Origin: Deltaproteobacteria bacterium
GTDB taxonomy: Bacteria > Desulfobacterota > Binatia > Binatales > Binataceae
NCBI GenBank assembly: GCA_027317185.1
Contig: DAHVFB010000001.1
Coordinates: 35,954-99,953 of the forward strand
Length of the DNA stretch: 64,000 nt
Direction of reading: 5' to 3'
Shown: in pieces, positions 1-64,000 of the stretch
Layout: every line of letters begins with the position of its first letter
Numbering within the stretch: the stretch's first letter is position 1
Translations under genes and position numbers: made by a program
The notes under the pieces: generated by a model
The model's input: only the letters and a program-made list of their open reading frames with translations
Databases searched by the model: none
Told to the model about the DNA's origin: nothing

Positions 1-497
1 TGCGACACGATCTCTTCGATCAGCGTGCGCTTGGCTTCCTCACGGGTCAGTCCGGCCACCGCTTCGAGCCGGCCGCGCGCCTCCTCGATCAAGGCCTGCC
101 GTTCGGCCTCCTTGTTGGCGAGGTTGCCTTCGCGGGTCTTGAGACCCTGATCGCGCCGGTTGAGCTCGGCTTCACGCCGCTCGAACGACTCGACTCGTTT
201 TTCAAAGCTTTCCTCCCGTGCTTGAAGCTTGCTTTCGAGCCCGGATAATTCCCGCCGCCGCTCGCGCCCTTCGCGCTCGGCTTCGGCTCGCGCAGTGGCC
301 ACTAGTTCCTTTGCCTTTAGTTCTCCTTCTTTGATCAGAAGTTCACGTTTGGTCTGGGCTTCACGGATGATCTCGTCGGCTTTATTGGCCGCGGCTTCCC
401 CATCGGCTGCCTGCTGGCGTTGCCGGGAAGCCGTCAAAATAAAGATAGCCGCGCCGCCGATCATCAGACCCAGGACGATTGCAATTAGTATCTCCAC
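1..497 (-). CDS. rny: Ribonuclease Y, N-terminal part (TM helix plus coiled coil); gene continues beyond window start
   Basis: Minus-strand ORF from GTG at 497 (GGAGG SD 7 nt upstream) reads VEILIAIVLGLMIGGAAIFILTASRQ then a long Glu/Arg/Lys coiled coil ending ...GLTREEAKRTLIEEIVS, matching the RNase Y N-terminus (B. subtilis SLTRDEAKQIILERV). No stop before position 1. Absent from the ORF track because it is open-ended. Confidence 0.6.
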   Translation of the reverse strand, partial: MEILIAIVLGLMIGGAAIFILTASRQRQQAADGEAAANKADEIIREAQTKRELLIKEGELKAKELVATARAEAEREGRERRRELSGLESKLQAREESFEKRVESFERREAELNRRDQGLKTREGNLANKEAERQALIEEARGRLEAVAGLTREEAKRTLIEEIVS

Positions 498-1120
498 CTG
501 GGACCTCCTTCTTCCGCCGATATCCGGGCCGGCGAGGGCGCATCAATGCCGTCCGGATAAATGGCGGATTCAGTAATCACAAAATCGAGCCGCCGATCGT
601 GCGCTTCGCACGGCAGCTCATCGAGCAACTGGAACGAATAAGCAAGTCCAATACTTGTCGCCGGAGGGGAAATCTCGCGTAGCAGACGATCGTAGTGGCC
701 ACCGCCACGTCCGATCCGATCTCCAGCGCTACTGAACGCGACGCCCGGTACGCATACCAGCATCTGGCGCAAGGATTCCGGAGTGGCGGTTTCTTCGCCG
801 TCCGGCTCAAGGATTCCGTAAGCGCCAACCCGCAGGCTGGAGCGATCGGTAATCCTGATGACCTCCAGGCGATCGCGCCCGGCATTCAGACGAGGATAGA
901 AAACCGCCTTGCCGCTGGCCAAGGCGGCGGCAAGAATTGCGTCGGTGGCGGCTTCCTGGCGGTGGGCAGCGTAAAGCAGGATCGCGCTCGCAGCGCGATA
1001 CCTGTCCCATCGAAGCAGACGGTCCTGAATTAGTTCGGATAGCGCGGCCGCGCGCGACGAAGACAAGTCCTCGCGGCTGTGCGCAATAATCGACCTGAAT
1101 AATCCTTTTTCGTCCGCCAC
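485..1120 (-). CDS. 5-formyltetrahydrofolate cyclo-ligase (MTHFS/YgfA family)
   Basis: 211-aa ORF with a GGGHYDR motif and overall MTHFS-like layout. Overlaps the rny start by 13 nt. Confidence 0.65.
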   Translation of the reverse strand: MADEKGLFRSIIAHSREDLSSSRAAALSELIQDRLLRWDRYRAASAILLYAAHRQEAATDAILAAALASGKAVFYPRLNAGRDRLEVIRITDRSSLRVGAYGILEPDGEETATPESLRQMLVCVPGVAFSSAGDRIGRGGGHYDRLLREISPPATSIGLAYSFQLLDELPCEAHDRRLDFVITESAIYPDGIDAPSPARISAEEGGPRWRY

Positions 1121-1385
1121 TGGTCTTCCAGCGGCAGGTACAGGGCCTAAGTCGGTAAGCTCATCGATTCGCTCACGGGCCAGCGCGCAGCCGAGAACAA
1201 TCCGCCACTTGCTGCCCGTCCAATATTTCCCTCGCGGTTAAAGTCGGTCGTATCATCGTCGACAACTCATAAACCAATAATATCGATACACACACCGCGT
1301 TATGCCTTCCGCTAAGCCCCACTAACCCCGCCGCAATCTATAGTATGTCCGCTGGCGCGCCGAATATTCAATTCAGCGATGCCCC
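1121..1385 (-). ncRNA. ssrS: Candidate 6S RNA (ssrS) in conserved zapA-ssrS-ygfA synteny
   Basis: 265-bp ORF-free gap between zapA and the 5-FCL gene, all on the same strand. In E. coli and many other bacteria ssrS occupies exactly this position. Possible closing stem ccagcgg/ccgctgg. Not folded or searched. Confidence 0.3.
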
Positions 1386-1652
1386 TTAATCCTCCATCGC
1401 CGCGGACAGTCTGCCGTTCAAAGCCTCAATCTGATCGGTCAATTCCCGATGCTCTCTGCGTAAGCTTTCGAGTTCATCAGCGAGATTGAGCGCCGCCAAA
1501 ATCGCCACGCTGACCGAGTTCACGGTCCTGGTCCGGGTCTGAATCTCCCGAATTCTGTCGTTCACCTGTCGAGCCAGGGCCTTGACCCATTCATCGCCAC
1601 GATCGCTCGCGACTGTCAGGCTCAGGCCCATAATCTCGACATTAACGTTCAT
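1386..1652 (-). CDS. zapA: Cell division protein ZapA
   Basis: 88-aa protein with a ZapA-like N-terminal domain and C-terminal coiled coil (LESLRREHRELTDQIEALNGRL). Confidence 0.65.
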   Translation of the reverse strand: MNVNVEIMGLSLTVASDRGDEWVKALARQVNDRIREIQTRTRTVNSVSVAILAALNLADELESLRREHRELTDQIEALNGRLSAAMED

Positions 1653-1666
1653 CGCATCACGCCCGT

Positions 1667-1921
1667 TCAGCCAAGCTCCAGACCGTCGAAGCGGGTCAGT
1701 ATCTTCTCGATTCGGCTGCGAACCTCGTTACGCTCGTCCTCATGCTGCTGACATTCGGAATGGAGCTGCTTGAGTTCCTCGCTCGCTTCCAGAAAGCGTC
1801 CCTCGCTCTCCGCAAGTTGCTGCACCAGTTTCTCGTTTTCCTGCCGTAACTGATGAATTCTGGCTACCGAAGCCTGAATTCTTTCATCCAACTGTTTTAA
1901 TGAATCAATCGCCATTGGCAT
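1667..1921 (-). CDS. zapB: ZapB-like small coiled-coil cell division protein
   Basis: 84-aa fully coiled-coil protein (QLRQENEKLVQQLAESEG...) immediately upstream of zapA. Confidence 0.45.
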   Translation of the reverse strand: MPMAIDSLKQLDERIQASVARIHQLRQENEKLVQQLAESEGRFLEASEELKQLHSECQQHEDERNEVRSRIEKILTRFDGLELG

Positions 1922-1959
1922 AAATCCCCAGCCACTCTAATTTTCCATAAATAAAGCTG

Positions 1960-3366
1960 TCAAGCCGCATAAGAACCACTGGTGCCCTGATTGGCGGATT
2001 CTTCGCTCTCGAACAGCGCTTCGACGAATTCATGAGCGTCAAAAGGTCTCAGATCCTCGACGCTTTCACCTAATCCTACATATCTGACCGGCAGCTTCAT
2101 CTGCTCCGCCACCGCCACAATCACCCCTCCTTTCGCAGTACTATCCAGTTTCGCGAGCACCACGCCGGTAAGCGCCACGGCATCTTTGAAGACTTTCGCC
2201 TGGCTAAGCGCATTCTGGCCGGTTGTAGCGTCCAGTACGAGCCAGGTCTCATGCGGCGCGCCGGGCAGGCTTCGCCCGACCACTCTTGCGATCTTTTTTA
2301 ACTCCTCCATCAAGTTGGTCTTGGTTTGCAGCCGTCCTGCCGTATCGATCAAGACCGTCCTCACACTTCGGGCCCGTGCGGCCGCCACCGCGTCAAAGGC
2401 GATCGCAGCCGGATCGGATCCCGGCTTCTGCTTGATGATCTCCGCCCCCACCCGTTTACACCATACTTCGAGTTGTTCGATAGCCGCGGCGCGAAAAGTA
2501 TCCGCCGCCGCTACGATCACAGGCCCGCGCTCGAGCTTGAACATGGTGGCCAGCTTCGCGACCGTCGTGGTTTTGCCAACCCCATTGACGCCCACCAGCA
2601 TCACCACCAGCGGCTCGTCGCCCGAATCGGCACCCGGACGCTCGACCGCAGCCAGGATGCGCTCGATTTCCGCCTTGAGCGCTTCACGGATCGCATCAGG
2701 CCGCGCATCGTGCTTGAGCCGGTCGCGCACCGCTGCGATTATCCGCATGCTCGCCTCGACCCCGACGTCCGCCGCGATTAGCGCTTCCTCAAGCTCCTCG
2801 CACATCTGATCAAGCTTGGCTCCGCCCCCCAGCACCGCGCGAATCCGGCCCATAAAGGCGTCGCGTGTGCGGCGCAAGCCAAATCCGAGCCTTTTTGGCG
2901 CGGCTTTGGGCGCCGCTTCGATAGGGGCTGGCTCCGCCGCTTCAGCTTGCTGCGGCTCAGCAACTTCAGTCTCCGGAACCGTGGCAGCGGGCGCTTCCAC
3001 CACCGACGGAGCGACCTCCGGCCCGGCCTTCAGTGCCTCGGGCTGCGTTTCCAGTGACAGCGGCTCGGCCCCAGCTTCCGATGGATGCTCGTTCTCATGC
3101 TCGATCGGACGCGCCGGCGCAGGTGGGCGTTGGACCGGTGGAGTCGCGCGGAACGGACGTCTGACCCGAGCGGGGGCCGACGGAGCACGTTCGGCCGCGG
3201 GCGCCTTCGTGGGTTCACCACCGTCGACCGCGGGCCGCGCCGCATCGGCAAAGGCGGCGGGCCGCCGTTTGCGATCGCTCAGCTCGACCAACAGGGCGCA
3301 GCCGAGCAGCCCGAACTGCATGCCCATCGCCATCATGAGCAGCACAGCAATCTGGTAGGAAGCCAC
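1960..3366 (-). CDS. ftsY: Signal recognition particle receptor FtsY
   Basis: 468 aa. N-terminal TM segment plus acidic/Pro-Ala-rich linker. C-terminal NG domain with GVNGVGKTTT, DTAGR and TKLD-like motifs. Confidence 0.9.
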   Translation of the reverse strand: MASYQIAVLLMMAMGMQFGLLGCALLVELSDRKRRPAAFADAARPAVDGGEPTKAPAAERAPSAPARVRRPFRATPPVQRPPAPARPIEHENEHPSEAGAEPLSLETQPEALKAGPEVAPSVVEAPAATVPETEVAEPQQAEAAEPAPIEAAPKAAPKRLGFGLRRTRDAFMGRIRAVLGGGAKLDQMCEELEEALIAADVGVEASMRIIAAVRDRLKHDARPDAIREALKAEIERILAAVERPGADSGDEPLVVMLVGVNGVGKTTTVAKLATMFKLERGPVIVAAADTFRAAAIEQLEVWCKRVGAEIIKQKPGSDPAAIAFDAVAAARARSVRTVLIDTAGRLQTKTNLMEELKKIARVVGRSLPGAPHETWLVLDATTGQNALSQAKVFKDAVALTGVVLAKLDSTAKGGVIVAVAEQMKLPVRYVGLGESVEDLRPFDAHEFVEALFESEESANQGTSGSYAA

Positions 3367-3516
3367 GCGAACCTCGAATGTAGATTACCGGTGCGGCCAG
3401 GGCCAGTCGGGAGACAGACGCCCATACGCTGAACTCGGCGTTACGAGAATAACAAGGGCGTCACGGATGGGAAACTCCGGTACGCAAAAACTGCCTGAAA
3501 CACTTCAAAATTTCCC

Positions 3517-3630
3517 TCTCCTTGTCTTAGAAGAGGGTCAGGGAGAGGTTATCCTGGTAGCTAATGCATCTTTAAGGCGAAGACGAAGACCTCGCCCTAC
3601 CCTCCCCTTGGACAAGGGGAGGGATTGAAC
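3517..3630. repeat. REP-like palindromic repeat units (CCCTCTCCTTG..CAAGGAGAGGG plus TCAGGGAGAGG); second copy of the family at 24689-24724
   Basis: 3517-3551 ccctctccttgtcttagaagagggtcagggagagg and 3606-3625 ccttggacaaggggaggg. Segments of both recur, partly in opposite orientation, at 24689-24724 (cctctccctgaccctctccttggacaaggagaggg). Confidence 0.55.
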
Positions 3631-3687
3631 CCACGATCTTAAAAAATCCATCGTAAATTCACACGATGCTGCTGCGAAGCGGCCGGA

Positions 3688-6600
3688 TTACGCGGCGGCG
3701 CGCGGGATGCGCATCGAGATCACCTTCGATACCCCGGGGCGATCCATCGTGACGCCGTGCACCTGGTCGGCGCGCTGCATGGTGCGCTGATTGTGCGTGA
3801 TCACGATAAATTGCGACTGTTCCTTGAACTCCTCGACGATCGTCGCGAAGGCGGCCACGCTGAATTCGTCGAGCGGCGCGTCAACCTCGTCCATCACGCA
3901 GAACGGGCTGGGATTGAGCAGAAACAGCGAGAACATCAGCGCCATCGCGGAGAGCGCCTTCTCGCCGCCCGACAGCAATCCGATTTCACGCACCTTCTTG
4001 CCCGGCGGCTGCACGAGGATATTGACCCCGGCATCGAGCAGGTCGCCATTACCGTCGAGTTCGAGCCGGCCCTGTCCGCCGCGCATCAGCTTGGGGAACA
4101 ATTGTGAAAAGTTGAGGGCTGCGCCCTCGAAAGTTTCGGCGAATCGGCGGCGCGCCTCGGTGTTGAGCTTTTTGATGGTTTGGCTCAGGTCTTCGACCGC
4201 CGCTTCGAGGTCGGCCTTCTCGGTGTTCAACGCCGCCGCGCGATCCTCGAGTTCGCGCACCTCGCTCTCGGCCGCCAGGTTCACCTCGCCAATCTTCTCA
4301 GCCCTGGCGCGCAGCTCGCTCAGCCGTCGATCGTCCTCTTCAGCATTGCGCGCGGTCAGCGCCTGCTCGATTTCATCGGCGACTGCCGTAAACGGGGTTA
4401 AAAATTTCTCGGCAAAGGTGCGATCAAGCTCCTCGCCGAGTGCGCTGGCGCGTTCTTTTTGCAGACTGCACTCCATCGCCTCGCGCTCAAGCCGCGACAA
4501 CCGATCGCGGGTTTCATTCAGATGCGCTCGGCGTTGATTGAGCGCACTTTCGCACCCGGCGCATTGTGCGCGCAAAGCTTCAATTTCGGTTCCAAGAGCG
4601 GCTTCGCGATCGCGATTTTGCGCATCCTGCACCGCCAGCTTTTCAAGCTCACCCGCAAACTCAATTCGTTCGCCGGCCAGACGCGCAAGCGTGGCCAAAC
4701 CGTCGTTGATCTGCGATTCCAACCCGATCGTGAGCTGTTGCAGATGGCGCAGCTCCTGCTCCAGAGACTTCAAGGTCGCGCGCCGCGCCTCAACCCGCGA
4801 GGCGGTCTGGGCGGCCGCGTGTGCAAGCTCTTCGGCGGTTTTTTTCTTATCGTCGAGCTCGAAGTTAATCGCGGCCAACTCGCTGCGGAAGCGCTGTTCG
4901 GCAATCGCCAACGCTTCCAGGCGTACGTTCGATCCGGCCACGGTTTCGGCAATCTCACCGAGGCGGCGCGCGGCGTCGCTACGGCGCGCCTCGGCCAGTG
5001 CGATCTGACTTTCGATCCGCGCCAACAGCTTGCGCTTTTCATCCAACTCGCGTTCGCCGGTGTTTGCCGTTCGACGGGCCTCGCCAAGCTGGTTTTCAAG
5101 CTGAATTCTTTCCGCGCGCCGCGCCGCCAGTGCCTGCTCGGCGCCGGCATGCTCGCGCACGGCTTCATCGAGCGCACGCCGGGCGTCATCGAGCGAGACC
5201 ACCGGTTCGGCTTCGAATTCGCTGTCGTGATTATCGCTGCTGCCGCCGCTGATCACGCGCCCCGGATGCACCAGGTCGCCCTCGCGGGTCACGAACACGG
5301 TCCCATGTCCGTTCAAATTAGAGGCCGCCAGCGCGCACTCGACATTATCGGCCAGCATCACATGGCCCAGCAGCGCTTCGGCGGTGGCGCTGAAACGCGG
5401 CTCAATCTCGAGCATCTCGACCAAACGTCCGGCGATACCGGGCGCTTCGATGCCTTCTGATCGCGCCGTTATATCGGCCTGCGGCACAAAGCTCAGACGC
5501 CCTGCCTTTTTTTGTTTAAGAATGTCGATCGCTTTGACCGCGAAATATGGCGATTCGACCACCACCGCTTCGAGCTGATCGCCCAGCACCGCGTGCACCG
5601 CGGGCGCCAGCGCGGGCGGCACCGTCAACAGATCGGTCAAGGCGGGCGGATCTACCGCCGGCCGATCGCCGTTGAGCGATTCGAGCACTTTGCGCAAACG
5701 CATCGCCACCGGCCGCTGCGCCCGGCGCGCCTCGCGCCGCTCGGCAGTTTTTAATATTTCGCGAGTTGACGAGACGCGGCCAGCGGCGCGCTCGACGATT
5801 GTGCGCGCCTCCAGTTCGCGTTCGGTGGCCTCGCCACGCAATCTTTCGATCTCCGGCAGGCGTGCGCGCGCGCTATCGAGCGCGGCCTCGGCAGTGCGCA
5901 GGTTTTCCTGTGCCGGACCAAGACTGGCTGCGGGATCGATCTGCGCGGAGGGCATATCGCGCGGCGTGCTCAGCGCCAATCGCGACTCGAGTTCCGCCCG
6001 CTCGCCGCTGAGGTCGGCCAAGCGACCGCGAATCACGGCGGCCTCGCGCACCACCTCGGAAAGCTCGTCCTTCAGATTCTCGGTCCCGCGTTCCACCGCG
6101 CGCAGCGCGGCCCGCGCGGCCTCGTGACGCTGGCGTTGATCGGCCAGTACCGATTCCGAACCATCGTCATCGCGTAGCTCACGGGCCAATCGCGATCCAT
6201 AAAGGGCGCGGTCGGCGCGCGAGGCGGTGGCCTTCAGCTCAAGCTCAGCCAGCCGGGCACGCAGTGCAGGTTCATCCTGATCGGCCGCGGCCAACCGACG
6301 GGCCAGAAATTCGCGAGCCCGCGCACGATCGGCGTCGCTGGCGCGAAGGCTTTCAAATTCGCGGGTGGCGCTGTGCAGCCGCTCGCGCTCGCCCGTAAGC
6401 GTTTCGGCCAGTTCACGTACGCCAACCTCGAACTCCTGAGCTGTGCCGCGCAAACCTTCGCTGTCGGCGCGCAGGTCAGTTTCGCGGCCCGAGCATCGGA
6501 GCTGTTCGGATCGCGTATGCAACAAGCGGCGGGCGGCCGCGAATCTTTCGACCTCGTGCAACTCGGCACGGATGATTCGGTAGGTCTCGGCCTTTTTTGC

Positions 6601-7236
6601 CTGCCGGCGGGAGTAGTTCAGTTGCCGATCGATCTCGGCCACCACGTCGCTGACCCGGCTCAGGTTTTCCTGCACGCGCTCGAGCTTGCGCTCGCTCATC
6701 TCGCGGCGCCCTTTGAACAGACCCAGCCCGGCAGCCTCCTCGATCAGCGTGCGAATCTCGGCCGGTTTAGCCTGGATAATTTCCTCCACCCGGCCCTGCT
6801 CGATCAATGCATAGCCGCGGCTGTGGATGCCCGCGGCCATGAAAAACTCCGCGATATCCTTGAGCCGGCAGGGAATCTTATTGATCAGATACTCGGAGTC
6901 TCCCGATCGATAGGCGCGCCGCGTAACGCACATCTCGGTGAGCCTGGAATAAGGCTCGGGCAGCGGCGAGTTTTCCTCGGATTCGAGGGTGAGCGAAACC
7001 TCCGCCATCCCGGCGGCGGGGTTATGCTCATTGCCGGCGTAAATTAGATCCTCCACGCTTTTGCCGCGCAGCCGGGTCGGCGCCTGCTCGCCCAGCACCC
7101 AGCGAATCGCGTCCATCACATTGGACTTGCCGCATCCGTTGGGACCCACCACGGCAGTGATGCCGGGTGAAAACGAAATCAGCGTGGGATCCAGAAAAGA
7201 TTTGAAGCCTACCAATTCGAGGCTCTTAAGACGCAT
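3688..7236 (-). CDS. smc: Chromosome segregation protein SMC
   Basis: 1182 aa. N-terminal Walker A (GPNGCGKSN), long coiled coils, hinge, C-terminal signature LSGGEKALSAMAL and Walker B/D-loop. Confidence 0.92.
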   Translation of the reverse strand: MRLKSLELVGFKSFLDPTLISFSPGITAVVGPNGCGKSNVMDAIRWVLGEQAPTRLRGKSVEDLIYAGNEHNPAAGMAEVSLTLESEENSPLPEPYSRLTEMCVTRRAYRSGDSEYLINKIPCRLKDIAEFFMAAGIHSRGYALIEQGRVEEIIQAKPAEIRTLIEEAAGLGLFKGRREMSERKLERVQENLSRVSDVVAEIDRQLNYSRRQAKKAETYRIIRAELHEVERFAAARRLLHTRSEQLRCSGRETDLRADSEGLRGTAQEFEVGVRELAETLTGERERLHSATREFESLRASDADRARAREFLARRLAAADQDEPALRARLAELELKATASRADRALYGSRLARELRDDDGSESVLADQRQRHEAARAALRAVERGTENLKDELSEVVREAAVIRGRLADLSGERAELESRLALSTPRDMPSAQIDPAASLGPAQENLRTAEAALDSARARLPEIERLRGEATERELEARTIVERAAGRVSSTREILKTAERREARRAQRPVAMRLRKVLESLNGDRPAVDPPALTDLLTVPPALAPAVHAVLGDQLEAVVVESPYFAVKAIDILKQKKAGRLSFVPQADITARSEGIEAPGIAGRLVEMLEIEPRFSATAEALLGHVMLADNVECALAASNLNGHGTVFVTREGDLVHPGRVISGGSSDNHDSEFEAEPVVSLDDARRALDEAVREHAGAEQALAARRAERIQLENQLGEARRTANTGERELDEKRKLLARIESQIALAEARRSDAARRLGEIAETVAGSNVRLEALAIAEQRFRSELAAINFELDDKKKTAEELAHAAAQTASRVEARRATLKSLEQELRHLQQLTIGLESQINDGLATLARLAGERIEFAGELEKLAVQDAQNRDREAALGTEIEALRAQCAGCESALNQRRAHLNETRDRLSRLEREAMECSLQKERASALGEELDRTFAEKFLTPFTAVADEIEQALTARNAEEDDRRLSELRARAEKIGEVNLAAESEVRELEDRAAALNTEKADLEAAVEDLSQTIKKLNTEARRRFAETFEGAALNFSQLFPKLMRGGQGRLELDGNGDLLDAGVNILVQPPGKKVREIGLLSGGEKALSAMALMFSLFLLNPSPFCVMDEVDAPLDEFSVAAFATIVEEFKEQSQFIVITHNQRTMQRADQVHGVTMDRPGVSKVISMRIPRAAA

Positions 7237-7402
7237 ACACCGCCCTCACCTCCGCCCTCCACAACAAGGCGCGCCATCCACTCTTCAGAGGCCACCAGCA
7301 TATCCGACATCGGGGCCGGATGGTCAAGCCTTGAATCAATATAATGTGGATAACCGCGATCGGAAACCCAACTTATTGTGATTTGACGGAGAGGACGGTC
7401 GA

Positions 7403-8047
7403 CTATTCGGGCAACAGTTCGGTATTCCAGTAGGCGGTATCGACCGCGCTCAGAAACGGCGTCCATTCTCGATAACGGCGCAGGCTGAAGATATCGGCCG
7501 AAAATGGCGTCCATTCCGGGCGGCACGGCCGGCGGATCAACATCATGCGGGCCTCTTCGGGCGTGCGGCCACCCTTGCGCCTATTACATATGTGGCAAGA
7601 GCAGACGATATTCTCCCAGGTCGACATGCCGCCGCGCGATCGCGGGACTACATGATCGAGGTTGAGCTCCGTACGCGGCAATCGCTGGCCGCAGTATTGG
7701 CAGGTATTGTTATCGCGCGCGAAAATGTTGAAGCGTGAGAAACGTACGTGGCGGCGTGGGATGCGTTCATAGGCCATCAGCACCATCACTCGCGGCACGC
7801 GGATGAAGCCGCCGATGATACCAAGGCGGTCGTGATGCATCTCGATCGACAGGTGGCGCCAGCTCTCGAAATCGAAGGTGCGGTATTCCTCATCAACTGC
7901 GCGCGCCACGCCCTGATACAATAAAGCGAAGGCGCGCTTGACCGAAGTGACGTGAACTGGAAGATAAGAGCGATTGAGCACCAACACCTTGCTATTAAGG
8001 AGCGAGGTTCCCGTGGGCCGCAAAGCACTTTCGACCGCAGCAGACAT
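7403..8047 (-). CDS. HNH endonuclease family protein
   Basis: 214 aa with CQYCG...LNLDHVVPRSRGG...N..CSCHICNRRK, a zinc-binding HNH nuclease motif. Confidence 0.65.
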   Translation of the reverse strand: MSAAVESALRPTGTSLLNSKVLVLNRSYLPVHVTSVKRAFALLYQGVARAVDEEYRTFDFESWRHLSIEMHHDRLGIIGGFIRVPRVMVLMAYERIPRRHVRFSRFNIFARDNNTCQYCGQRLPRTELNLDHVVPRSRGGMSTWENIVCSCHICNRRKGGRTPEEARMMLIRRPCRPEWTPFSADIFSLRRYREWTPFLSAVDTAYWNTELLPE

Positions 8048-8320
8048 TGGAAAAGCAGTAGCGTGCCCAAACCGGGCAAGTCAAGGCAGGCTCAACCAAG
8101 CAAGCCTTAAGCCTGAGTTACGCTCGCCGTTCGCCTTGCGCGTCGGAACCGGTCTCCGTATGATTTACGCAAGATGTGCAGGAGTTGAGGGGAGCGCGAC
8201 GGCAATCCGACGCTACCATCGTTGTTTTTTGCTGAGTAATCGCCGCGGGCGTTCACGCTCAGTTTTCCAATCCGGGTCACATCGCCCGCCTGACATTTCT
8301 TGCGCTGGATCTGGATCCCT

Positions 8321-10033
8321 GTGAAACGTGAAATCGTAATCAACGGCTCTGCGATGGAAGTGCGGGTGGCCTTGCTCGAAGACGGGCAGCTCACCGAATT
8401 CTTCCTCGAACGCAACACACGCACCGGTTTGGCCGGCAACATCTATAAGGGCCGGGTGACGCGGGTATTGCCCGGAATGCAGGCGGCCTTCGTCGATATC
8501 GGTCTGGAGAAGGCGGGTTTTCTGCACGTCTCGGACTTCCATGATGATACCGAGGCCTTTGATACGATCGCGCAAGTGGCAGGCGAGGAAATCGAGACCG
8601 AGCCGGTCGAGGATGACGCCGCCTACGACGCCGGGGCCAACCACGAATTTGCCGACTCTGACGATGCTCAGGGAGAGAACGCCGAATATGGCGAGGGCGG
8701 AAATGGCAATGCCGAAGATGGTAATCCCGAAGATGGCGAGGGCGCGAATGGAGATGGGTCAGGCGGCGATCATAGACGCCGCCCTCGCGGCCATCGGCGC
8801 GGCGTCAAACGCAACCGGCTGCCGATCGAGCAGCAGTTACGCCGCAACCAGGAGATAATCGTACAGATCGCGAAGGAGCCGATGGGCACCAAGGGCGCGC
8901 GGCTCACCTCCTCGATCTCGATTCCCGGCCGCCATCTGGTTTACACGCCGACCAACAATCATCTTGGAATTTCGCGCCGTATCGAGAGTGCCGAAGAGCG
9001 CAACCGCCTGCGCACCGCATTGATCGAACTGCGCCCGCCGCAGGGCGGCTTTATCGTTCGCACCGCGTGCGAGGGCGTGAGCAAGCGCGAGATTCAGCGC
9101 GACGTTTCATTCCTGACCAAGCTTTGGAGTTCAATCCTCAAGAAAAGCGAAACCACCGGTCCCGCGACCGTGCTCTACAACGATCTCGACGTGGCGCTGC
9201 GCACCGTGCGCGACCTTTTCTCCAGCGAGGTCGACAAACTGTGGTGCGACGATCCGGCCACCTATCAGCGGATCGTTGAATTCGTGCAGACTTACCTGCC
9301 GCGCCTGCGCTCGCGAATCGCGCGCTATGAAGACGCCGAGCCGATTTTCGATCGCTTCAATCTCGAAGAACAGATCGAACGCGCGCTCGATCGCAAAGTA
9401 TGGCTGAAATCCGGCGGCTACCTGGTCTTCGACCAGGCTGAAGCGCTGACCGCGATCGACGTCAATACCGGCCGCTTCGTCGGCAAAAAAAGCCAGCAGG
9501 AGACCGTGCTCAAGACCAACCTCGAAGCGCTCGACGAGGTGGTTCGGCAACTGCGCCTGCGCAACATCGGCGGGATTATCATCGTCGATTTTATCGATAT
9601 GGTGCGCGAAAGCGATCGTAAGCGAGTCAGCGACGCGTTCTCGCAATCGCTCAAGCGCGACAAGGCGCGCACCTCGGCGCTCAAAATTTCCGAACTCGGC
9701 CTCGTACAGATGACGCGCAAGCGCACGCGCGAAAGCCTCGAGGAGCTGCTTACCACCACCTGCTCCCATTGCCAGGCCCGCGGCGTAGTCAAATCCACCC
9801 CGACGCTGGCGGCCGAGGTGCTGCGCGCGCTCTATCGCGAGGCGGCCCATCGATCGCGCGACGAGATGCTGCTGGTCAGGGTGAGTCCCGATATCGCGCA
9901 CTACCTCTACGATTTCGGCTCGAAAGACCTCGCCACGCTGGAGAATCGTCTGAACGTGAAGATCGTTTTGCGGCCCAAGGACGGGCTGAGTCCCGGCGCT
10001 TTTGAATTGGAACCGGCAACCGCCGCCGCCTGA
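8321..10033 (+). CDS. rng: Ribonuclease G/E family endoribonuclease with an acidic insert
   Basis: S1 domain (GNIYKGRVTRVLPGMQAAFVDIGLEKAGFLHVSD) then the RNase E/G catalytic core (DVNTGRFVGKK...). Internal Asp/Glu/Gly-rich insert. The track starts at TTG 8300. GTG 8321 (VKREIVING) is equally plausible. Confidence 0.8.
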   Translation: MKREIVINGSAMEVRVALLEDGQLTEFFLERNTRTGLAGNIYKGRVTRVLPGMQAAFVDIGLEKAGFLHVSDFHDDTEAFDTIAQVAGEEIETEPVEDDAAYDAGANHEFADSDDAQGENAEYGEGGNGNAEDGNPEDGEGANGDGSGGDHRRRPRGHRRGVKRNRLPIEQQLRRNQEIIVQIAKEPMGTKGARLTSSISIPGRHLVYTPTNNHLGISRRIESAEERNRLRTALIELRPPQGGFIVRTACEGVSKREIQRDVSFLTKLWSSILKKSETTGPATVLYNDLDVALRTVRDLFSSEVDKLWCDDPATYQRIVEFVQTYLPRLRSRIARYEDAEPIFDRFNLEEQIERALDRKVWLKSGGYLVFDQAEALTAIDVNTGRFVGKKSQQETVLKTNLEALDEVVRQLRLRNIGGIIIVDFIDMVRESDRKRVSDAFSQSLKRDKARTSALKISELGLVQMTRKRTRESLEELLTTTCSHCQARGVVKSTPTLAAEVLRALYREAAHRSRDEMLLVRVSPDIAHYLYDFGSKDLATLENRLNVKIVLRPKDGLSPGAFELEPATAAA

Positions 10034-10070
10034 TTTTTCATGCCTGTGCGCCGATCGATTCCGATCGAAT

Positions 10071-11285
10071 TCAGCGCAAGTCGTTCAGCAGCAACCCCGT
10101 CAGATATTCGCCTTCGACATGGCCGAGCAGCACCGGATGGTCAGCACCGGGGCCGAGCCGCGCCAGCCGTCTGAGTTGCGCTCCGGCCCGCGACTGCGCC
10201 ATCCGCATTGCGCGCACGAAATCTTCGCCGCTTAGATGAGTTGAGCAACTGAAGGTCATCAGATAGCCGCCGGGGGCCAGCGCGCGCATCGCGGCGGCAT
10301 TCAACTCGACATACAAACGGCCGGCGTGCGCGGCCTGCTCGCGGGAACGGGCCAGCGGCGGCGGATCGAGCACGATCAGGTCGAATTGTTTGCCGCTTGA
10401 GCTCAGGTATTTACCCGCATCCTCATGCACTAACTCGATTCGTCCGTTCGGGATTTCATTGAGATCGGCATTGCGCCGCGCCCATTCCAGCGCCCGCGCC
10501 GACGTATCGACCGCGACCGTCTCGCGCGCGCCGCCTTTCGCTGCGGCGATCGCGAAGCTGCCCGAGTAGCAACATAGATCGAGCACGCGCGCATCGGCCG
10601 CGAGATCCATTATGCGGCGGCGGTTTTCGCGCTGATCTAGAAAGTAGCCGGTCTTTTGGCCGTGCTCGAAGTCCACCTCGATCCGGACTCCGTTCTCGCT
10701 CACGATCGCCGGACCGGGCGCATCGCCAGTCACGATTCCGCTGCGATCCGCCAGCCCTTCCTGCCGGCGGACCGCGCCCTGGCTGCGCTCGATTATCGCG
10801 CGCGGCCGGATCAGATGCTTGAGCGCAGCGATAATCGCCTCGCGCATGCGATCCATCCCGGCGCTCAGAAGCTGGATCACAAGCACTTCGTGGTAGCGAT
10901 CGACCACCAGCCCGGACAGCCCATCGCCATCGCCGTTGACCAGCCGGTAGCAATTGGTGTCGCCGCCGATCGTTCGCTGGCGCATACGGAGCGCGCGCTC
11001 GATACGTCCGGCGATAACGCGATCGAGATCGTCGCTGTCCGCACTCTCAGCGCCATTGCGCCATAGCAGCATCCGCACCGCGATGGTGGTGTTCGGATTA
11101 AAATGGCCAACTCCGATCGCCGCGCCGCTGGCGTCGAGAACTTCGACCGCGGCGCCGATTGGCAGGCCGGACGGTTCGCGACGCTCGATCGCCTGCGAAA
11201 ATATCCACGGGTTTCCGCCCCTTACCGGGCCGTCCTTGCCGCGACGGAGAAAAATCCTTCCTGTTGTCTGATTAAGCGAGGTCAT
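10071..11285 (-). CDS. rlmI: Class I SAM-dependent 23S rRNA (m5C) methyltransferase, RlmI/RlmK-like (PUA plus MTase)
   Basis: 404 aa. N-terminal PUA-like region, SAM-binding motif LDLCCYSGSF, and catalytic PC-like region DLIVLDPP. Confidence 0.7.
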   Translation of the reverse strand: MTSLNQTTGRIFLRRGKDGPVRGGNPWIFSQAIERREPSGLPIGAAVEVLDASGAAIGVGHFNPNTTIAVRMLLWRNGAESADSDDLDRVIAGRIERALRMRQRTIGGDTNCYRLVNGDGDGLSGLVVDRYHEVLVIQLLSAGMDRMREAIIAALKHLIRPRAIIERSQGAVRRQEGLADRSGIVTGDAPGPAIVSENGVRIEVDFEHGQKTGYFLDQRENRRRIMDLAADARVLDLCCYSGSFAIAAAKGGARETVAVDTSARALEWARRNADLNEIPNGRIELVHEDAGKYLSSSGKQFDLIVLDPPPLARSREQAAHAGRLYVELNAAAMRALAPGGYLMTFSCSTHLSGEDFVRAMRMAQSRAGAQLRRLARLGPGADHPVLLGHVEGEYLTGLLLNDLR

Positions 11286-11342
11286 AATTCGTTTTCATAG
11301 ATTGCACTGCGGCGCGAGCTTGGCAAAGCTGATGGTGCCGCG

Positions 11343-12149
11343 ATGTCCGAACTGAAGAAAATCCAGCAGTTGATCTATGCCCTTGTCGCGCGACCAACGA
11401 CGATCGCCGGCGCCAACGATTTCGGCCCCGGCGCCATTGACTCCGTAATCGCTGGCGATGAAAAACTGCGGGCCGCCAGGCGCATCCAGATCTACGCCGA
11501 TGCTTACTTTGCCCGGCTGCTCGGAATTATGAAAGAAGATTTCCCGGCGGTGCTGAAACTGGCCGGCGAGAGAACTTTCACGAAATGGATAGACGATTAC
11601 CTGATGGAGCATGCGCCCGCCGATCCCTCGATTTTTCCGCTCGGGCGCAACTTCGCCGGTTTTCTCGCTGATCGTTGCGATATCGACGACACCGCTGAGT
11701 ATCCTTTTATCGCCGAACTGGCGGCGCTCGAACGCGCGACTATCGAGGTCTTTCACGGGCCCGAAGCCGAGACGCTCACGGCCGCCGCGATGCGCTCCAT
11801 ACCGGCCGCACAATGGGCCGCGATCGAGCTGCGTACCCATCCGGCTTTGCAGATGCTCGATTGCCGATGGGCGGTGGACGAACTGCTGCGGATGATCACG
11901 AACGCCGAGCCGTGGCATCAACCGGATTTCCGCCCGATCGGTCTCGTGGTATGGCGCGAGCAATCGCAGGTCTATTATCGGCGGCTCGAGCCCGGCGAAC
12001 GCAGTGGGCTCGAAATCGCAAGGCATGGCGCGACTTTCGCTACCCTATGCGAAGCGGCGAGCGCGGAAATCGAAGGCGACGCGGTGGCCGCAATCAACCG
12101 GATGCTCGCGCGATGGCTGGCCGACGGATTGATAGTGAAAACCAGCTAA
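11343..12149 (+). CDS. Hypothetical protein (possibly DUF2063-like putative DNA-binding protein)
   Basis: 268-aa ORF with good coding texture. No motif recognised with certainty. Confidence 0.35.
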
Positions 12150-12709
12150 GACCGGCTTGCCGGATTCGGCCACGGACGCTCGTGATCGCGCAAATATACG
12201 CCGCTGCGGCCGCCGCTTTTGCTGATCAACCGGACCGCATCGATCGTCATGCCACGGTCGATCGCCTTCGCCATGTCGTAGATTGCGAGCGCCGCCGCGC
12301 TGACCGCCACCATCGCTTCCATCTCGACTCCAGTACGGGCGATCGTGACTGCGCGGGCCTGAATCTCAATCGCGGCCGGCTGTTCAGCGGGCCGGAAGTC
12401 GACCTCGACCAGTTCGAGCGGTAGCTGATGGCATAGCGGAATCAATTCGTGGGTGCGCTTGGCCGCCATGATGCCTGCCACTCGCGCCACCGCGAGCGCT
12501 TCGCCTTTTTTGAGCTGGCCGCCGATGATTGCTTTGAGGGTCGCCGATTGCATCGCGATTCGTCCGCGCGCGACCGCCTCGCGCCGCGTTATCGGTTTAG
12601 CGCCGACATCGACCATCCTGACGCGCCCTTGATCGTCGAGATGGGTAAGTTTCGGCACGCCGCGCGACGCTCTGCCGGAACTGCGTGAATTTGATTTTCC
12701 CGAGGCCAT
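12146..12709 (-). CDS. moaC: Cyclic pyranopterin monophosphate synthase MoaC
   Basis: Strong match to MoaC (MVDVGAKP...[11 protein letters not shown]...TGVEMEAM...IYDMAKA...SGGRSG). Start moved to ATG 12709 (GGGAG SD). The track's longer N-terminus is translated from a repeat element. Confidence 0.85.
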
Positions 12710-12734
12710 CGGAACTCCCAGGGAAGCTCTGCAT

Positions 12735-12835
12735 CCCATGCTGTCATTCTGAGGGCAGCGAAGAACCCCGGGATTCTTCACGTCACGGACTCGGTTCAGA
12801 ATGACAACCCGGCATGTGCAGGGATTCCCTGCCGC
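12735..12835. repeat. Structured inverted-repeat element in the moaC 5' leader (TGTCATTCTGA ... TCAGAATGACA with nested GAAGAA/TTCTTC and GCAGGGA/TCCCTGC palindromes)
   Basis: 11-bp perfect inverted repeat at 12741-12751 / 12794-12804 with nested palindromes. Translates to the [18 protein letters not shown]-type pseudo-peptide typical of dispersed hairpin repeats. Partial copy (cgtcattctgaatc) at 17632. Confidence 0.45.
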
Positions 12836-12919
12836 AGTTTATGCGGCGCTGCTCGCGCTATACAATGAGAACAATAACCATTTTACTCCGGCAAGCTATT
12901 CAATTATCGAGTTTCAAAT

Positions 12920-13861
12920 ATGACAGAAGAGATTTATCGCCTTGCGATTCTTGGCTCCGGCCCCGCGGGACTGACCGCGGCCCTCTATAGCGCGCGCGCG
13001 AACCTCGCGCCGGTCCTGATTGAAGGAGGCGAACCGGGCGGACAGCTCACGATTACGACCGAGGTCGAGAATTATCCCGGCTTCGAGCATGGCATCCAGG
13101 GTCCGGAAATGATGGAGGTGTTTCGGCGTCAGGCGGCGCGTTTCGGAACCAAATTCATCACCGGAGTCGCAACCGCGGCGGCCTTGAAAAAGCGGCCGAT
13201 CGAAATAACGCTCGACGAGGGCAAGGTGTTGCGCACCCATGCGCTGATCATTTCAACCGGCGCTTCCGCCAAGCTGCTTGGATTGCCGGCCGAGAAACAT
13301 CTGATGGGCTATGGCGTGAGCGCCTGCGCCACCTGCGATGGCGCGTTTTTCAAAGATCGCAACGTGATCGTGGTTGGCGGCGGCGACACCGCGATGGAAG
13401 AAGCGCTGTTTCTCACGCGCTTTTCGCCGAAGGTCAGCGTAGTGCATCGGCGTGACCAGCTTCGCGCCTCGAAGATTATGCAGGAACGCGCGCGCGCTAA
13501 TCCCCGGATCGGCTTTGTCTGGAATTCCGCGGTCGAAGATATCCATGGCGATCAGAAAGGCGGCGTGGTGGCCGTGACCTTGCGTAACCTCGAGACCGGC
13601 GAGTCGAGCCGGATGCCGACCGACGCGGTTTTCGTCGCCATCGGCCATCAACCAAACACCGGTATCTTCCGCGGCCAGCTTGAGATGGACGAACTCGACT
13701 ATCTAAAGGTGAAACCGGGCTCGACCTTCACCAATATCGATGGTGTCTTCGCGGCGGGTGATGTCGCGGATCGAGTCTATCGACAGGCGGTGACGGCGGC
13801 GGGCACCGGCTGCATGGCGGCGTTGGACGCCGAGCGATGGCTGGAAGCGCATCATCTCTAA
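12920..13861 (+). CDS. trxB: Thioredoxin-disulfide reductase
   Basis: 313 aa. FAD motif GSGPAG, redox-active CATCDG, NADPH motif GGGDTA. Confidence 0.92.
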   Translation: MTEEIYRLAILGSGPAGLTAALYSARANLAPVLIEGGEPGGQLTITTEVENYPGFEHGIQGPEMMEVFRRQAARFGTKFITGVATAAALKKRPIEITLDEGKVLRTHALIISTGASAKLLGLPAEKHLMGYGVSACATCDGAFFKDRNVIVVGGGDTAMEEALFLTRFSPKVSVVHRRDQLRASKIMQERARANPRIGFVWNSAVEDIHGDQKGGVVAVTLRNLETGESSRMPTDAVFVAIGHQPNTGIFRGQLEMDELDYLKVKPGSTFTNIDGVFAAGDVADRVYRQAVTAAGTGCMAALDAERWLEAHHL

Positions 13862-13896
13862 GTCGGCGATCGGCTTAAATCAGCGGCCTCCGCGAA

Positions 13897-14970
13897 CTAG
13901 ACCAGCCTGACCGGATAAGCGCCGGCGGTTTCGACGCGGCCGACGATCGCGGCCTCGACAATCCCCGCCGCCTGCAGGTCGGAGAGCAGCGCGAGCGAAT
14001 CCTTTTGCGGCAATGCGATCAACAGTCCACCCGAAGTCTGCGGGTCGAATGCGATCTCGACCATCGCGTCAATCACTTCTTCTGCTATAGCGAGGCGCGG
14101 GCCAAAGAATTCGCGATTGCGCTTGCCGCCGCCGGGGATCATCCCGGCGCTGATCGCATCGAGCGCGCCCGGCAGCAGGGGCAGATCCGATTCCTCGATC
14201 GCCAGCGTGACACCGCTGCCCTCCGCCATCTGCATCGCATGTCCAATCAGGCTGAAGCCGGTGATGTCGGTGGCGGCATGAACCGCATAACGGAGCATCG
14301 CGGCGGCCGCGTCGGAATTGAGCGCCGCCATGATTGCGACCGCGGTGGCATAGTGATCTTCGGGTAGCCGATCGCGCTTGAACGCGGTCATCAGGACGCC
14401 GGTGCCGAGTGGCTTGGTGAGGATCAGTGCATCGCCCGGCTGCGCACCGACATTACGCACGATGCGCCGCGGATCGATCACACCGGTCACCGCCATGCCG
14501 TATTTAACTTCCTCGTCCGCCACGCTGTGCCCGCCCACGATCATGGCGCCAGCCTCGCGCACCTTTTCGGCGCCGCCGCGCAGAATTTCGCCCAGCATCT
14601 CGGCCGGCAAACCGGTTTGCGGCCAGCAAACGATATTGAGCGCGGTCAGTGGCCGCCCGCCCATCGCGTATACATCGGACAGCGCGTTGGCGGCGGAAAT
14701 TTGACCGTAGGTGAATGGATCGTCAACCACCGGCGTAAAAAAATCGACGGTGTTGACGATTGCGAGGTGATCGGAAAGACGATACACACCGGCGTCGTCG
14801 CCCGTTCCGATTCCCACCAGGAGATCGGGATGGCTACCAAGATCGAGCTGCCCGAGCACTGCTTTGAGGTCCGCCGGACCCAGCTTGCCGGCTCAGCCGG
14901 CCGCTTTACAGCGCGCCGTGAGCCGAATCAGATCTTCACGCCCGGCGTTATTGTCCTTCGCCTTCATCAT
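13897..14970 (-). CDS. selD: Selenide, water dikinase SelD, predicted selenoprotein (in-frame UGA = Sec at 14893-14895)
   Basis: Track ORFs 13897..14859 and 14893..15108 are the same frame separated only by TGA. Joined reading MMKAKDNNAGREDLIRLTARCKAAG-U-AGKLGPADLKAVL matches the SelD active-site region (H. influenzae [22 protein letters not shown]). GC hairpin GGUCC-GGC-GGACC starts 12 nt after the UGA. selB is adjacent. Confidence 0.8.
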
Positions 14971-15019
14971 GACCTTGCCGCGATGACTTATCGGATTGTG
15001 GCACGCGGCGCATTTTATT

Positions 15020-16951
15020 TCAGCCCTGATGCGAGCGCAGCCGGCGCGCATCGCCAACCCGCGTGGTGACGCCGGTATGATCGAAAAAATCCAGCAGGGC
15101 AATCGCAAATTTACGCGACGCGCCGAGCAAATCGCGATAGCCGGCGGCGGTAATTTCAGGGTTGCCGTTAAGATATTTAAGCAGCCGGGCGCGGGCGTCC
15201 TCGAGGCGTGGACGATCGAAATAGAGGTCGGTCGCGATCTTGACCACTTTCCCTTCGCGCTCGAGCGCGGCCAGCAGGGTCCGCAGGCGTCCGGTCTCCG
15301 AGGCCGGAAGCTTAAGCTCTTCCGCCAACTGCTTGAGTTCCGGCGGATGGAATCCCGCCGCCGCCAGCACCTGTTCGATTCGCGCGCCGACGCGGCTGTC
15401 GTCGCCGCCGAGCTTCACCCGGTGCGACTTGAGCCGCAGGAGGTTGTCCTCCCGAACCAGGTCCGATTCGCGTCCCAGCCGATCGATCACCGCGCGGAAA
15501 TTTCGCGCGGCGATCTCGTATGGAAGCTGTGCGCGCATCGCTTCCATCTCCATGCCCGGCGAAAGCGGCTCCGCCTGATGATGGGCCGCGATCGCGCCAA
15601 GCGCGGATTTTTTCAGCTCCTCCCATTTGGTCCGGGTAGTGAAGCCTTCTTCGTCGCCGAGCGAAAGTTTAATGAAACGGGTGTCGCGCAGCGCTTCCTC
15701 GACCTCGGCCACGGGGGCGTTGAGCATCAGCGCGGTATGTAATCTGGTGACCGCGAAACTATCCTGCAGATTGAGCAGGGCCTCGATCGCAAGCGGACCG
15801 CTGCGATCGCGAATCGCCAGCAGCCGTTCGCGGTAGAGTTCGACCGGTTTGCGCGAGCGGCGGCCCAATGGATTCAGCACGCGCCCGCCGCCCAGCGTCC
15901 GCCGGCTGGTTTCGTCGCGGACCACGAATTTATCGCCGGTCAGAGCCACCACCGGATCGTTGAGCACCAACTGGACCAAGCCACCGCTTTTGACCGGAAT
16001 CTGCCCCGCGGATTCGATTACGATCGCGCGCGCCATAGTCTCACTGGTGCCGATATAAAATCGCAAGCGCTGGTTATTGCGAATCGCGTGTTTCGCGGCC
16101 GGGCGCACCTCCAGCCACGCATCGAGGCGGGAGGTCACGATCTCGAGCCGCTCATCGGCCAGCACGTCGCCGCGTTTAAGTTCAATTCGCTCCGCGCCGG
16201 AGAGATTCAGCGCCACCCGCTGGCACAGTCCCGCACTCTCAACCGGCTCCGAATGCACCTGAATTGCGCGGACGCGGACCTCGCCGCCGCCGGGCAGGAC
16301 GCGCAGCTTCTGTCCCAGCTTGACCGAGGCGCCCATCGCGGTGCCGGTCACCACGGTGCCATGGCCCTTGATCACGAACGCACGATCCAATGGCAGGCGA
16401 AACAATCCGGTGGCGCGGCGCGACTCGAAACCATCGAGCTGGCGCGAGATTTCGGCTTTGAGCTGATCGATCCCGGCCCCGGTCAGCGAGGAAACCGGAA
16501 TCACTGGGGCATCGGCCAGCGCAGTGCCGTCGGTCAAAAGGCCGATTTCCTCACGTACCTCGTCGAGCCGCCGGGCATCGGCCAGATCGGACTTGGTGAT
16601 CACGAAGATGCCACGACCGGCGCCGAGCAGATGCAAAATATCGAGATGCTCTTCGCTCTGCGGCATCACGCCGTCGTCGGCGGCCACCGTAAACAACACC
16701 AGATCGATTCCATGCGCACCCGCCAGCATATTGCGGATGAAGCGCTCGTGGCCGGGGACATCGACGATACCGGCCCGCATGCCATCGGGCAGCGTAAAGT
16801 AGGCGAAGCCCAGATCGATCGAGATCCCGCGTTCCTTCTCTTCCTTGAGACGATCGGTTTCCTGACCGGTAAGCGCCCGCACCAGGGCGGTCTTGCCGTG
16901 GTCGATATGTCCTGCGGTGCCGATTATCGCATGGGCTACTGAAGAGGCCAT
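15020..16951 (-). CDS. selB: Selenocysteine-specific elongation factor SelB
   Basis: 643 aa. GTPase domain (GHIDHGKT, DVPGHERF, TKSD) plus long C-terminal winged-helix extension typical of SelB. Confidence 0.85.
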   Translation of the reverse strand: MASSVAHAIIGTAGHIDHGKTALVRALTGQETDRLKEEKERGISIDLGFAYFTLPDGMRAGIVDVPGHERFIRNMLAGAHGIDLVLFTVAADDGVMPQSEEHLDILHLLGAGRGIFVITKSDLADARRLDEVREEIGLLTDGTALADAPVIPVSSLTGAGIDQLKAEISRQLDGFESRRATGLFRLPLDRAFVIKGHGTVVTGTAMGASVKLGQKLRVLPGGGEVRVRAIQVHSEPVESAGLCQRVALNLSGAERIELKRGDVLADERLEIVTSRLDAWLEVRPAAKHAIRNNQRLRFYIGTSETMARAIVIESAGQIPVKSGGLVQLVLNDPVVALTGDKFVVRDETSRRTLGGGRVLNPLGRRSRKPVELYRERLLAIRDRSGPLAIEALLNLQDSFAVTRLHTALMLNAPVAEVEEALRDTRFIKLSLGDEEGFTTRTKWEELKKSALGAIAAHHQAEPLSPGMEMEAMRAQLPYEIAARNFRAVIDRLGRESDLVREDNLLRLKSHRVKLGGDDSRVGARIEQVLAAAGFHPPELKQLAEELKLPASETGRLRTLLAALEREGKVVKIATDLYFDRPRLEDARARLLKYLNGNPEITAAGYRDLLGASRKFAIALLDFFDHTGVTTRVGDARRLRSHQG

Positions 16952-17006
16952 CGATTAGAAACATAACCCGAACCGCACGGCTGGGCCATGCGCACGGCGG
17001 CGAGGA

Positions 17007-17549
17007 TCAATAATTGCGCCCGACCTCGAAGCGGCCCTGCTCCTCAAAGCCGCCGCCCTGGTAGCAGGAATAGCCGCCTCTGATCAGGTTGGCCGCGACT
17101 GGGGAGCCGTTGAACAGGCAACTCGATCCATCCGGCATCCCGATCCGCAGAAACAGCTTTCCGTTCTTCAGCGAGCCGCCAAAGATTGTGCCGCTGTCGT
17201 TCTGGTTGCGGCAATCGGTATTGCCGGTGGAACATTTGTAGAAGCCGGTGATCTTCTCATGGTCCTGAACCATGGTAATCGCGATTTGATTGATCGCATT
17301 GCAGCGGGTATCAATCGAAAACGGGCCCGCCAGGCAGGTCGCCACCGATTTGCCCTCCCAGATGCCGCTGGCGTTAAAACCATGCCCCGCAGCCGACCCG
17401 ACCTGCGACTGCGATCCCGAAGCTGGCATCGCGGATGGTGCGGCCGCCGTGGCTGACGAACATGCATAGCCGGCCAGCGCCAGCACGACCATCGCCAGGT
17501 TAACTCCGCGCATGGTCACTAATTCAAAAAATCCTGTTGTTCGGTTCAA
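17007..17549 (-). CDS. Secreted Cys-rich hypothetical protein
   Basis: 180 aa. N-terminal signal peptide (VVLALAGYACSS), 8 Cys in the mature part. No recognised domain. Confidence 0.45.
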   Translation of the reverse strand: MNRTTGFFELVTMRGVNLAMVVLALAGYACSSATAAAPSAMPASGSQSQVGSAAGHGFNASGIWEGKSVATCLAGPFSIDTRCNAINQIAITMVQDHEKITGFYKCSTGNTDCRNQNDSGTIFGGSLKNGKLFLRIGMPDGSSCLFNGSPVAANLIRGGYSCYQGGGFEEQGRFEVGRNY

Positions 17550-17709
17550 AATGGGTATCCGCCAAGTGTTGTGGCTGCCGGTCCCTTCACCGGCATCGCT
17601 CTATCGGCCTCGCTCAGATAACACATCGTTGCTCGTCATTCTGAATCTATGAATCGCGCTATGCGATGGTCAAGCCGGGGAAATCTAGCGAAACGGACGG
17701 AGGATTTGA

Positions 17710-18375
17710 CTACATTGCCCCGGCAGCCCAAACTACACGGCCGGCGATCTTCACCAGCCCGGCGGAAACCGTGACCGCAGAATAGGCAGGGTTGTCACTG
17801 CGAATCCCCAGCGCCGTCCCACCGCGCTCACGCTGCACGCGCTTTACCACCAAATCGCTGCCGTCGAGCAACACGTACAAGCCGTCAACCACGGCCCGAG
17901 TCTGCCGCAAATCGGCCAGCACCAGGTCGCCCTCCGCCAGCGTCGGCGTCATCGAATCGCCAATCACGTCAAGCAACATCAAGCACTTGGGATCGATCGC
18001 CAACCGGCCTCGCAGCCAGTGGGATCGAAAGGCGAGCACGTCGGTAATCTGCGAACTGCGCAGGCGCGATCGGCCACGTGAGCCGGTTCGAACTTCGCTG
18101 CTCGATAAAAATGTAAAATCGTCGTAAGCGGCTCCTTGCGATCCAAGGTTATTGACCAGTTCCCGGCCGGTTGCGAGCCACTCGACCGACACTCCGGCGG
18201 CGCGCGCAAGCGCCACCAGGCTCGCGAGATTCGGTTGCCCTCGTCCCGCGATCCATTTGTAGACCGCGTTATCGGACACCCCGATCGTTCGCGCCAGTTC
18301 GGCCACGCCCACAAACTGCCGCACGATCGTTTTCAGCCGATCACTAAACAGTCCCTCTTCTACTATGGTTGACAT
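17710..18375 (-). CDS. Phage CI/LexA-like repressor (HTH_XRE plus S24 peptidase)
   Basis: 221 aa. N-terminal HTH (LARTIGVSDNAVYKWIAGRGQP). C-terminal S24 with Ser (GDSMTPTL) and Lys (VVKRV) dyad. Confidence 0.75.
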   Translation of the reverse strand: MSTIVEEGLFSDRLKTIVRQFVGVAELARTIGVSDNAVYKWIAGRGQPNLASLVALARAAGVSVEWLATGRELVNNLGSQGAAYDDFTFLSSSEVRTGSRGRSRLRSSQITDVLAFRSHWLRGRLAIDPKCLMLLDVIGDSMTPTLAEGDLVLADLRQTRAVVDGLYVLLDGSDLVVKRVQRERGGTALGIRSDNPAYSAVTVSAGLVKIAGRVVWAAGAM

Positions 18376-18400
18376 ATTGTTATCAAAATCTTGACAAGCT

Positions 18401-18429
18401 GTCGGTCTTTGTGAGATATGAACAGGTCC
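18401..18429 (+). promoter_or_regulatory. Candidate sigma70 early promoter divergent from the repressor gene (TTGACA-17-GAGATAT)
   Basis: ttgacaagctgtcggtctttgtgagatat, 26 bp beyond the repressor start. Tandem second TTGACA at 18370. Confidence 0.25.
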
Positions 18430-19157
18430 TATGGTGAAGGGGAGCCGCCTGTTTGTCTGATTATACGATCCCGGTTTCCCGCGACTCAGAGCTTGCGCAT
18501 CCCACCGTTATACATGGGTCCACTTTGATTCCATGGACTTCAGACCGGCTGTTACTTTTCGCAATCACGCATATTGGCGCTGCCAGATCGACCTTAAACT
18601 GCTTCGATCACCAGGCTCCCGTCGTACAGCAAGTCACATGCCGCTGCCAATCGAATGACCGTGCACGCACTCAAAAGATCGCCCCGGCGCTGCCAGACCT
18701 GGACTTTCGCGCAAAGCTCACATTCACCGCCGGGCATCGCGGGACAAACCCTTCCTGTGGGGACTTAGCACACTACTGTAGGATATTTGCATCATTCAAC
18801 GCGGGGAGAAACGCGCGCGATCCCAGCGCCCCATCCCGCGATGGAGCAGCTACGATGTAATGGCGCGCACGTCCCGCTGATTTGCCGCCAACCACCGATC
18901 CAAGGAGGGGGCTTCATGGATCACGTTCGAGTACACGCCGGGCGCTTTATACAGCGCCTGCTTCTTTCCAATTCCGAACCACTTGCGGCAGGCATACTTC
19001 GCCCGCCCTGAGCGGTGGCCGATTAAGCGGAACCTGCAAATTTGTTCCATTCCCGCTGAAGTTTCAGCGGCATTCGAAAACCAGAACCGGCCTGTAAGAC
19101 GGTTCCTCATCCCGCGGTTCGAGCCATCGGCGTCATGCCTGGCTTGGACGCGGCCTC

Positions 19158-19505
19158 ATGGTGAATGCAATGTCGATGTTGATGGAAATCGTGGATACGA
19201 TCGGCGACGACGCAGCCTTGAAACTGATCGCCGATTTTGCCGGCACGCGTCTTTATGTACCGCAAGAGCCAAATCCCGAGGATCCGATCTCCCGCTCGAT
19301 CGGCCTGCCGGCGGCGCAAAAGCTGGCCCGCCTGTACGGCGGTGATCGCATGGACGTCCCCAATCCTGCGGTGCGCCGCATGCGGATTTTGCAAATGCGT
19401 GCGGCCGGGGCCACCGTGGAATCGATCGCGCGGGAACTCCGATGCACCGCGCGGCGTGTTTACCAGGTGCTGGCCGAAGCCCGCACCGTCAGTCCCTCGC
19501 TCTGA
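19158..19505 (+). CDS. Mor/C-family phage transcriptional activator
   Basis: 115 aa. Central GTRLYVP motif and C-terminal HTH (ATVESIARELRCTARRVYQVL), as in the Mu Mor/C family. Confidence 0.5.
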   Translation: MVNAMSMLMEIVDTIGDDAALKLIADFAGTRLYVPQEPNPEDPISRSIGLPAAQKLARLYGGDRMDVPNPAVRRMRILQMRAAGATVESIARELRCTARRVYQVLAEARTVSPSL

Positions 19506-19838
19506 TTCCCGGCATATCGCCGGTCTCGCGCTGCCCTCCAAGGGCGGCACCCAATCCGTTTATACTTTGTTCTTGTTATCGCTTGACGCGCAACTACGTG
19601 TTTTGAACGGACGAGGACCCTCATCGCATCACTACATTTTGCTACTCACCACACACTATATTTTCTACTCGCTTGAGGCGCGAGGGCGACATACTAAGCC
19701 GCTAGCACTGCCGTAGCGGAAGCGTTTCAGGTCCAATTTTACCGAGATAGCAAGTAGCACACCACTGACTACTCGGTTTGTAATTATTTCCTTTCTGAAT
19801 GATGCCTGCACACTAGCCACTTATTTCAAAATGCCTAT

Positions 19839-19858
19839 TCAGTGAAAAATTTCAGTCT
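19839..19858 (+). promoter_or_regulatory. Candidate late-promoter/activator site TCAGTGAAAAATTTCAGTCT upstream of the lysis genes
   Basis: Near-identical 20-mer recurs at 33801-33820 upstream of the head gene gpI (19 of 20 positions). Built from direct TCAGTG/TCAGTC half-sites. Confidence 0.35.
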
Positions 19859-19925
19859 GTTCGCTTCGCCAAACTGTCTCTACTCTGCGCGAGTGACCTG
19901 TCCTGAAACATCAATTGATTCAACC

Positions 19926-20450
19926 ATGAACACAGATTTGTTTCGTAATGCGCCATCATCTGGCTACCCACAGGCATTTGCGGTCGCTCTCGCCCGCGTA
20001 TTTGCCGACGAGGGCGGTTATAGCGATCAGCGTAACGATCCGGGTGGCGCCACCAAATATGGAATTTCGCAGCATCAGTATCCGACGCTCGACATTGCGA
20101 AGCTGACGCGAGACGAAGCCGCAACAATTTACTACCGCGACTGGTGGCAGCGTTTCGACTTCGGTTCGTTGCCCGATACTGTCGGCGGCAAACTGTTTAA
20201 TTTGGCAATTAATATCGGTCCGCGCGAGGCGTCGCTGTGCTTGCAGCGCGCGTTGCGGGCCTGCGGCCATCGGGTGGCCGAAGATGGCGCACTTGGTGAT
20301 CAATCCCGCGCCGCGGCGCAATCCGCCGATCCAGCAGCGCTCGCTGCGGCGCTGCGCTCGGAAGCTGCGGGCCATTATCGAGTGCTGGCCGTCTCGGATG
20401 CTCGCCGCAAAGTGTTTCTCGAGGGCTGGCTTAATCGCGCTTACGAATAA
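19926..20450 (+). CDS. Endolysin, glycoside hydrolase family 108 (N-acetylmuramidase)
   Basis: EGGYSDQRNDPGGATKYGI signature of GH108. The track ORF starts at 19842. ATG 19926 is preferred because the promoter motif overlaps 19842. Confidence 0.75.
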   Translation: MNTDLFRNAPSSGYPQAFAVALARVFADEGGYSDQRNDPGGATKYGISQHQYPTLDIAKLTRDEAATIYYRDWWQRFDFGSLPDTVGGKLFNLAINIGPREASLCLQRALRACGHRVAEDGALGDQSRAAAQSADPAALAAALRSEAAGHYRVLAVSDARRKVFLEGWLNRAYE

Positions 20451-20465
20451 AGAAGGAGAGAACTC

Positions 20466-20711
20466 ATGAACCTATCTTCATTGCTTGATGTTTCGGTGGC
20501 CGGTGTAACGCTTGGCGCTGCCGGATTCGCGCTCGGAACTCTTTTTGGGCATTGGCTGGCCGTACGCCTGATGGCGGCGATTCACGGACTGGAGTCGCGT
20601 CTCGCCGCGGTCGAACATGCGCTCGGACTTGGCGGCAAGCCGGTCACCAGCGCGCCGGCGAAAGCTCTGGTTTCAACTCCGGCGCCCAGTGCTGCGCAGC
20701 CGGTGAAATAG
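20466..20711 (+). CDS. Putative holin (small membrane protein)
   Basis: 81 aa, one or two TM segments, directly after the endolysin. Confidence 0.4.
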   Translation: MNLSSLLDVSVAGVTLGAAGFALGTLFGHWLAVRLMAAIHGLESRLAAVEHALGLGGKPVTSAPAKALVSTPAPSAAQPVK

Positions 20712-20713
20712 TC

Positions 20714-21121
20714 ATGTTCGCGCTGCTTCCGATACTAACCAGGGCCTGGAAACCGGCGATGTTGGCCGCGATCGTGGCGGGCGCGCTGATCTATTTATCG
20801 GTGCTGGTGCATGAGCGCAACGCCGCCCGTAGCGAGGTACGGCGCGATAGCGCGCAAATCGTTGATCTGCAGTCGAGTAATCAGCAGTTTCAGGCGGCGG
20901 TCGGCCAATGCAATGCACAGGTGACCAGGCTCAGGAGCGCGGCCGGCGCGCTCGCACGGGAGCAGCAGGCTCGGGAAAACAGTTTCAATCAACGCGCAAA
21001 TGCGATCGTGGCGGCCTCGGCCACTCAGGCCGCGATTCTGCAGACCGCCAAAATCGCTCCCGATTGCGAGAACGCGATTCGATGGGGCCGCGCCGAAGGA
21101 CCGGAGCTGGGCAGATGGTAA
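20714..21121 (+). CDS. i-spanin (Rz-like): N-terminal TM plus coiled coil
   Basis: MFALLPILTRAWKPAMLAAIVAGALIYL TM, then a Gln/Ala-rich coiled coil. Overlaps the next gene by ATGGTAA. Confidence 0.5.
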   Translation: MFALLPILTRAWKPAMLAAIVAGALIYLSVLVHERNAARSEVRRDSAQIVDLQSSNQQFQAAVGQCNAQVTRLRSAAGALAREQQARENSFNQRANAIVAASATQAAILQTAKIAPDCENAIRWGRAEGPELGRW

Positions 21122-21450
21122 CCGCTGCGAAAGCCTTCGCCGCGATCGCGATAATCTCCGCTGTGGGCGGATGCGCCGCGCGCCCGCCGATGGCCCCGCG
21201 TCCGGTCATGGTCAAAGTTCCGGTGCCGGTGCCGGTCTATTGCCCGCTTTCGCTACCGGACAAGCCACGGCTGCCGATAAGCGAGCTCACGCCATCTTCA
21301 ACTCCGGCCGATACCATTCGCGCTTACGCCTCGGCGGTCGCGATCCTGAAAGGCGCCGTGCGTCAGCGCGATCAGATGATCACCGGCTGCGCCGCGCCGG
21401 CCGCCAACTCCGCCAATAACGCCAACACCGCAAAAATAGCTGCAAAGTGA
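21115..21450 (+). CDS. o-spanin (Rz1-like) Pro-rich outer-membrane lipoprotein
   Basis: Lipoprotein signal AIAIISAVGGC and VPVPVPVYCP proline-rich region. Separate gene, not embedded in the i-spanin. Confidence 0.5.
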   Translation: MVTAAKAFAAIAIISAVGGCAARPPMAPRPVMVKVPVPVPVYCPLSLPDKPRLPISELTPSSTPADTIRAYASAVAILKGAVRQRDQMITGCAAPAANSANNANTAKIAAK

Positions 21451-21686
21451 TGAGATTTATCACCGACATACTGACAGGTAAGGACAATCTGACGTTCGAC
21501 GCCGCGCGCGTGATGGGCGTGATGGGAGCCGGCGCCTATATCGTGTTCTGGAGTGCGGCGGTATTCCATCTGGGCGTCTTCAGCGCCGGTGACGCGGCCG
21601 CCTACGGCACCGGTTTGGGCTTGGTGATGGTCGCGATGTCGGGGGCGGTGAGATTGAAGCAGGAAGCGGAGCCCGAGCGGCGATGA
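21447..21686 (+). CDS. Small membrane protein (second holin/antiholin-like)
   Basis: 79 aa with two hydrophobic segments. Confidence 0.35.
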   Translation: MMRFITDILTGKDNLTFDAARVMGVMGAGAYIVFWSAAVFHLGVFSAGDAAAYGTGLGLVMVAMSGAVRLKQEAEPERR

Positions 21687-21942
21687 TTATCGAGGCGCGC
21701 GCACCGTTGTCATCCGCTCGCCGGCCATTCGGGGCAGGACTGTCGTGGAAGAAGACCCCCTTCCGTACCTTCCCCCGCAACCAAGCGGGGGAAGGCAACA
21801 TGAATGGCTTCCCCGGTGACCGACCGGAAGCAGACGCCACGACTCTCACATCCTACGCCCATTCCCGCGAGGGAAGGGGACGGGGGTTAGGCCGTCTCGA
21901 CTCCGCGGCGCGGCGCGCGGACGGCAGGCGGGACGGCGCGCG

Positions 21943-22254
21943 ATGAACTGGCAATCCATTGGAGTGTTGCTGCTGTTTTTTATCGCCACCGGCGCGATCA
22001 ACCTCGCCGCTTTGCGGCTGCTGTTCAGACAGCATGAAGTGGCCTATCGCGGACGGCTCGAAGCGTTGCGGCGCCGGGGCACCGACCATTCGCAGCAGCT
22101 CGAACGCGAACTGACCAATCTGAAGTCGCAATTGCCCGCCGGCTATGTGCGGCGGGAGGACTGGATCAGGTTTGGCGCCCTGATCGACGCCAAGCTCGAC
22201 TCGATTCGCCATGACATGGCGGTGGTGAGAGATAAATTTGATGGACAGGCTTAA
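21943..22254 (+). CDS. Phage hypothetical membrane protein
   Basis: 103 aa, N-terminal TM segment. Confidence 0.35.
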   Translation: MNWQSIGVLLLFFIATGAINLAALRLLFRQHEVAYRGRLEALRRRGTDHSQQLERELTNLKSQLPAGYVRREDWIRFGALIDAKLDSIRHDMAVVRDKFDGQA

Positions 22255-22552
22255 TCTCGAACAAAAACAGCGCGAAACCGCGCGCTGGCGGATTCTGCGG
22301 GTGCTCGATGCGGGCCGCCCGATGCCGGTGTCCGAGGCGATCATATGGCGCGTGGTGACCGAGAGCGAGACCCAGTTGTCGCCCAACGCGGTGCGGCGTG
22401 AGCTGAGCTATCTGCGCGATCTCGCGCTGCTCGAAATCGAACACGAAGACACCGACACCTGGTCGGCCAAGCTCACCGCGCGCGGGGTCGATGTGGTCGA
22501 GTACACAATACCGGCGCCGGCCGGAATCGCGCGTCCGCGCAAGAACTGGTAG
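22238..22552 (+). CDS. Phage hypothetical protein
   Basis: 104 aa, overlaps its neighbours. Confidence 0.35.
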   Translation: MMDRLNLEQKQRETARWRILRVLDAGRPMPVSEAIIWRVVTESETQLSPNAVRRELSYLRDLALLEIEHEDTDTWSAKLTARGVDVVEYTIPAPAGIARPRKNW

Positions 22553-22557
22553 CTGCG

Positions 22558-23094
22558 ATGCCACCCAGGTCCAAGACGAAATTGCTGCCAGCCGCGTTAC
22601 GCGAGGAACTTGAGCGCCGCCTGCTGGAAAAAAGCTTCAGCGGCTACCGGGAGCTTTCGCGATGGCTGGCCGAACAGGGCTACTCAATCACCCACGCCGC
22701 GTTGCACAAGTACGGCCGCAGCTTCGAGCGGCGGCTTAAGCAGGTGAAACTGGCCACTGCGCAGGCCCGCGCGATCGTCGAAGGCGCGCCCGATGACGAC
22801 AATCGGATCAACGAAGCGATGCAGATGCTGATCCAGCAGCGGCTGTTCGAAATTCTGGTCGAAGTCCAGGGCGACGAGCTCAAGGAGATCAACCTGCACG
22901 CGCTGGCCCGCTCGGTGGCGGAGCTGGGACGCGCATGGGTGATGCAGAAAAAATGGAAGGAAGAGACACGCGCGATAGTGGCCGGCAAGGTCAACGCCGC
23001 GGGCGAGAAGATCACCGGCGTGGCGCGCAATGCCGGGTTGACGCCGGAAACCGAGGACCGCATCCGCAAAGCCCTGCTCGAAATACAGGTGTGA
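22558..23094 (+). CDS. Mu gp27-like protein (DUF3486), terminase small-subunit role
   Basis: LPAALREELERRLLEKSFSGYRELSRWLAEQGYSITHAALHKYG matches the gp27/DUF3486 N-terminus. Directly precedes the large terminase. Confidence 0.55.
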   Translation: MPPRSKTKLLPAALREELERRLLEKSFSGYRELSRWLAEQGYSITHAALHKYGRSFERRLKQVKLATAQARAIVEGAPDDDNRINEAMQMLIQQRLFEILVEVQGDELKEINLHALARSVAELGRAWVMQKKWKEETRAIVAGKVNAAGEKITGVARNAGLTPETEDRIRKALLEIQV

Positions 23095-23096
23095 CG

Positions 23097-24629
23097 ATGA
23101 CCCCGCAAACCGACAAACTTTCAATTCTGCTTCCGTATCAAAGCCGCTGGATTGCCGATCCGGCGCAGGTCAAGGTGTGCGAAAAATCACGCCGCGTGGG
23201 TATCACCTGGACCGAAGCGGCCGATGCGGCGCTGGCGGCCGCCAGTCAGCGCGGCAGCGACACCTGGTATATCGGCTACAACAAGGACATGGCGCTGGAG
23301 TTCGTGTGGACCGCCGCCGAATGGGCGAAACGGTTCAATCGCGCCGCCCGCGAACTCGAGGAAATCGCGATCAACGACGAGGATCGCGACATCCTCGCCT
23401 ATCGTATCCGCTTCGCCTCGGGCCACAAGATTACGGCGCTGTCGTCGCGTCCTTCCAACCTGCGCGGCAAGGACGGGCGCGCGGTGATCGACGAGGCCGC
23501 CTTCCACGACGATCTCGCAGGCCTGATGAAGGCGGCGCTGGCCTTCACCATGTGGGGCGGCAAAGTGCGCGTGATTTCCACCCACAACGGCGCGGGCAGC
23601 GCCTTCAACGAACTGGTGAGCGACGTTCGCGCCGGGCGGCTCAACTATTCGCTGCATCGAATCGCCTTCGACGAAGCGATCGCGCAGGGCCTGTTCCGCA
23701 AAATCTGCGAACGCAACGATCGCGAATGGAGCGCGGCGGCCGAGCGCGCGTGGCGCGACGAGATCGTCGACTTCTATGGCGACAACTGCGACGAGGAGCT
23801 GTTCTGTACTCCGCGCGCCAACTCCGGCGCCTATCTGTCGACGCCGCTGATCGAAAGCCGGATGCGATCAGCCAGTCCAGTGGTGCGCTGGGCGATGCCG
23901 GCGGAGTTCGCCGGCGAACGGGATGAGATCCGATCCAAGATCGCGCTGGATTTCTGCCGCGAACAACTCGATCCGGCAATCGCGCTGCTCGACCCTTCGT
24001 TGATGAGCTGCTTCGGCGAAGATTTCGGACGCAGCGGCGACCTGACGGTTATCTGGCCGCTTCAGATCGAGGCGCGCCTGACGCGCCGCACGCCGTTCGC
24101 GGTCGAGCTGCGCAACATCCCGTTCCGTCAGCAGGAGCAGATTTTGTTTTATATCGTTGATCGCCTGCCGCGTTTTTTCGCCGGTGCGATGGACGCGCGC
24201 GGCAACGGGCAATACCTGGCGGAAATCGCAATGCAGCGCTACGGCAATCGGATCAAGCAGGTGATGCTGTCGGCCGAGTGGTACCGCGAGCAGATGCCGC
24301 GCTACAAGGCGGCCTTCGAGGACGGCACGATCGAGCTGCCCAAGGACGACGGCATTTTGTCGGACCATCGATCGCTGGTGATGGAGCGCGGGGTGGTGAA
24401 AGTGATGGAACGCCGCGAACGCGACGCCACCGGCGGACGCCATGGCGATTCGGCGATCGCCGGAGCGCTGGCCTGGTTCGCCTCCTATCAGGACGCCGTC
24501 GAATATGACTATGCGCCGATTTCGCGGGTCGCGGCGCGGGCGCTGGAACATGACATGTCAAATCGCGCCGGTGCGTCCGAGGATGCGTTGTCGGATCGCA
24601 GCCGCCGCTTCGGCATGGGCGCGTGGTGA
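23097..24629 (+). CDS. Terminase large subunit (Mu gp28-like)
   Basis: 511 aa from ATG 23097. ATPase plus nuclease layout, conserved VIDEAAFHDD and STHNGAGS regions. The track's N-extension comes from the preceding gene's frame. Confidence 0.8.
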   Translation: MTPQTDKLSILLPYQSRWIADPAQVKVCEKSRRVGITWTEAADAALAAASQRGSDTWYIGYNKDMALEFVWTAAEWAKRFNRAARELEEIAINDEDRDILAYRIRFASGHKITALSSRPSNLRGKDGRAVIDEAAFHDDLAGLMKAALAFTMWGGKVRVISTHNGAGSAFNELVSDVRAGRLNYSLHRIAFDEAIAQGLFRKICERNDREWSAAAERAWRDEIVDFYGDNCDEELFCTPRANSGAYLSTPLIESRMRSASPVVRWAMPAEFAGERDEIRSKIALDFCREQLDPAIALLDPSLMSCFGEDFGRSGDLTVIWPLQIEARLTRRTPFAVELRNIPFRQQEQILFYIVDRLPRFFAGAMDARGNGQYLAEIAMQRYGNRIKQVMLSAEWYREQMPRYKAAFEDGTIELPKDDGILSDHRSLVMERGVVKVMERRERDATGGRHGDSAIAGALAWFASYQDAVEYDYAPISRVAARALEHDMSNRAGASEDALSDRSRRFGMGAW

Positions 24630-24688
24630 GCGCGATGGTTATCGATCGACAGCCCTTCACTCCCCAGTGCTTATTTCTCTCAGCGTCC

Positions 24689-24724
24689 GACCTCTCCCTG
24701 ACCCTCTCCTTGGACAAGGAGAGG
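24689..24724. repeat. REP-like palindromic repeat (same family as 3517-3630)
   Basis: cctctccctgaccctctccttggacaaggagaggg. Sits in the leader of the portal gene and is translated as PLPDPLLGQGEG in the track's over-extended ORF 24442..26130. Confidence 0.55.
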
Positions 24725-24750
24725 GCTTCGGAAGCTCACGGAGTAAGCGA

Positions 24751-26130
24751 ATGAAGCTATACGACGCGTATGGGCGAGCGGTAGACACCGGGCGCCTGCG
24801 TGAAGAACAGGCCGCGCCGACCTTCGCCGGCATCCGCAATATCTACTCCGTGATGCATCCGTCGGCCGGACTGACGCCCGAGCGCCTGTCCGCGATCTTG
24901 CGCGAAGCTGAGTCCGGCGATCCATATCTGTACCTCGAACTGGCCGAGGAGATGGAGGAAAAGGACCTGCACTACCTGGCCGTGCTCGCCACCCGCAAGC
25001 AATCGGTGGCCCAGCTCGACATGGTGATTCGACCGGCTTCGAGCGCGTCCGAGGACCTGAAGATCGCCGCGATGGTGCGCGAGGTGCTGCTCGACGGCAC
25101 GCTGGCGATGGAAGCGTTCCTGTTCGACAGCCTCGATGCGATCGGCAAGGGCTTTTCGGCGGTCGAAATAATCTGGGATACCGCCGGACGCACCTGGGTT
25201 CCACAGCGCCTGGTATGGCGCGATCCGCGCTGGTTTCTGTTCGATTGGATCAATGGCGAAACGCTGAGGGTACGCACGCTCGACGCGAGCGACCGCGAGT
25301 CGGAACTCGAGCCCGATCGCAGCAGCCATTTCCAGGGATCGGGCGCCGGTGCTCGATCGGGACTGCAACCGTTCACCGAACCCCTCCTGCCATACAAGTT
25401 CATCGTACATATCGCCAAGGCCAAGGCCGGACTGCCGATTCGGGGCGGGCTGGCGCGTGCGGCCGGCTGGTCGTACCTGTTCAAGAATTATGTGCTCAAG
25501 GATTGGGTCACCTACACCGAAGTTTTCGGCCAGCCTTTGCGGGTGGGCAAATATGGACCGGGCGCGACTGAGAACGACAAGCAGGTTTTACTCGATGCGG
25601 TGACCAATATAGGCAGCGACGCCGGTGCGATTATTCCGGACTCGATGGTGATCGAGTTCACGGAAGCGCGCCAGCAGGGCAGTATCGAGCTCTACGAAAA
25701 CTTCTGCGCCTACCTCGATCGCCAAGTCAGCAAGGCGGTGCTGGGACAGACGCTGACCACCGAGATGCCGCGCGAAGGTGGATCGCGCGCGGCCGCCCAG
25801 GTTCATCAGGCGGTGCGCCGCGACATCCTAAGCGCCGACGCCCGGCGGCTGGCCGCCACGATCACTCAGGATTTAATTAGACCGATTGTCGATCTGAATT
25901 TCGGGCCGCGCCCGCGCTATCCGCAATTCACGCTGGCCTTGCCCGAGGATCAGGACCTCAAGGTGTTTGCCGACATCATTGCAGAACTCGCCGACCGCGG
26001 GCTGCGCATCAGTCAGAAGACGGTGCTCGACAAGCTTGGATTGCCCGAGCCGCAGGCGGGAGAGCCGCTGCTGGAATCGATGCGCAATACGTCCGCCTCC
26101 GCCACCGCCGATCAGTCGCGCAAAGCATGA
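24751..26130 (+). CDS. Portal protein (Mu gp29 / DUF935 family)
   Basis: 459 aa from ATG 24751 (GGAG SD). N-terminal MKLYDAYGRAV...IRNIYSVMHPSAGLTPERLSAILREAESGD typical of Mu-type portals. Confidence 0.8.
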   Translation: MKLYDAYGRAVDTGRLREEQAAPTFAGIRNIYSVMHPSAGLTPERLSAILREAESGDPYLYLELAEEMEEKDLHYLAVLATRKQSVAQLDMVIRPASSASEDLKIAAMVREVLLDGTLAMEAFLFDSLDAIGKGFSAVEIIWDTAGRTWVPQRLVWRDPRWFLFDWINGETLRVRTLDASDRESELEPDRSSHFQGSGAGARSGLQPFTEPLLPYKFIVHIAKAKAGLPIRGGLARAAGWSYLFKNYVLKDWVTYTEVFGQPLRVGKYGPGATENDKQVLLDAVTNIGSDAGAIIPDSMVIEFTEARQQGSIELYENFCAYLDRQVSKAVLGQTLTTEMPREGGSRAAAQVHQAVRRDILSADARRLAATITQDLIRPIVDLNFGPRPRYPQFTLALPEDQDLKVFADIIAELADRGLRISQKTVLDKLGLPEPQAGEPLLESMRNTSASATADQSRKA

Positions 26131-26240
26131 TCGAAGGTTACGGAAATCCCCCGCCCGATCCCCGCCACTAACCCCACCATAAAAAGGACCGCCTGCCCGG
26201 CCACGGACAGGCGGTCTCACGCCTTTAGCAGCAGCCCGAG

Positions 26241-27602
26241 CTAGATCGGCGGAACCGGCAGCGGATAGAACGTCACCCCTGCGCCGTTGGAACAACTGAA
26301 GGTGGTGCTGGTGCCTGCGCAGTTACCAGCCGGAAGCGCTGTACTTATACCGCCCGCGTTGCTCTTCAATTTGGAAAGGTCGACTCGCACGAGAAAACCA
26401 AAATCAGTCGCCAAGCCGAAGGTGCCCTTGCCACAAGCCTGAATGGCGGTCGAGTTAGGCTCAAACCTGGTAGACCATATGTTGCCGTTGGGGTCATTTG
26501 GCAGGTTGGCGGAAACCGAAGAAACATCGCTGCTTTGGATCTGAGCGACTTTGGTGTTCGGTAGTTGCATTAAACCAATGCCCGGCTCGTACTCCTCGGT
26601 TATGAAAGCCTGGTGCGATTTCCTGTCCACCGCCGCGCTCAAATCAGCGTTATTACTGTCGATCACGACCGGAATCGAGTTGGGCGGCGTTCCCGCTTCA
26701 GTGACCGTACACGACGATCCGGGATTCACCGTAGCGCCATTGAGATTCAGAACGATGATGGTTGAATCGCCTCCGATGTCGTCGGCGGCCAGCCAGACTC
26801 CGGTGGAAGGATCGACCGCCGCAGAATCCCAACCCGTGGAATTAGAGCCAGCAGCGAGGTTCGCGTCGGTAAGCAAGCAGCTTTCACTGCCGGTGACGTC
26901 GATCATCTCCATCGAGTCAGCCGTGGACGGCGGGTTGTCGTTGGCATTCAGGATCAGATTGGTGGTCGGATCGAATGCGAAATTGTCGCTCTGCGAACCG
27001 GTCTGAGAGGCAACGATCGGACCGAAAGTATTGGTGGTTAGATCGAAAGCTGTAAAGCCGGTGCAGGCGCCGGCCGACGCGCACCCGCTGCCATCGGTAG
27101 TGGCAACCAAAACCTGTTTATGCTTCGGATCGGCAACGATGCCACCGTTTGCCGCGTCCGCGCCCGTCGGAAAGGGAAACGGCGAGCCGGCAATCGGGTT
27201 ACCGGTGCTGTCGAAAATATCGAGGAATCCGTTATTCCCGTTCTGTCCGCTGGAGACCAATAAATGCCGACTGCGCGGGTCGAACGCCACCGCGATCGCA
27301 TAATCCGGATGTCCGATATCGAGCGTGGCGACGTGCGGCGACGCGGTATCTGGATTAACTCCCAGATTGAGCACCTCGACCTGACCATCGCCACTCGTGC
27401 CCAGAAAGTCCAAGGCCACGAAGGCGTAGTTCTTTTTGCAATCCACCGTGGTAAGTGCAGCGGTAGTGGATGCGTTACCGCCAGTTACCTTGGGCGTGAA
27501 CCTGTTATTCGAACTCGAATCACACCCCCCCATCGTGAGTACAAATATTAAGCTGGTAAACGCGAGCGCGCTTACCATAGTTGTCTTGAAATTCGGACGC
27601 AT
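26241..27602 (-). CDS. Secreted lipoprotein, beta-propeller-like repeat protein (cargo)
   Basis: 453 aa. Signal plus lipobox (LTMGGC). Repeated strand-like segments. Confidence 0.45.
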   Translation of the reverse strand: MRPNFKTTMVSALAFTSLIFVLTMGGCDSSSNNRFTPKVTGGNASTTAALTTVDCKKNYAFVALDFLGTSGDGQVEVLNLGVNPDTASPHVATLDIGHPDYAIAVAFDPRSRHLLVSSGQNGNNGFLDIFDSTGNPIAGSPFPFPTGADAANGGIVADPKHKQVLVATTDGSGCASAGACTGFTAFDLTTNTFGPIVASQTGSQSDNFAFDPTTNLILNANDNPPSTADSMEMIDVTGSESCLLTDANLAAGSNSTGWDSAAVDPSTGVWLAADDIGGDSTIIVLNLNGATVNPGSSCTVTEAGTPPNSIPVVIDSNNADLSAAVDRKSHQAFITEEYEPGIGLMQLPNTKVAQIQSSDVSSVSANLPNDPNGNIWSTRFEPNSTAIQACGKGTFGLATDFGFLVRVDLSKLKSNAGGISTALPAGNCAGTSTTFSCSNGAGVTFYPLPVPPI

Positions 27603-27766
27603 TGTTTCCCCTCCCTGAAGATAGATAAAGTCCTATTAACCGACTAAAGGATAGATTATCTGTAGCAAAGGCTGAAAATGAAGTCTACGCGTCTAAGCTA
27701 ATTATCCGCGAAAATTACGTCAAATAGGCGTGCGAAGCCCACTGCGGCAAAAGGTTTGATCGGGTA

Positions 27767-27859
27767 GGTCAGGGCAAGATGGGCGCGGTATGGCCGAAGC
27801 GCGCGTTGGTCATCGAAGAAATCAGGCTGAAACTATTGAAACCGGAACTGTAAAGCTCC
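27767..27859 (-). pseudogene. 3'-terminal fragment (last 29 codons plus stop) of a Kelch-repeat gene paralogous to 29144..30412
   Basis: About 95% nucleotide identity to 29141-29233. Reading frame preserved (ELYSSGFNSFSLISSMTNARFGHTAPILP*). No upstream ORF body. Confidence 0.5.
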
Positions 27860-27987
27860 ATCCGGCGGCCCTCAAACGCATGGCGTCGCGGTATGGCGCA
27901 AGCTCACACCTCGCCCCGGAGGGCTAAGGCGCCGGAGCTGCGCGTCTTCTCAGGCGCCGCTTAACGCCGGGACGGCAATCGGCAGCG

Positions 27988-28974
27988 CTACGGGGCGCGG
28001 TTGTTCACGTTGGTGCAGGGCCCTGCGCTGGTATCCTCAGCCAAATTAGCGCCCGAATTGTGCAGCGCCTTCACCAGCACGGCGTTGCCTGGACATATGA
28101 GCGAGACGCCGTCAGTGTGGTTGCCGGTGGCGGAGGTGGCGGTTATCAGGCCGTTTTCGTCCAACTCAACCCCGTTGTTTCCGTTCTTAGTGAATTTGCC
28201 GTTGGTGACGAGGTTGTCCTGGTTTGATTGGTTTGACGACGATGCGTAGACACCGTCGCCGACGTTGCCGGTCGCAGAGCAGCTGACGATCGAGTTGCAG
28301 CAGCCGGTCGCGTCGATGCCGTCGCCGCCATTGCCGGTGGCCTTGCTATTGGTCACGGTGCTACAACAACCACCCGCCACGATTCCGACGTCGCCGTTGT
28401 TGGTGGCTGTGGTATTGACGATCGTGAAGCAGCACCCGTTTGCATCGATGCCCCTACGCTGGTTGTTAATCGCTATCACATTGGCAAGGGTGCTGCAGCA
28501 CGCGACCTCGAGACCGTCGCCATCCCCGCTGCTCAACGACGTTACGGCCCCGGACAGCTTCACATGGTCGATGGTGGCGCTGTTCGTGGCTTTAAGCGCG
28601 AGATCTACGTTGAAGCCGGTGACGGTGCCGTTAAGAATCGCTATTTCGCTCAGGGTGTTGCCCCCGTCCGTGATGCCGAACATGCTGGTGCTGGAACTGG
28701 CGTTGCCGCTGATCGTGTGTCCACCCAGGTCGATCGACACGTTGTTGGCCGTAATCGTGATGCAGGTGGCCCCTGAGGCGGCCAGGTTCCCGGCCAATTT
28801 GTAGTTGCCCGCGCTGTTGATGGTCGTCCCGCAGGCGGATATCGGAGTAGACGCCGAAGGCGCGGCGGCGCTCGGGGGCGAGTCTAATAATCCCAGACCG
28901 AGCAACGCCGCAAACAGCACTAGCGCAACAAGTTTAACCACCCCGGCTCCCCGCTTTTGTGTTGATCGCGCCAT
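27988..28974 (-). CDS. Secreted right-handed parallel beta-helix repeat protein with paired-Cys (GCC) repeats (cargo)
   Basis: 328 aa. Signal peptide. Tandem ~22-aa repeats ATGNGGDGIDATGCCNSIV / NNGDVGIVAGGCCSTVT. Confidence 0.55.
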   Translation of the reverse strand: MARSTQKRGAGVVKLVALVLFAALLGLGLLDSPPSAAAPSASTPISACGTTINSAGNYKLAGNLAASGATCITITANNVSIDLGGHTISGNASSSTSMFGITDGGNTLSEIAILNGTVTGFNVDLALKATNSATIDHVKLSGAVTSLSSGDGDGLEVACCSTLANVIAINNQRRGIDANGCCFTIVNTTATNNGDVGIVAGGCCSTVTNSKATGNGGDGIDATGCCNSIVSCSATGNVGDGVYASSSNQSNQDNLVTNGKFTKNGNNGVELDENGLITATSATGNHTDGVSLICPGNAVLVKALHNSGANLAEDTSAGPCTNVNNRAP

Positions 28975-29143
28975 AAGATATCCCCCCTACTGCCCGCCAA
29001 GACGATATAAATCGAAACAGTTAGCTAAGCCCGGCGTCGGTTGTAGCAGAGCAGATAAGCTAAAGTACAGCGATCAAGGCAAAATTGAGCTGAAAGCGGG
29101 TCACGTATAGAGCGATCTTCAGGCAGGCGTGTTAAGGCAGGGG

Positions 29144-30412
29144 TCAGGGCAGGATGGTCGCGGTATGGCCGAAGCGCGCGTTGTTCATCGAAGAAATCAG
29201 GCTGAAACTGTTGAAACCGGAACTGTAAATCTCCGCCGTATTGACCGCGCTGGCGGCGTTCAAGCCGTTCAGGCCGTCCTGGCCACCGGTAATCAGCGCC
29301 ATCCCGGCCAGCGGACCGCTGCTGAACGCGGTCGCGGTGTGATAGCGCCGGAAATCCGTCATATTGCCGGTCGGCCCGAAGGCTCCGCCCGGATTGTAGA
29401 GTTCCGCGGTATAGGTCAGCGTGTTGCCGCTGGTCAGCCCGCCGCATAGCAGCACCAGACCGTTTTGCAGGATCGCGGAAGCGAACTGCATGCGGCTGAT
29501 GGTCATCAGGCCCGCCGCGGCGAACGAATTGGAGGCGGGATTGTACAACTCGGCGGTCGAGGTGATCACGCCCGCGTTATCCTGGCCACCAGCCAGCATC
29601 ACCTGCCCATTGAGCACGCCTCCGGAGAAAAAGATCGCGTTGTCGAAGAAGCGGCTGTCTTGCATCAGGTTTGTGATGTTCGTGAATTTCTGGGTGGTGG
29701 GATTATAGAGTTCGGCCTCGTTCTGCACGGCGGTCATCGCGGAGTTCGCGAAACCGCCCGCGATCAGCACCTGGCCGTTGGTGAGCAGCGTCGCGGTATG
29801 TGCCGCGCGCGGGAAATGCATCGGCGCGGGAGTGGCGGTGAATTTATCGGTAGCTGGATCGTACAATTCTGCACTGGCCAACGGATTTCCGTTCGCATCG
29901 ATGCCGCCGGTGATCAAAACCATCCCGTTATTGAGCAAGGTGGCAGTATGCAGCGCGCGAACGGAGGTCATGCTGGCGGCGATCGGATGGAACAACTGAT
30001 TTTTTTCGTTGAACAACTCCGCCGATTTCAGCGTAGTCCCGTTGCCGTCCTGCCCACCGGTAACCAGAATGGCGCCGCTGTGCAGGATGGTCGCGGTATG
30101 AAACGCGCGCGCCGCGTTGAGCGAATTAGTGGTGGTAAAGGTCTGGGTGGTTGGATTGAAGAGTTCGGCCTGCGCAACCGCCGCGCTGCTGGCATTGATA
30201 CCGCCGACGATGAGGACATCGCCTGAGAGCGGACCCGGAGTGGCAGTGCCGCTCGAGGTCGGCGTACCGCTGCTGCTACTGGTCACCTCGACCGCGCCGA
30301 AGCCGGGACCGCAGCCCTGCCCCACCATCGCCAGCCAGCCGAAGGTCACCAGCGCCGCGGCCGCCAACAGGATATTTCGTATCGTCGCTAGTAATCCGGC
30401 CGTGCGCTTCAT
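29144..30412 (-). CDS. Kelch-repeat lipoprotein (cargo)
   Basis: Start at MKRTAGLL (GGAGGGGG SD) with lipobox GQGCG. Five or more Kelch motifs (FHTATLL..G.VLITGG). The track N-extension is rejected. Confidence 0.7.
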   Translation of the reverse strand: MKRTAGLLATIRNILLAAAALVTFGWLAMVGQGCGPGFGAVEVTSSSSGTPTSSGTATPGPLSGDVLIVGGINASSAAVAQAELFNPTTQTFTTTNSLNAARAFHTATILHSGAILVTGGQDGNGTTLKSAELFNEKNQLFHPIAASMTSVRALHTATLLNNGMVLITGGIDANGNPLASAELYDPATDKFTATPAPMHFPRAAHTATLLTNGQVLIAGGFANSAMTAVQNEAELYNPTTQKFTNITNLMQDSRFFDNAIFFSGGVLNGQVMLAGGQDNAGVITSTAELYNPASNSFAAAGLMTISRMQFASAILQNGLVLLCGGLTSGNTLTYTAELYNPGGAFGPTGNMTDFRRYHTATAFSSGPLAGMALITGGQDGLNGLNAASAVNTAEIYSSGFNSFSLISSMNNARFGHTATILP

Positions 30413-30613
30413 GCCCCCTCCAATCTGCAAGCTCTCCACGAAGGCTACGGCTATAACATAGCCCAAAGGCCCACGAAACGAGTTGCAAAATAGTGAATTA
30501 TTCTGCGCTTTGAAAATGCAGTCGCCGGCGCGCCCCATCCTGCTCGTGCTGCTCGTGGCATACCGGCCCGGACTGCGGTAATTTGGAATCGCAGGTACGG
30601 GGATGGCAGTCAT

Positions 30614-31243
30614 ATGAGAGCTACATCGAATTCTTCGCCAGCGCGGATTGCGGCGCCCTGCAGCACGGAGCGAAAATCGATCGCGCTGACTTGGCCGATC
30701 GTCACGCTAGTGCTGACCGCGTTCCTGCCGCTGAGCGGATGCCTGGGAGCCTCGGGACTCGGCGGACTCGGAGGAATGAGCGGCCTCGGCGGCATGAATC
30801 CGTTCGGCGCCACCACCGCCACCCCGCAGGAACGTGCGATGAACGTCGAGCCGATGCTGACGGCGGCGGGTTTCCAAACACTCGCGCCGCAGAAGACAGA
30901 GCATCAGCAGCAGCTCGCCGCGCTGCCGGCGCTCACGATGAACACCTATACCACCGCGGAGGGTCAGCAGCGCTATTGGTATGCCGACCCCAGTTATTGC
31001 CATTGCATGTATGTCGGCGACGCCGGCGCTTATCAGCGCTATGAAACCCTGAAGTTGCAAAATCAGCAGCTCCAAAACGAGCAGCAGGCGCAACAGCAGC
31101 AGATGCAGATGCAACAGATGCAAATGCAGCAGATGCAGATGCAGCAAATGCAGATGATGGGACCGTTCGGATCGCCGATGGGCGGCTACGGCAGTCCGTT
31201 CGGCTTCGGCATGGGCGGCCCTGGCATGGGCTTCATGTTTTAA
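30614..31243 (+). CDS. Lipoprotein with C-terminal Gln/Met tandem repeat (cargo)
   Basis: Lipobox LSGC. QMQMQQMQMQQMQMQQMQMM encoded by a 9-nt tandem repeat at 31100-31158. Gly/Met-rich tail. Confidence 0.5.
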   Translation: MRATSNSSPARIAAPCSTERKSIALTWPIVTLVLTAFLPLSGCLGASGLGGLGGMSGLGGMNPFGATTATPQERAMNVEPMLTAAGFQTLAPQKTEHQQQLAALPALTMNTYTTAEGQQRYWYADPSYCHCMYVGDAGAYQRYETLKLQNQQLQNEQQAQQQQMQMQQMQMQQMQMQQMQMMGPFGSPMGGYGSPFGFGMGGPGMGFMF

Positions 31244-31353
31244 GTTTTCCTCGACCGCGATCGATTCAATCCAGACCGGGAATTGCCTGCTTCGCCTTTA
31301 TCCGCAAACACAATTTGCGCACCGCTGGTTGAGGCGGCGTTCCGCCTGCTAGT

Positions 31354-32172
31354 TTGCTGGCGATGAATTTCGCCGCGTTCCTTGCCGCCTGCCATGCGCA
31401 ATGGCCCGAGTTCGACGATCCGCGATCACTGTCCAAATCTTTGAAGCCGACCGACCGGCGCCTGGCCGATCTGCCGAAAAAGATTGAAGGGATGGCGACC
31501 GAGAACAAGCTGATGCTGCTCAATCTCGCAGTCGCGCAGCTTGGACCCGGCGAGGTTTACGTCGAGGTGGGATGCTACAAGGGCCTAAGCCTGGTTTCGG
31601 CGGCCGCGGGCAACGATCGCGCGTCGATTTATGCCTGCGATAATTTCTCGCAATTTCAATCCACCGCCGACCAACTGCGCCGCACGATTGCGTCGCATAC
31701 GCGGCCGGAGCAGGTGCATTTCTTCGATATGGAGTTTCGCGAGTTCCTGCGGATCGCGCCGTGGCGGCCGGCCCGTATCGGAGTTTATTTCTACGATGGC
31801 GGGCACTCGTTCGCCGATCAGTACGAGGGGCTTAAATATGCGCTGGGCGATCTCGCCGACGATGCATTAGTGATCGTGGATGACACCAACAAGCGCAACG
31901 TTCGTTCCGCGAATCATCTGTTCGCCGCCCTCGTTCCGGGTTTCGAGCCAATTCTCGACCTGCGCACGCCGCGCAACCATTCGCCGACCTGGTGGAACGG
32001 AGTCCAGGTATACCGCTATCGGCGGCCGGCCACGATTGCGGCGCTTGCCGGCGATCCGCTTGGCTATCGAATCCGGAAATTTCTGTGGGATGATGTTTTT
32101 CTGCGCTCGCGCCACGCCTACCGCGCGCGCCGCAGCGACCTGAAATTCTATCTGCGCCGCAAGTTCAAGTAG
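31354..32172 (+). CDS. Class I SAM-dependent methyltransferase (TylF/MycF-like, cargo)
   Basis: VYVEVGCYKG SAM motif, FYDGGHS, IVDDTN. Confidence 0.55.
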   Translation: MLAMNFAAFLAACHAQWPEFDDPRSLSKSLKPTDRRLADLPKKIEGMATENKLMLLNLAVAQLGPGEVYVEVGCYKGLSLVSAAAGNDRASIYACDNFSQFQSTADQLRRTIASHTRPEQVHFFDMEFREFLRIAPWRPARIGVYFYDGGHSFADQYEGLKYALGDLADDALVIVDDTNKRNVRSANHLFAALVPGFEPILDLRTPRNHSPTWWNGVQVYRYRRPATIAALAGDPLGYRIRKFLWDDVFLRSRHAYRARRSDLKFYLRRKFK

Positions 32173-32265
32173 GCAATGAGAGAGGGTGGCCCGGATCGTA
32201 AAGGACCTGTCGGAATTCGACCGCGTATAGAGATGGCAGTACGCGCGGCGTGCGACCCAGGTAAG

Positions 32266-33510
32266 ATGAAAATGGCAGCCAAAACGCTTTTCACCAACGC
32301 TAACCTGGTTCTGGACGGATTCACGGAACTCCAAAAATCGTTCGACGTGCTGGTCCACGATAACCGCATAATTGCGGTGTCGCAAACGCCGCTGGCTCAT
32401 GAAGATGCAAAAGTGATCGATATTCGCGGCAGGACGCTGATGCCGGGTCTTATCGATGCGCATGCGCATATAACGGGACTGTCGCTGAGCCCGAAAAACA
32501 TCGCCTACCCGGCCTCCGAAATTGCCATCGCCGCCGCCAATTATCTGCGCTGCAGCCTGATGGACGGTTTCACCTCGATCAGAGAAGCGGGCGGCGCCGA
32601 CCACGGCGTCGCCCGCCTGCTGGCCGAAGGGAAAATCATTGGGCCACGAATGTTCTACTCGGGGCGCGCGCTAACGCAGACCGGCGGAGGCGCAGACTTT
32701 CGCTCTCCCGATGAGGTCCTGGATCCGTGTGGTCACACCGGTCCGTTTACGGTGATGTCCGTGATCGCCGATGGAATTGACGAGGTGCGCAAGGCCGCGC
32801 GTGAAGAACTGCGCCGGGGCGCGGCGCAAATAAAAGTATTCGTCTCCGGTGGAGTGGTGTTTCCATCGGAAGCTCATCCAACTATTTACGAATACTCATT
32901 GGAAGAATTGCGCGCGATTGTGGAAGAGGCGAACGGCCGCGGCACCTACGTCATGGCCCACGTCTATACCGATGAGGGAGTTCGCCGGTGTTTAACCGCC
33001 GGCGTCCGATCTATCGAACATGCCAATTTCGTCAGCGAAGAAACGGTCGCCATGATGGCCCGGCACGGAGTCTACCTCGATCCGACCTTCATATCGCTCG
33101 TGCAACGAATCGAGTCAGCGGCCGAAACCGGGCTGCCAAACAATATCGTTGACAATTTGAAGACGACGGTGGCGAGGGGCCAGCAAGTCTACCGCTGGGC
33201 GAAGCGCTACCAGGTGCCAATCGCTTTCGGGACCGACCTATGGGGTCCAGAGGCGCAAACGTCGCAGCTCAGAGAATTTGAAATGCGAATGGAGCTCGAC
33301 GATGCGCCCGGTATCATTGCTTCAGCCACCCGCATCAATGCCGGGTTGCTAATGCAGAACGGCAACCTGGGAACCATTTCTCCCGGAGCCTACGCCGACC
33401 TCTTGGTCGTCGAAGGAGACCCCTTGAGCGACCTGAGGGTCATGACCGATCCTCAGAAGAATCTTAAGCTGATCATGAAGGACGGCGTAATCTACAAGAA
33501 CGAGATCTGA
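32266..33510 (+). CDS. Amidohydrolase-family metal-dependent hydrolase (cargo)
   Basis: GLIDAHAHI metal-binding motif, TIM-barrel amidohydrolase layout. Start at ATG 32266 (MKMAAK). Confidence 0.7.
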   Translation: MKMAAKTLFTNANLVLDGFTELQKSFDVLVHDNRIIAVSQTPLAHEDAKVIDIRGRTLMPGLIDAHAHITGLSLSPKNIAYPASEIAIAAANYLRCSLMDGFTSIREAGGADHGVARLLAEGKIIGPRMFYSGRALTQTGGGADFRSPDEVLDPCGHTGPFTVMSVIADGIDEVRKAAREELRRGAAQIKVFVSGGVVFPSEAHPTIYEYSLEELRAIVEEANGRGTYVMAHVYTDEGVRRCLTAGVRSIEHANFVSEETVAMMARHGVYLDPTFISLVQRIESAAETGLPNNIVDNLKTTVARGQQVYRWAKRYQVPIAFGTDLWGPEAQTSQLREFEMRMELDDAPGIIASATRINAGLLMQNGNLGTISPGAYADLLVVEGDPLSDLRVMTDPQKNLKLIMKDGVIYKNEI

Positions 33511-33800
33511 GGTACATAGCGGCGATCGCGAGGGCCGCTGTAATCATCGAGATCGGATAGCTCGCGCTGGCTGAACTTGGCTATCCGAGAAAATAGCAAC
33601 TTTTCCCGTTTATCGGTCGCCGAAAAGCAATTCGGTCTGTCTCTTCCACCAGCCGCACACGCAAGTCGCCTTAGAATTCCTTCTCCCGCTTAATTCCGAG
33701 GGAAGGTACGGAAGGGGCTTCCTGCGGGAGCGTCGAATCGCTCACGCCAAGCATTGTTCAGACCATTTCAATATTTCGCACATGGCAACTGACACTATAG

Positions 33801-33820
33801 TCAGTGAAATATTTCAGTCT
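33801..33820 (+). promoter_or_regulatory. Second copy of the candidate late-promoter motif TCAGTGAAATATTTCAGTCT, upstream of gpI
   Basis: Matches 19839-19858 at 19 of 20 positions. Preceded by the inverted repeat ACTGAC-N6-GTCAGT. Confidence 0.35.
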
Positions 33821-33948
33821 TATTGCGTCCGCTGGCAAAGCGCAGAATGCGCGAGTCTTAAGGATCACCGCATCATACCAACCGATTCCACCAACCCAGG
33901 CTATTAGCCACTGACCTTTAGTCATTCACAAGGACTCCTATTCAATCA

Positions 33949-35061
33949 ATGACTAGTCAAGCAACCAACTCCAGAACGCCGGGCGCGGCCCCCCCCCACC
34001 GCGACGCCTGGCGCACGCGGGCCCGCGGTCAACTTCCGGTGATCTCCTCTGCCACCGGTTCGTGGTCCATGCCAACTCCCGAAGTTCCCCCATCGTGGGT
34101 CGAACTCCTCCCGATCGGCGAGTTTGCGGGACGCGATGGCCGCGGGCCATTCCGCGTAAACGACCCCGCGGCGGTGATTGCCGCGACTCGGGCCTTGCGG
34201 ATGGAGGCCGGTCTTCCGATCGATTACGACCACGCCACCGACCTCGCCGCGCCCACTGGCGGACCAGCCCCGGCCGCCGGATGGATTCGAGAACTCGAGG
34301 TCCGCGCGGGATCGATTTGGGGGCAGGTCGAATGGACTCCGAACGGCGCACAGGCGATCCGGGCGCATCAGTATCGTTATCTGTCGCCGGTATTTCAGTT
34401 TTCGCGCAGCGGCGAAGTGATGCGGCTGCTGCGAGCGGGATTGACTAATAATCCGAATCTTTACCTGACCGCGATCTGCGCGGCCAACAAAAAGGAACTC
34501 GACATGGAAATGCTGATTGATCAGTTGCGTGAAATCCTAGGTCTCGACGACAACGTTGATGCCGCCCAGATACTCGAGGCGGTCCGAAATCTGGCTGCCG
34601 CACCCAACCTCCCTGAGGATGCAGCGCCCCTCAACGAGGGCGCTGGCGACGATGACGATGATGCCGAAAGCCCCGATCCGGCCCGCTTCGTGGCAATGTC
34701 GCACTTTCAGCGCGCGGTCACCGAACTGAACCATCTGCGCGCCGAGCGTGGACAAGAACGCGCCGAGCTAACCGTTGACGACGCGATTCGAGCCGGCAAA
34801 CTGGTGCCGGCGCAGCGCGCCTGGGCCGTTTCATATTGCCAGGCGGATTTCGGCGGCTTCAAGGAATTCATCGCACGTCAGCCCGCGATGCTTCCGGCCG
34901 CGCAGCACTTTGCTTCCGCTTCGGCGCCGCGCGCGAAGTCTGAAAGCCTGACGCCGGGCGAGCTCGCGATCTGCACTCAACTTGGCCTGCGTCCCGAAAC
35001 CTTTATCCAGCGCCGAGCAGCTCGCGGCCAGTTGCTGAAACTCAACAAGTTTTTCGATTAG
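33949..35061 (+). CDS. Mu gpI-like prohead protease/scaffold protein
   Basis: ELLPIGEFAGRDGRGPF...PIDYDHATDL...PAPAAGWIRELEVR...YRYLSPVF matches the FluMu/Mu I protein family. Acidic linker plus C-terminal scaffold-like region. True start may be internal (about 34069). Confidence 0.65.
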   Translation: MTSQATNSRTPGAAPPHRDAWRTRARGQLPVISSATGSWSMPTPEVPPSWVELLPIGEFAGRDGRGPFRVNDPAAVIAATRALRMEAGLPIDYDHATDLAAPTGGPAPAAGWIRELEVRAGSIWGQVEWTPNGAQAIRAHQYRYLSPVFQFSRSGEVMRLLRAGLTNNPNLYLTAICAANKKELDMEMLIDQLREILGLDDNVDAAQILEAVRNLAAAPNLPEDAAPLNEGAGDDDDDAESPDPARFVAMSHFQRAVTELNHLRAERGQERAELTVDDAIRAGKLVPAQRAWAVSYCQADFGGFKEFIARQPAMLPAAQHFASASAPRAKSESLTPGELAICTQLGLRPETFIQRRAARGQLLKLNKFFD

Positions 35062-35221
35062 CTAGTCGGCCCAACCAGCTTCAATCGCCAGCCCGCTTCG
35101 ATCGGCCCGTTTCGACGGAACAAGCCATAAGCACGAAGCTCACTTCGATACTGGCGGTTGAAAAACCTCAACCATAGATCCGCCCCGGATCGCTCAAGCA
35201 CCCGCGAAAGGAGAAAGACTG

Positions 35222-35917
35222 ATGGCGGCTTTGACCAGCGCTCGCAATACTCCCGAAATGGCCGATTTTGGCCGCATCCAGGTTTACCCTGTTGAAGCCA
35301 ACACGGTCGTTTATCTCGGCTCGATGGTGGCGCTTAATGGCGCCGGCAACGCCGTGCCCGCCAGTTCGACCCCGGGATTGAAGATTGTGGGGCGCGCCGA
35401 ACGCGTCCACAACGGCATCCCGGGCCAGAACGCCGTCAACACCGGCGGCGTGGCCGGTGGGATATCGATCGTATGCCGCCGCGGCGTTTTCATGTACGCG
35501 GTCAATGACAGCTCGATCGCGCAGGCACAGATCGGATCGCCCGCCTTCGCGGTCGATGACAACTCGGTTTCGGCCAGCGACGGTAGCGCCAGTTCGGTGG
35601 TCGCGGCCACCGCGTTCACCTTTCCAGTCGCCGGGACGCCTCAACTGATCGTCCTGAATCATGAGTACGTCTCCAAGGTGGTCGTCACCAGCGATCCGGC
35701 CGGCACCACTTACGTCGAGGGCACTGACTATGTAGTCGATTACCAGTCGGGTCTGGTGATGCGCACGGCCGCCAGCGCGATCGCGGCCGGCGCCCAGGTG
35801 CTGATCTCGTTTGACTGGGGCGCGCCGTCGCGCAGCATCGCGGGACAGATTGTCAATCTCGATCCGAGCGGCGAAGTGTGGATCGACTTCTGGCATCAGT
35901 CCACGCTCGCGATCTGA
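35222..35917 (+). CDS. Head decoration-like protein (DUF2190-like N-terminus) with a C-terminal shared phage surface domain
   Basis: Between gpI and gpT. The C-terminal about 65 aa (VVVTSDPAGTTYVEGTDYVVDYQSGLV...VLISFDWG) is shared with the sheath and the gp37-like protein. Confidence 0.4.
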   Translation: MAALTSARNTPEMADFGRIQVYPVEANTVVYLGSMVALNGAGNAVPASSTPGLKIVGRAERVHNGIPGQNAVNTGGVAGGISIVCRRGVFMYAVNDSSIAQAQIGSPAFAVDDNSVSASDGSASSVVAATAFTFPVAGTPQLIVLNHEYVSKVVVTSDPAGTTYVEGTDYVVDYQSGLVMRTAASAIAAGAQVLISFDWGAPSRSIAGQIVNLDPSGEVWIDFWHQSTLAI

Positions 35918-35946
35918 CCATCCGCTAACACACCAGGGACACCACA

Positions 35947-36897
35947 ATGGAAATATCTCAGGCAAATCTCACTTCGTTGTTCACCGGCTTCGACGTGGTA
36001 TTTCAGCGCGGCTTCGACAAGCCACCCTCTTACTACGACCAGATCGCGACCGTGGTGCGATCGACCAGCCGCCAGACCACCTATCCGTGGCTCGGACGCA
36101 CCACCAGCTTTCGCGAATGGCTTGGCGAGCGCGTGGTGCAAGCGCTCGAAGCCCATACTTACACCATCGTCAATCGCAATTTCGAGGATACCGTCGGAAT
36201 TGATCGCAACGACATCGAAGACGACAACTACGGCGTCTACGAACCGATTATCGAGCAGCTCGGCTGGGACACCAAGGTCCATCCCGACATGCTGCTGTTC
36301 CAGATGATCAAACAGGCGGTTGCGACGCCCGCCAACGTCGTCGGTTACGATGGCCAGCCTTTTTTCTCGGCGAGTCATCCGGTGGGTCCGATGGGCGACC
36401 CGGTCCGCGACAGCGTGGTGGCCAATATCAACTCCAGCGGCACCGGTGCGTACTGGTTCCTGATCGACGCCTCGCGCGCTATCCGTCCGTTCATTTTTCA
36501 GCTTCGCCGCGAGTATGCGGTGACACGGATGAACACGCTCTCCGATGAGATGGTCTTCAACCGGCGCGAGTTCCGTTACGGCGTTGACGGCCGCGCGAAC
36601 ACCGGCGTTGGGCTGTGGCAACTGGCGTACGCCAGCAACCAGGACTTGAGTAATCCAGCCAACTACGGGGCCGCGCGCGCGGCAATGCGATCGATCAAAA
36701 CCGACGGCGGCCAGCCGTTCGGCACCTTGGCGAGCCGCAAGGGCGTTTACTTGGTGGTCCCGCCGGCGCTCGAAGAGGTGGCGCGTCAGCTACTCAACTC
36801 CGAGTTCATGGCCGGCGCCGGCGCAAGTTCCGCAGTCGCTACGACTAACATCTGGCGCAACAGTGCCGACCTAATCGTCAGCGAGTACCTCGCCTAG
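35947..36897 (+). CDS. Major head subunit, Mu gpT family
   Basis: 316 aa. MEISQANLTSLFTGFDVVFQ..., FFSASHPVG and GAYWFLIDASR are typical of Mu-like gpT. Confidence 0.8.
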   Translation: MEISQANLTSLFTGFDVVFQRGFDKPPSYYDQIATVVRSTSRQTTYPWLGRTTSFREWLGERVVQALEAHTYTIVNRNFEDTVGIDRNDIEDDNYGVYEPIIEQLGWDTKVHPDMLLFQMIKQAVATPANVVGYDGQPFFSASHPVGPMGDPVRDSVVANINSSGTGAYWFLIDASRAIRPFIFQLRREYAVTRMNTLSDEMVFNRREFRYGVDGRANTGVGLWQLAYASNQDLSNPANYGAARAAMRSIKTDGGQPFGTLASRKGVYLVVPPALEEVARQLLNSEFMAGAGASSAVATTNIWRNSADLIVSEYLA

Positions 36898-36916
36898 CTT
36901 TAACGGTGAGATAAAC

Positions 36917-37351
36917 ATGAGCTACGCCGCCGCACAGGACCTGATCGCCCGCTACTCGAATCGCGACCTGGTCCAGTTGACCAACGACGATCCCACCGTC
37001 ACCACGATTAACACCGATGTGCTGCAGCAGGCGCTTGATGACGGTTCGGCGGAAATCGACGGCTACCTCGATGGGCGGTTTGCGCTGCCACTGGCGCAAC
37101 CGCCCGCCATTTTGGCGCGGCTGGCCTGCGATATCGCGATGTATCGGCTGCAATCGCTGCGGCCGCTGCACGACCTGGCCGATGCGCGCAAGCGCTACGA
37201 GGATGCGGTCGCGTTCTTGATGGAAGTGGCCCGCGGAACGGTAACGCTGGGCTTGTCGGCGGTAGGCACGGAACCGCCATCCGCACCCGACGCAGCCGTG
37301 GTCGAGGGTCCATCGCGGGTTTTCGATCGCAACAAGCTCCGCGGCTTCTGA
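36917..37351 (+). CDS. Mu gp36-like protein (DUF1320)
   Basis: DLIARYSNRDLVQLTNDD...IDGYLDGRFALPL...LACDIAMYRL pattern. Confidence 0.6.
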   Translation: MSYAAAQDLIARYSNRDLVQLTNDDPTVTTINTDVLQQALDDGSAEIDGYLDGRFALPLAQPPAILARLACDIAMYRLQSLRPLHDLADARKRYEDAVAFLMEVARGTVTLGLSAVGTEPPSAPDAAVVEGPSRVFDRNKLRGF

Positions 37352-37390
37352 GTATCACTTACTACTAACCCGTAACGCTGAGCGAGTTAT

Positions 37391-38176
37391 TTGATGGCAG
37401 CCGTATTGGATATTCCGTGGACCGGACAAAGCTTCAGTCCCCCGTCGCCACTCGATATCGGAACTATCGAAGCGGCGATCGTGGCGCAGCTCCGTTCCAC
37501 GATAACCACGATCGAGGTGGTCCAATTTCCCGACCGTGCCGAAGCCTACCGCCTGACCCATCGAATCGGCGCGGCGCTGGTGGCTTACCGCGCGTCGAGC
37601 TACGGCGAACTCATCGATACGGCGGCAGTCGTGCAGGCGCGAACGCTCGAATTCGAGGTGCGCCTGATAGTGCGAGATCTCGGCTGGAGCTACGGCGGCC
37701 CCGGATCGGGCGGCGGACCCGGCGCCTATGCATTGCTTGAAGCCGTGCGCGCCGCATTGACCGGCTTTCAAATTCCGGGATGCCGCAAGGCTTATCCGCT
37801 CAAGGAGCGATTCGTCGAGCGCGATACTCGGGGCGGGGTCTGGATTTATTCGATCAGTTTCGCAATCGAGACCGTGGCCATGGAAGTTTCGATCCTCGAC
37901 CAGTTCCCGTTGTTTATCAGCGGAACCACAAACAATGGAAACGGGCAGACGCTTACGTCAGTCGGCGCATTTCAGGGAACCTTCGACACCAGTGGAGTGC
38001 TTCAGTTGCCGGTGGTCAATCTCTCGAACGTAATGGTTTTCGATTCGAGCGGCCGAAGCTACCTCAATGGAACCGACTTCCAGGTCGATCCAGCCAGCGG
38101 CACGCTCACCGTGATCGCCGGCGGCGGACTGGCCGCGGGAGAAACTGTGAGCGTCGCCTGCGGATACCACAGCTAG
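37391..38176 (+). CDS. Mu gp37-like protein (DUF1834) with a C-terminal shared surface domain
   Basis: N-terminus IEAAIVAQL...ALVAYRAS gp37-like. C-terminus VLQLPVVNLSNVMVFDSSGRSYLNGTDFQVDPASGTLTVIAGGGLAAGETV is related to the 35222 and sheath modules. Confidence 0.5.
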   Translation: MMAAVLDIPWTGQSFSPPSPLDIGTIEAAIVAQLRSTITTIEVVQFPDRAEAYRLTHRIGAALVAYRASSYGELIDTAAVVQARTLEFEVRLIVRDLGWSYGGPGSGGGPGAYALLEAVRAALTGFQIPGCRKAYPLKERFVERDTRGGVWIYSISFAIETVAMEVSILDQFPLFISGTTNNGNGQTLTSVGAFQGTFDTSGVLQLPVVNLSNVMVFDSSGRSYLNGTDFQVDPASGTLTVIAGGGLAAGETVSVACGYHS

Positions 38177-38243
38177 TTCAGCCCGGGCGATGCGGCGGCG
38201 GCGCCGATCTTCCGGCGCATAATCCACCACAGGAGTGACATCA

Positions 38244-39746
38244 ATGCCAGCGAGCTTTATGCACGGAGTCGAAGTAACGGAGGTCAACAGCGGCCCGCGG
38301 CCGGTAACCGTCGTCAAATCGGCGGTAATCGGGCTGGTCGGCACCGCCCCGATCTGGAGCATCAGCAATGCCCCCGCGGTCAACACGCCGGTATTGGTAA
38401 GCTCGGCGCCCGACGCGGCGCAATTCGGTCCTTTGATCAAGGGCTATTCCATTCCATATGCCCTGGCCGCTATTCAGTCCCAGGGCGCGGGCCAGGCGAT
38501 CGTCATCAATGTGTTCGATCCCACCATTCACACCAGCGCGATAGCCGCGACGCCGTTCACCTTCAGCACTACCGGCACCAGCGCCGGCACCATCAAGCTT
38601 GGCCACATGGGCGTGTCGCAGGTGGTGGTGACCAGCGATCCGGCGGGCACCACTTATACGCTGGCGAGCGACTACACGCTCGACGCGGTCAATGGCATCG
38701 TCACTTTGGTCGCGGGCGGAAGGATCGCCGCGGGCGCAACGGTACTGGTGTCGTTCGACTATGCCGATCCGACCAAGGTCAGCGATGCCAACGTAATTGG
38801 CGCCTTCGCCAGCGGCGCATATAGCGGTTTGCAGGCGCTGAAGATTACTTACGGCACGATGGGCTTCTTCGCGAGAATTTTGATCGCGCCGGGCTTTTCT
38901 CAGAATCCCGACGTCGCCAGCGCGCTTACCTCGATGGCGGACACGCTGCGCGCGATGGCGCTGGTGGACAGCGCGCCGGGCACCTCCGCCGCGACCGCGA
39001 TCGCCAACCGGAATGTCACCGGCAATGCGTTCGACACCAGCTCGAACCGTGCGATCCTGTGCTACCCACAGGAATTGTTTGTCGACAACGGTATCGATCC
39101 GACCACCGGACTGACGGTCAATGCCAATTCGATCGCGCCGCTGTCGCAGTATGTGGCGGGTGCGATGGCAGCCAAAGACCTAGCTAAGGGTTATTGGTGG
39201 TCGCCGTCCAACACCCAGTTCCAGGGCGCGCTCGGACCCGACGTGCCGCTTTATGCTTCAATCATCGATCCCGCCTCCGACGTCAACAATCTCAACGCCG
39301 AAGGTATTCTTACTGTGTTCAACAGCTTCGGCACCGGCTTGCGGGTATGGGGTAATCGATCGGCCGCCTATCCGACGAGCACCGCACCCGACAACTTCAT
39401 CAGCGTGCGCCGTACGATGGACGTGATCGAGGACTCGGTCGAATTGGCGATGCTGCAGTTCATCGATCAGCCAATATCGAACGCCCTGATCGCGTCGATT
39501 CTGGCGAGCGTCAATGGATTTATCCGAACCTTGATTCAGCGCGGCGCGTTGGTCGGTGGCAGCGCCAGTTACAATCCGGCGGAAAATCCTGCAGCTCAGC
39601 TTTCGGCCGGACAACTCGTATTTGATATCGACGTGATGCCGCCGCCGCCGGCCGAGCGCATCAGCTTCAACGTCACGATCGATACCACCCTGTTGCAGCA
39701 GCTCGGCCAGAGCAACGCCCTGAGCACCGGGACAATCCCGGCCTGA
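38244..39746 (+). CDS. Contractile tail sheath protein (Mu gpL-like) with inserted surface domain
   Basis: MPASFMHGVEVTEV...VIGLVGTAP matches the Mu L N-terminus (YHHGVQVLEIN..IVGMVCTA). C-terminal GLRVWGNRS sheath core. Start ATG 38244 (AGGAG SD). Confidence 0.85.
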   Translation: MPASFMHGVEVTEVNSGPRPVTVVKSAVIGLVGTAPIWSISNAPAVNTPVLVSSAPDAAQFGPLIKGYSIPYALAAIQSQGAGQAIVINVFDPTIHTSAIAATPFTFSTTGTSAGTIKLGHMGVSQVVVTSDPAGTTYTLASDYTLDAVNGIVTLVAGGRIAAGATVLVSFDYADPTKVSDANVIGAFASGAYSGLQALKITYGTMGFFARILIAPGFSQNPDVASALTSMADTLRAMALVDSAPGTSAATAIANRNVTGNAFDTSSNRAILCYPQELFVDNGIDPTTGLTVNANSIAPLSQYVAGAMAAKDLAKGYWWSPSNTQFQGALGPDVPLYASIIDPASDVNNLNAEGILTVFNSFGTGLRVWGNRSAAYPTSTAPDNFISVRRTMDVIEDSVELAMLQFIDQPISNALIASILASVNGFIRTLIQRGALVGGSASYNPAENPAAQLSAGQLVFDIDVMPPPPAERISFNVTIDTTLLQQLGQSNALSTGTIPA

Positions 39747-39768
39747 ATTCCTGATTAAGGAGACCGCG

Positions 39769-40287
39769 ATGGAACTGTCAGTGAACCGGATCACCAACGC
39801 CAACATTTACGTGGACGGCATCGGATTGCTCGGCCGCGCCGAAGAAATTCAGGTCGCCCAGCCTCGCCACCGGATGATCGATCACAAAGGTCTCGGCATG
39901 GCCGGCGTGGCCGAGTTCTGGGCCGGCGTCGACAAGCTCGAGTCGCGCATCAAGTGGTCATCTATTTATCCCGAAGCCCAACTGCTGGTGAACAACCCTT
40001 TCAGCGCTCACTCCTTCCAGGTAATGGGCAGTATCGATCAATACACCAGCCAGGGGCGATCCGCCGAACTGCCGCTGGTCTATCTGATGACCGGGGTGTT
40101 CAAGGATGCCGGCGCGTTCAATTTCAAGCATCAGGAGAACGTCGACGCGCTGTCGCTTATCTCGGTGTATCACACCGAGTTGTACGTCGCGGGCGTGCAG
40201 ATTTTTCTTTATGACGTGATGGCCAATCTTTATGTGGTTGGCGGCGTCGATCAGCTCGCGAGCTTCCGATCGAATCTCGGTGAATAA
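39769..40287 (+). CDS. Tail tube protein (Mu gpM / P2 FII family)
   Basis: NANIYVDGIGLLGRAEEIQV...GMAGVAEF pattern of FII-type tube proteins. Confidence 0.75.
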   Translation: MELSVNRITNANIYVDGIGLLGRAEEIQVAQPRHRMIDHKGLGMAGVAEFWAGVDKLESRIKWSSIYPEAQLLVNNPFSAHSFQVMGSIDQYTSQGRSAELPLVYLMTGVFKDAGAFNFKHQENVDALSLISVYHTELYVAGVQIFLYDVMANLYVVGGVDQLASFRSNLGE

Positions 40288-40305
40288 GGGAACGGACGAA
40301 CCAGC

Positions 40306-40641
40306 ATGGCTTACGAATCGTTAAGCGTGAATGGAGTGCCGGTAAATGCCGACGCACCCGAAGCCAATCGCGTCGTCACGCTGCCCTCGGGACGCAACGC
40401 CGCCATTCGTAAAGGCGCCGGACGCGATCTGCTCAGAGCACAGCGTGCGGCCCAAAGCGGCGAACCGACCGCGATAATTTTCGCGCTTATCGCGGAGCTG
40501 GTGCGCATCGACGGCAAGAACATCGTTTACGAGGACGTACTCGCGATGGATCTGGTCGATGTGCTCGCGCTGCAGGAGGAAGTCGCGGGCGGAAATTTTC
40601 AGGCAGCGGCGTACCCTCCGCCGCCACCATCGCCGGTTTAA
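40306..40641 (+). CDS. Tail assembly chaperone (P2 gpE / Mu gp41-like), short form
   Basis: 111 aa, between tube and tape-measure position. Pro-rich C-terminus. Confidence 0.55.
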   Translation: MAYESLSVNGVPVNADAPEANRVVTLPSGRNAAIRKGAGRDLLRAQRAAQSGEPTAIIFALIAELVRIDGKNIVYEDVLAMDLVDVLALQEEVAGGNFQAAAYPPPPPSPV

Positions 40642-40766
40642 TCCAGTTCGGCTTCAGCTTCTCGGAGCTGACCGCCATGGAACTCGCGGAACTCGCGTTC
40701 TGGTCCGCCACGATCGCCGGCTATCTGCAAGGCGGCGATCGTCCGGAGCGCGGAGGGAACCGCTGA
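40593..40766 (+). other. Programmed -1 frameshift site (A_AAT_TTT at 40593-40599, GC hairpin 40606-40624) and -1-frame extension to 40766 giving the long chaperone form
   Basis: Heptamer in the correct phase. 6-bp GCGGCG/CGCCGC hairpin 6 nt downstream. The -1 frame is open for 56 codons (SGSGVPSAATIAGLIQFGFSFSELTAMELAELAFWSATIAGYLQGGDRPERGGNR*). Confidence 0.5.
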
Positions 40767-40791
40767 GTACGCTCGTAAATATGGAATTGAA

Positions 40792-41076
40792 ATGATCACA
40801 CGCTTGTATATTGGAAACCTGAATTTTGCGATTACCGAGGCCGGGCTGCAGGAGATGGTCGGCCGGATGACCAGCCTGCCACCAGCGCATATCGACCGCG
40901 CCGAGGTCATTCGCGATCGTGATACCGGCCGCTCACGCGGCTTCGGATTTGTCGAGTTGGCCAATTCCGAAGCCGCCCAGCGTGCGATGAGCGAGCTCGA
41001 TGGAATCGAAGTGATGGGCCGAACCCTGAAGGTTCAGATCGCGAAGCCGCGTTCGCCGATGCGCTCGCGTGCTTGA
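40792..41076 (+). CDS. RRM-fold RNA-binding protein (RNP-1 RGFGFVEL, RNP-2 LYIGNL)
   Basis: 94 aa. Canonical RNP-2 (RLYIGNLNF) and RNP-1 (SRGFGFVEL) motifs. Lies inside the tail operon. Confidence 0.7.
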   Translation: MITRLYIGNLNFAITEAGLQEMVGRMTSLPPAHIDRAEVIRDRDTGRSRGFGFVELANSEAAQRAMSELDGIEVMGRTLKVQIAKPRSPMRSRA

Positions 41077-41080
41077 TGGC

Positions 41081-42214
41081 ATGAAACCGCGCGCAAAAAT
41101 TCCCTCGATGATCGAAACCATGCGGACTGTGCATCGCCGGTTGGCAGTGAAGCGATCACTAACCTCCGACTTTTCGATCCGATCGCTTGTGCGCAACAGC
41201 CAGGCGATCGCCGGCGAACATGGCGGCGACTCCGCGAACGAAACAACTGGCGCGCGCGGAAGCGACTCTCGAGTGGAATACGATTCGCGATCGCCTGCTG
41301 AATCAACTTCGCGACCGACGGGACAGCTTCGAATTCGCGATGCGATCACGAGTCAAAGTCCCTGGGGGCCGCTCGCATCGGATCGCCAAACCCGCGCCTC
41401 GGCGCGCCGCGACTATCTGACGAACCGAGAGCCTGATCAGACGCCCTCGCCAAAGCGTCGCAGTCTGACTCAGACGACGGATCGGCGTTACTCTCCATCT
41501 GCTCGCCTTTCAACGGACGGCTTTTCCGGCAGGGCTTATGATCCGAATTCCAAATTCATATCGGTTGGCGGCCGCCCGACGGCGAAACACTCAGCCTCGC
41601 GGCCGGATGGCGGAAACAGCTCGCTTGAGCTAGCGATCGCGAAGGTTACGCGGCTCGGCACACAACTGGATCGATCACACAGTGCGAAGCTCGCCGCGCC
41701 GACCGACTCGCGTCATCGCGCTGCCCCTGCTCGATCGAAATCAACCGCTTCGCCTAAGCGCGCTGAGGGCGCGCGTGATTCCAATCAGCAATTGAACGCA
41801 TCGCCACGAATTCGGTCGCTGTCATCCATAAAAGTGGGCGCATCGAGCGTGTCTCCACCGACCGGCGGCGAAAGCCGGCACGCTTTTACCAGCCTGGGCG
41901 GACTGATCTCAGGCGCCGGCGCTTCGGCGCGCGCTCACAACCATTACGGCAGGCCCGAACGTCTCAGGCCAGATCGCATTTTCAATCCGCCGCTGCCGGC
42001 GAACAGCAAAGGCGCCACGATTTCATCGAAGCCGCGAGCGGCCGCGGCAAGCGATCCCACCGTCGTGATCAATTCTTCGCCAACTATCGTGATCCACGCC
42101 GGGACAGCCGGCGATCTCGAGCGGCAGGTGCTCGAAGCGTTGCGGAACTATCGCAGCGAGCTGTACGACGAATGGCGTCGCGAAGTGGCGCGGCGCGAAA
42201 GAACGGAATTCTAG
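41081..42214 (+). CDS. Ser/Arg/Thr/Pro-rich low-complexity protein occupying the tape-measure gene position
   Basis: 378-codon ORF from ATG 41081 (or GTG 41069), overlapping the RRM stop. Only long ORF in the region. Composition disordered. C-terminal 45 aa more globular (DLERQVLEALRNYRSELYDEWRREVARR). Confidence 0.45.
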   Translation: MKPRAKIPSMIETMRTVHRRLAVKRSLTSDFSIRSLVRNSQAIAGEHGGDSANETTGARGSDSRVEYDSRSPAESTSRPTGQLRIRDAITSQSPWGPLASDRQTRASARRDYLTNREPDQTPSPKRRSLTQTTDRRYSPSARLSTDGFSGRAYDPNSKFISVGGRPTAKHSASRPDGGNSSLELAIAKVTRLGTQLDRSHSAKLAAPTDSRHRAAPARSKSTASPKRAEGARDSNQQLNASPRIRSLSSIKVGASSVSPPTGGESRHAFTSLGGLISGAGASARAHNHYGRPERLRPDRIFNPPLPANSKGATISSKPRAAAASDPTVVINSSPTIVIHAGTAGDLERQVLEALRNYRSELYDEWRREVARRERTEF

Positions 42215-42229
42215 GCGGGAGCACTTATC

Positions 42230-42820
42230 ATGTTTGCGATCTTCGGAGATATCCCATTCGAGGTACTTGGCTCGCCCGAACAGATGGCGGCGACCAACAT
42301 CTACGGATACGCCGAACATCAGGTGGTCGAGGATCAGCCTCGTCTGCAATGGGTGGGAGACGCACTAACCGTTATTGAGCTCGAGTTGATGTTTCACGTT
42401 TCGTTCACCAGTCCGGCTTTGCAACTCGCGGCGCTCGAGTTGGCGGCCTCCGATCATCAGGCGCGCGCGCTGGTGTTCGGCAGCGGAGAGTACGTCGGCT
42501 ATTTCGTGGTGACGCGGCTCACCGTGATTTCGCGATCGCTCGGACCGACCGGCCTTCCGATCGCGATCTTGGCCAGACTCGAACTCAAACAATGGGCGAT
42601 CAATACTGGGCTAAGTGCAAGCTCGCCGTTGGCGCCATTGATCACGCCCATCGCCATCGCCGTAGCCTCCTCCTCGTCAAACACCGCATCAAATAACTCT
42701 CCGGCGATACCGGCCGTGTCAGCGATGCTCATAACTCCCGCTCCATCGGGTCCAGGCAGTTCGCAGATGACGCCCGGCGACGTTCCGACTACCAGAATCG
42801 TAAGAAGCGCCGGAGCCTGA
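42230..42820 (+). CDS. P2 gpU-like tail protein
   Basis: MFAIFGDIPFEV...ALVFGSGEYVGYFVVTRL...LELKQW follows the gpU family pattern. Ser/Pro-rich C-terminal tail. Confidence 0.55.
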   Translation: MFAIFGDIPFEVLGSPEQMAATNIYGYAEHQVVEDQPRLQWVGDALTVIELELMFHVSFTSPALQLAALELAASDHQARALVFGSGEYVGYFVVTRLTVISRSLGPTGLPIAILARLELKQWAINTGLSASSPLAPLITPIAIAVASSSSNTASNNSPAIPAVSAMLITPAPSGPGSSQMTPGDVPTTRIVRSAGA

Positions 42821-42841
42821 TCCGACCTGGAGATAATCTTT

Positions 42842-43072
42842 ATGAGCACTCAGGCGCAGTTTCTCGAACACACAACGATCGCTGGCGAGCGCTGGGATCT
42901 AATTGCCTGGGCCTATTATGGCGACCCCACGCTCTATCTGCCAATCGTGATGGCGAACCCCGGCATACCGATCGAACCGGTCTTCGAAGCCGGCCTGCAG
43001 CTCAAGATTCCAATCATTCAGGTGAGCCCAATCGCCACGGCCGACCTGCCACCATGGAAACGCGCCAGTTGA
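42842..43072 (+). CDS. P2 gpX-like tail protein
   Basis: GERWDLIAWAYYGDPTLYLPIVMANPGIP..GLQLKIP motif of tail protein X. Confidence 0.6.
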   Translation: MSTQAQFLEHTTIAGERWDLIAWAYYGDPTLYLPIVMANPGIPIEPVFEAGLQLKIPIIQVSPIATADLPPWKRAS

Positions 43073-43109
43073 CGCTTAACGCTCCGCCTCCCGTTGAAAG
43101 GATCCTTCG

Positions 43110-44120
43110 ATGAATGCCGCCGTTGCATACCCAGTTCCATCGCCCAACTGGATACTGACTTACACAGGGCAGAATATCACCGCCGATATTTCTTCAATGG
43201 TACTTTCGATTAGCTACATCGATCATCTGTCGAGCCGCGCCGGCGAACTGGAAATCCTGGTCGAAGACAGCAGCCGCCAATGGCAGGGCGCGTGGTATCC
43301 GGCACTCGGCGACGAAGTTAATCTCCTAATCGGTTATCGGAACGCGCCGCTGTTGCCCTGCGGCGATTTCGAAATCGACCAACTGGAACTTGACGGGCCT
43401 CCCGACAGCTTTCGTATGCGCTGCCTATCCGCCTACATCACGCCTGCGATGCGCACCCGCAACACCTTCATCTACGAGAATCAGAGCCTGCTGGCGATTG
43501 CCGCGACAGTCGCACAAAAATACCAACTGCAAGTGGTGGGTATCGCTGACGCGATCAATCCGGTCTTCTCGCGCATCGTGCAGAAGCACGAAAGCGATGT
43601 TGAATTCCTAAATCGAATCGCCAGGGAGCACGACTACGATTTCACCGTACGAGGATCTCAACTGATCTTCTACTTTAGGGCGGCGCTGGCAGCCGAGGTC
43701 CCGCAAATCACGTTGACGCGTAGCGACGTGGAGCGCTTTTCCTTTCAAAATCGTACTCGCCACATTTACAAAGCCGCGCAGCTAAACTATTTCGACCCGG
43801 ACACCCGGCAATTAATTAGCCAATCGGCTGAAGCGGCCGGCATTCCGACCGGCGATACGATTAAGCTGGTGGCGCGCTGCGATAATGGTCAGCAGGCTTT
43901 GCTCAAAGCTCAGGCCGCGCTCGACGAGGCGAACTCGTCTTTTATTCACGCTACTTTTCTGCTGCCGGGCAATACCGCGCTCAGCGCCGGCAACACCGTT
44001 GCGCTTTCGGGTTGGGGATCGTTCGACGGTCGTTATCTCGCGGTCCAGACTGAGCATTTGTTAAACCGCAAAAGTGGCTATACGACAAAGCTTATAATGC
44101 GCCGCGTCATCGCCGACTAG
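43110..44120 (+). CDS. Late control gene D family protein (gpD, baseplate hub)
   Basis: 336 aa, gpD layout. Confidence 0.75.
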   Translation: MNAAVAYPVPSPNWILTYTGQNITADISSMVLSISYIDHLSSRAGELEILVEDSSRQWQGAWYPALGDEVNLLIGYRNAPLLPCGDFEIDQLELDGPPDSFRMRCLSAYITPAMRTRNTFIYENQSLLAIAATVAQKYQLQVVGIADAINPVFSRIVQKHESDVEFLNRIAREHDYDFTVRGSQLIFYFRAALAAEVPQITLTRSDVERFSFQNRTRHIYKAAQLNYFDPDTRQLISQSAEAAGIPTGDTIKLVARCDNGQQALLKAQAALDEANSSFIHATFLLPGNTALSAGNTVALSGWGSFDGRYLAVQTEHLLNRKSGYTTKLIMRRVIAD

Positions 44121-44143
44121 GTATCGATGCGCAGGGAATCAAA

Positions 44144-44608
44144 ATGTACAGACTTGGAATTGTAACCGAGCAGGATTCCACCGGCGCACGCGTGCGGGTG
44201 CGCTTTCCCGATCGCGATCAGATGCAGTCGTACTGGCTGCGAGTGGTAGTGCCGAAGACTCACGCCGACAAGGTTTTTTGGATGCCGGACCTGGGTGAGC
44301 AGGTGGTCTGTGCGATGGATGAATGGGATGAAGCGGGTGCCGTTCTCGGTGCGATTTATTCAAGCGTCGATACCACGCCAGTACAAAGTCCCGACAAATT
44401 CAACCTGACGTTTCTCGACGGCACCGTTATCGAATACGACCGCAGTGCGCACGCCCTTACTATAAATCTATGCGCCGGCGCCTCCGCTGCGCTCAATGCC
44501 CCGGCAGGAATTACCATTTCATCAGGCGCGACTAAGGTCACGATCGGACCGAGCGGCGTTTCGATCGTTCCGCCGCTGCCGATCACCTCGACGGTTGCGC
44601 AGACCTGA
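44144..44608 (+). CDS. Baseplate assembly protein V (spike)
   Basis: GIVTEQDSTGARVRVRFPDRD...SYWLRV OB-fold N-terminus of gpV. Confidence 0.75.
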   Translation: MYRLGIVTEQDSTGARVRVRFPDRDQMQSYWLRVVVPKTHADKVFWMPDLGEQVVCAMDEWDEAGAVLGAIYSSVDTTPVQSPDKFNLTFLDGTVIEYDRSAHALTINLCAGASAALNAPAGITISSGATKVTIGPSGVSIVPPLPITSTVAQT

Positions 44609-44625
44609 GTACCTGGAGAGATAAC

Positions 44626-45021
44626 ATGGCGGCTACTTTGGCGAACATTACTTCGGTTGACTGGTCACTCAAGCTCGGCGCGATCGGTGAGGTGGTACAG
44701 GGCCTCGCGGATGTCGATCAGTGCATACAGATAATTCTGACTACTCCGAAAGGATCCGATCCGTTGCGTCCCACCTTCGGCAGCGATCTCTGGCGATATA
44801 TCGACTATCCGATCGACGTTGCGATTCCATCGGCGGTCCGCGAAGTAACGCAGGCAATCACCCTGTGGGAACCGCGAGTCAAGTTGGTGTCGGTCACCAC
44901 GTTGCCGGGAGAAACCGCGGGCCATTTGTCGGTCACCGTCATCTGGCGGTTGCAGCTTGGTTCGGCCGCATCGCAGACCCGCACCACCTCCGTCCAGCTT
45001 CCCGGTATCAGCCAGCCCTGA
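44626..45021 (+). CDS. Baseplate protein W (gp25-like)
   Basis: ILTTPKGSDPLRPTFGSDLW motif of the GPW/gp25 family. Confidence 0.75.
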   Translation: MAATLANITSVDWSLKLGAIGEVVQGLADVDQCIQIILTTPKGSDPLRPTFGSDLWRYIDYPIDVAIPSAVREVTQAITLWEPRVKLVSVTTLPGETAGHLSVTVIWRLQLGSAASQTRTTSVQLPGISQP

Positions 45022-45060
45022 CCGCGAAAGGTCGATCAAATCCTTGTTGAGGTAAAGTGA

Positions 45061-46248
45061 ATGGCCGCTGGTGTTCCAAATCTTCCCGCTCCGCTGTTCG
45101 TCAACGACAGCGATGGGCTAGACCCGAACCTTATCCTCGCCGACATGATCGCGGCTTTCGAAGCCGCCGCCGCGCGCACGCTGCAGCCGGCGCAAGTCGA
45201 GCGCCTGCTGATCAACCTGTATGCGTATCGCGAATCTCTGGTGCGCGACGCGATCCAATATGCCGGGCAGCAAAACCTGCTCGCCTTCGCCAGTTTTCCG
45301 ATGATCGATTACCTGGGAGCGCTGCTTGGCGTAACAAGATTGGGAGCCGTCGGCGCCAGCGTCACGTTGCAGTTCACCTTAGTTAATCCGCTGAGCGTCC
45401 AATACACAATTTTCGCCGGCACACTGGTCGGAACCAATGACGGTCAGATCTCATTTGCGACCGACAGCGAACTGATTATTCCAGCGGGGAGTACGCAGGG
45501 AAGCGTCAGCGCGACCGCCACCACCGCGGGAACATCCGGCAATGGCTATCTGGCCGGACAGGTAAATGTATTACTCAATCCGAGCGCCCAGATCGCCAGC
45601 GTTACCAATACCGATGTCAGCAGCGGCGGCTCGGCGCCCGAGACCGACGATCACTACCGGACCCGTATCCAGGCCGCGCCGAACCAGTTTTCAGTCGCCG
45701 GTCCTTCCTCCGCCTATCGTTTTTTCGCCCTGGGGGCGGACCCTTCGATAATCGACGTCCAGGTTTTGAGTTCGGCGCCGGGCACGGTGGATGTTTATGT
45801 ATTGACCGGACCGGTCAGCGTGCAACCCGCGGCGGGTCCGAATCCGGGCGGTGTCGCGAGTGCTTCGCTGCTGCAGAAAGTGCAGGCGATTCTTTCGGCG
45901 GATAGCGTTCGGCCATTGACCGATACCGTGAACGTTAACCCCGTCACCGAAGTGGACTATCAGATAGCCGCCACGATTTCGCTATATACCGATGCCGATC
46001 CAGCGGCCACCATGGCGGCGGCGAATGCCGCGGCGGTGCAGTTTGCATTGAATCAGGCAGGCAGAATCGGGCGCGATGTCGTCGCCAGCCAGATCGTCAG
46101 CGCGCTTTCCGTGCCGGGCGTTTACCAGGTCAGCGTAACCGCACCGGTCGCCGGACAGGGGGTGCTCTCGATGTCCTCGGCACCGGGACTGTGGGCGAAC
46201 TGCACGGCGATTTCACTTACCCAGGCGACCAGCGCGGAGCATAGCTGA
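45061..46248 (+). CDS. Baseplate protein J
   Basis: 395 aa, Baseplate_J-like. Confidence 0.75.
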   Translation: MAAGVPNLPAPLFVNDSDGLDPNLILADMIAAFEAAAARTLQPAQVERLLINLYAYRESLVRDAIQYAGQQNLLAFASFPMIDYLGALLGVTRLGAVGASVTLQFTLVNPLSVQYTIFAGTLVGTNDGQISFATDSELIIPAGSTQGSVSATATTAGTSGNGYLAGQVNVLLNPSAQIASVTNTDVSSGGSAPETDDHYRTRIQAAPNQFSVAGPSSAYRFFALGADPSIIDVQVLSSAPGTVDVYVLTGPVSVQPAAGPNPGGVASASLLQKVQAILSADSVRPLTDTVNVNPVTEVDYQIAATISLYTDADPAATMAAANAAAVQFALNQAGRIGRDVVASQIVSALSVPGVYQVSVTAPVAGQGVLSMSSAPGLWANCTAISLTQATSAEHS

Positions 46249-46251
46249 GCG

Positions 46252-47094
46252 ATGCCCCACCTCACAGTTCAACCGTCGATAAACGACGCGCGGAGTCAGG
46301 CCCTGCTGCAACTGATCGAGCGGCTGGGCGCGATCGATCTGACGCCGATGCTGGTGTATCGAATCGATTCCGTGCCCCAGACCACGTTGCCGTTTCTGGC
46401 CTGGCAATTCGACATACTTTCGCCGCTATGGCAGCTAATCGCCCCCGACGGCGTCAGTATCGATGCGCTTACGGACATCGACACGCTTACCTCGATCGAT
46501 ACCCTGAGCGGCCCTGGCGGGCCGGCGGGCGGCGGCCAGCGCGCGATGCTCAAAACCGCCATCGCGCTGCATCGGGTACGTGGCACGCCGGCGGCGATCA
46601 AACGCGCGCTATCGCAATTGGGCTGGGGGGCCGTAAGCCTGATCGAAGGGCAGCAGAGCTGGGGTGGCAGCACGTATCCCGCGAATCAGGGATGGGCGGT
46701 CTTTCGCGTGATACTCGATGTCGCGGATAACCAATCGGTTGCCGCCTCGGACCTCAACCTGATTACCGCCGCGATTAATTTCTTCAAGCCGGCGCGCGCG
46801 TGGCTGGACTCCGTATGGTTCATGCTGCCGCCGATCATCGACGACACTCCGGTTCCGGCCGATCGGTTAAGCGCCGGCGGTATCGCACAAATCGAAATCG
46901 ACAATGCTCCCGAGCCGGCGGACGCGCTGCTGTCCAACGTAACGTCCGCGCCGCTTTCGGACCAGTACGGACCGATCACCCCGCGGTACAACGCGCATTA
47001 CCGGCATAGCGGAATCACCTATGGCGCCGCTGAACCGGTGGTCGCGGATTCGGCACTCGTGATCGGCGGCAACCCTGTCTTACAAGGAGGATAA
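46252..47094 (+). CDS. Phage tail protein I
   Basis: LPFLAWQFDI..W motif of P2 gpI-like proteins. Follows J. Confidence 0.65.
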   Translation: MPHLTVQPSINDARSQALLQLIERLGAIDLTPMLVYRIDSVPQTTLPFLAWQFDILSPLWQLIAPDGVSIDALTDIDTLTSIDTLSGPGGPAGGGQRAMLKTAIALHRVRGTPAAIKRALSQLGWGAVSLIEGQQSWGGSTYPANQGWAVFRVILDVADNQSVAASDLNLITAAINFFKPARAWLDSVWFMLPPIIDDTPVPADRLSAGGIAQIEIDNAPEPADALLSNVTSAPLSDQYGPITPRYNAHYRHSGITYGAAEPVVADSALVIGGNPVLQGG

Positions 47095-47095
47095 A

Positions 47096-47617
47096 ATGGA
47101 GTTGATTCGGACCCGTCTCGATCTTTCGGCCAGCATCTCCACTCGGCGTCCCACGGGAATCGTCGGCATCCGGATCTTCCGGCATGGGATGCTGATCGGT
47201 ACCCACGACTCGCCCAACCTGTTCGTCAACGCCGGCCTGCCCGCGCTGGCGGCGCTACTCGCGGGCGACACCGCCGGTCAGTCCGCCACCGCCATCGGTT
47301 TTGGCTCGGGTTCCAATGCCCCGGCGCTGACGGACACCGGCCTGAGTTCGCCCGCATACTATAAGGCGCTGGACAGCCATGCCGAGAACGGCACGAATCC
47401 AGGGTCGGGCAGCGTGCAGCTCAATTGGAGCCTGGTCGCCGCCGACAGTGGGGCGCAAGGTATCACGATCCAGGAACTGGGGCTGTTCGCCAATCCAACC
47501 GCGGTCGCGCTGCCGGGAACCAATTCGCCGACGATCCTGCTCGCGCGCAAAACGATCTCACCGATCACCTTCAGTTCCGGGATGAGCTTGACCGGAACCT
47601 GGACGCTTACTTTTTAG
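47096..47617 (+). CDS. Phage tail hypothetical protein
   Basis: 173 aa, between tail protein I and the fiber. Confidence 0.35.
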   Translation: MELIRTRLDLSASISTRRPTGIVGIRIFRHGMLIGTHDSPNLFVNAGLPALAALLAGDTAGQSATAIGFGSGSNAPALTDTGLSSPAYYKALDSHAENGTNPGSGSVQLNWSLVAADSGAQGITIQELGLFANPTAVALPGTNSPTILLARKTISPITFSSGMSLTGTWTLTF

Positions 47618-47671
47618 CTGACCATCGAACATCGCGCTCGCTCTGCGCAGACCCAATCGACTTAGGCTGAG

Positions 47672-48271
47672 GTGACCATGACGACCTTGATCGACAATGC
47701 GGAGTTCACGGCGGATGAAGTTTACGAAATTCAGGCGACCGACACGGTTGAAGGCGCGGCCACTGGCGCGAGCTTCGGGGGGATCGGAATTTCAAACCAA
47801 CCGCATCAGCAACTTGCCAACCGTACCGCGCTTCTGAAGCAACGGCAGGACACTAACCTCGCCAACATCTCCGCGCTGCAGACCTTTACCGCGCAGTTTC
47901 GGGGATCGTTGCAAGGTAACGGCTATCTTGAGATCCCGATCATCGACGTGGCTCGCGGCGCGGTGGTGGCGATAATCCAGTGGGGCTACTACTCACTGCC
48001 AGCCACAAAAATCAGCGGCGATACTCAGTATTCGGTGGTCTGGCCGATTCCGTTTCCGAACGCGATCCTGCTCCCGCCGCTGGCGACCAACGTCTACGCG
48101 GCGACCGGTGGCGAAAACACCGTGGCCTCGGTGATCTCCTATGGTACCGCCAGCGCGGTGTTCGTACTCGACGTGCCCAACGGCATGGTCACTGCGGGCG
48201 GCCAGACCGTTATTGGGGGCAATGGACCTGAGAAAAGCAACGGCTTCTCCTGGCTCGCGATCGGCTTTTGA
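47672..48271 (+). CDS. Short tail fiber protein
   Basis: N-terminus NAEFTADEVYEIQATDTVEGAATGASFGGIGISNQP..LANRTALLK resembles conserved tail-fiber N-terminal anchor domains. Last gene of the tail module. Confidence 0.5.
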   Translation: MTMTTLIDNAEFTADEVYEIQATDTVEGAATGASFGGIGISNQPHQQLANRTALLKQRQDTNLANISALQTFTAQFRGSLQGNGYLEIPIIDVARGAVVAIIQWGYYSLPATKISGDTQYSVVWPIPFPNAILLPPLATNVYAATGGENTVASVISYGTASAVFVLDVPNGMVTAGGQTVIGGNGPEKSNGFSWLAIGF

Positions 48272-48284
48272 CGGCGCGACCGGT

Positions 48285-49040
48285 TCAGCCCATCGCGGTG
48301 CCGCCGTTCACGCTCAGAATCTGGCCGGTGATGAAACCCGCCTCGCTCGAAGCCAGAAATGCGACCGCCGCCGCGACGTCTTCGATCTTCGCCATCCGGC
48401 GCATCGGGATCATCTGCATCATCGATACGATCAATGGATGGTTTTCGGCGGCGGCGCGCTTTACCTCTTCAGTTTCAACCCCGCATGGCGCCACGGCGTT
48501 GATGGTAATCCCTTCGACGGCGAGTTCCCGCGCGAATCCAACCGTCGCGCCATGCACCCCACCCTTCGCGCCGTTGTAGATCGTGTGCAGATCGAGGCCG
48601 GTGTAGACCGAGTCGGCTCCCATATTCACGATCCTTCCGTATCCACGTTTTTTCATGCGTGGGATGACCGCCAGCGTCGCCCGCAGCATGGTCCACAGGT
48701 TCCGATTGATCGTCGCCTGCAAGGTCTCTTCGGTATGCTCGAGCGAAGGACGCAGGATTCCGCCGCCGGCATTGTTAACCAGGATATCGATCCGGCCAAA
48801 CGCCTGCTCGGTCTCGGCCACCATCTTTTCGGCCACTCCCGGCTGACCGAGATCGCCCACCGCACAGAGCGTGCGCACGCCAAAAGTCTTCGCAACTTCG
48901 CCGGCCACCGCGCGTGCGTTATCGGACAAATCGCCGATCATGATCGCGGCGCCTTCGGACGCCAGCCGCCGCGCGATTCCCAATCCGATTCCGCCCGCCG
49001 CTCCGGTTACGATCGCCACCTGATCACTGAATCTTGCCAT
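48285..49040 (-). CDS. SDR-family oxidoreductase
   Basis: TGAAGGIG Rossmann motif, NNAG, YNGAKGG catalytic motif. Confidence 0.75.
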   Translation of the reverse strand: MARFSDQVAIVTGAAGGIGLGIARRLASEGAAIMIGDLSDNARAVAGEVAKTFGVRTLCAVGDLGQPGVAEKMVAETEQAFGRIDILVNNAGGGILRPSLEHTEETLQATINRNLWTMLRATLAVIPRMKKRGYGRIVNMGADSVYTGLDLHTIYNGAKGGVHGATVGFARELAVEGITINAVAPCGVETEEVKRAAAENHPLIVSMMQMIPMRRMAKIEDVAAAVAFLASSEAGFITGQILSVNGGTAMG

Positions 49041-49079
49041 GGCTTCCTTTTACGCCTTCTTGTTAATCTTCCGTTCAGA

Positions 49080-49556
49080 CTACAAAATTATGCTGACCTT
49101 GCCGGTCGGCCGCAGCGCTTCGAGGTCGAGAATCGCCTTACGCAGGCTGATCTTCAGCCCGGACCCGTCGCGGCGCAGCGTATGCTCGTAATGGCCGACA
49201 TAATAATCGGAAATCTCGCCGCGAAAACGATAGACCGCGAAGTTCGACCACAGCAGCATTTCGGAACCGTCATCCTTTAGCACCCGCACGTTGCTAATTA
49301 ATCGCCGGGTACGCGATCGCGGCGACTCGGCATGCGCATGGGGACTCTCCAGCCGTGCGATGCGGGCGCGGAGACGGACCATGTCGTCAGCGATCAGGAA
49401 CAGCGTGTTTTCCGGATTGCCTTGCGGCCGATCGGTTGCAGGCACCCAGTACTGCGCATCCTCGGTCAACAGCGCGAGCCACTCCTGCAGGCGCCACTCA
49501 TCGAGTAGCGCCGCCTCGTGATAGAGAAAATCTTCGGCTTCCGCCCTTGTCAGCAT
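49080..49556 (-). CDS. Aromatic ring-hydroxylating dioxygenase beta subunit (NTF2-like)
   Basis: Start at MLTRAEAEDFLYHEAALLDEWRLQEW. Typical beta-subunit fold signature. Confidence 0.65.
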   Translation of the reverse strand: MLTRAEAEDFLYHEAALLDEWRLQEWLALLTEDAQYWVPATDRPQGNPENTLFLIADDMVRLRARIARLESPHAHAESPRSRTRRLISNVRVLKDDGSEMLLWSNFAVYRFRGEISDYYVGHYEHTLRRDGSGLKISLRKAILDLEALRPTGKVSIIL

Positions 49557-49617
49557 AGCCCCAGTCGCCTCGGTTTGTGAGTTTTCGTTGGTGCGGCCAG
49601 TATGCAACAGGGCCGAA

Positions 49618-50931
49618 CTACGCGACGGCGCGGCGTCTGGCCGCCGATCCGTCTTCGATTTGTTGTGACCAGCGCCGCCAGAACGATCGCATCTGTTCCT
49701 CGTCGCTCATGTCGGCATCGTGAACCATACCGCGCGAGATATCCGACCATTCAACTTCCTTCGAGGCCCGGAATCCAAGCTGGCATGAGTCCAGCGCCGC
49801 AAGATCGTCCGGGGTCGCGAAACCACCCGGCCCCAGAAAGGTGAGAAAATTGTCCAGCCGTATCGCGCGCCATTGCGCCCCTTCATTTCGTGGAGTCATC
49901 GCCCAGGCCGACACTTCGAGGTAGTCGGGCGCGATCGGATTCCATGTGCGCACCGTCAGCGACATGATGTCGTTCACGATCAAACTTGGATAAATATGCA
50001 GATTGCGGTTCCAATTGGTGATTCGATCGGCGCGTTTCTCACCGTAGCGTTCCGCCAGCCGCCGCCGCACCGCCGCCATCTCGCCCTTTACCTTTTCGCC
50101 CCATCGCGGCTCCCATTTTGCGCACGGACGTCCCATCGGACCGGTATGCTCGATCACTCCATGACCATTGCCGAGCGCCCGCGCATGTCCGCGAACCGGC
50201 TCATTAAAATCGGCGCCGGTGCTGCGCAGATATTCGAGGTAAGTATGGTGAGTGGATCGCAGATGGTAGCCGTCGATACTGTTTTCGACCAACAGTTTCC
50301 AGTTTGCCCGGAAAGAATATTTTTGGCTGCCCGGCGCAATTTCCATCCCGTCTTCGGCCTGGTCGAGAATGACGTCGAGCACCTCCTTGGCGTCCGCGAG
50401 ATAATCGACAAAGTCCTCGATCGCCGGATCGAACGACAAAAAAATCATGCCGCGATAATTGGTGGTGCGCGCGGGCGCCTTCAGGCTCAGCGTCTCGCGC
50501 CTGAACGCGCCGCCATAGCCGGCCGCGTCGGGCACCCCAATCAGATCGCCCTGATTGTTGAAGGTCCATGCGTGATAGAAGCATTGAAATGATTTCGCAT
50601 TGCCGTCCGATTCCCGGCAGACCTGAGCTCCGCGATGGGTACAGGAATTGATCAACACGCGAATCTGACCATCGGCGCCATGGCTCATGATCACTGGACG
50701 CCCACCCACGTCTCGTGTGACAAAATCGCCGGGGTTACGAACTTCCGATTCATGGCCGACATAGAGCCACGAGCGATCGAAAATATTGCGCCGCTCGAGC
50801 TCGAGAATTTCCGGCGAGACAAATACAGATCGGTTAACGCGAAATATCCCATTGCGTTGATCATCGATCACCAGCTTCGTTCTGCCATTCGCCTGCATCA
50901 CGATACCTCGCGAACTGCCCGGCATGGACAA
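49618..50931 (-). CDS. Rieske non-heme iron ring-hydroxylating dioxygenase alpha subunit
   Basis: Rieske CTHRG...CFYHAW plus a mononuclear-iron catalytic domain. Confidence 0.8.
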   Translation of the reverse strand: MSMPGSSRGIVMQANGRTKLVIDDQRNGIFRVNRSVFVSPEILELERRNIFDRSWLYVGHESEVRNPGDFVTRDVGGRPVIMSHGADGQIRVLINSCTHRGAQVCRESDGNAKSFQCFYHAWTFNNQGDLIGVPDAAGYGGAFRRETLSLKAPARTTNYRGMIFLSFDPAIEDFVDYLADAKEVLDVILDQAEDGMEIAPGSQKYSFRANWKLLVENSIDGYHLRSTHHTYLEYLRSTGADFNEPVRGHARALGNGHGVIEHTGPMGRPCAKWEPRWGEKVKGEMAAVRRRLAERYGEKRADRITNWNRNLHIYPSLIVNDIMSLTVRTWNPIAPDYLEVSAWAMTPRNEGAQWRAIRLDNFLTFLGPGGFATPDDLAALDSCQLGFRASKEVEWSDISRGMVHDADMSDEEQMRSFWRRWSQQIEDGSAARRRAVA

Positions 50932-51082
50932 GGGCCGGACAGATACTTTGCCCTCATTCTGCTACTTAGCATCCTCAGATAACCGTATCAAATGAGAATC
51001 AGGAAGCTGCTTACTTGATTCATTTTGAAGTGGCGGAGTATTTTCCAAGGCAGATCATCGCGTTTCCGCATTTTGTTTCTAT

Positions 51083-52795
51083 ATGTCATCGGCCGCGCAA
51101 AACGATTTCATTAATCTGCCATTCCAGGAGAAACTTGAGTTTCTCTATGGATTACCGGCGCGCCAGAAGCGCGATTTGATTCTCGCTTCGCCCGAAGCCG
51201 AGCGGTTGGTGCAATCCTTCGCCCCCGACACACTTTTCTACACGCTCAAGGAAATCGGAGTTGCCGATGCCGGCGATCTGCTGAGCCTCGCGGTGCCGGA
51301 ACAGGTGCGCTGGCTGTTCGACCTCGATTGCTGGAACAAGGACCGGCCGGATTTCAGCCGCATGCGCGAGTGGGTCGAGGTGCTTTCCGAGTCCGGCCGG
51401 CGGCGGATGGCCGAAGCGCTGATGGCGCTCGATCTTGAATTGGTGGCGCTGCTGATGCGCCAATACATTCGCGTTTATCGGCTTGACGATCCGCAAATGC
51501 TGCCCGAGGTGGCTTCCGATCATTTCGTGCAATTCGATGAGCATTACCTGGTCGAGTTCACCCAATCGGATACGGTTGGCGCATTCGTCCAGGAATTCAT
51601 CGAGGAGGCGTTCGAAAGCGATTACAATTATTTCGCCGGCCTGATGGAGGAAATCTATTGGGGCGTCGAGGCCGAGCTTGAAGAGCAGGCCTATCAATTC
51701 CGCATCACGCGGCTGGCGGACCGCGGCTTTCCCAATTATTTCGATGCGCAGGACGTGTTCTCGTACGTCAATCCGCAACGCTTCGCCGATATCCGGCAAA
51801 CTTATTCACCGCCGACCCGCTCCGATCTGCCCAGCGATTTCGATCCGGTGCCGCATGATATGGCGCCGGTGACCGGCGGTTCCGATCATTCGCTGTTTAA
51901 TACGGCGCTCACCGCCGGCTTCGCCGCGCAGGGCAAGCGCCAGTTGCGCAGCGAGATGGCGACGGTGACCAATCAGGTGCTGGTGGCGAGATCGGTCGAT
52001 TTTGGCGATCTCGATGCGGTCAGGGTCGCGGTCGAGATGACCCACGATTACCTGAATCTCGCACTCGAGCATCTGGCCGGCGGCGATCTGACGGCGGCGA
52101 TCGAGCATCTGCGCGATACCCACCTGAAGCTGCTGTTCCGGCTCGGCGTCAGTCTCACGATCGACCTGCGCAAGCGCGCCGAAGCCACGGTCGAGAGTCT
52201 TGGTCTCGCGGCGCAAAATTCGCCCAACGTCGCTTACCTCGACTCGCCGTACCGCGAAGCGCTGGCGGGATTTCTCGAACGCCAACCCCGCTTTTTCAGC
52301 GCGCTCGATCGCTCCGGCGCGGTCGCGATGCGCGAATTCCGCACCATGCGCGACCTCCATCTCGCCTATGGCGTGCTCGATCAGATCGGCGCGATGCCGG
52401 AATTGTTCCGCGCGCTGCTCGCGCTCGATATCGCTTCGCCCGGCTTTCGCTCCGCAATCGCCGGCCACGAAATCAGTCTCAGCCAGATTCTGCTCACGGC
52501 CTGCGCGCGCTATGCGATGGACCGGCGGCTCAGCATCGATCCGATTGAACCGGAAAGGCTGGCCGAGATGCACGCGGCGCTGATGACACGAGGTGATCAT
52601 CCGGCCCATCTGCGGCCGGAGTTCCATCAGCGCCTCGACCAACTGCTGGAACAGCGCCTGGATGAAGCGACCCGCAAACGTGCGGCGGCTTTTGTAAACT
52701 CATCCTTGAACATGCTCGAAGAGGAATTTGGCGGCCTGCGCGCCGATGAACCGATCGATCCGCGCTTCGTCAGGGTCGTGATGATCCGGCGTTAG
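51083..52795 (+). CDS. Conserved hypothetical protein (570 aa, mostly alpha-helical)
   Basis: Long ORF with good coding texture. No recognised motif. Confidence 0.45.
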   Translation: MSSAAQNDFINLPFQEKLEFLYGLPARQKRDLILASPEAERLVQSFAPDTLFYTLKEIGVADAGDLLSLAVPEQVRWLFDLDCWNKDRPDFSRMREWVEVLSESGRRRMAEALMALDLELVALLMRQYIRVYRLDDPQMLPEVASDHFVQFDEHYLVEFTQSDTVGAFVQEFIEEAFESDYNYFAGLMEEIYWGVEAELEEQAYQFRITRLADRGFPNYFDAQDVFSYVNPQRFADIRQTYSPPTRSDLPSDFDPVPHDMAPVTGGSDHSLFNTALTAGFAAQGKRQLRSEMATVTNQVLVARSVDFGDLDAVRVAVEMTHDYLNLALEHLAGGDLTAAIEHLRDTHLKLLFRLGVSLTIDLRKRAEATVESLGLAAQNSPNVAYLDSPYREALAGFLERQPRFFSALDRSGAVAMREFRTMRDLHLAYGVLDQIGAMPELFRALLALDIASPGFRSAIAGHEISLSQILLTACARYAMDRRLSIDPIEPERLAEMHAALMTRGDHPAHLRPEFHQRLDQLLEQRLDEATRKRAAAFVNSSLNMLEEEFGGLRADEPIDPRFVRVVMIRR

Positions 52796-53604
52796 CCGCT
52801 CAACGGAGGCGCTCTGAAGGTAATCGCCCGCGCGGTTCCGTCGTGACGCGCCACGATGGTGACTGGCGCGTTGGCGCCCACCCGGGCGGCGGCTGCGCTG
52901 AAGCCTTCGAGCGTGTTAACCGCGTCGCCGTCAATGCTCACCACCACGTCACCTCGCGACAGTCCGGCGGCGGCCCCAACTCCGGCGGCATCGGTGATTA
53001 ACAGGCCGCTGCTGTCAGACCCGTTGAAGTAGCCTGCAAGCTGCGGGGTCATTTGCTGCATCGTCAGGCCGAACTTTTGGATTGTGGCCGGAAGTTGAAC
53101 CGTGGTCAGATCGCTCGCGCCGGGATGCTGGAAAAGTTGTTCATTAACATAAATCGGCGCGTCGGTGTTCATCGCCAGGGCAATCGCATCGCTGGGGCGG
53201 CAATCGACCTGGTATTGATCATCGTCCAGCGTGATGTACGCGTAGTAAGTTCCCCCGCGTATCTCACTGATCACCGCCCGATCCAGATGATTGCCGGTTT
53301 TCTCGATAATCGAACTTAATAGCTGATCCATCAGCGGGCGTCGCAGCTTCACGCCGTGCATCGCGAGCACGATAGCGCGGGCCTCGCTCTCGCCAATCAT
53401 AATCGGCAGCGAGCGGCCGTGCTTATCGCGCAGTAAAACATAATGCGTTCCCGTCCGGTTATCGACGCCGATCCGCCCCACCTCGACCTTGACCTGGCTG
53501 ATCGCGCGGGAGGCGCCGGGCCGGCCGATACAGCCGCCGAGCATCAAACTGAAAATCGCCAGCCAACCGCATATTGTTTTTATGGGCACTCGCGTAATCT
53601 TCAT
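52792..53604 (-). CDS. Bifunctional nuclease (DUF151/BFN) domain plus PDZ domain lipoprotein
   Basis: BFN-like core (HYVLLRDKHGRSLPIMIGESEARAI...DCRPSDAIALAM) followed by a PDZ (GLLITDAAGVGAAAGLSRGDVVVSIDGDAV). N-terminal lipoprotein signal. Confidence 0.6.
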   Translation of the reverse strand: MKITRVPIKTICGWLAIFSLMLGGCIGRPGASRAISQVKVEVGRIGVDNRTGTHYVLLRDKHGRSLPIMIGESEARAIVLAMHGVKLRRPLMDQLLSSIIEKTGNHLDRAVISEIRGGTYYAYITLDDDQYQVDCRPSDAIALAMNTDAPIYVNEQLFQHPGASDLTTVQLPATIQKFGLTMQQMTPQLAGYFNGSDSSGLLITDAAGVGAAAGLSRGDVVVSIDGDAVNTLEGFSAAAARVGANAPVTIVARHDGTARAITFRAPPLSG

Positions 53605-54236
53605 CTATCCGCCGTCTCGATCCCGTCGTTGAACTCACGTGCAATCAGATAAAGTTCCGACGATCCAGGCCGGCTGGCTTTGGTGCGCGCGATATCGACG
53701 CGGACGAATTTTTTCCTGAAGCGGGCCACCAGCGGTTCAAAGTTGGCATTCATGAAAATCTTCGCGATCATCGCGGCGCCGGGCCGCAGCACCGACGGCG
53801 CAACCTCCAGCGTCATCTGCAACAGCTCGTCCATCCGCGCCTGATCGCGATCCGCGATGCCGCTCAGCCGGGGCGCGAGATCGCTGGTCAGCAGACCGGC
53901 GCGGCCGCCCAACTCTTCGGCCATACTCACCTTAACCGCTGGATCGCATATATCGCCGGTAATCGTGCGCACGTTCGGAAAGCTCGCACGCACGGCAACC
54001 AGATCGACGCCCACCACGCGGCCGCGAGATCCCACCGCGCGGCTCAGGATCGCGAGCCATCCGCCCGGTGCGCAACCGAGATCGAGCACGCACTCGCCGG
54101 GCCGCGCAAGCCGGTAGCGATCGAGCAGCTCTTCGATTTTGAAGGCGGCGCGCGAAGGCAAACCCTTCTCGCGGGCCTTCTGGAAGAATCGATCATGCGG
54201 CCGATACGTCGCCATGCGTCCTCCAGCATAGCGCAA
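53601..54236 (-). CDS. rlmE: 23S rRNA (Um2552) 2'-O-methyltransferase RlmE/FtsJ
   Basis: SRAAFKIEELLDRYRL...VLDLGCAPGGW motif. Confidence 0.85.
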   Translation of the reverse strand: MRYAGGRMATYRPHDRFFQKAREKGLPSRAAFKIEELLDRYRLARPGECVLDLGCAPGGWLAILSRAVGSRGRVVGVDLVAVRASFPNVRTITGDICDPAVKVSMAEELGGRAGLLTSDLAPRLSGIADRDQARMDELLQMTLEVAPSVLRPGAAMIAKIFMNANFEPLVARFRKKFVRVDIARTKASRPGSSELYLIAREFNDGIETADR

Positions 54237-54313
54237 ACCGGGCTTGTATTGGCGTTGCGCGCCGGAGGCGGTATCTTATTCGGTCTCGGCTGATTTCCCC
54301 TTCACCGCAAATT

Positions 54314-56506
54314 TTGGAGTTTATGTCCTCACTCGATCTGGAAAAGCTCAACCCCGAGCAACGCGATGCGGTCATGGCGCCCGACGGTCCGATCCTGATT
54401 CTGGCCGGCGCCGGCTCCGGCAAGACGCGTGTGCTGACTCATCGTATCGCCCATCTGCTGGCCGAGGGCAAAGCTACGCCCGATCAGATGCTCGCGGTCA
54501 CCTTCACCAACAAGGCGGCGCGCGAGATGCGCGAGCGCGTCGCGGCGCTGGTCGGCACCGGCGCCAATCGCATTTGGATCAGCACCTTTCATTCCGCCTG
54601 TGCGCGAATTCTGCGGCATGAAGCGCCGCGGCTGGGCTTCACGCCCGACTTCACCATCTTCGATGAAGGCGATTCGCTGACCCTGCTGCGCCGGATCCTC
54701 GAAGAAGCGGCCCTGCCGGATTCACCCACTCCCGAAATTGCGCGAGCGCGCATCAATCAGGCCAAGAACGAAGCCGTCTCGCCCGCGCACTTCGCTGACG
54801 CGGCGGCCGGCGGCCGCGATCTGACGCTGGCGAAAATTTATCAGCTTTATCAGGATCGGATGCGCGCGATGAACGCGCTGGATTTCGACGATCTGCAGTT
54901 TCTCACCTTCCATCTTTTTGAGCGCGAACCGGAGGCGCTGGCGCGATGGCAGGGACGCGCCGCTCATCTGCTGGTGGACGAGTATCAGGACACCAATAAC
55001 GTGCAGTATCAACTGGTGCGGGCGCTGTCGGCGCGCACTGGAAACCTGTGCGTGGTGGGCGATGAGGATCAGTCGATCTACCGCTGGCGCGGGGCCGATA
55101 TCCGCAACATCCTGGATTTTGAGCGCGACTTCCCCAACGCACGAATCTTCAAACTCGAACAGAACTATCGCTCGACCAAGACCATCCTGGCTGCCGCCAA
55201 CGACGTCATCCGCAACAACAGCGAGCGCAAGGTTAAGACGCTGTGGACCGAAAACGGCGATGGCGACCAAATCGTCTACTACACCGGGCTTACCGAACGG
55301 GACGAGGCCGACTTTATCGCCCGCGAAGTTGCGCGATTGACGGGTGAGGCGCGAGTGCGTCCCGCCGACGTGGTGGTGTTCTATCGCGTCAATGCCCAGT
55401 CGCGGGTGATCGAGGAAGCGCTCGTGCGGCGGCGGATTCCCTATTACATCGTCGGTGGCGTGCGGTTTTATGAGCATCGGGAGATCAAGGATCTGCTGGT
55501 CTATCTGCGCCTGATTATCAATCCCGCCGACGCCCTCAGCCTGGAACGGCTGGTTGGCGTGCCGCCGCGCGGGATCGGTGCGCGCACGGTCGAGGTGATG
55601 CGCGAAGTGGCGGCCGATGCGAAAATTCCTCTTTACGAGGCGATGGGTCGGCTGGAGACGGAGTCGCGCGTGGCGTTTCGGATCGCGAAGCAGGCCTCGG
55701 CGCTTTACGAATGGCTGCGCGATCTGATCGGCCGCGCCGCGAGCATGAGCGTCCGCGGCGTGCTCGATGAGGTGATCGATCGCAGCGGCTTCGCCGCCTA
55801 CCTCGACGGGCTGGCCGACGGTCCTACGCGCAAGCAGAATGTGGCCGAGATGCTGGCGGCGGCGAGCGCTTTCGATGCTGAAAGCGGCACCGGGGGGCTG
55901 GCGGATTTTCTCGAACGGGTGGCGCTGGTCAGCGACGCCGATCAGGTGAACACGGCCGGCGGACGAATCGCGCTGATGACGCTGCATACGTCCAAAGGGC
56001 TCGAGTACCCGGCGGTGTTCATCGCCGGCATGGAGGAGGGCCTGTTTCCGCATAGCCGCGCGCAGAACAGCGATACCGAGGTCGAGGAGGATCGGCGCCT
56101 GTGCTACGTCGGGATGACCCGCGCCCGTGAGTTGCTGTACCTGACCAATACCCTGTCGCGCGAACTGTATGGAACCCGGTCGGAGTCGCGATCCTCACGC
56201 TTTCTCAACGAAATATCCACCGAACGGATGCGGCGTATCGCACCCGAACGCGAACGCGAAACGTCGTTACTCAGGCCGCCGTCGCGCGATCCTTATATCG
56301 ATTACACCGACAGCCAGCTACCCGCCGACCGGGAATCGGGCGAATTTGCCGCGGGCACGCGCGTGATCCATCCCACTTTAGGGCGCGGCGTGGTGCGCAA
56401 GAAGGAGGGACGCGGCGATGCCGCCAAGGCCTGGATCAATTTCGATCGCGGCGGGATCAAGCTGCTGGTGCTGAAGTTTGCCAATTTACGCCCGATTGCC
56501 GATTAA
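54314..56506 (+). CDS. uvrD: ATP-dependent DNA helicase UvrD/PcrA
   Basis: LNPEQRDAV, Walker A AGAGSGKTRVLTHRIA, and the SF1 motif set through TLHTSKGLEYPAVFI. Confidence 0.9.
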   Translation: MEFMSSLDLEKLNPEQRDAVMAPDGPILILAGAGSGKTRVLTHRIAHLLAEGKATPDQMLAVTFTNKAAREMRERVAALVGTGANRIWISTFHSACARILRHEAPRLGFTPDFTIFDEGDSLTLLRRILEEAALPDSPTPEIARARINQAKNEAVSPAHFADAAAGGRDLTLAKIYQLYQDRMRAMNALDFDDLQFLTFHLFEREPEALARWQGRAAHLLVDEYQDTNNVQYQLVRALSARTGNLCVVGDEDQSIYRWRGADIRNILDFERDFPNARIFKLEQNYRSTKTILAAANDVIRNNSERKVKTLWTENGDGDQIVYYTGLTERDEADFIAREVARLTGEARVRPADVVVFYRVNAQSRVIEEALVRRRIPYYIVGGVRFYEHREIKDLLVYLRLIINPADALSLERLVGVPPRGIGARTVEVMREVAADAKIPLYEAMGRLETESRVAFRIAKQASALYEWLRDLIGRAASMSVRGVLDEVIDRSGFAAYLDGLADGPTRKQNVAEMLAAASAFDAESGTGGLADFLERVALVSDADQVNTAGGRIALMTLHTSKGLEYPAVFIAGMEEGLFPHSRAQNSDTEVEEDRRLCYVGMTRARELLYLTNTLSRELYGTRSESRSSRFLNEISTERMRRIAPERERETSLLRPPSRDPYIDYTDSQLPADRESGEFAAGTRVIHPTLGRGVVRKKEGRGDAAKAWINFDRGGIKLLVLKFANLRPIAD

Positions 56507-56551
56507 TAACCCTTCCCGTATCATCTGAGCGAACATCGGGAGGGGCATTTT

Positions 56552-57646
56552 TTGTTAATTCACCCAACGCTCGATCGTATGAAAGCGGACAGCCGTAACG
56601 CATCGCGATGGTTAATTCGGCTGCTCCTGATTGTCATGTTGATAGCGGTGGCCGGCGTCGCCCAGGCCTGGGACGAGGCGATGTTCGCCAAACGGCCGCT
56701 GTCCGCTTTCCCAGTTCCGCCGGGGCGCGATACGGTGGTCGGCGAGCTGATGAGCTATCGGATTCGCAAGGGCGATACCCTGCTCGATATTGGACGCTGG
56801 TACGGACTCTCAGCCAAGGAAATCTCCGACGCCAATAATCATATCGACTGGTGGGCTCCGCCGGTTGGTCAGGAAATAATTCTGCCGACCGAGCACATCC
56901 TGCCCGAAGCGCCGCACGTGGGGCTGGTGCTGAACATACCCGAAATGCGGATCTATTATTTTCCTCCGCCGTCCATACCGCGCCGGCGAAAACATGGCGT
57001 GACATCCGCTTCATACAGCAACACCCGTGTGGTCTATACCTTTCCGGTCGGACTAGGACGTTTCGATTGGAAGACTCCAGTCAGCGTGTTCAAGGTGACC
57101 GCGAAAACTCACAATCCCTCCTGGGTCCTGCCCGAGGATATTTACCAGGAGCATCTGGAGCGCGACGGCGAAGCCGATCACGTGATTCCCGGCGGCGATC
57201 CGGATAATCCGCTGGGCCATTACCGCCTGAGCCTCTCGCTGCCGGAGTATGCGATTCACGGTACCAACGTGCCGTGGGGCGTCGGCATGACCGTCAGTCA
57301 CGGCTGCGTGCGCCTGTATCCCGAAGATATCGATCGGCTTTTTCATATCGTGAAAGTGGGCACGCCCGGCCGTTTCGTCTATCAACCGATAAAATTCGGC
57401 TGGCGCGATAACCAGCTTTATGTCGAGGTTCACGACGATCTGTACGGCAGATATCCCGGCCTGTGGAATCTCGCGCTGCACGAGGTGCAACGGCGCGGCC
57501 TACAGGACGATGTCGACGCACATAAGCTTGAAAAAGCAGTAGAAGCGAAAACCGGAATTCCAACCTACGTGATGCCGGGCGACGAACCGGATACGGCCGG
57601 CGCGCCGAGCACAGTCTCCAACACGGGTTCCACTCCCGCCAGCTAA
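56552..57646 (+). CDS. L,D-transpeptidase (YkuD) with LysM domain
   Basis: LysM (GDTLLDIGRWYGLSAKEISDANN) and catalytic HGT...SHGCVRL. Confidence 0.75.
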   Translation: MLIHPTLDRMKADSRNASRWLIRLLLIVMLIAVAGVAQAWDEAMFAKRPLSAFPVPPGRDTVVGELMSYRIRKGDTLLDIGRWYGLSAKEISDANNHIDWWAPPVGQEIILPTEHILPEAPHVGLVLNIPEMRIYYFPPPSIPRRRKHGVTSASYSNTRVVYTFPVGLGRFDWKTPVSVFKVTAKTHNPSWVLPEDIYQEHLERDGEADHVIPGGDPDNPLGHYRLSLSLPEYAIHGTNVPWGVGMTVSHGCVRLYPEDIDRLFHIVKVGTPGRFVYQPIKFGWRDNQLYVEVHDDLYGRYPGLWNLALHEVQRRGLQDDVDAHKLEKAVEAKTGIPTYVMPGDEPDTAGAPSTVSNTGSTPAS

Positions 57647-57690
57647 CCGGCTGGCGCTGGGTCCGATGGCATCGTAATCTGTTTCGTACG

Positions 57691-58872
57691 ATGCGGCAGA
57701 TACCTTTTCATCGCCCGCTTATCGGGCCGGAAGAAGAAGCTGAAGTAATCGACACTTTGCGCTCCGGATGGATCACCACCGGGCCCAAAGTCAAACGCTT
57801 CGAACGTGAGTTTGCCGAGTATGTCGGCGCACGGCGTGCGCTGGCGGTGGCGCACTGCACCGGTGCGCTGCATCTGGCGCTGTTTGCGCTCGGAATCGGC
57901 CCCGGCGACGAAGTGATCACCACGCCGTTCACCTTTACCGCCACCGCTGAGGTGATGGGTTACCTCGGGGCGCGGCCGGTGTTCGTCGATATCGATCCGA
58001 TCACTTTGAACATCGACCCGAACCAGGTCGAACAGGCGCTGAGCAGCGGCGCCCATCGCCGGGTGAAAGCACTGATGCCGGTGCATTTCGCGGGGCATCC
58101 CTGCGACATGGATCGGCTGGGCGCGATCGCCAGCCGGCACGGGATCAGGATTATCGAAGATGCCGCCCACGCGGTCGGCGCGGCGCGAACGATTGAGGGA
58201 CGCGGGATGGTGAAAATCGGCACCATCGGCGACCTCACTTGCTTCAGTTTCTATGCGACCAAAAACATCACCGCCGCCGAAGGCGGAATGATCACTACCG
58301 AAGATGACGCTTTGGCCGATCGCATCGCGGTCGCGAGCCTGCACGGGATGGATCGCGATGCCTGGAAGCGCTACGACGCCAGCGGATCATGGTACTACGA
58401 AATCCACGATACCGGGTTCAAGTACAACCTTTCCGATGTGCACGCGGCGATTGGTATTGTGCAGTTAAAGCGATCGGACGACTTCATGCGCCGGCGCGCT
58501 TCAATAGCGCAATCTTATAATCAGAGCTTCCAATCCGATCCCGCCTTGGAAGCCCCGCAAACCGAAGCGCAGATCGAACACGCATGGCATCTCTATGTGC
58601 TGAAACTGCGGCTTGATCGCCTGCGTATCGATCGCGCCCGCTTCGTCGAACTGCTGCGCGAGCGCGGGGTCGGCACTTCGGTGCATTGCATACCGCTGCA
58701 TACGATGCATTTCTATCGTGATCGTTATGGTTATCGGCCGGGTGATTTTCCGATCGCCGAAGAGGTCTTCAGCCGCTGCCTGTCGCTGCCGATCTATCCT
58801 GCTATGAGCGCGGAAGATATCAGCTACGTGGCTGAAACGGTGCTGGATTTGAGCCGGGAGCATCGGCGCTAA
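57691..58872 (+). CDS. DegT/DnrJ/EryC1/StrS (ArnB-like) PLP-dependent sugar aminotransferase
   Basis: 393 aa, typical fold-type I sugar aminotransferase motifs (FSFYATKNIT Lys region). Confidence 0.8.
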   Translation: MRQIPFHRPLIGPEEEAEVIDTLRSGWITTGPKVKRFEREFAEYVGARRALAVAHCTGALHLALFALGIGPGDEVITTPFTFTATAEVMGYLGARPVFVDIDPITLNIDPNQVEQALSSGAHRRVKALMPVHFAGHPCDMDRLGAIASRHGIRIIEDAAHAVGAARTIEGRGMVKIGTIGDLTCFSFYATKNITAAEGGMITTEDDALADRIAVASLHGMDRDAWKRYDASGSWYYEIHDTGFKYNLSDVHAAIGIVQLKRSDDFMRRRASIAQSYNQSFQSDPALEAPQTEAQIEHAWHLYVLKLRLDRLRIDRARFVELLRERGVGTSVHCIPLHTMHFYRDRYGYRPGDFPIAEEVFSRCLSLPIYPAMSAEDISYVAETVLDLSREHRR

Positions 58873-58890
58873 CCGGGTGAGGAGTCGAAG

Positions 58891-59838
58891 ATGCGGACAC
58901 TGGTGACCGGCGGCGCGGGTTTTCTCGGTTCTCATCTATGTGAGCGGCTGGTTAGGGATGGCCACGAAGTGATCTGCCTCGACAATTTCTTCAGCGGCAA
59001 GCGGGCCAACGTCGCGCATCTGCGCGGCCATCCGAACTTCGAGATTGTGCTCCACGACATCGTGAATCCGATTCTGCTCGAAGTCGATCGCATCTACCAT
59101 CTGGCTTGCCCCGCTTCGCCGGTTCATTACCAGTACAACCCGGTCAAGACCATCAAAACCAGCGTGATGGGCACGATCAACATGCTCGGTCTGGCTAAGC
59201 GGGTAAAGGCGCGCATCCTGCTCACCTCCACCAGCGAGGTCTACGGCGATCCGCAGGAGCATCCGCAGACCGAGAGCTACTGGGGTCACGTAAATCCGAT
59301 CGGCGTGCGTTCATGCTACGACGAAGGCAAGCGCGTGGCCGAGTGCCTGATGATGGACTACCATCGGCAGAACAATGTCGATATTCGCATCGTGCGCATT
59401 TTCAACACGTATGGCCCGCGCATGGCAATCAACGATGGCCGCGTGGTGTCGAATTTCTGCGTGGCGGCGCTGCGCGGGGAAAATCTCGAAATTTACGGCG
59501 ATGGCAAGCAGACCCGATCGTTCGCATACGTCGACGATCTGATCGAGGGCCTGCTGCGTATGATGGAAACCCCGGATTTGACCGGGCCGGTGAACATCGG
59601 CAATCCTGACGAATTTACGATTCTTGAGTTGGCCTCGCTCGCGATCGAACTCGCGCACAGTTCCTCGAAACTTAAATACATGCCGGCGCGTCCTGACGAT
59701 CCGGTACGGCGGCGGCCTGACATCTCGATGGCGCGCAAGTATCTTAACTGGGAACCGGCCACGCCGCTGCGCAAAGGACTGAGCTCGACGATGGAGGCTT
59801 TTCGCCACGAGCTCGGCGGCGAGGACCCCGGGCATTAA
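58891..59838 (+). CDS. UDP-glucuronate decarboxylase (UXS/ArnA C-terminal-like SDR)
   Basis: [17 protein letters not shown] catalytic motif. High similarity to the UXS family. Confidence 0.85.
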
Positions 59839-59946
59839 CGGAACGCCGCCCATATGCGATTATCGTCGCCCTTCCCTTCAGCTACGAGAGCTTCGCATGG
59901 CCGCTCTGGCCTCGTCCTTAGTTCTTAAGAGGTAACAGGTTCGTAT

Positions 59947-60726
59947 ATGCCGACCGCTTTGATTACCGGCGCTTCGGCGGGGATTGGCGAGGAATTCGCC
60001 TATGCGCTCGCCCGCGATCGTTTCGAGCTGGTGCTTACCGCGCGCCGTGAAGATCGCCTGCGGCAGGTGGCCGAAAGGGCCACCGCGCAAGGCGCCAGCG
60101 CGGTTCACGTTATCGCCGCCGACCTTGCGCGGCGCGAAACTCCGGCCGCGATCTTTGACCAAGTCGAGCGGGAAAACCTGCGAGTCGATTACCTGGTTAA
60201 CAACGCCGGCTTCGGCACGCGCGGACGATTTTCCGATCAGCCTTTGGATCGCGAACTCGAAGAGATCGACCTAAACGTCACCGCGCTGGTGGCGCTGACA
60301 CGTAAATTTCTCCCCCCGATGATCGCGCGCCATCACGGCACCATCATCAACGTTGCCTCGACCGCGGGTTTTCAGCCGCTTCCGTTCATGGCCACCTATG
60401 CCGCGACCAAAGCCTTTGTGGTCAGCTTCAGCCAGGCGATCGCGGCCGAGGCGGCCGGCACCGGCGTCAGGATTCTGGCGTTATGTCCTGGGCCGACCCG
60501 CTCCGAGTTCCACGCGGTGGCCGGGATCGAGGATGCGCGTACACCCGAGTTCATGTTCATGGACGTGAAGACCGTGGTGGCGCAGGGGCTGGCTGCCGCC
60601 CGGCGCGGCAAGTGGCTACATATCAATGGCGCGTTGAATTTTGTGCTGGCGGAATCCATCCGAATCGCACCGCGCACGCTGGCGACGCGTATCGCGGCCC
60701 GGCTTTATCGTCCCGCCCAAAGCTGA
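59947..60726 (+). CDS. SDR-family oxidoreductase
   Basis: TGASAGIG, NNAG, YAATKA motifs. Confidence 0.75.
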   Translation: MPTALITGASAGIGEEFAYALARDRFELVLTARREDRLRQVAERATAQGASAVHVIAADLARRETPAAIFDQVERENLRVDYLVNNAGFGTRGRFSDQPLDRELEEIDLNVTALVALTRKFLPPMIARHHGTIINVASTAGFQPLPFMATYAATKAFVVSFSQAIAAEAAGTGVRILALCPGPTRSEFHAVAGIEDARTPEFMFMDVKTVVAQGLAAARRGKWLHINGALNFVLAESIRIAPRTLATRIAARLYRPAQS

Positions 60727-60931
60727 CGCGGCCTACTGCTTTTAAAAGTGACGTGCCATTCGGCGCGCAATCCGTTCGAGATGAAATGCTTGGTGCTGTT
60801 GATCAGACCGGCGGCAAAAACCTTTTCACATACATCCTGCGGAAAAATTTCCTTTTCATCGCCCCGGCGCGATTCCTTCTGCATCATGCTACAATCGGCC
60901 ATCTTCATTTCTACAATTCCGGAGGAGGTAA

Positions 60932-61234
60932 ATGACCATGGCTTTCACGGTAATCGCAAAGATCAAATCCAAGCCGGGCTCCGAGAAGCAGGTTGAGCAG
61001 GCTTGCATCGAGATGGCCGCGAAGGTCCGGCAGGAAGCCGGCACGCTGACCTACATCATGCATCGCTCGACTAACGATCCGACGACGCTGATGGTTTACG
61101 AGGTCTACACGGACAAGGCCGCCTTCGAGCACCATCGCGGCACCCCGTATATGGCCGAATTGCATAGCAAGCTGACCAATCTGGTGGCGGGACCGCCGGA
61201 AGTGGAAACGCTGGAAGAATTCGCCCGCAAATAG
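60932..61234 (+). CDS. ABM-domain (antibiotic biosynthesis monooxygenase-like) protein
   Basis: 100-aa ferredoxin-like ABM pattern. Confidence 0.6.
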   Translation: MTMAFTVIAKIKSKPGSEKQVEQACIEMAAKVRQEAGTLTYIMHRSTNDPTTLMVYEVYTDKAAFEHHRGTPYMAELHSKLTNLVAGPPEVETLEEFARK

Positions 61235-61284
61235 CGGTGTCATCGAAACGGCGGGCCGGCGCCGTTCGATCCGATTCGAGGCTC

Positions 61285-62271
61285 ATGCCAAAAGCGATCG
61301 TGATGGGCGATCCGGCCCATTTTTCGGTTCGGGGCGGCGCCAATCCGCATACGCGCAACGTCCTCGGGATGAGAAAACGCGTTGACCCGGAGCTGGCGCG
61401 GCGGCAGTGGCACGCGCTGGCGCGTGCGCTGATTGCACATGGCGTCAATATTTGCGTGATCGGGCCGGATCGGAATTTGAGTGGACTGGTTTATCCGGCG
61501 AATGCCGGTTTTCTGTATCCGCCAAGTGGGCCGGAAAGAATTTTTTATCTCGCGAATCTGCTGCCGACGCGCGCGGCTGAGCGGGAAGTATATAGCCCGT
61601 TCATCCGCGCGATGGGGCTGCCGACGCGCGATATCGAATCGCGATTCGAAGGCGAAGCGGATCTCTTTCCGGCCGGACGCTTCATGATCTTTACTCATGG
61701 AGCGATCGAGCGGCAGCGCTTCGCGCCGCGCCTGGGCCTGCCACCCTGGCGGCGGATTTACGGCTTTCGCTCGGACAAAAACGCCCTCGGCGAGCTACAG
61801 CATATCGCGAGGGATCATCGTCCGCTGCTGAAGCTGGAACTTGCCTTGGAAGCGCACTACCACGGCGATACGGTGCTGTCGTCGTTCGGGCCGGATCGCG
61901 AGTTCATGCTCGCCTATATGGCGGGACTGAGCGCCGAATCGCAACAACGGCTGCGCGATGCATTCGATCGCAACCTGATCGAGCTGTCCGAACGCGACGG
62001 CCGACTCTATGCCGCCAACTCGTTCCAGACCGACTTCGCGGGCAAGCTCTACCTGTTCCTGCCGGAGGGTGTCAGCGACGCCCTGCTAAAGCGCGTGCGG
62101 GAGCGCGCAGTGGAACCGGTGACGGTAAATGTCAGCGAATTTCTGGCCAAGGGTGGCGGATCGATCAAGTGTATGATTCTCGACCTCGGCCAGATTGCCG
62201 ATCTGCCACCGGCGGCCGAAGCGAGAGCTTTTCGCGGCTGCCGCTCCTATTCGACACTGTTTGAAAATTGA
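61285..62271 (+). CDS. Amidinotransferase/pentein-superfamily protein (DDAH/arginine-deiminase-like fold)
   Basis: C-terminal GGGSIKCM with catalytic Cys typical of pentein-fold enzymes. Start at ATG 61285 (MPKAIVMG). Confidence 0.5.
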   Translation: MPKAIVMGDPAHFSVRGGANPHTRNVLGMRKRVDPELARRQWHALARALIAHGVNICVIGPDRNLSGLVYPANAGFLYPPSGPERIFYLANLLPTRAAEREVYSPFIRAMGLPTRDIESRFEGEADLFPAGRFMIFTHGAIERQRFAPRLGLPPWRRIYGFRSDKNALGELQHIARDHRPLLKLELALEAHYHGDTVLSSFGPDREFMLAYMAGLSAESQQRLRDAFDRNLIELSERDGRLYAANSFQTDFAGKLYLFLPEGVSDALLKRVRERAVEPVTVNVSEFLAKGGGSIKCMILDLGQIADLPPAAEARAFRGCRSYSTLFEN

Positions 62272-62285
62272 ATTCCGATGCCGGA

Positions 62286-62519
62286 TTATTTTTTCGGCGG
62301 CGGAAAAAGCTGCACACCGCTCTGTTGGTCAACCACCGTAATGGCCTTGACCGGACATGAACGCGCCGCCGCGATGATTACCGCGTCGGCCGCGCCGCTT
62401 TGATCGAAAACTTCGGACTTGCCTTCCTCATCCATTTGAAACACGCTCGGAGCATTCTCCATGCAATCGCCGCTCATGACGCAGCGCGCCTTGTTCACGG
62501 TGGTAACCAGCTTCGCCAT
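62286..62519 (-). CDS. Small single-cluster ferredoxin
   Basis: MAKLVTTVNKARCVMSGDC...CPVKAI (CxxxxxC...CP pattern). Start at internal Met of the track ORF. Confidence 0.6.
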   Translation of the reverse strand: MAKLVTTVNKARCVMSGDCMENAPSVFQMDEEGKSEVFDQSGAADAVIIAAARSCPVKAITVVDQQSGVQLFPPPKK

Positions 62520-62606
62520 ACTAAACTCCATGATGAATTCGATTGGCCTGCACAATAGAATCACGCTGTGCGCCACCGCAAGTGCGAAGCGGACAGGCTC
62601 AATTTT

Positions 62607-62999
62607 ATGATGGAAATTGTCGGTACCGGAATCGATCTAATCGAAGTCGAACGGATGCGGGCGGCGCTCGAAAATCCGGCCACCGGTTCCCGTTTCCGCC
62701 TGCGCGTGTTCACTGAACGTGAGGTCAGCTACTGCGAGTCGCGCGGACGCGGCCGCTACCAGAGCTATGCGGCGCGTTTCGCGGCCAAAGAAGCGGCGAT
62801 GAAGGCGCTGGGTACGGGATGGAACCGAAATGTGGGGTGGCGCGATATCGAAGTGGTGCGCGAACGCGGTCAGGCGCCCACCATCGCCTTGTGGGGCAAG
62901 GCGGCTGAGTTCGCACGGCGCAAAAAGGTGACGCGCTTCCACTTGAGCATCACGCACACCACGGCGAACGCGATCGCCCACGTGATCGCGCAAGCCTGA
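62607..62999 (+). CDS. acpS: Holo-[acyl-carrier-protein] synthase
   Basis: MMEIVGTGIDLIEVERM...FAAKEAAMKALG AcpS signature. Confidence 0.8.
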   Translation: MMEIVGTGIDLIEVERMRAALENPATGSRFRLRVFTEREVSYCESRGRGRYQSYAARFAAKEAAMKALGTGWNRNVGWRDIEVVRERGQAPTIALWGKAAEFARRKKVTRFHLSITHTTANAIAHVIAQA

Positions 63000-63006
63000 T
63001 CGAGTT

Positions 63007-64000
63007 CTACGGTTTGGTAGGAGTGGCGGTGGGCTGATTCGATACCCCGAAATCGTAGGCGGTCTTGTCGATCTGGCTGTAGTCGTCATTGTCTATCGAA
63101 TAGAGCGTCCGATTAGCGGTGGAGGCCGCGTAATCGAAACTCTGATTGCCGGGCGCGCCGCCCGGTGACTTGCTCATCAGGGTCAACTCGGACAGCTTGA
63201 TCGCACCCATCTGCTTGCCTTTGCGATCGAACAGCCGGATCAGCACGCGCGGCTGATCCATGCCGAACCGGTTTGGATCGGTCATCGGATCCGCCGCGAT
63301 ATCGTTGCCCTTCAGAAAACGCAACTGGTCGAGAAAATTCTCCACCACCGCGGTCTTGGCGGGTACGGTCTTGCCATTCCAGGTGATATCCCAGCCCCCG
63401 CCCTTGCGGGCAAGCGTGTACTGCTCAAGCGCCGATTCCACATCCACATGACCCACCGCGGAAGGATCGAAAGCCAACACCGTCTTGTCTCGCAACTCGT
63501 TGACCGACTTATCGAAACCGTTGAGCGATTCCTTGGTGATCGTAAAAACCGACGGTTGACCGGCGATCTGAATGTAAATCCCGTCGCGGCCGCCGACCAT
63601 ATCGTTGCCGAACTTCAACTCCTGCGACTGGCCCTGCTTACCGGTACGGACCGTGATCGTGAACCGCGGATGATCGAGCCCATACTCGGCCAGATTGCTG
63701 GCATTATCGACGACAAAATCCGCTGCCTTAAGATCGGCCAGCGAGCTTAGCGCACTCAGCACAGTGGTAGGATCGGCCTCGTAAGGCTGTGGTTTGACGA
63801 TCCGCCAACGGTCGCCATCGCGGGTTAAATCGATCGTGGCTCCGCCGGGATGATCGATCACGAATTGCTGCACCTGATCGACCTTGAAGTTGAGCAACTG
63901 GCGATCGCGAAAATCGTTGGCGGTCTTGGTGACGTCGGACGGAAACGATTCGTTAACCAGCACCACCGCCGGATTGCCAGCCACTTTCGCATAAGCGGAT
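63007..64000 (-). CDS. DUF4340-like protein, C-terminal part (gene runs off window end)
   Basis: Repeated modules ending in YGLDHPRF / FGMDQPRV typical of DUF4340. No start within window. Confidence 0.45.
   Translation of the reverse strand, partial: SAYAKVAGNPAVVLVNESFPSDVTKTANDFRDRQLLNFKVDQVQQFVIDHPGGATIDLTRDGDRWRIVKPQPYEADPTTVLSALSSLADLKAADFVVDNASNLAEYGLDHPRFTITVRTGKQGQSQELKFGNDMVGGRDGIYIQIAGQPSVFTITKESLNGFDKSVNELRDKTVLAFDPSAVGHVDVESALEQYTLARKGGGWDITWNGKTVPAKTAVVENFLDQLRFLKGNDIAADPMTDPNRFGMDQPRVLIRLFDRKGKQMGAIKLSELTLMSKSPGGAPGNQSFDYAASTANRTLYSIDNDDYSQIDKTAYDFGVSNQPTATPTKP

Follow-up and report, generated by a model that had tools for sequence, protein, structure and literature searches.

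Gene content of the interval between the portal and protease genes

The window, by which we mean the whole 64,000-nucleotide stretch of DNA analyzed here (Deltaproteobacteria bacterium, GCA_027317185.1 DAHVFB010000001.1:35954-99953), carries a Mu-like element in which six intact ORFs fill positions 26131-33948 between the Mu-type portal gene and the Mu I-type protease gene (Table 1). Three of the genes in this 7.8-kb segment, hereafter the island, lie on the minus strand and three on the plus strand. The initial annotation had described a six-gene segment at this place with the same strand assignments, and both points are borne out by the Pfam matches of the flanking genes and by the intactness of the six ORFs. 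The portal gene is the last of the lysis/packaging operon and forms the left border; its start was inferred from the MKLYDAY motif, and its ORF ends at 26130. More specifically, the portal stop codon closes the island on one side and the palindrome GTGAAATATTTCA closes it on the I side. The GC content of the island (0.583) is a little below that of the phage arms (0.605-0.626); host DNA has 0.60-0.615.

The element has head genes for a gp27-like small terminase, a large terminase, Portal_Mu, the I protease, the gpT capsid protein, gp36, and gp37 (gp27, Portal_Mu, I protease, gpT, gp36, and gp37 all exceed their Pfam cut-offs, 6 of 6), followed by a contractile P2-type tail and baseplate (gpU, X, D, V, W, J, I). 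A LexA-like repressor, a Mor-type activator, and the lysis and packaging genes are also retained. The tail operon includes an RRM RNA-binding protein.

Table 1. Features of the island, its borders, and related sites (positions counted from the first letter of the window)
Feature	Position	Strand	Evidence or remarks
Mor-family ORF	19098..19502		29.1 bits vs 24.9 cut-off
Palindrome, further copy	19842..19855	none	5' of endolysin gene
Mu-type portal gene	24751..26130	+	Portal_Mu E=3.8e-105; 37% identity to Mu H
Terminator-like hairpin with T-run	26187..26216	-	13-bp stem, 10 GC pairs
Seven-bladed beta-propeller lipoprotein, 453 aa	26241..27602	-	AF2 model, Foldseek, lipobox
Kelch 3'-end remnant, 93 nt	27767..27859	-	Repeat search
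Secreted right-handed parallel beta-helix protein, 328 aa	27988..28974	-	AF2 model, Foldseek
Kelch-repeat beta-propeller lipoprotein	29144..30412 (ORF to 30613; likely start 30412)	-	Kelch_1 E=4e-35
Q/M lipoprotein, 209 aa	30614..31243	+	LSGC lipobox; QMQ repeat at 31081-31155
Class I SAM-dependent methyltransferase	31363..32172 (ORF 31354-32172)	+	Methyltransf_24, 47 bits vs 26.3 cut-off
Amidohydrolase, prolidase/carboxypeptidase type	32233..33510 (ORF 32176-33510)	+	Amidohydro_1 E=2.7e-39
Palindrome GTGAAATATTTCAG	33804..33817	none	145 nt 5' of I start codon; right island border
Mu I-type protease/scaffold gene, first of head operon	33949..35061	+	Mu-like_Pro E=3.3e-72

Export signals were judged by rule (PROSITE-type lipobox) and by eye. 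Predicted PROSITE-type lipoboxes are found in the propeller (…LTMGGC) and Kelch (…MVGQGC) proteins, a predicted lipobox of the classical type in the Q/M protein, and a predicted Sec-type signal peptide without lipobox in the beta-helix protein. Thus, the cargo is mostly exported, as had been proposed, with four such proteins rather than three.

The folds suggested earlier also hold, with AF2 and Foldseek agreeing on the propeller and the beta-helix, and Pfam on the Kelch protein. The propeller protein has no Pfam, PHROG, or NCBIfam match; its AF2 model (pLDDT 86.8) matches YncE and WD40 propellers. It has just 24 homologues, the named ones from Binataceae. Homologues lie in the sister islands of loci L001, L003, and L191, and one in a purely host context (L190). 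The beta-helix protein, which has paired-Cys rungs, lacks a Pfam match of its own, yet homologues carry Pfam Beta_helix/NosD, and its model (pLDDT 88.1) matches the AlgE4, AlgE6, and AlgG epimerases, polysaccharide lyases, and tailspikes. Just 20 homologues were found, one amid ordinary host genes; indeed, homologues of both proteins occur amid metabolic genes. The Kelch gene is present in L001, L003, L004, L005, L086-L089, and L191 (dN/dS 0.29-0.36).

The Q/M lipoprotein consists of a conserved ~80-aa domain followed by a Q/M-rich, Gly-rich tail. The domain is without a Pfam model, and its family numbers 521 cluster representatives. For the methyltransferase we found 328 homologues, the best 120 of which are all at least 57% identical; nearly all of those 120 that have a source name are from Binataceae. 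It has no sequence-level relative in the PDB. The amidohydrolase matches PDB 3mkv (2e-91), itself deposited as a 'putative amidohydrolase', and we assign it by sequence to the Amidohydro_1 superfamily only. A more specific identity, Xaa-Pro dipeptidase (NCBIfam equivalog NF051886), was rejected because the score of 235.8 bits is below the 500-bit cut-off. Each island protein's function is judged solely from its fold or family; a moron-like action on the cell envelope or in the periplasm, to the benefit of the host or lysogen, would be expected of the exported proteins and of both enzymes.

The comparisons below use a related set of 113 elements with portals at least 63% identical, of which the genome-derived ones are nearly all Binataceae MAGs, and an outgroup of 55 Mu-like loci (portal identity, 46-60%). 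The palindrome occurs only twice in the 64 kb, against 0.03-0.27 expected, and its core, TGAAANNTTTCA, likewise has 2 occurrences (0.03 expected). Of 27 loci, 14 keep it 5' of I, among them compact loci in which portal and I are close together; of 49 loci, 14 keep it 5' of GH108. In L068, it sits within the 116-nt portal-I gap. The large clade with a minus-strand methyltransferase has no copy with two or fewer mismatches. The palindrome is probably a Mor/C-type late-promoter element, so that the island would occupy an operon boundary. A scan of the region for the sigma-70 consensus found fewer sites than in shuffled sequence and no convincing promoter. The total of terminator-like sites is no higher than in shuffles, so the hairpin next to the propeller gene is called on stem strength and position only; it is a terminator-like site for this convergent gene that would serve all three minus-strand genes. 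In the compact loci, the shortest portal-to-I gaps measure 30-90 nt, and portal and I could thus be co-transcribed there.

Absence of F and G from the clade

The initial annotation held that F (gp30), which follows the portal gene in Mu, is missing from the whole element, and searches by Pfam and tblastn, both with positive controls, agree. Phage_Mu_F has no match among the annotated genes of the window. Another 82 ORFs (60 aa or longer), taken from stretches of the element without an assignment, matched 27 families at E up to 0.1, and Phage_Mu_F is not among the 25 listed. With tblastn, neither Mu F nor Mu G had a hit at E<1, be it in the window or in 107 loci, in a run that found Mu H in 92 loci and Mu I in 37. 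An identical search detects F in 46 of the 55 outgroup loci, and Pfam detects Phage_Mu_F in L134 (E=3e-17). Neither the portal nor the I ORF has room for a fused F domain, because the Pfam matches (residues 166-534 of 562 and 51-353 of 370, respectively) leave too little of either. As for G, which lies between gp36 and gp37 in the outgroups, gp36 is directly followed by gp37 in the window, with no space for it.

F is missing from all 113 related elements, with or without an island, and in about 30 of them the portal gene abuts I. Because these relatives lack F, and it immediately follows the portal gene in 46 of 55 outgroup loci, F and G would have disappeared once, in the ancestor of the clade (NJ bootstrap, 89%). 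The loss of F would then be independent of the island in the window. The initial annotation took the island to have replaced F; as cause and effect, this is not supported, given a whole clade without F that includes ~30 loci having neither.

The absence of gp30 had also raised the doubt whether heads assemble at all. The absence stands, and the doubt is answered as far as sequence allows. The portal, protease, and capsid genes are intact and under strong purifying selection (dN/dS of 0.03-0.19 for the portal, 0.03-0.08 for the capsid, and 0.10-0.37 for I), and from the portal and capsid values, head formation has probably been retained. In addition, SPP1 gp7, the only well-studied protein of the F family, is dispensable for assembly (PMC6316719). 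In L134, the closest F-bearing relative (portal 60% identical), Phage_Mu_F is fused to an ADP-ribosyltransferase, an arrangement reported for MuF toxins (PMC5576092). The MuF/SPP1 gp7 family, which includes the MuF polymorphic toxins, is thus represented in L134, whereas the lineage of the window is without any MuF protein. Compact relatives possess the same head and tail genes as island-bearing ones, under equal constraint, and the island genes would be dispensable for particle building.

Variation and layering of the island

The suspicion that this junction is a variable hotspot was well founded, as the portal-I gap of a relative can be as small as 30 nt or exceed 10 kb. Of 80 genome loci, ~15 have a gap of 30-415 nt and 14 one of 2.8-8.3 kb. 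In ~32 it is 10 kb or more, I not being reached within 10 kb through either a very large island or a broken element. IMG/VR contributes further compact loci. The island is absent from the compact relatives, and its beta-helix and amidohydrolase genes are missing even in sister loci. Islands in other loci hold a catalase, an ABC ATPase, and repeat-rich proteins of ~1000 aa (NHL-like by eye); that of L115 is worn down to the Q/M gene alone, and L058 and L076 have rearranged gene arrangements. Inserts of 3-4 kb also lie behind the portal gene in the outgroup Mu-like contigs L151-L155, L163, and L178. The relationships between the island-bearing and compact clades have bootstrap values of at most 32% in the NJ tree.

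The six genes had been called unrelated and of moron type, which oversimplifies: only the beta-helix and amidohydrolase genes are recent additions, and the Q/M and methyltransferase genes form an old, co-diverging core. More than 50 of the 80 genome loci have the latter two, which in one case stand among chromosomal genes only and which adjoin each other throughout the relatives that carry the methyltransferase. Both are constrained (dN/dS, 0.05-0.32 and 0.06-0.30, respectively), and the methyltransferase tree parallels the portal tree, with similar dS for the two genes. The methyltransferase adjoins the portal gene in more than 50 loci. Indeed, methyltransferases at least 58% identical are portal-adjacent wherever the contig is long enough, with L082 as the sole long-contig exception. 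There, an ABC ATPase, a 220-aa protein, the Q/M lipoprotein, and the methyltransferase form a block with no phage gene within 10 kb, and this methyltransferase is nested inside the element-linked ones rather than basal to them. More distant homologues (L100-L108) lie away from phage genes. The core is missing in ~40 otherwise intact elements, those of the compact and no-methyltransferase clades.

The 93-nt remnant is 95% identical to 29142-29234 and encodes the last 29 Kelch residues with the stop codon. The Kelch and propeller genes are direct neighbors in L001, L003, and L191, sister loci in which the beta-helix gene is missing; the remnant marks a recent insertion of that gene between them. 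The amidohydrolase gene is missing in all 80 genome loci and was found only in an identical contig (L083). Collectively, part of the segment has the character of a sporadic, recent, and compositionally distinct island, and the co-diverging Q/M and methyltransferase genes do not.

Origin of the island and nature of the element

We consider it probable (roughly 70%) that the 7.8-kb segment arose as a patchwork, by the accumulation of host-type genes at an operon boundary of a Mu-head/P2-tail Binataceae element. This boundary would separate a lysis/packaging operon ending in the portal gene from a head/tail operon opening with I. Genes inserted between the portal stop codon and the palindromic promoter-type motif 5' of I need not break either late transcription unit. 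The island is layered. Its oldest layer is the Q/M-methyltransferase pair, which is kept by purifying selection and whose divergence follows that of the portal; a clade-specific second layer is made up of the beta-propeller and Kelch lipoproteins. A third, specific to the window, consists of the beta-helix gene, which arrived with the duplication of the Kelch 3' end, and the amidohydrolase gene, placed between the methyltransferase and the palindrome.

The late region of Escherichia phage Mu, in which the lys operon ends H-F-G and the I operon follows, has the same plan. Small terminase, large terminase, portal, I protease, gpT, gp36, and gp37 are shared, as is a Mor/C-family activator gene. 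The probable operon break likewise precedes I, and at the equivalent point Mu carries a terminator and a late promoter. Unlike Mu, the element in the window has a P2-type tail, lacks F, G, and MuA/MuB/Gam/GemA, and holds 7.8 kb of host-type genes in the break. In SPP1, ORFs 8-10, genes that assembly does not require, separate the portal/gp7 module from the capsid module (PMC6316719). The insert described here resembles these ORFs and morons in lying between portal and capsid/scaffold modules and in varying among relatives. It departs from typical morons in that the inserts of the clade are unusually large (up to >10 kb) and encode mostly exported beta-propeller and beta-helix proteins, part of them being ancient and co-diverging instead of sporadic, and at least part common to the chromosome.

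A different view is that the element is a fixed, domesticated chromosomal cluster, so that the island is merely chromosomal DNA between its two operons, as in GTA loci split by host genes. Searches of the element in the window and of the left arms of 14 related loci found no transposase, integrase, or replication gene, and rve, Mu-transpos_C, and AAA_22 have no match in the former. The A, B, Gam, and GemA early region is missing from the F-less clade; repressor and endolysin genes lie just 1.4 kb apart, with the host genes SelB and SelD upstream, and MuA, MuB, Gam, and GemA are present in the outgroup locus L186 within an equal distance of its portal. No flanking tRNA or att-like repeats were found, and close pairs have flanks in common at similar divergence. 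The phage-free methyltransferase block of L082 and the rearranged L058 and L076 also fit. However, L067 and L072 are 85-91% identical inside the element and have unrelated DNA upstream of the repressor, the window and L001 have just one flanking gene in common, and the L082 methyltransferase is nested among element-linked ones, which leaves this view doubtful.

The old core is conserved like structural genes, which could mean that it serves the element itself and is not passive cargo. With the lipoprotein as a partner, the methyltransferase may, for example, act on a component of the virion or envelope, in superinfection exclusion or receptor modification. Co-divergence with the portal, dN/dS of 0.05-0.3, retention in two large clades, and portal adjacency (L082 excepted) speak for such a role, which we nevertheless regard as unlikely given the ~40 intact elements that do without the core and its occurrence away from phage genes in L082 and, distantly, L100-L108.

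We hold it similarly improbable that one basal recombination swapped F and its neighbor for host DNA carrying the Q/M and methyltransferase genes, the compact forms having later lost the insert. F does occupy exactly this slot in the outgroup, and in a rooted NJ tree the earliest F-less branches (L080 and the clade of the window) have long inserts, with the compact clade nested. In the methyltransferase tree, the two orientation clades are sisters, fitting one ancient acquisition, and the reduced island of L115 also fits. The backbone order of the tree, however, is poorly supported, and ~30 loci have neither F nor island. Moreover, G, at its separate outgroup position, and the whole early region are also missing, so that F seems to have gone in a broader reduction of gene content and not in a local swap. 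Finally, an anti-phage defense hotspot is highly improbable: defense genes often sit at prophage module boundaries and a methyltransferase is present, but PADLOC models match none of the six island proteins, in keeping with the non-defense reading of the initial annotation, four of the six are exported, and the methyltransferase belongs to Methyltransf_24 (O-methyltransferase-like), lacks a partner nuclease, and matches a PHROG DNA methyltransferase family only weakly (E=7.8e-5).

Beyond the patchwork itself, the lineage-wide lack of transposase, integrase, and replication genes hints at a domesticated particle producer. PBSX-type defective prophages and GTAs keep repressor, lysis, head, and tail genes, and replication and integration genes are absent from them. 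The element in the window likewise keeps structural and lysis genes without those for replication and integration, and it is found across its host lineage under purifying selection. It differs from them in its Mu-like rather than HK97-like ancestry and in flanks that differ between some close relatives. We therefore suggest only tentatively, at rather less than even odds, that this Mu-derived lineage of Binataceae (phylum Binatota), devoid of transposition and early genes, F, and G, is a GTA- or PBSX-like particle producer. If so, structural, lysis, and packaging genes would be maintained by purifying selection in well over 100 genomes and contigs, and the element would have gained lineage-specific genes, such as that for the RRM protein. 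As a resident of the chromosome, it would tolerate kilobases of host genes between its operons, and the island would be a side effect of a larger event, the domestication of a whole Mu-derived lineage.

Absence of the head protein F

No Pfam match to Phage_Mu_F, the F (gp30) head protein family, was found in any annotated gene of the window, nor in 82 further ORFs, each 60 aa or longer, in regions not assigned to a gene (25 of the 27 families matched there were listed). In addition, neither the window nor any of 107 related loci gave a tblastn match to Mu F or Mu G at E<1, and the same run did find the homologues of Mu H (portal) and Mu I (protease). The decisive control for sensitivity to F comes from 55 Mu-like IMG/VR outgroup loci with portals 46-60% identical: the Mu F query matched directly 3' of the portal in 46 of them, and the other 9 either sit on contigs that end too early or belong to subclades with an insert after the portal. 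Together, these searches bear out the initial annotation's claim that the element has no F. That F is hidden elsewhere was rejected, since portal and I fusions, small unannotated ORFs, and the host flanks were all checked and were negative.

G (gp31 family) is also missing; gp37 directly follows gp36 in the window (36917-38176), and the outgroup loci have their Mu G match between these two genes. In L134, the closest F-bearing relative, Phage_Mu_F (E=3e-17) is fused to an ADP-ribosyltransferase; the gene (L134:12084-13472) combines a MuF domain with an NAD:arginine ADP-ribosyltransferase, i.e., it encodes a MuF polymorphic toxin.

A portal search of species-representative genomes yielded 80 loci, almost all of which come from Candidatus Binataceae/Binatus MAGs, and scans of IMG/VR and metagenomes contributed ~40 more, with the same element gene order throughout. 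The portal-to-I distance is 30-415 nt in ~15 genome loci and ~15 IMG/VR loci, 2.8-8.3 kb in 14 loci, and 10 kb or more, without reaching I, in ~32 loci. Given this wide spread, from 30 nt to at least 10 kb, the junction is a variable hotspot, as the annotation had raised. F is absent from all 113 loci whose portal is at least 63% identical, and these form a single clade in a portal tree rooted with F-bearing phages (NJ bootstrap 89%). Thus, the loss of F was a single old event that is common to island-bearing and island-free elements.

The proposal that a 7.8-kb cargo island had replaced F is not supported: island-free relatives are F-less too, so the present island does not explain the absence of F and is not the replacement that removed it. 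The very first insertion at the junction may nevertheless have displaced F, because the branching order of island-bearing clades and compact ones (portal abutting I) has an NJ bootstrap of 32% or less on the portal, too weak to call the ancestral state.

Insertions were also seen in several F-bearing Mu-like IMG/VR outgroup contigs (L151-L155, L163, and L178), which carry 2.7-4.4 kb between portal and F; the site just 3' of the portal therefore takes insertions outside the Binataceae lineage too. Two relatives are rearranged, one with the Q/M lipoprotein-methyltransferase pair upstream of the lysis/packaging arm (L058:1575-2734) and one with baseplate and fibre genes directly upstream of the portal (L076:1-8547).

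Contents, history, and boundary of the island

The six ORFs between portal and I are intact and lie on the strands initially assigned to them (see table).

Features of the prophage-like element and its island, with positions in the window
Feature	Position	Strand	Remarks
Lipoprotein gene adjoining the repressor	17007-17549	-	180 aa
S24/HTH repressor	17710-18375	-	
Mor-family activator	19098-19502		
Palindrome copy	19842-19855		~84 nt upstream of probable endolysin start
GH108 endolysin	19842-20450		Small lysis-type ORFs after
Mu gp27-like small terminase	22558-23094		
Large terminase	22935-24629 (ORF)		PHROG match only
Portal_Mu portal	24751-26130		
Strong hairpin with T-run	26187-26216		End of minus-strand island genes
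Island: beta-propeller lipoprotein		-	453 aa; lipobox; confident seven-bladed model built with 24 homologues
Island: beta-helix protein		-	328 aa; models as right-handed beta-helix, like alginate epimerases, polysaccharide lyases, tailspikes
Island: Kelch-repeat lipoprotein		-	Third island protein
Island: small Q/M lipoprotein		+	Conserved ~80-aa domain, then Q/M repeat
Island: Methyltransf_24 methyltransferase		+	Class I SAM methyltransferase
Island: amidohydrolase		+	Prolidase/carboxypeptidase group; score below equivalog cut-off
Palindrome copy	33804-33817		145 nt upstream of I
Mu I protease	33949-35061		
231-aa virion protein	35222-35917		
gpT capsid, gp36, gp37			3' of the 231-aa virion protein gene, in that order
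Chaperone-like ORF	40306-40641		
RRM RNA-binding protein	40795-41073	+	92 aa; RRM_1, E=9e-16
ORF in tape-measure position	41069-42214	+	381 aa
P2-type contractile tail: sheath, tube, gpU, X, D, V, W, J, I, fibre genes	up to 48268		

The propeller protein matched no family. The beta-helix protein has a Sec signal peptide and no lipobox, and its few homologues carry Pfam Beta_helix/NosD. No Pfam model covers the ~80-aa domain of the Q/M lipoprotein, no relative of the methyltransferase has a solved structure, and no characterised relative was found for either. The amidohydrolase, which scored below the equivalog cut-off, is assigned only to the prolidase/carboxypeptidase group. A defence island was rejected (PADLOC matches none of the six proteins), as was GC composition as a sign of foreign origin, the difference being too small.

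Methyltransferase and Q/M lipoprotein genes are adjacent in more than 50 loci. The pair points towards I in the window's clade (L001, L003-L005, L086-L089, and L191) and is inverted in a larger clade, where the methyltransferase gene comes right after the portal. An invertible segment comparable to the Mu G region, which these opposite orientations would suggest, was rejected: there are no long inverted repeats around the island (best pair, 31 nt at 74%) and no invertase gene, and each clade keeps to one orientation. The clades of the portal tree reappear in the methyltransferase tree, and the dS of the methyltransferase approximates that of the portal pair by pair (dN/dS, 0.05-0.3). By these sequence comparisons, the linkage of the pair to the portal is long-standing and under selection.

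The same genes also occur in host surroundings. More specifically, the long metagenome contig L082 has a block of ABC ATPase, 220-aa protein, Q/M lipoprotein, and methyltransferase genes surrounded by ordinary host genes, and the nearest 10 kb contain no phage gene; in the clade with the methyltransferase on the minus strand, the same block in inverted orientation occupies exactly the space between portal and I. More distant methyltransferase homologues (identity of 56% or less) are never phage-linked, and homologues of the propeller and beta-helix proteins are also found in plain chromosomal contexts. Sharing of the propeller and Kelch genes is confined to the clade of the window. No sister locus has the beta-helix gene, which is flanked by a 93-nt duplicate of the Kelch gene 3' end (95% identical); this shows that it was recently inserted between the genes for the Kelch and propeller proteins. 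Only this genome has the amidohydrolase gene, located between the methyltransferase gene and the palindrome described below. Islands of other loci hold catalase and ABC ATPase genes, as well as genes for proteins that, judged by eye, have FHA- and CAP-like features or are ~1000-aa, repeat-rich, and similar to NHL repeats. The island has built up in layers, at a predicted operon boundary, from host-type genes whose products are mostly exported. Cargo of this kind, with accessory genes where two phage modules meet, is ordinary; this island is unusually large, and exported beta-propeller and beta-helix proteins make up most of what it carries.

An alignment, across the window's clade, of the sequences that precede I uncovered an invariant palindrome, GTGAAATATTTCAC. 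Its core, TGAAA(A/T)ATTTCA, occurs exactly twice in the 64-kb window (0.03 expected), and the palindrome recurs in relatives upstream of both I, even where a compact locus leaves little space (L068, for example), and the endolysin gene; it was not recognised in the minus-orientation clade. The palindrome, together with the Mor-family gene, resembles the C-dependent Plys and PI promoters of Mu, whose record has a terminator and a late promoter at the point equivalent to the island site. The island lies between the portal stop and the palindrome, and would thus be placed between two predicted late transcription units. The palindrome is a candidate operator for the Mor-family protein. For the signal that marks late promoters in these elements, it is a concrete candidate as well.

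Probable head assembly without F

The initial annotation had questioned whether heads assemble at all without gp30. The protein is indeed absent. All head genes are intact, and with 5-16 locus pairs per gene, dN/dS came to 0.03-0.19 (portal), 0.03-0.08 (capsid), and 0.10-0.37 (protease). Large terminase hits were used for gene position alone; their identity values and a dN/dS of about 1, from a query translated out of frame, were left out. Assembly of SPP1 does not require gp7, the F-family protein studied in most depth, whose loss only lowers infectivity (PMC6316719). Mu F is described as having no known function, and the F family is missing from many tailed phages (PMC5576092). The likeliest reading of these sequence data is that particles are made without F. 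More than 100 elements keep a Mu-type head module under purifying selection without a MuF/gp30 protein, a natural line of evidence that this head type can be maintained with F missing.

Several further features of the virion genes were observed. The 231-aa virion protein has a ~60-aa domain that recurs in the C-terminal region of gp37 (37391-38176) and in an N-terminal insert of the sheath (38235-39746); a sheath query cross-matches the 231-aa gene at 47-55% identity, and the precomputed Pfam annotation UCP028589 covers all three proteins in L191. The RRM gene, which in the tail operon follows the chaperone-like ORF and precedes the putative tape-measure gene, is kept at this position in ~22 F-less relatives (43-70% identity), and none was detected in F-bearing outgroup loci having tube and chaperone genes. 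The tape-measure position holds a single long ORF. Its product is short, with a high content of Ser, Arg, and Pro, conserved in relatives only over its C-terminal ~50-80 residues, and without Pfam or PHROG match; this may be a tape measure that is atypical or has degenerated.

A lineage without transposition genes

The element (~17.7 to 48.3 kb; 17710-48268) has housekeeping genes on both sides: SelB, SelD, TrxB-like, MoaC, and RNase G genes upstream, and short-chain dehydrogenase (SDR) and Rieske dioxygenase genes downstream. The sole flanking gene common to the window and sister loci L001-L004 is that of the 180-aa lipoprotein (66-73% identity), which may be a second accessory gene of the element.

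Besides the island, the element consists of the genes for repressor, Mor-like activator, lysis, head, and tail. Genes for a transposase, an integrase, or replication were not found in it, and the repressor-to-endolysin gene distance is just 1.4 kb. The left arms of 14 related loci are alike (repressor, Mor, GH108, host genes). Within the same distance of the portal, outgroup locus L186 has Mu transposase (MuA), a MuB-like ATPase, Gam, and GemA. The element ends showed no integration signatures (no tRNA, Rfam family, or att-like repeat >13 nt). Close locus pairs have flanks in common, with divergence equal to that of the element; flanks are not common to L067 and L072, nor to the window and L001. 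We found no relevant literature on Binatota prophages. From gene content and flanks, we tentatively consider, at a probability of about one in three, that the lineage could descend from Mu-like phages and have been domesticated into a producer of PBSX- or GTA-like particles.

What is new resides mostly in this F-less, transposase-less lineage that carries the island, a variant worth following up. Binataceae are abundant in soils and peat, and the lack of all transposition genes in this lineage makes these uncultured bacteria a candidate home of a new class of domesticated phage-like particles.

Follow-up and report, generated by a model that had tools for sequence, protein, structure and literature searches.

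Promiscuous Ig-like domains on phage structural proteins were described by Fraser, Yu, Maxwell and Davidson (2006, J Mol Biol 359:496), as quoted in PMC9230969. As far as that study is quoted there and cited in PMC7385642, such domains are horizontally exchanged and dispensable, and they were proposed to bind weakly to cell-surface carbohydrates. Extra domains of tail sheath proteins often have an Ig-like fold and in general are positioned at a distance from the tube (PMC9230969). Several proteins of one virion may carry them, as in Bas63, where Ig-like domains occur on the capsid Hex-Dec protein, the collar and the baseplate spacer (PMC12609058). In the Pseudomonas siphophage JBD30, residues 88-175 of gp44 form an Ig-like decoration domain that protrudes tangentially from the tail tube, and gp42 serves as the stopper (PMC11445458). 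For domain 2 of the YSD1 tail tube protein, the documented role is bracing and stabilising the hexameric ring, not adhesion (PMC7385642).

The window, i.e., the whole 64-kb stretch of DNA that was analysed, holds a Mu/BcepMu-like contractile-tailed prophage of a Binataceae bacterium. Its gpT-type capsid protein is 41% identical to the JBD30 capsid protein gp38, and its Gp36-type adaptor is 33% identical to the JBD30 adaptor gp41. Three different virion proteins of this element have one homologous domain in common, here termed the module, and all three copies are in-frame, without a programmed frameshift (Table 1). An earlier sequence-only reading had proposed such a sharing and quoted segments from each protein. 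All of these were located in the respective genes, which encode proteins of 231 aa (p231), 261 aa (p261) and 503 aa (the tail sheath). The common origin of the segments was borne out by the analyses described below, whereas the module measured about 70-80 aa instead of the suggested 65 aa.

Table 1. Position of the module copies, their host genes and neighbouring genes within the window.
Feature	Position	Strand	Match or extent
Mu gpI-type protease/scaffold	33949..35061	+	Pfam Mu-like_Pro, E 3.3e-72
231-aa virion structural protein (p231), hosts module copy 1	35222..35917	+	PHROG 1731
Module copy 1, p231 residues ~124-203, loop insertion	35591..35830	+	HMM envelope 129-200
Mu gpT-type major capsid protein	35947..36897	+	Pfam Mu-like_gpT, E 1.6e-98
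Gp36-type head-tail adaptor	36917..37351	+	Pfam Phage_Mu_Gp36, E 7.6e-35
261-aa Gp37-family neck protein (p261), hosts module copy 2	37391..38176	+	PF09646, PHROG 209
Module copy 2, p261 residues ~188-261, C-terminal extension	37952..38173	+	HMM envelope 193-260
Tail sheath, 503 aa, hosts module copy 3	38235..39746	+	Pfam Phage_sheath_1, PHROG 23
Module copy 3, sheath residues ~98-184, insertion	38526..38786	+	HMM envelope 105-177
Tail tube protein	39769..40287	+	Pfam Phage_tube, E 9.2e-33

Pairwise alignment by BLASTP with composition-based statistics was significant for all three module pairs. The modules of p231 and the sheath were 52% identical over 82 aa (E 1.4e-20), those of p231 and p261 35% over 79 aa (E 1.3e-7), and those of p261 and the sheath 36% over 67 aa (E 3.9e-8). 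Smith-Waterman scores of the pairs (197, 99 and 108) were compared with those of 2,000 composition-preserving shuffles (means 26-31, SD 5-6), yielding z = 27, 15.5 and 13.5; the observed score was reached by none of the 2,000 shuffles. Against the remainder of these proteins outside the modules, each module scored just 21-34. In addition, PHROG 807, a profile built without these sequences, matched all three modules at about its positions 85-176, namely p231 at positions 95-174 (E 4.9e-10), p261 at 85-170 (E 5.8e-7) and the sheath at 102-176 (E 8.3e-11). When all six frames of the complete window were scanned with the module HMM, exactly these three copies and no further one were identified at E<=1.

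The first copy resides in p231, for which a Candidatus Binataceae MAG encodes a 100% identical hypothetical protein. The p231 gene is flanked by those of the Mu-type protease/scaffold and the gpT major capsid protein. Residues 1-128 match PHROG 1731 'virion structural protein' (E 1.9e-25). In Foldseek, the AF2 model (pLDDT 79 overall, 82-93 across the module) weakly matched capsid auxiliary proteins of FCWL1, XM1, Sf11 and Pam3 (prob 0.4-0.9, E at least 0.04). Gene position, PHROG label and these fold matches indicate that p231 is probably a capsid decoration protein. Its N-terminal 12 residues are nearly invariant and predicted to be disordered, as would be expected of a capsid-binding arm. 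The last ~27 residues, following the module, belong to the core again. In 160-aa homologues from 17 related loci, a short loop with the consensus ...DRxxGAxVQQYA... occupies the module position, and their alignment with p231 shows a clean gap of roughly 75 columns at the module.

In p261, residues 30-174 match Pfam Gp37 (PF09646, E 1.3e-30), and the protein also matches Pfam Phage_tail_terminator (E 4.5e-7) and PHROG 209 (E 1.5e-21). The latter family also contains the JBD30 stopper gp42 (E 1.6e-40) and BcepMu gp37 (E 1.7e-42). By these family matches, p261 is identified as a Gp37-family neck protein and a homologue of both. Direct BLASTP between p261 and JBD30 gp42 gave no match. BLASTP aligned p261 residues 29-179 with residues 10-149 of the 154 residues of BcepMu gp37 (36% identity, E 2.7e-26), and as the alignment ends there, BcepMu gp37 stops where the linker and the module of p261 start. 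The earlier description of the module as appended to head and neck proteins thus applies to the neck, where it is a C-terminal extension, but not to the head, where it is inserted into a loop of p231. A scan of genome contigs with p261 retrieved five loci, all from Binataceae or 'delta proteobacterium' MAGs. A programmed frameshift or readthrough adding the Gp37 module was considered and rejected, as the split ORFs in the related loci L018 and L047 proved to be single in-frame stop codons.

The gene at 38235 encodes, as judged by its conserved N- and C-terminal core parts, a contractile tail sheath. The product matches Pfam Phage_sheath_1 (E 9e-18), Phage_sheath_1C (E 3e-11), PHROG 23 (E 2.4e-101) and the R2 pyocin sheath 3J9Q (E 2.5e-36). 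Because homologues begin at MPASF, translation more likely starts at the ATG at 38244 than at the GTG at 38235. The module sits between the N-terminal segment and the conserved core. Sheath residues 6-97 correspond to residues 2-90 of P2 FI and residues 185-490 to residues 103-389; since P2 FI aligns only on either side, 87 sheath residues replace 12 in P2 FI. The alignment with the R2 pyocin sheath breaks at the same place and skips the module region. Accordingly, P2 FI (396 aa) and R2 pyocin PA0622 (386 aa, PDB 3J9Q) possess the homologous N-terminal segment and sheath core but, in place of the 87-residue module region, have about 12 residues and no insert. The insert had originally been proposed from its absence in Mu L. 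Mu L, however, gave neither a BLASTP alignment with the window sheath at E<=0.01 nor a match to the module HMM; it is too divergent for BLASTP and therefore a poor comparator, and the insertion holds relative to P2 FI and the R2 pyocin sheath as the informative module-less homologues. The closest sheath systems are BcepMu gp39 and, grouped with it, the sheaths of related Bcepmuvirus, phiE255 and KP12. The protein gp39 of BcepMu, a cultured Burkholderia phage, is 47% identical over its full length and has the module at the corresponding position (residues 99-165, HMM E 1.1e-17). BcepMu differs at the other two loci, as its gp37 (154 aa) lacks the module and a 110-aa DUF2190 protein is encoded after the capsid gene, whereas the 231-aa protein of the window is encoded before it.

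As the two-domain model of p231 gave weak, mixed Foldseek matches, the sheath module was modelled alone. AF2 confidently predicted six main strands (pLDDT 92.1, pTM 0.81), and the best Foldseek match was chain 8rk3_f, JBD30 gp44 (prob 1.00, 25% identity). The predicted fold is a small Ig-like beta-sandwich of two sheets, in line with the first of the two options, Ig-like or carbohydrate-binding, that the sequence-only reading had suggested. JBD30 gp44 is a full-length member of PHROG 807 (E 2.5e-92) and maps one-to-one on the 256-position profile. The three modules are the same domain as the central decoration domain of the PHROG 807 siphophage major tail proteins. The match of the module HMM to gp44 itself was marginal (~25 residues, E 4e-4 in a five-protein search). 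The second-best structural analogue, at just 13-17% identity, was domain 2 of the YSD1/Chi tail tube protein (PDB 6XGR, 8VHX). Neither the module profile nor the p231 family profile nor p261 had a significant match among PDB sequences; only SprA surfaced (E 0.1 and 0.79). The isolated modules matched neither classical Ig families (Big_1, Big_2, Big_3, I-set, fn3) nor CBM families in Pfam at E<=10; the only hits, DUF2460, DUF4781 and DUF1344 (E 0.02-0.13), were not meaningful, and a Foldseek match of the p231 model to CBM46 was at noise level (E 0.87). In precomputed database annotation, the module family is labelled as Pfam PF27730 'UCP028589' (PF27730.1). The label is attached to the module-only fragments P0002, P0004 and P0007, to sheath and Gp37 fragments with a complete module, to p231 and to most p231 homologues; the match on the window's own protein is flagged as 'weak' in this annotation. 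A literature search for 'UCP028589' gave no match.

At E<=1e-3, the module family comprises 1,424 cluster representatives, and a single protein may contain as many as 13 matched stretches. Among 112 representatives scanned, the host contexts included sheath (25), Gp37 (13), tail terminator (5), BW3TFN (4), Gp36 (3), tail-collar fibre (2) and Baseplate_J (1), and PHROG 807 matched 103 of the 112. The family is widespread and mobile among phage structural proteins. Judged from sequence comparison, the module is dispensable, as each host protein has close or clear homologues that lack it. It also diverges faster than the core in all three host proteins, with mean pairwise identities of module versus core of 0.74 vs 0.80, 0.50 vs 0.65 and 0.68 vs 0.78. 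Relatives of p231 occur with or without the module, and sheaths of relatives carry one copy or two nested copies.

We consider it fairly probable that paralogous copies of an Ig-like domain have been grafted separately into three proteins, are displayed on the surface, are non-essential and likely mediate low-affinity adhesion. The domain would have entered a surface loop of p231, the C-terminus of the stopper and the canonical insertion site of the sheath. Insertion sites and analogues suggest that the sheath and p231 modules are surface-exposed. Each copy may project from the outer surface of the virion, and the particle would therefore display many copies on head and tail and about six at the neck. 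The modules would probably act as a non-essential accessory; their most likely role may be to adhere with low affinity to polymers of the host or its surroundings, polysaccharide among them, and thereby raise the encounter rate with the host.

The main alternative, which we regard as possible but rather unlikely, is that the modules are structural braces between neighbouring subunits that stabilise the particle without any external binding. The contacts envisaged are sheath to sheath, stopper to top sheath ring, and decoration protein to capsid neighbours. The sheath review raises this possibility for extra sheath domains (PMC9230969), and the module is also present on the subunits of the top sheath ring, right above which the stopper copy would be placed. 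However, homologues without the module assemble normally (the 160-aa p231 relatives, BcepMu gp37, P2 FI and the pyocin sheath), and the faster divergence of the module relative to the cores also argues against bracing. The variable copy number in the sheath is easier to reconcile with an optional surface feature than with a fitted interface, and the tangential protrusion of the equivalent JBD30 domain points the same way. The ring-stabilising role of YSD1 domain 2 (PMC7385642) was counted against adhesion; the marginal sequence similarity to JBD30 gp44 and the lack of a classical Ig or CBM match in Pfam were likewise counted against the grafting and adhesion reading.

A more far-reaching version of adhesion, a coordinated design in which one adhesive module, displayed on head, neck and tail, builds up a multivalent coat of low affinity that holds the virion to its host, appears improbable to us; what the data show in this regard are the copies and their gain and loss. 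If true, perhaps several hundred copies would bind the envelope or extracellular matrix of the uncultured Binataceae host, and the dose would be tuned in evolution by gain or loss of the module in p231 and by one or two nested copies in the sheath.

Still less probable is a recent origin of the three copies inside this genome, by duplication or gene conversion, which would make the sharing a mere local accident and not a matter of three long-resident domains. In similarity to the p231 module of the window, sheath modules (0.55-0.57) are on a par with other p231 modules (0.58), and the p231 and sheath genes share 45 nt with 87% DNA identity (35668-35712 vs 38612-38656). In the window and 80 related loci, however, the modules group by host protein, with identities of 0.51-0.70 within and 0.31-0.40 between classes, and sharing a locus does not bring copies closer (0.38, against 0.38-0.40 for copies in separate loci). 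A neighbour-joining tree united all 15 distinct p231 modules in a single pure clade. Identity of the Gp37 copy to either of the other copies is only ~35%, and the sheath copy is already present in BcepMu. By-host grouping and the neighbour-joining clade lead us to reject recent intragenomic duplication as a general explanation; at most, the p231 and sheath copies may be linked by a short conversion tract. That the similarity is a compositional artefact of Ala/Gly/Thr/Val-rich segments in a genome of about 60% GC has practically no likelihood, as it is refuted by E-values that hold up under composition-based BLASTP, by the shuffle z-scores and by the independent PHROG 807 matches, and is further opposed by the clean indel boundaries against module-less homologues and the confidently predicted fold.

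The prophage provides a natural case in which one domain joins three virion proteins of a single phage with three different topologies, and module-less homologues are available as controls for each. It marks tolerant insertion sites in the decoration protein, stopper and sheath of Mu/BcepMu-type phages, with possible use in phage display or engineering, and, through the decoration domain of JBD30 gp44, it connects the uncharacterised Pfam family UCP028589 with a solved structure. In JBD30, the host protein is a non-contractile tail tube (gp44; PDB 8RK3; PHROG 807 'major tail protein with Ig-like domain') and the domain occurs on one protein only, in contrast to three here. The JBD30 stopper gp42, at 157 aa close in size to the module-less BcepMu gp37 (154 aa), gave no match to the module HMM. 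As a small beta-sandwich attached to diverse structural proteins, the module resembles the promiscuous phage Ig-like domains, examples of which are the C-terminal Big_2 domain of lambda gpV, T4 Hoc and T5 pb6. Unlike the classical ones, this family falls outside Big_1/2/3, I-set and fn3, and its three copies here are in-frame, without a programmed frameshift, and demonstrably belong to one sequence family. The view of the sequence-only reading that the arrangement would be an unusual virion-wide decoration strategy is not upheld, given the size of the family, its presence on many structural proteins including the BcepMu sheath, and the documented virions with several such domains. The current picture of phage Ig-like domains is unchanged, and the three-copy arrangement is an ordinary example of a known mobile domain family.

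The three modules in the window, carried by a 231-aa protein (p231), a 261-aa Gp37-family protein (p261) and the tail sheath, represent one domain family with three graft topologies, are dispensable, and show relaxed or diversifying evolution. The segments quoted in the sequence-only reading exist in the window and are homologous: BLASTP with composition-based statistics aligned p231 with the sheath at 52% identity over 82 aa (E 1.4e-20), p231 with p261 at 35% over 79 aa (E 1.3e-7), and p261 with the sheath at 36% over 67 aa (E 3.9e-8). Significance, whose loss after composition correction had been named as the refuting outcome, was retained, and Smith-Waterman scores reached 13.5-27 SD over 2,000 composition-preserving shuffles, none of which attained the observed score. 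In addition, PHROG 807, a profile built without the window's sequences, matched all three modules at the same profile positions (E 5e-10 to 6e-7). In a six-frame HMM scan of all 64 kb of the window, three copies and no more were found.

Each copy could be bounded against a module-less homologue, and the module forms a self-contained unit of some 70-80 residues, rather than the roughly 65 aa originally proposed. Homologous sheaths lacking the insert, a comparison suggested at the outset, were found: sheath residues 6-97 and 185-490 (counted from the GTG at 38235) align with residues 2-90 and 103-389 of P2 FI, leaving 87 residues in place of 12, and the alignment with the R2 pyocin sheath is interrupted at the same place. 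Mu L, the comparator of the earlier reading, gave neither a BLASTP alignment with the window sheath nor a module match and is therefore not useful here; the insertion itself is established against P2 FI and R2 pyocin. The p231 homologues of 160 aa in 17 related loci have a short loop at the module position. In alignment with these, the module occupies a cleanly bounded gap of about 75 columns, and the final ~27 residues of p231 belong to the core again. The AF2 model places two more core strands C-terminal to the module, indicating that the module is inserted, not appended. Residues 29-179 of p261 align with residues 10-149 of the 154 residues of BcepMu gp37 (E 2.7e-26); as this alignment stops before residues 180-261, the linker and module form a C-terminal extension. 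Thus, the description of the module as appended to head and neck proteins applies to p261, but not to p231.

Mu/BcepMu-like late genes and neighbouring features of the window
Feature	Position	Strand	Remarks
Mu-type portal	24442-26130		
Segment not phage-like in look	26241-33510		~7.3 kb
Protease/scaffold	33949-35061	+	Mu/BcepMu-like late cluster
p231	35222-35917	+	231 aa; PHROG 1731 "virion structural protein"
gpT-type major capsid protein	35947-36897	+	
Gp36 adaptor	36917-37351	+	
p261	37391-38176	+	261 aa; Pfam Gp37, PHROG 209
Tail sheath	38235-39746	+	
Tail tube	39769-40287	+	
RRM_1 RNA-binding protein	40792-41076	+	Pfam E 1e-15
Tape-measure-position ORF	41069-42214	+	381 aa only; Ser/Arg/Ala-rich

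The window derives from a Candidatus Binataceae MAG, and p231 is 100% identical to IVW54_09360. The fold of p231 weakly matches capsid auxiliary proteins, and its N-terminal arm is almost invariant, yet predicted to be disordered; p231 is therefore a probable capsid decoration protein. JBD30 gp42, which forms the stopper hexamer of that phage (PMC11445458), and BcepMu gp37 belong to PHROG 209, as does p261. The mechanical ORF starts of the sheath (GTG, 38235) and p261 (TTG, 37391 versus 37394) are probably placed upstream of the true ones by a few codons; MPASF... at the start of sheath homologues suggests the ATG at 38244 as the true sheath start.

Tail and baseplate genes continue to ~49 kb of the window. 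The RRM_1 gene is flanked by those for the tail assembly chaperone and the putative tape measure and overlaps the next ORF by 8 nt; at least 12 related viral loci have a homologue (38-51% identity) at this position. The 381-aa ORF has no Pfam match, and its conservation in relatives is limited to the C-terminal ~50-70 residues (41-54% identity). The segment between portal and protease/scaffold contains two minus-strand ORFs without assigned function, a Kelch-repeat protein, a 209-aa ORF, a methyltransferase and an amidohydrolase, whereas in four related loci (L058, L062, L071, L076) the protease directly follows the portal. The methyltransferase-amidohydrolase-protease order recurs in L083, a locus from an independent sample. 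The segment could be a cargo insertion or belong to a decaying prophage.

The evolution of the module was followed across the window and 80 related IMG/VR loci. Every complete Gp37 homologue in these loci has a single module. Sheaths have one at a length of 505-513 aa and two at about 584 aa, and p231 homologues of 160 aa lack it while those of about 232 aa have one. Modules cluster by host protein (identity 0.51-0.70 within and 0.31-0.40 between classes) and copies from the same locus are not closer than those from different loci, indicating long-resident paralogues rather than ongoing homogenisation. A local exception is the window's p231 module, whose identity to sheath modules (0.55-0.57) hardly differs from that to other p231 modules (0.58). 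The p231 and sheath genes have 45 nt in common at 87% identity, possibly a short conversion tract. Sequence divergence is faster in the module than in the core for p231, p261 and the sheath alike.

The ~584-aa sheaths of L058-L078 (L062 6484-8238, L058 6352-8106 and others) contain a domain within a domain: module A (HMM 4-24, ~21 residues), a linker, a full module B (HMM 1-69) and the remainder of module A (HMM 29-69), the extra ~75 aa equalling one module's length. Two Gp37 homologues have a single in-frame stop, within the module in L047 (3274-4110; ...NLQVQLP*GNVF...) and within the core in L018 (1200-2160; ...CRKM*PVREK...); frameshifts were ruled out, leaving sequencing errors or decay.

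The Pfam models scanned include none for the module; a large protein database's own annotation assigns module-only fragments and p231 to PF27730, "UCP028589". An exhaustive profile search yielded 1,424 cluster representatives (E<=1e-3) of 73 to 4,211 aa, the profile matching as many as 13 stretches in a single protein. Among 112 representatives compared with Pfam, 25 matched sheath, 13 Gp37, five the tail terminator family, four the baseplate-wedge fibre-network family, three Gp36, two tail-collar fibre and one Baseplate_J; 103 matched PHROG 807. Baseplate_J domains occur in two giant multi-copy module proteins. Cultured-phage sheaths with the module at the same site are those of BcepMu, phiE255, KP12 and PhiKM.

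A sequence search of PDB chains detected no significant match for the module. With the predicted structure of the sheath module, Foldseek retrieved 8rk3_f, a chain of the JBD30 major tail protein gp44 (probability 1.00, 25% identity). In gp44, residues 88-175 are described as a decoration domain, immunoglobulin-like in fold and projecting tangentially from the tube (PMC11445458). JBD30 gp44 maps one-to-one on PHROG 807, and the window's modules fall exactly on the part corresponding to this domain. The Ig-like nature first proposed is supported by the predicted fold. A weak resemblance was also seen to residues 690-743 of SprA, a type 9 secretion translocon (PDB 6H3I/8GL6; sequence match E 0.1, common motif G-x-DY-x-VD-x-x-x-G; Foldseek TM 0.52-0.57, 29-30% identity, 56-62 residues), which may be fortuitous or point to a remote relative of the fold outside phages.

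We infer that the modules are externally exposed; among three lines pointing this way are the projection of their JBD30 counterpart from the tube and the position of the p231 module in a core-domain loop. Their most likely role would be to adhere weakly and multivalently to polymers of the host surface or matrix, a hypothesis of Fraser et al. (2006) as quoted in PMC9230969. A serious rival is that the modules brace neighbouring subunits, as shown for domain 2 of YSD1 (PMC7385642).

Head and neck genes are common to the window and JBD30 (major capsid protein 41% identity, adaptor 33%, stopper in the same PHROG) in the stretches compared (24442-26130 and 33949-40287), whereas the window's tail genes belong to the contractile BcepMu/P2 type and JBD30 is a siphophage. 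No homologue of Mu gp30 (F) or G was seen among the window genes examined. An "unusual virion-wide decoration strategy", as first supposed, is not indicated: Bas63 already displays Ig-like domains on the capsid decoration protein, collar and baseplate spacer of one virion (PMC12609058). The module is a member of a known, uncharacterised domain family, used in a manner already familiar from phage Ig-like domains. What is new is modest: the three copies can be shown to belong to a single sequence family, a module-less control exists for each, and PF27730 can be linked to a solved structure.
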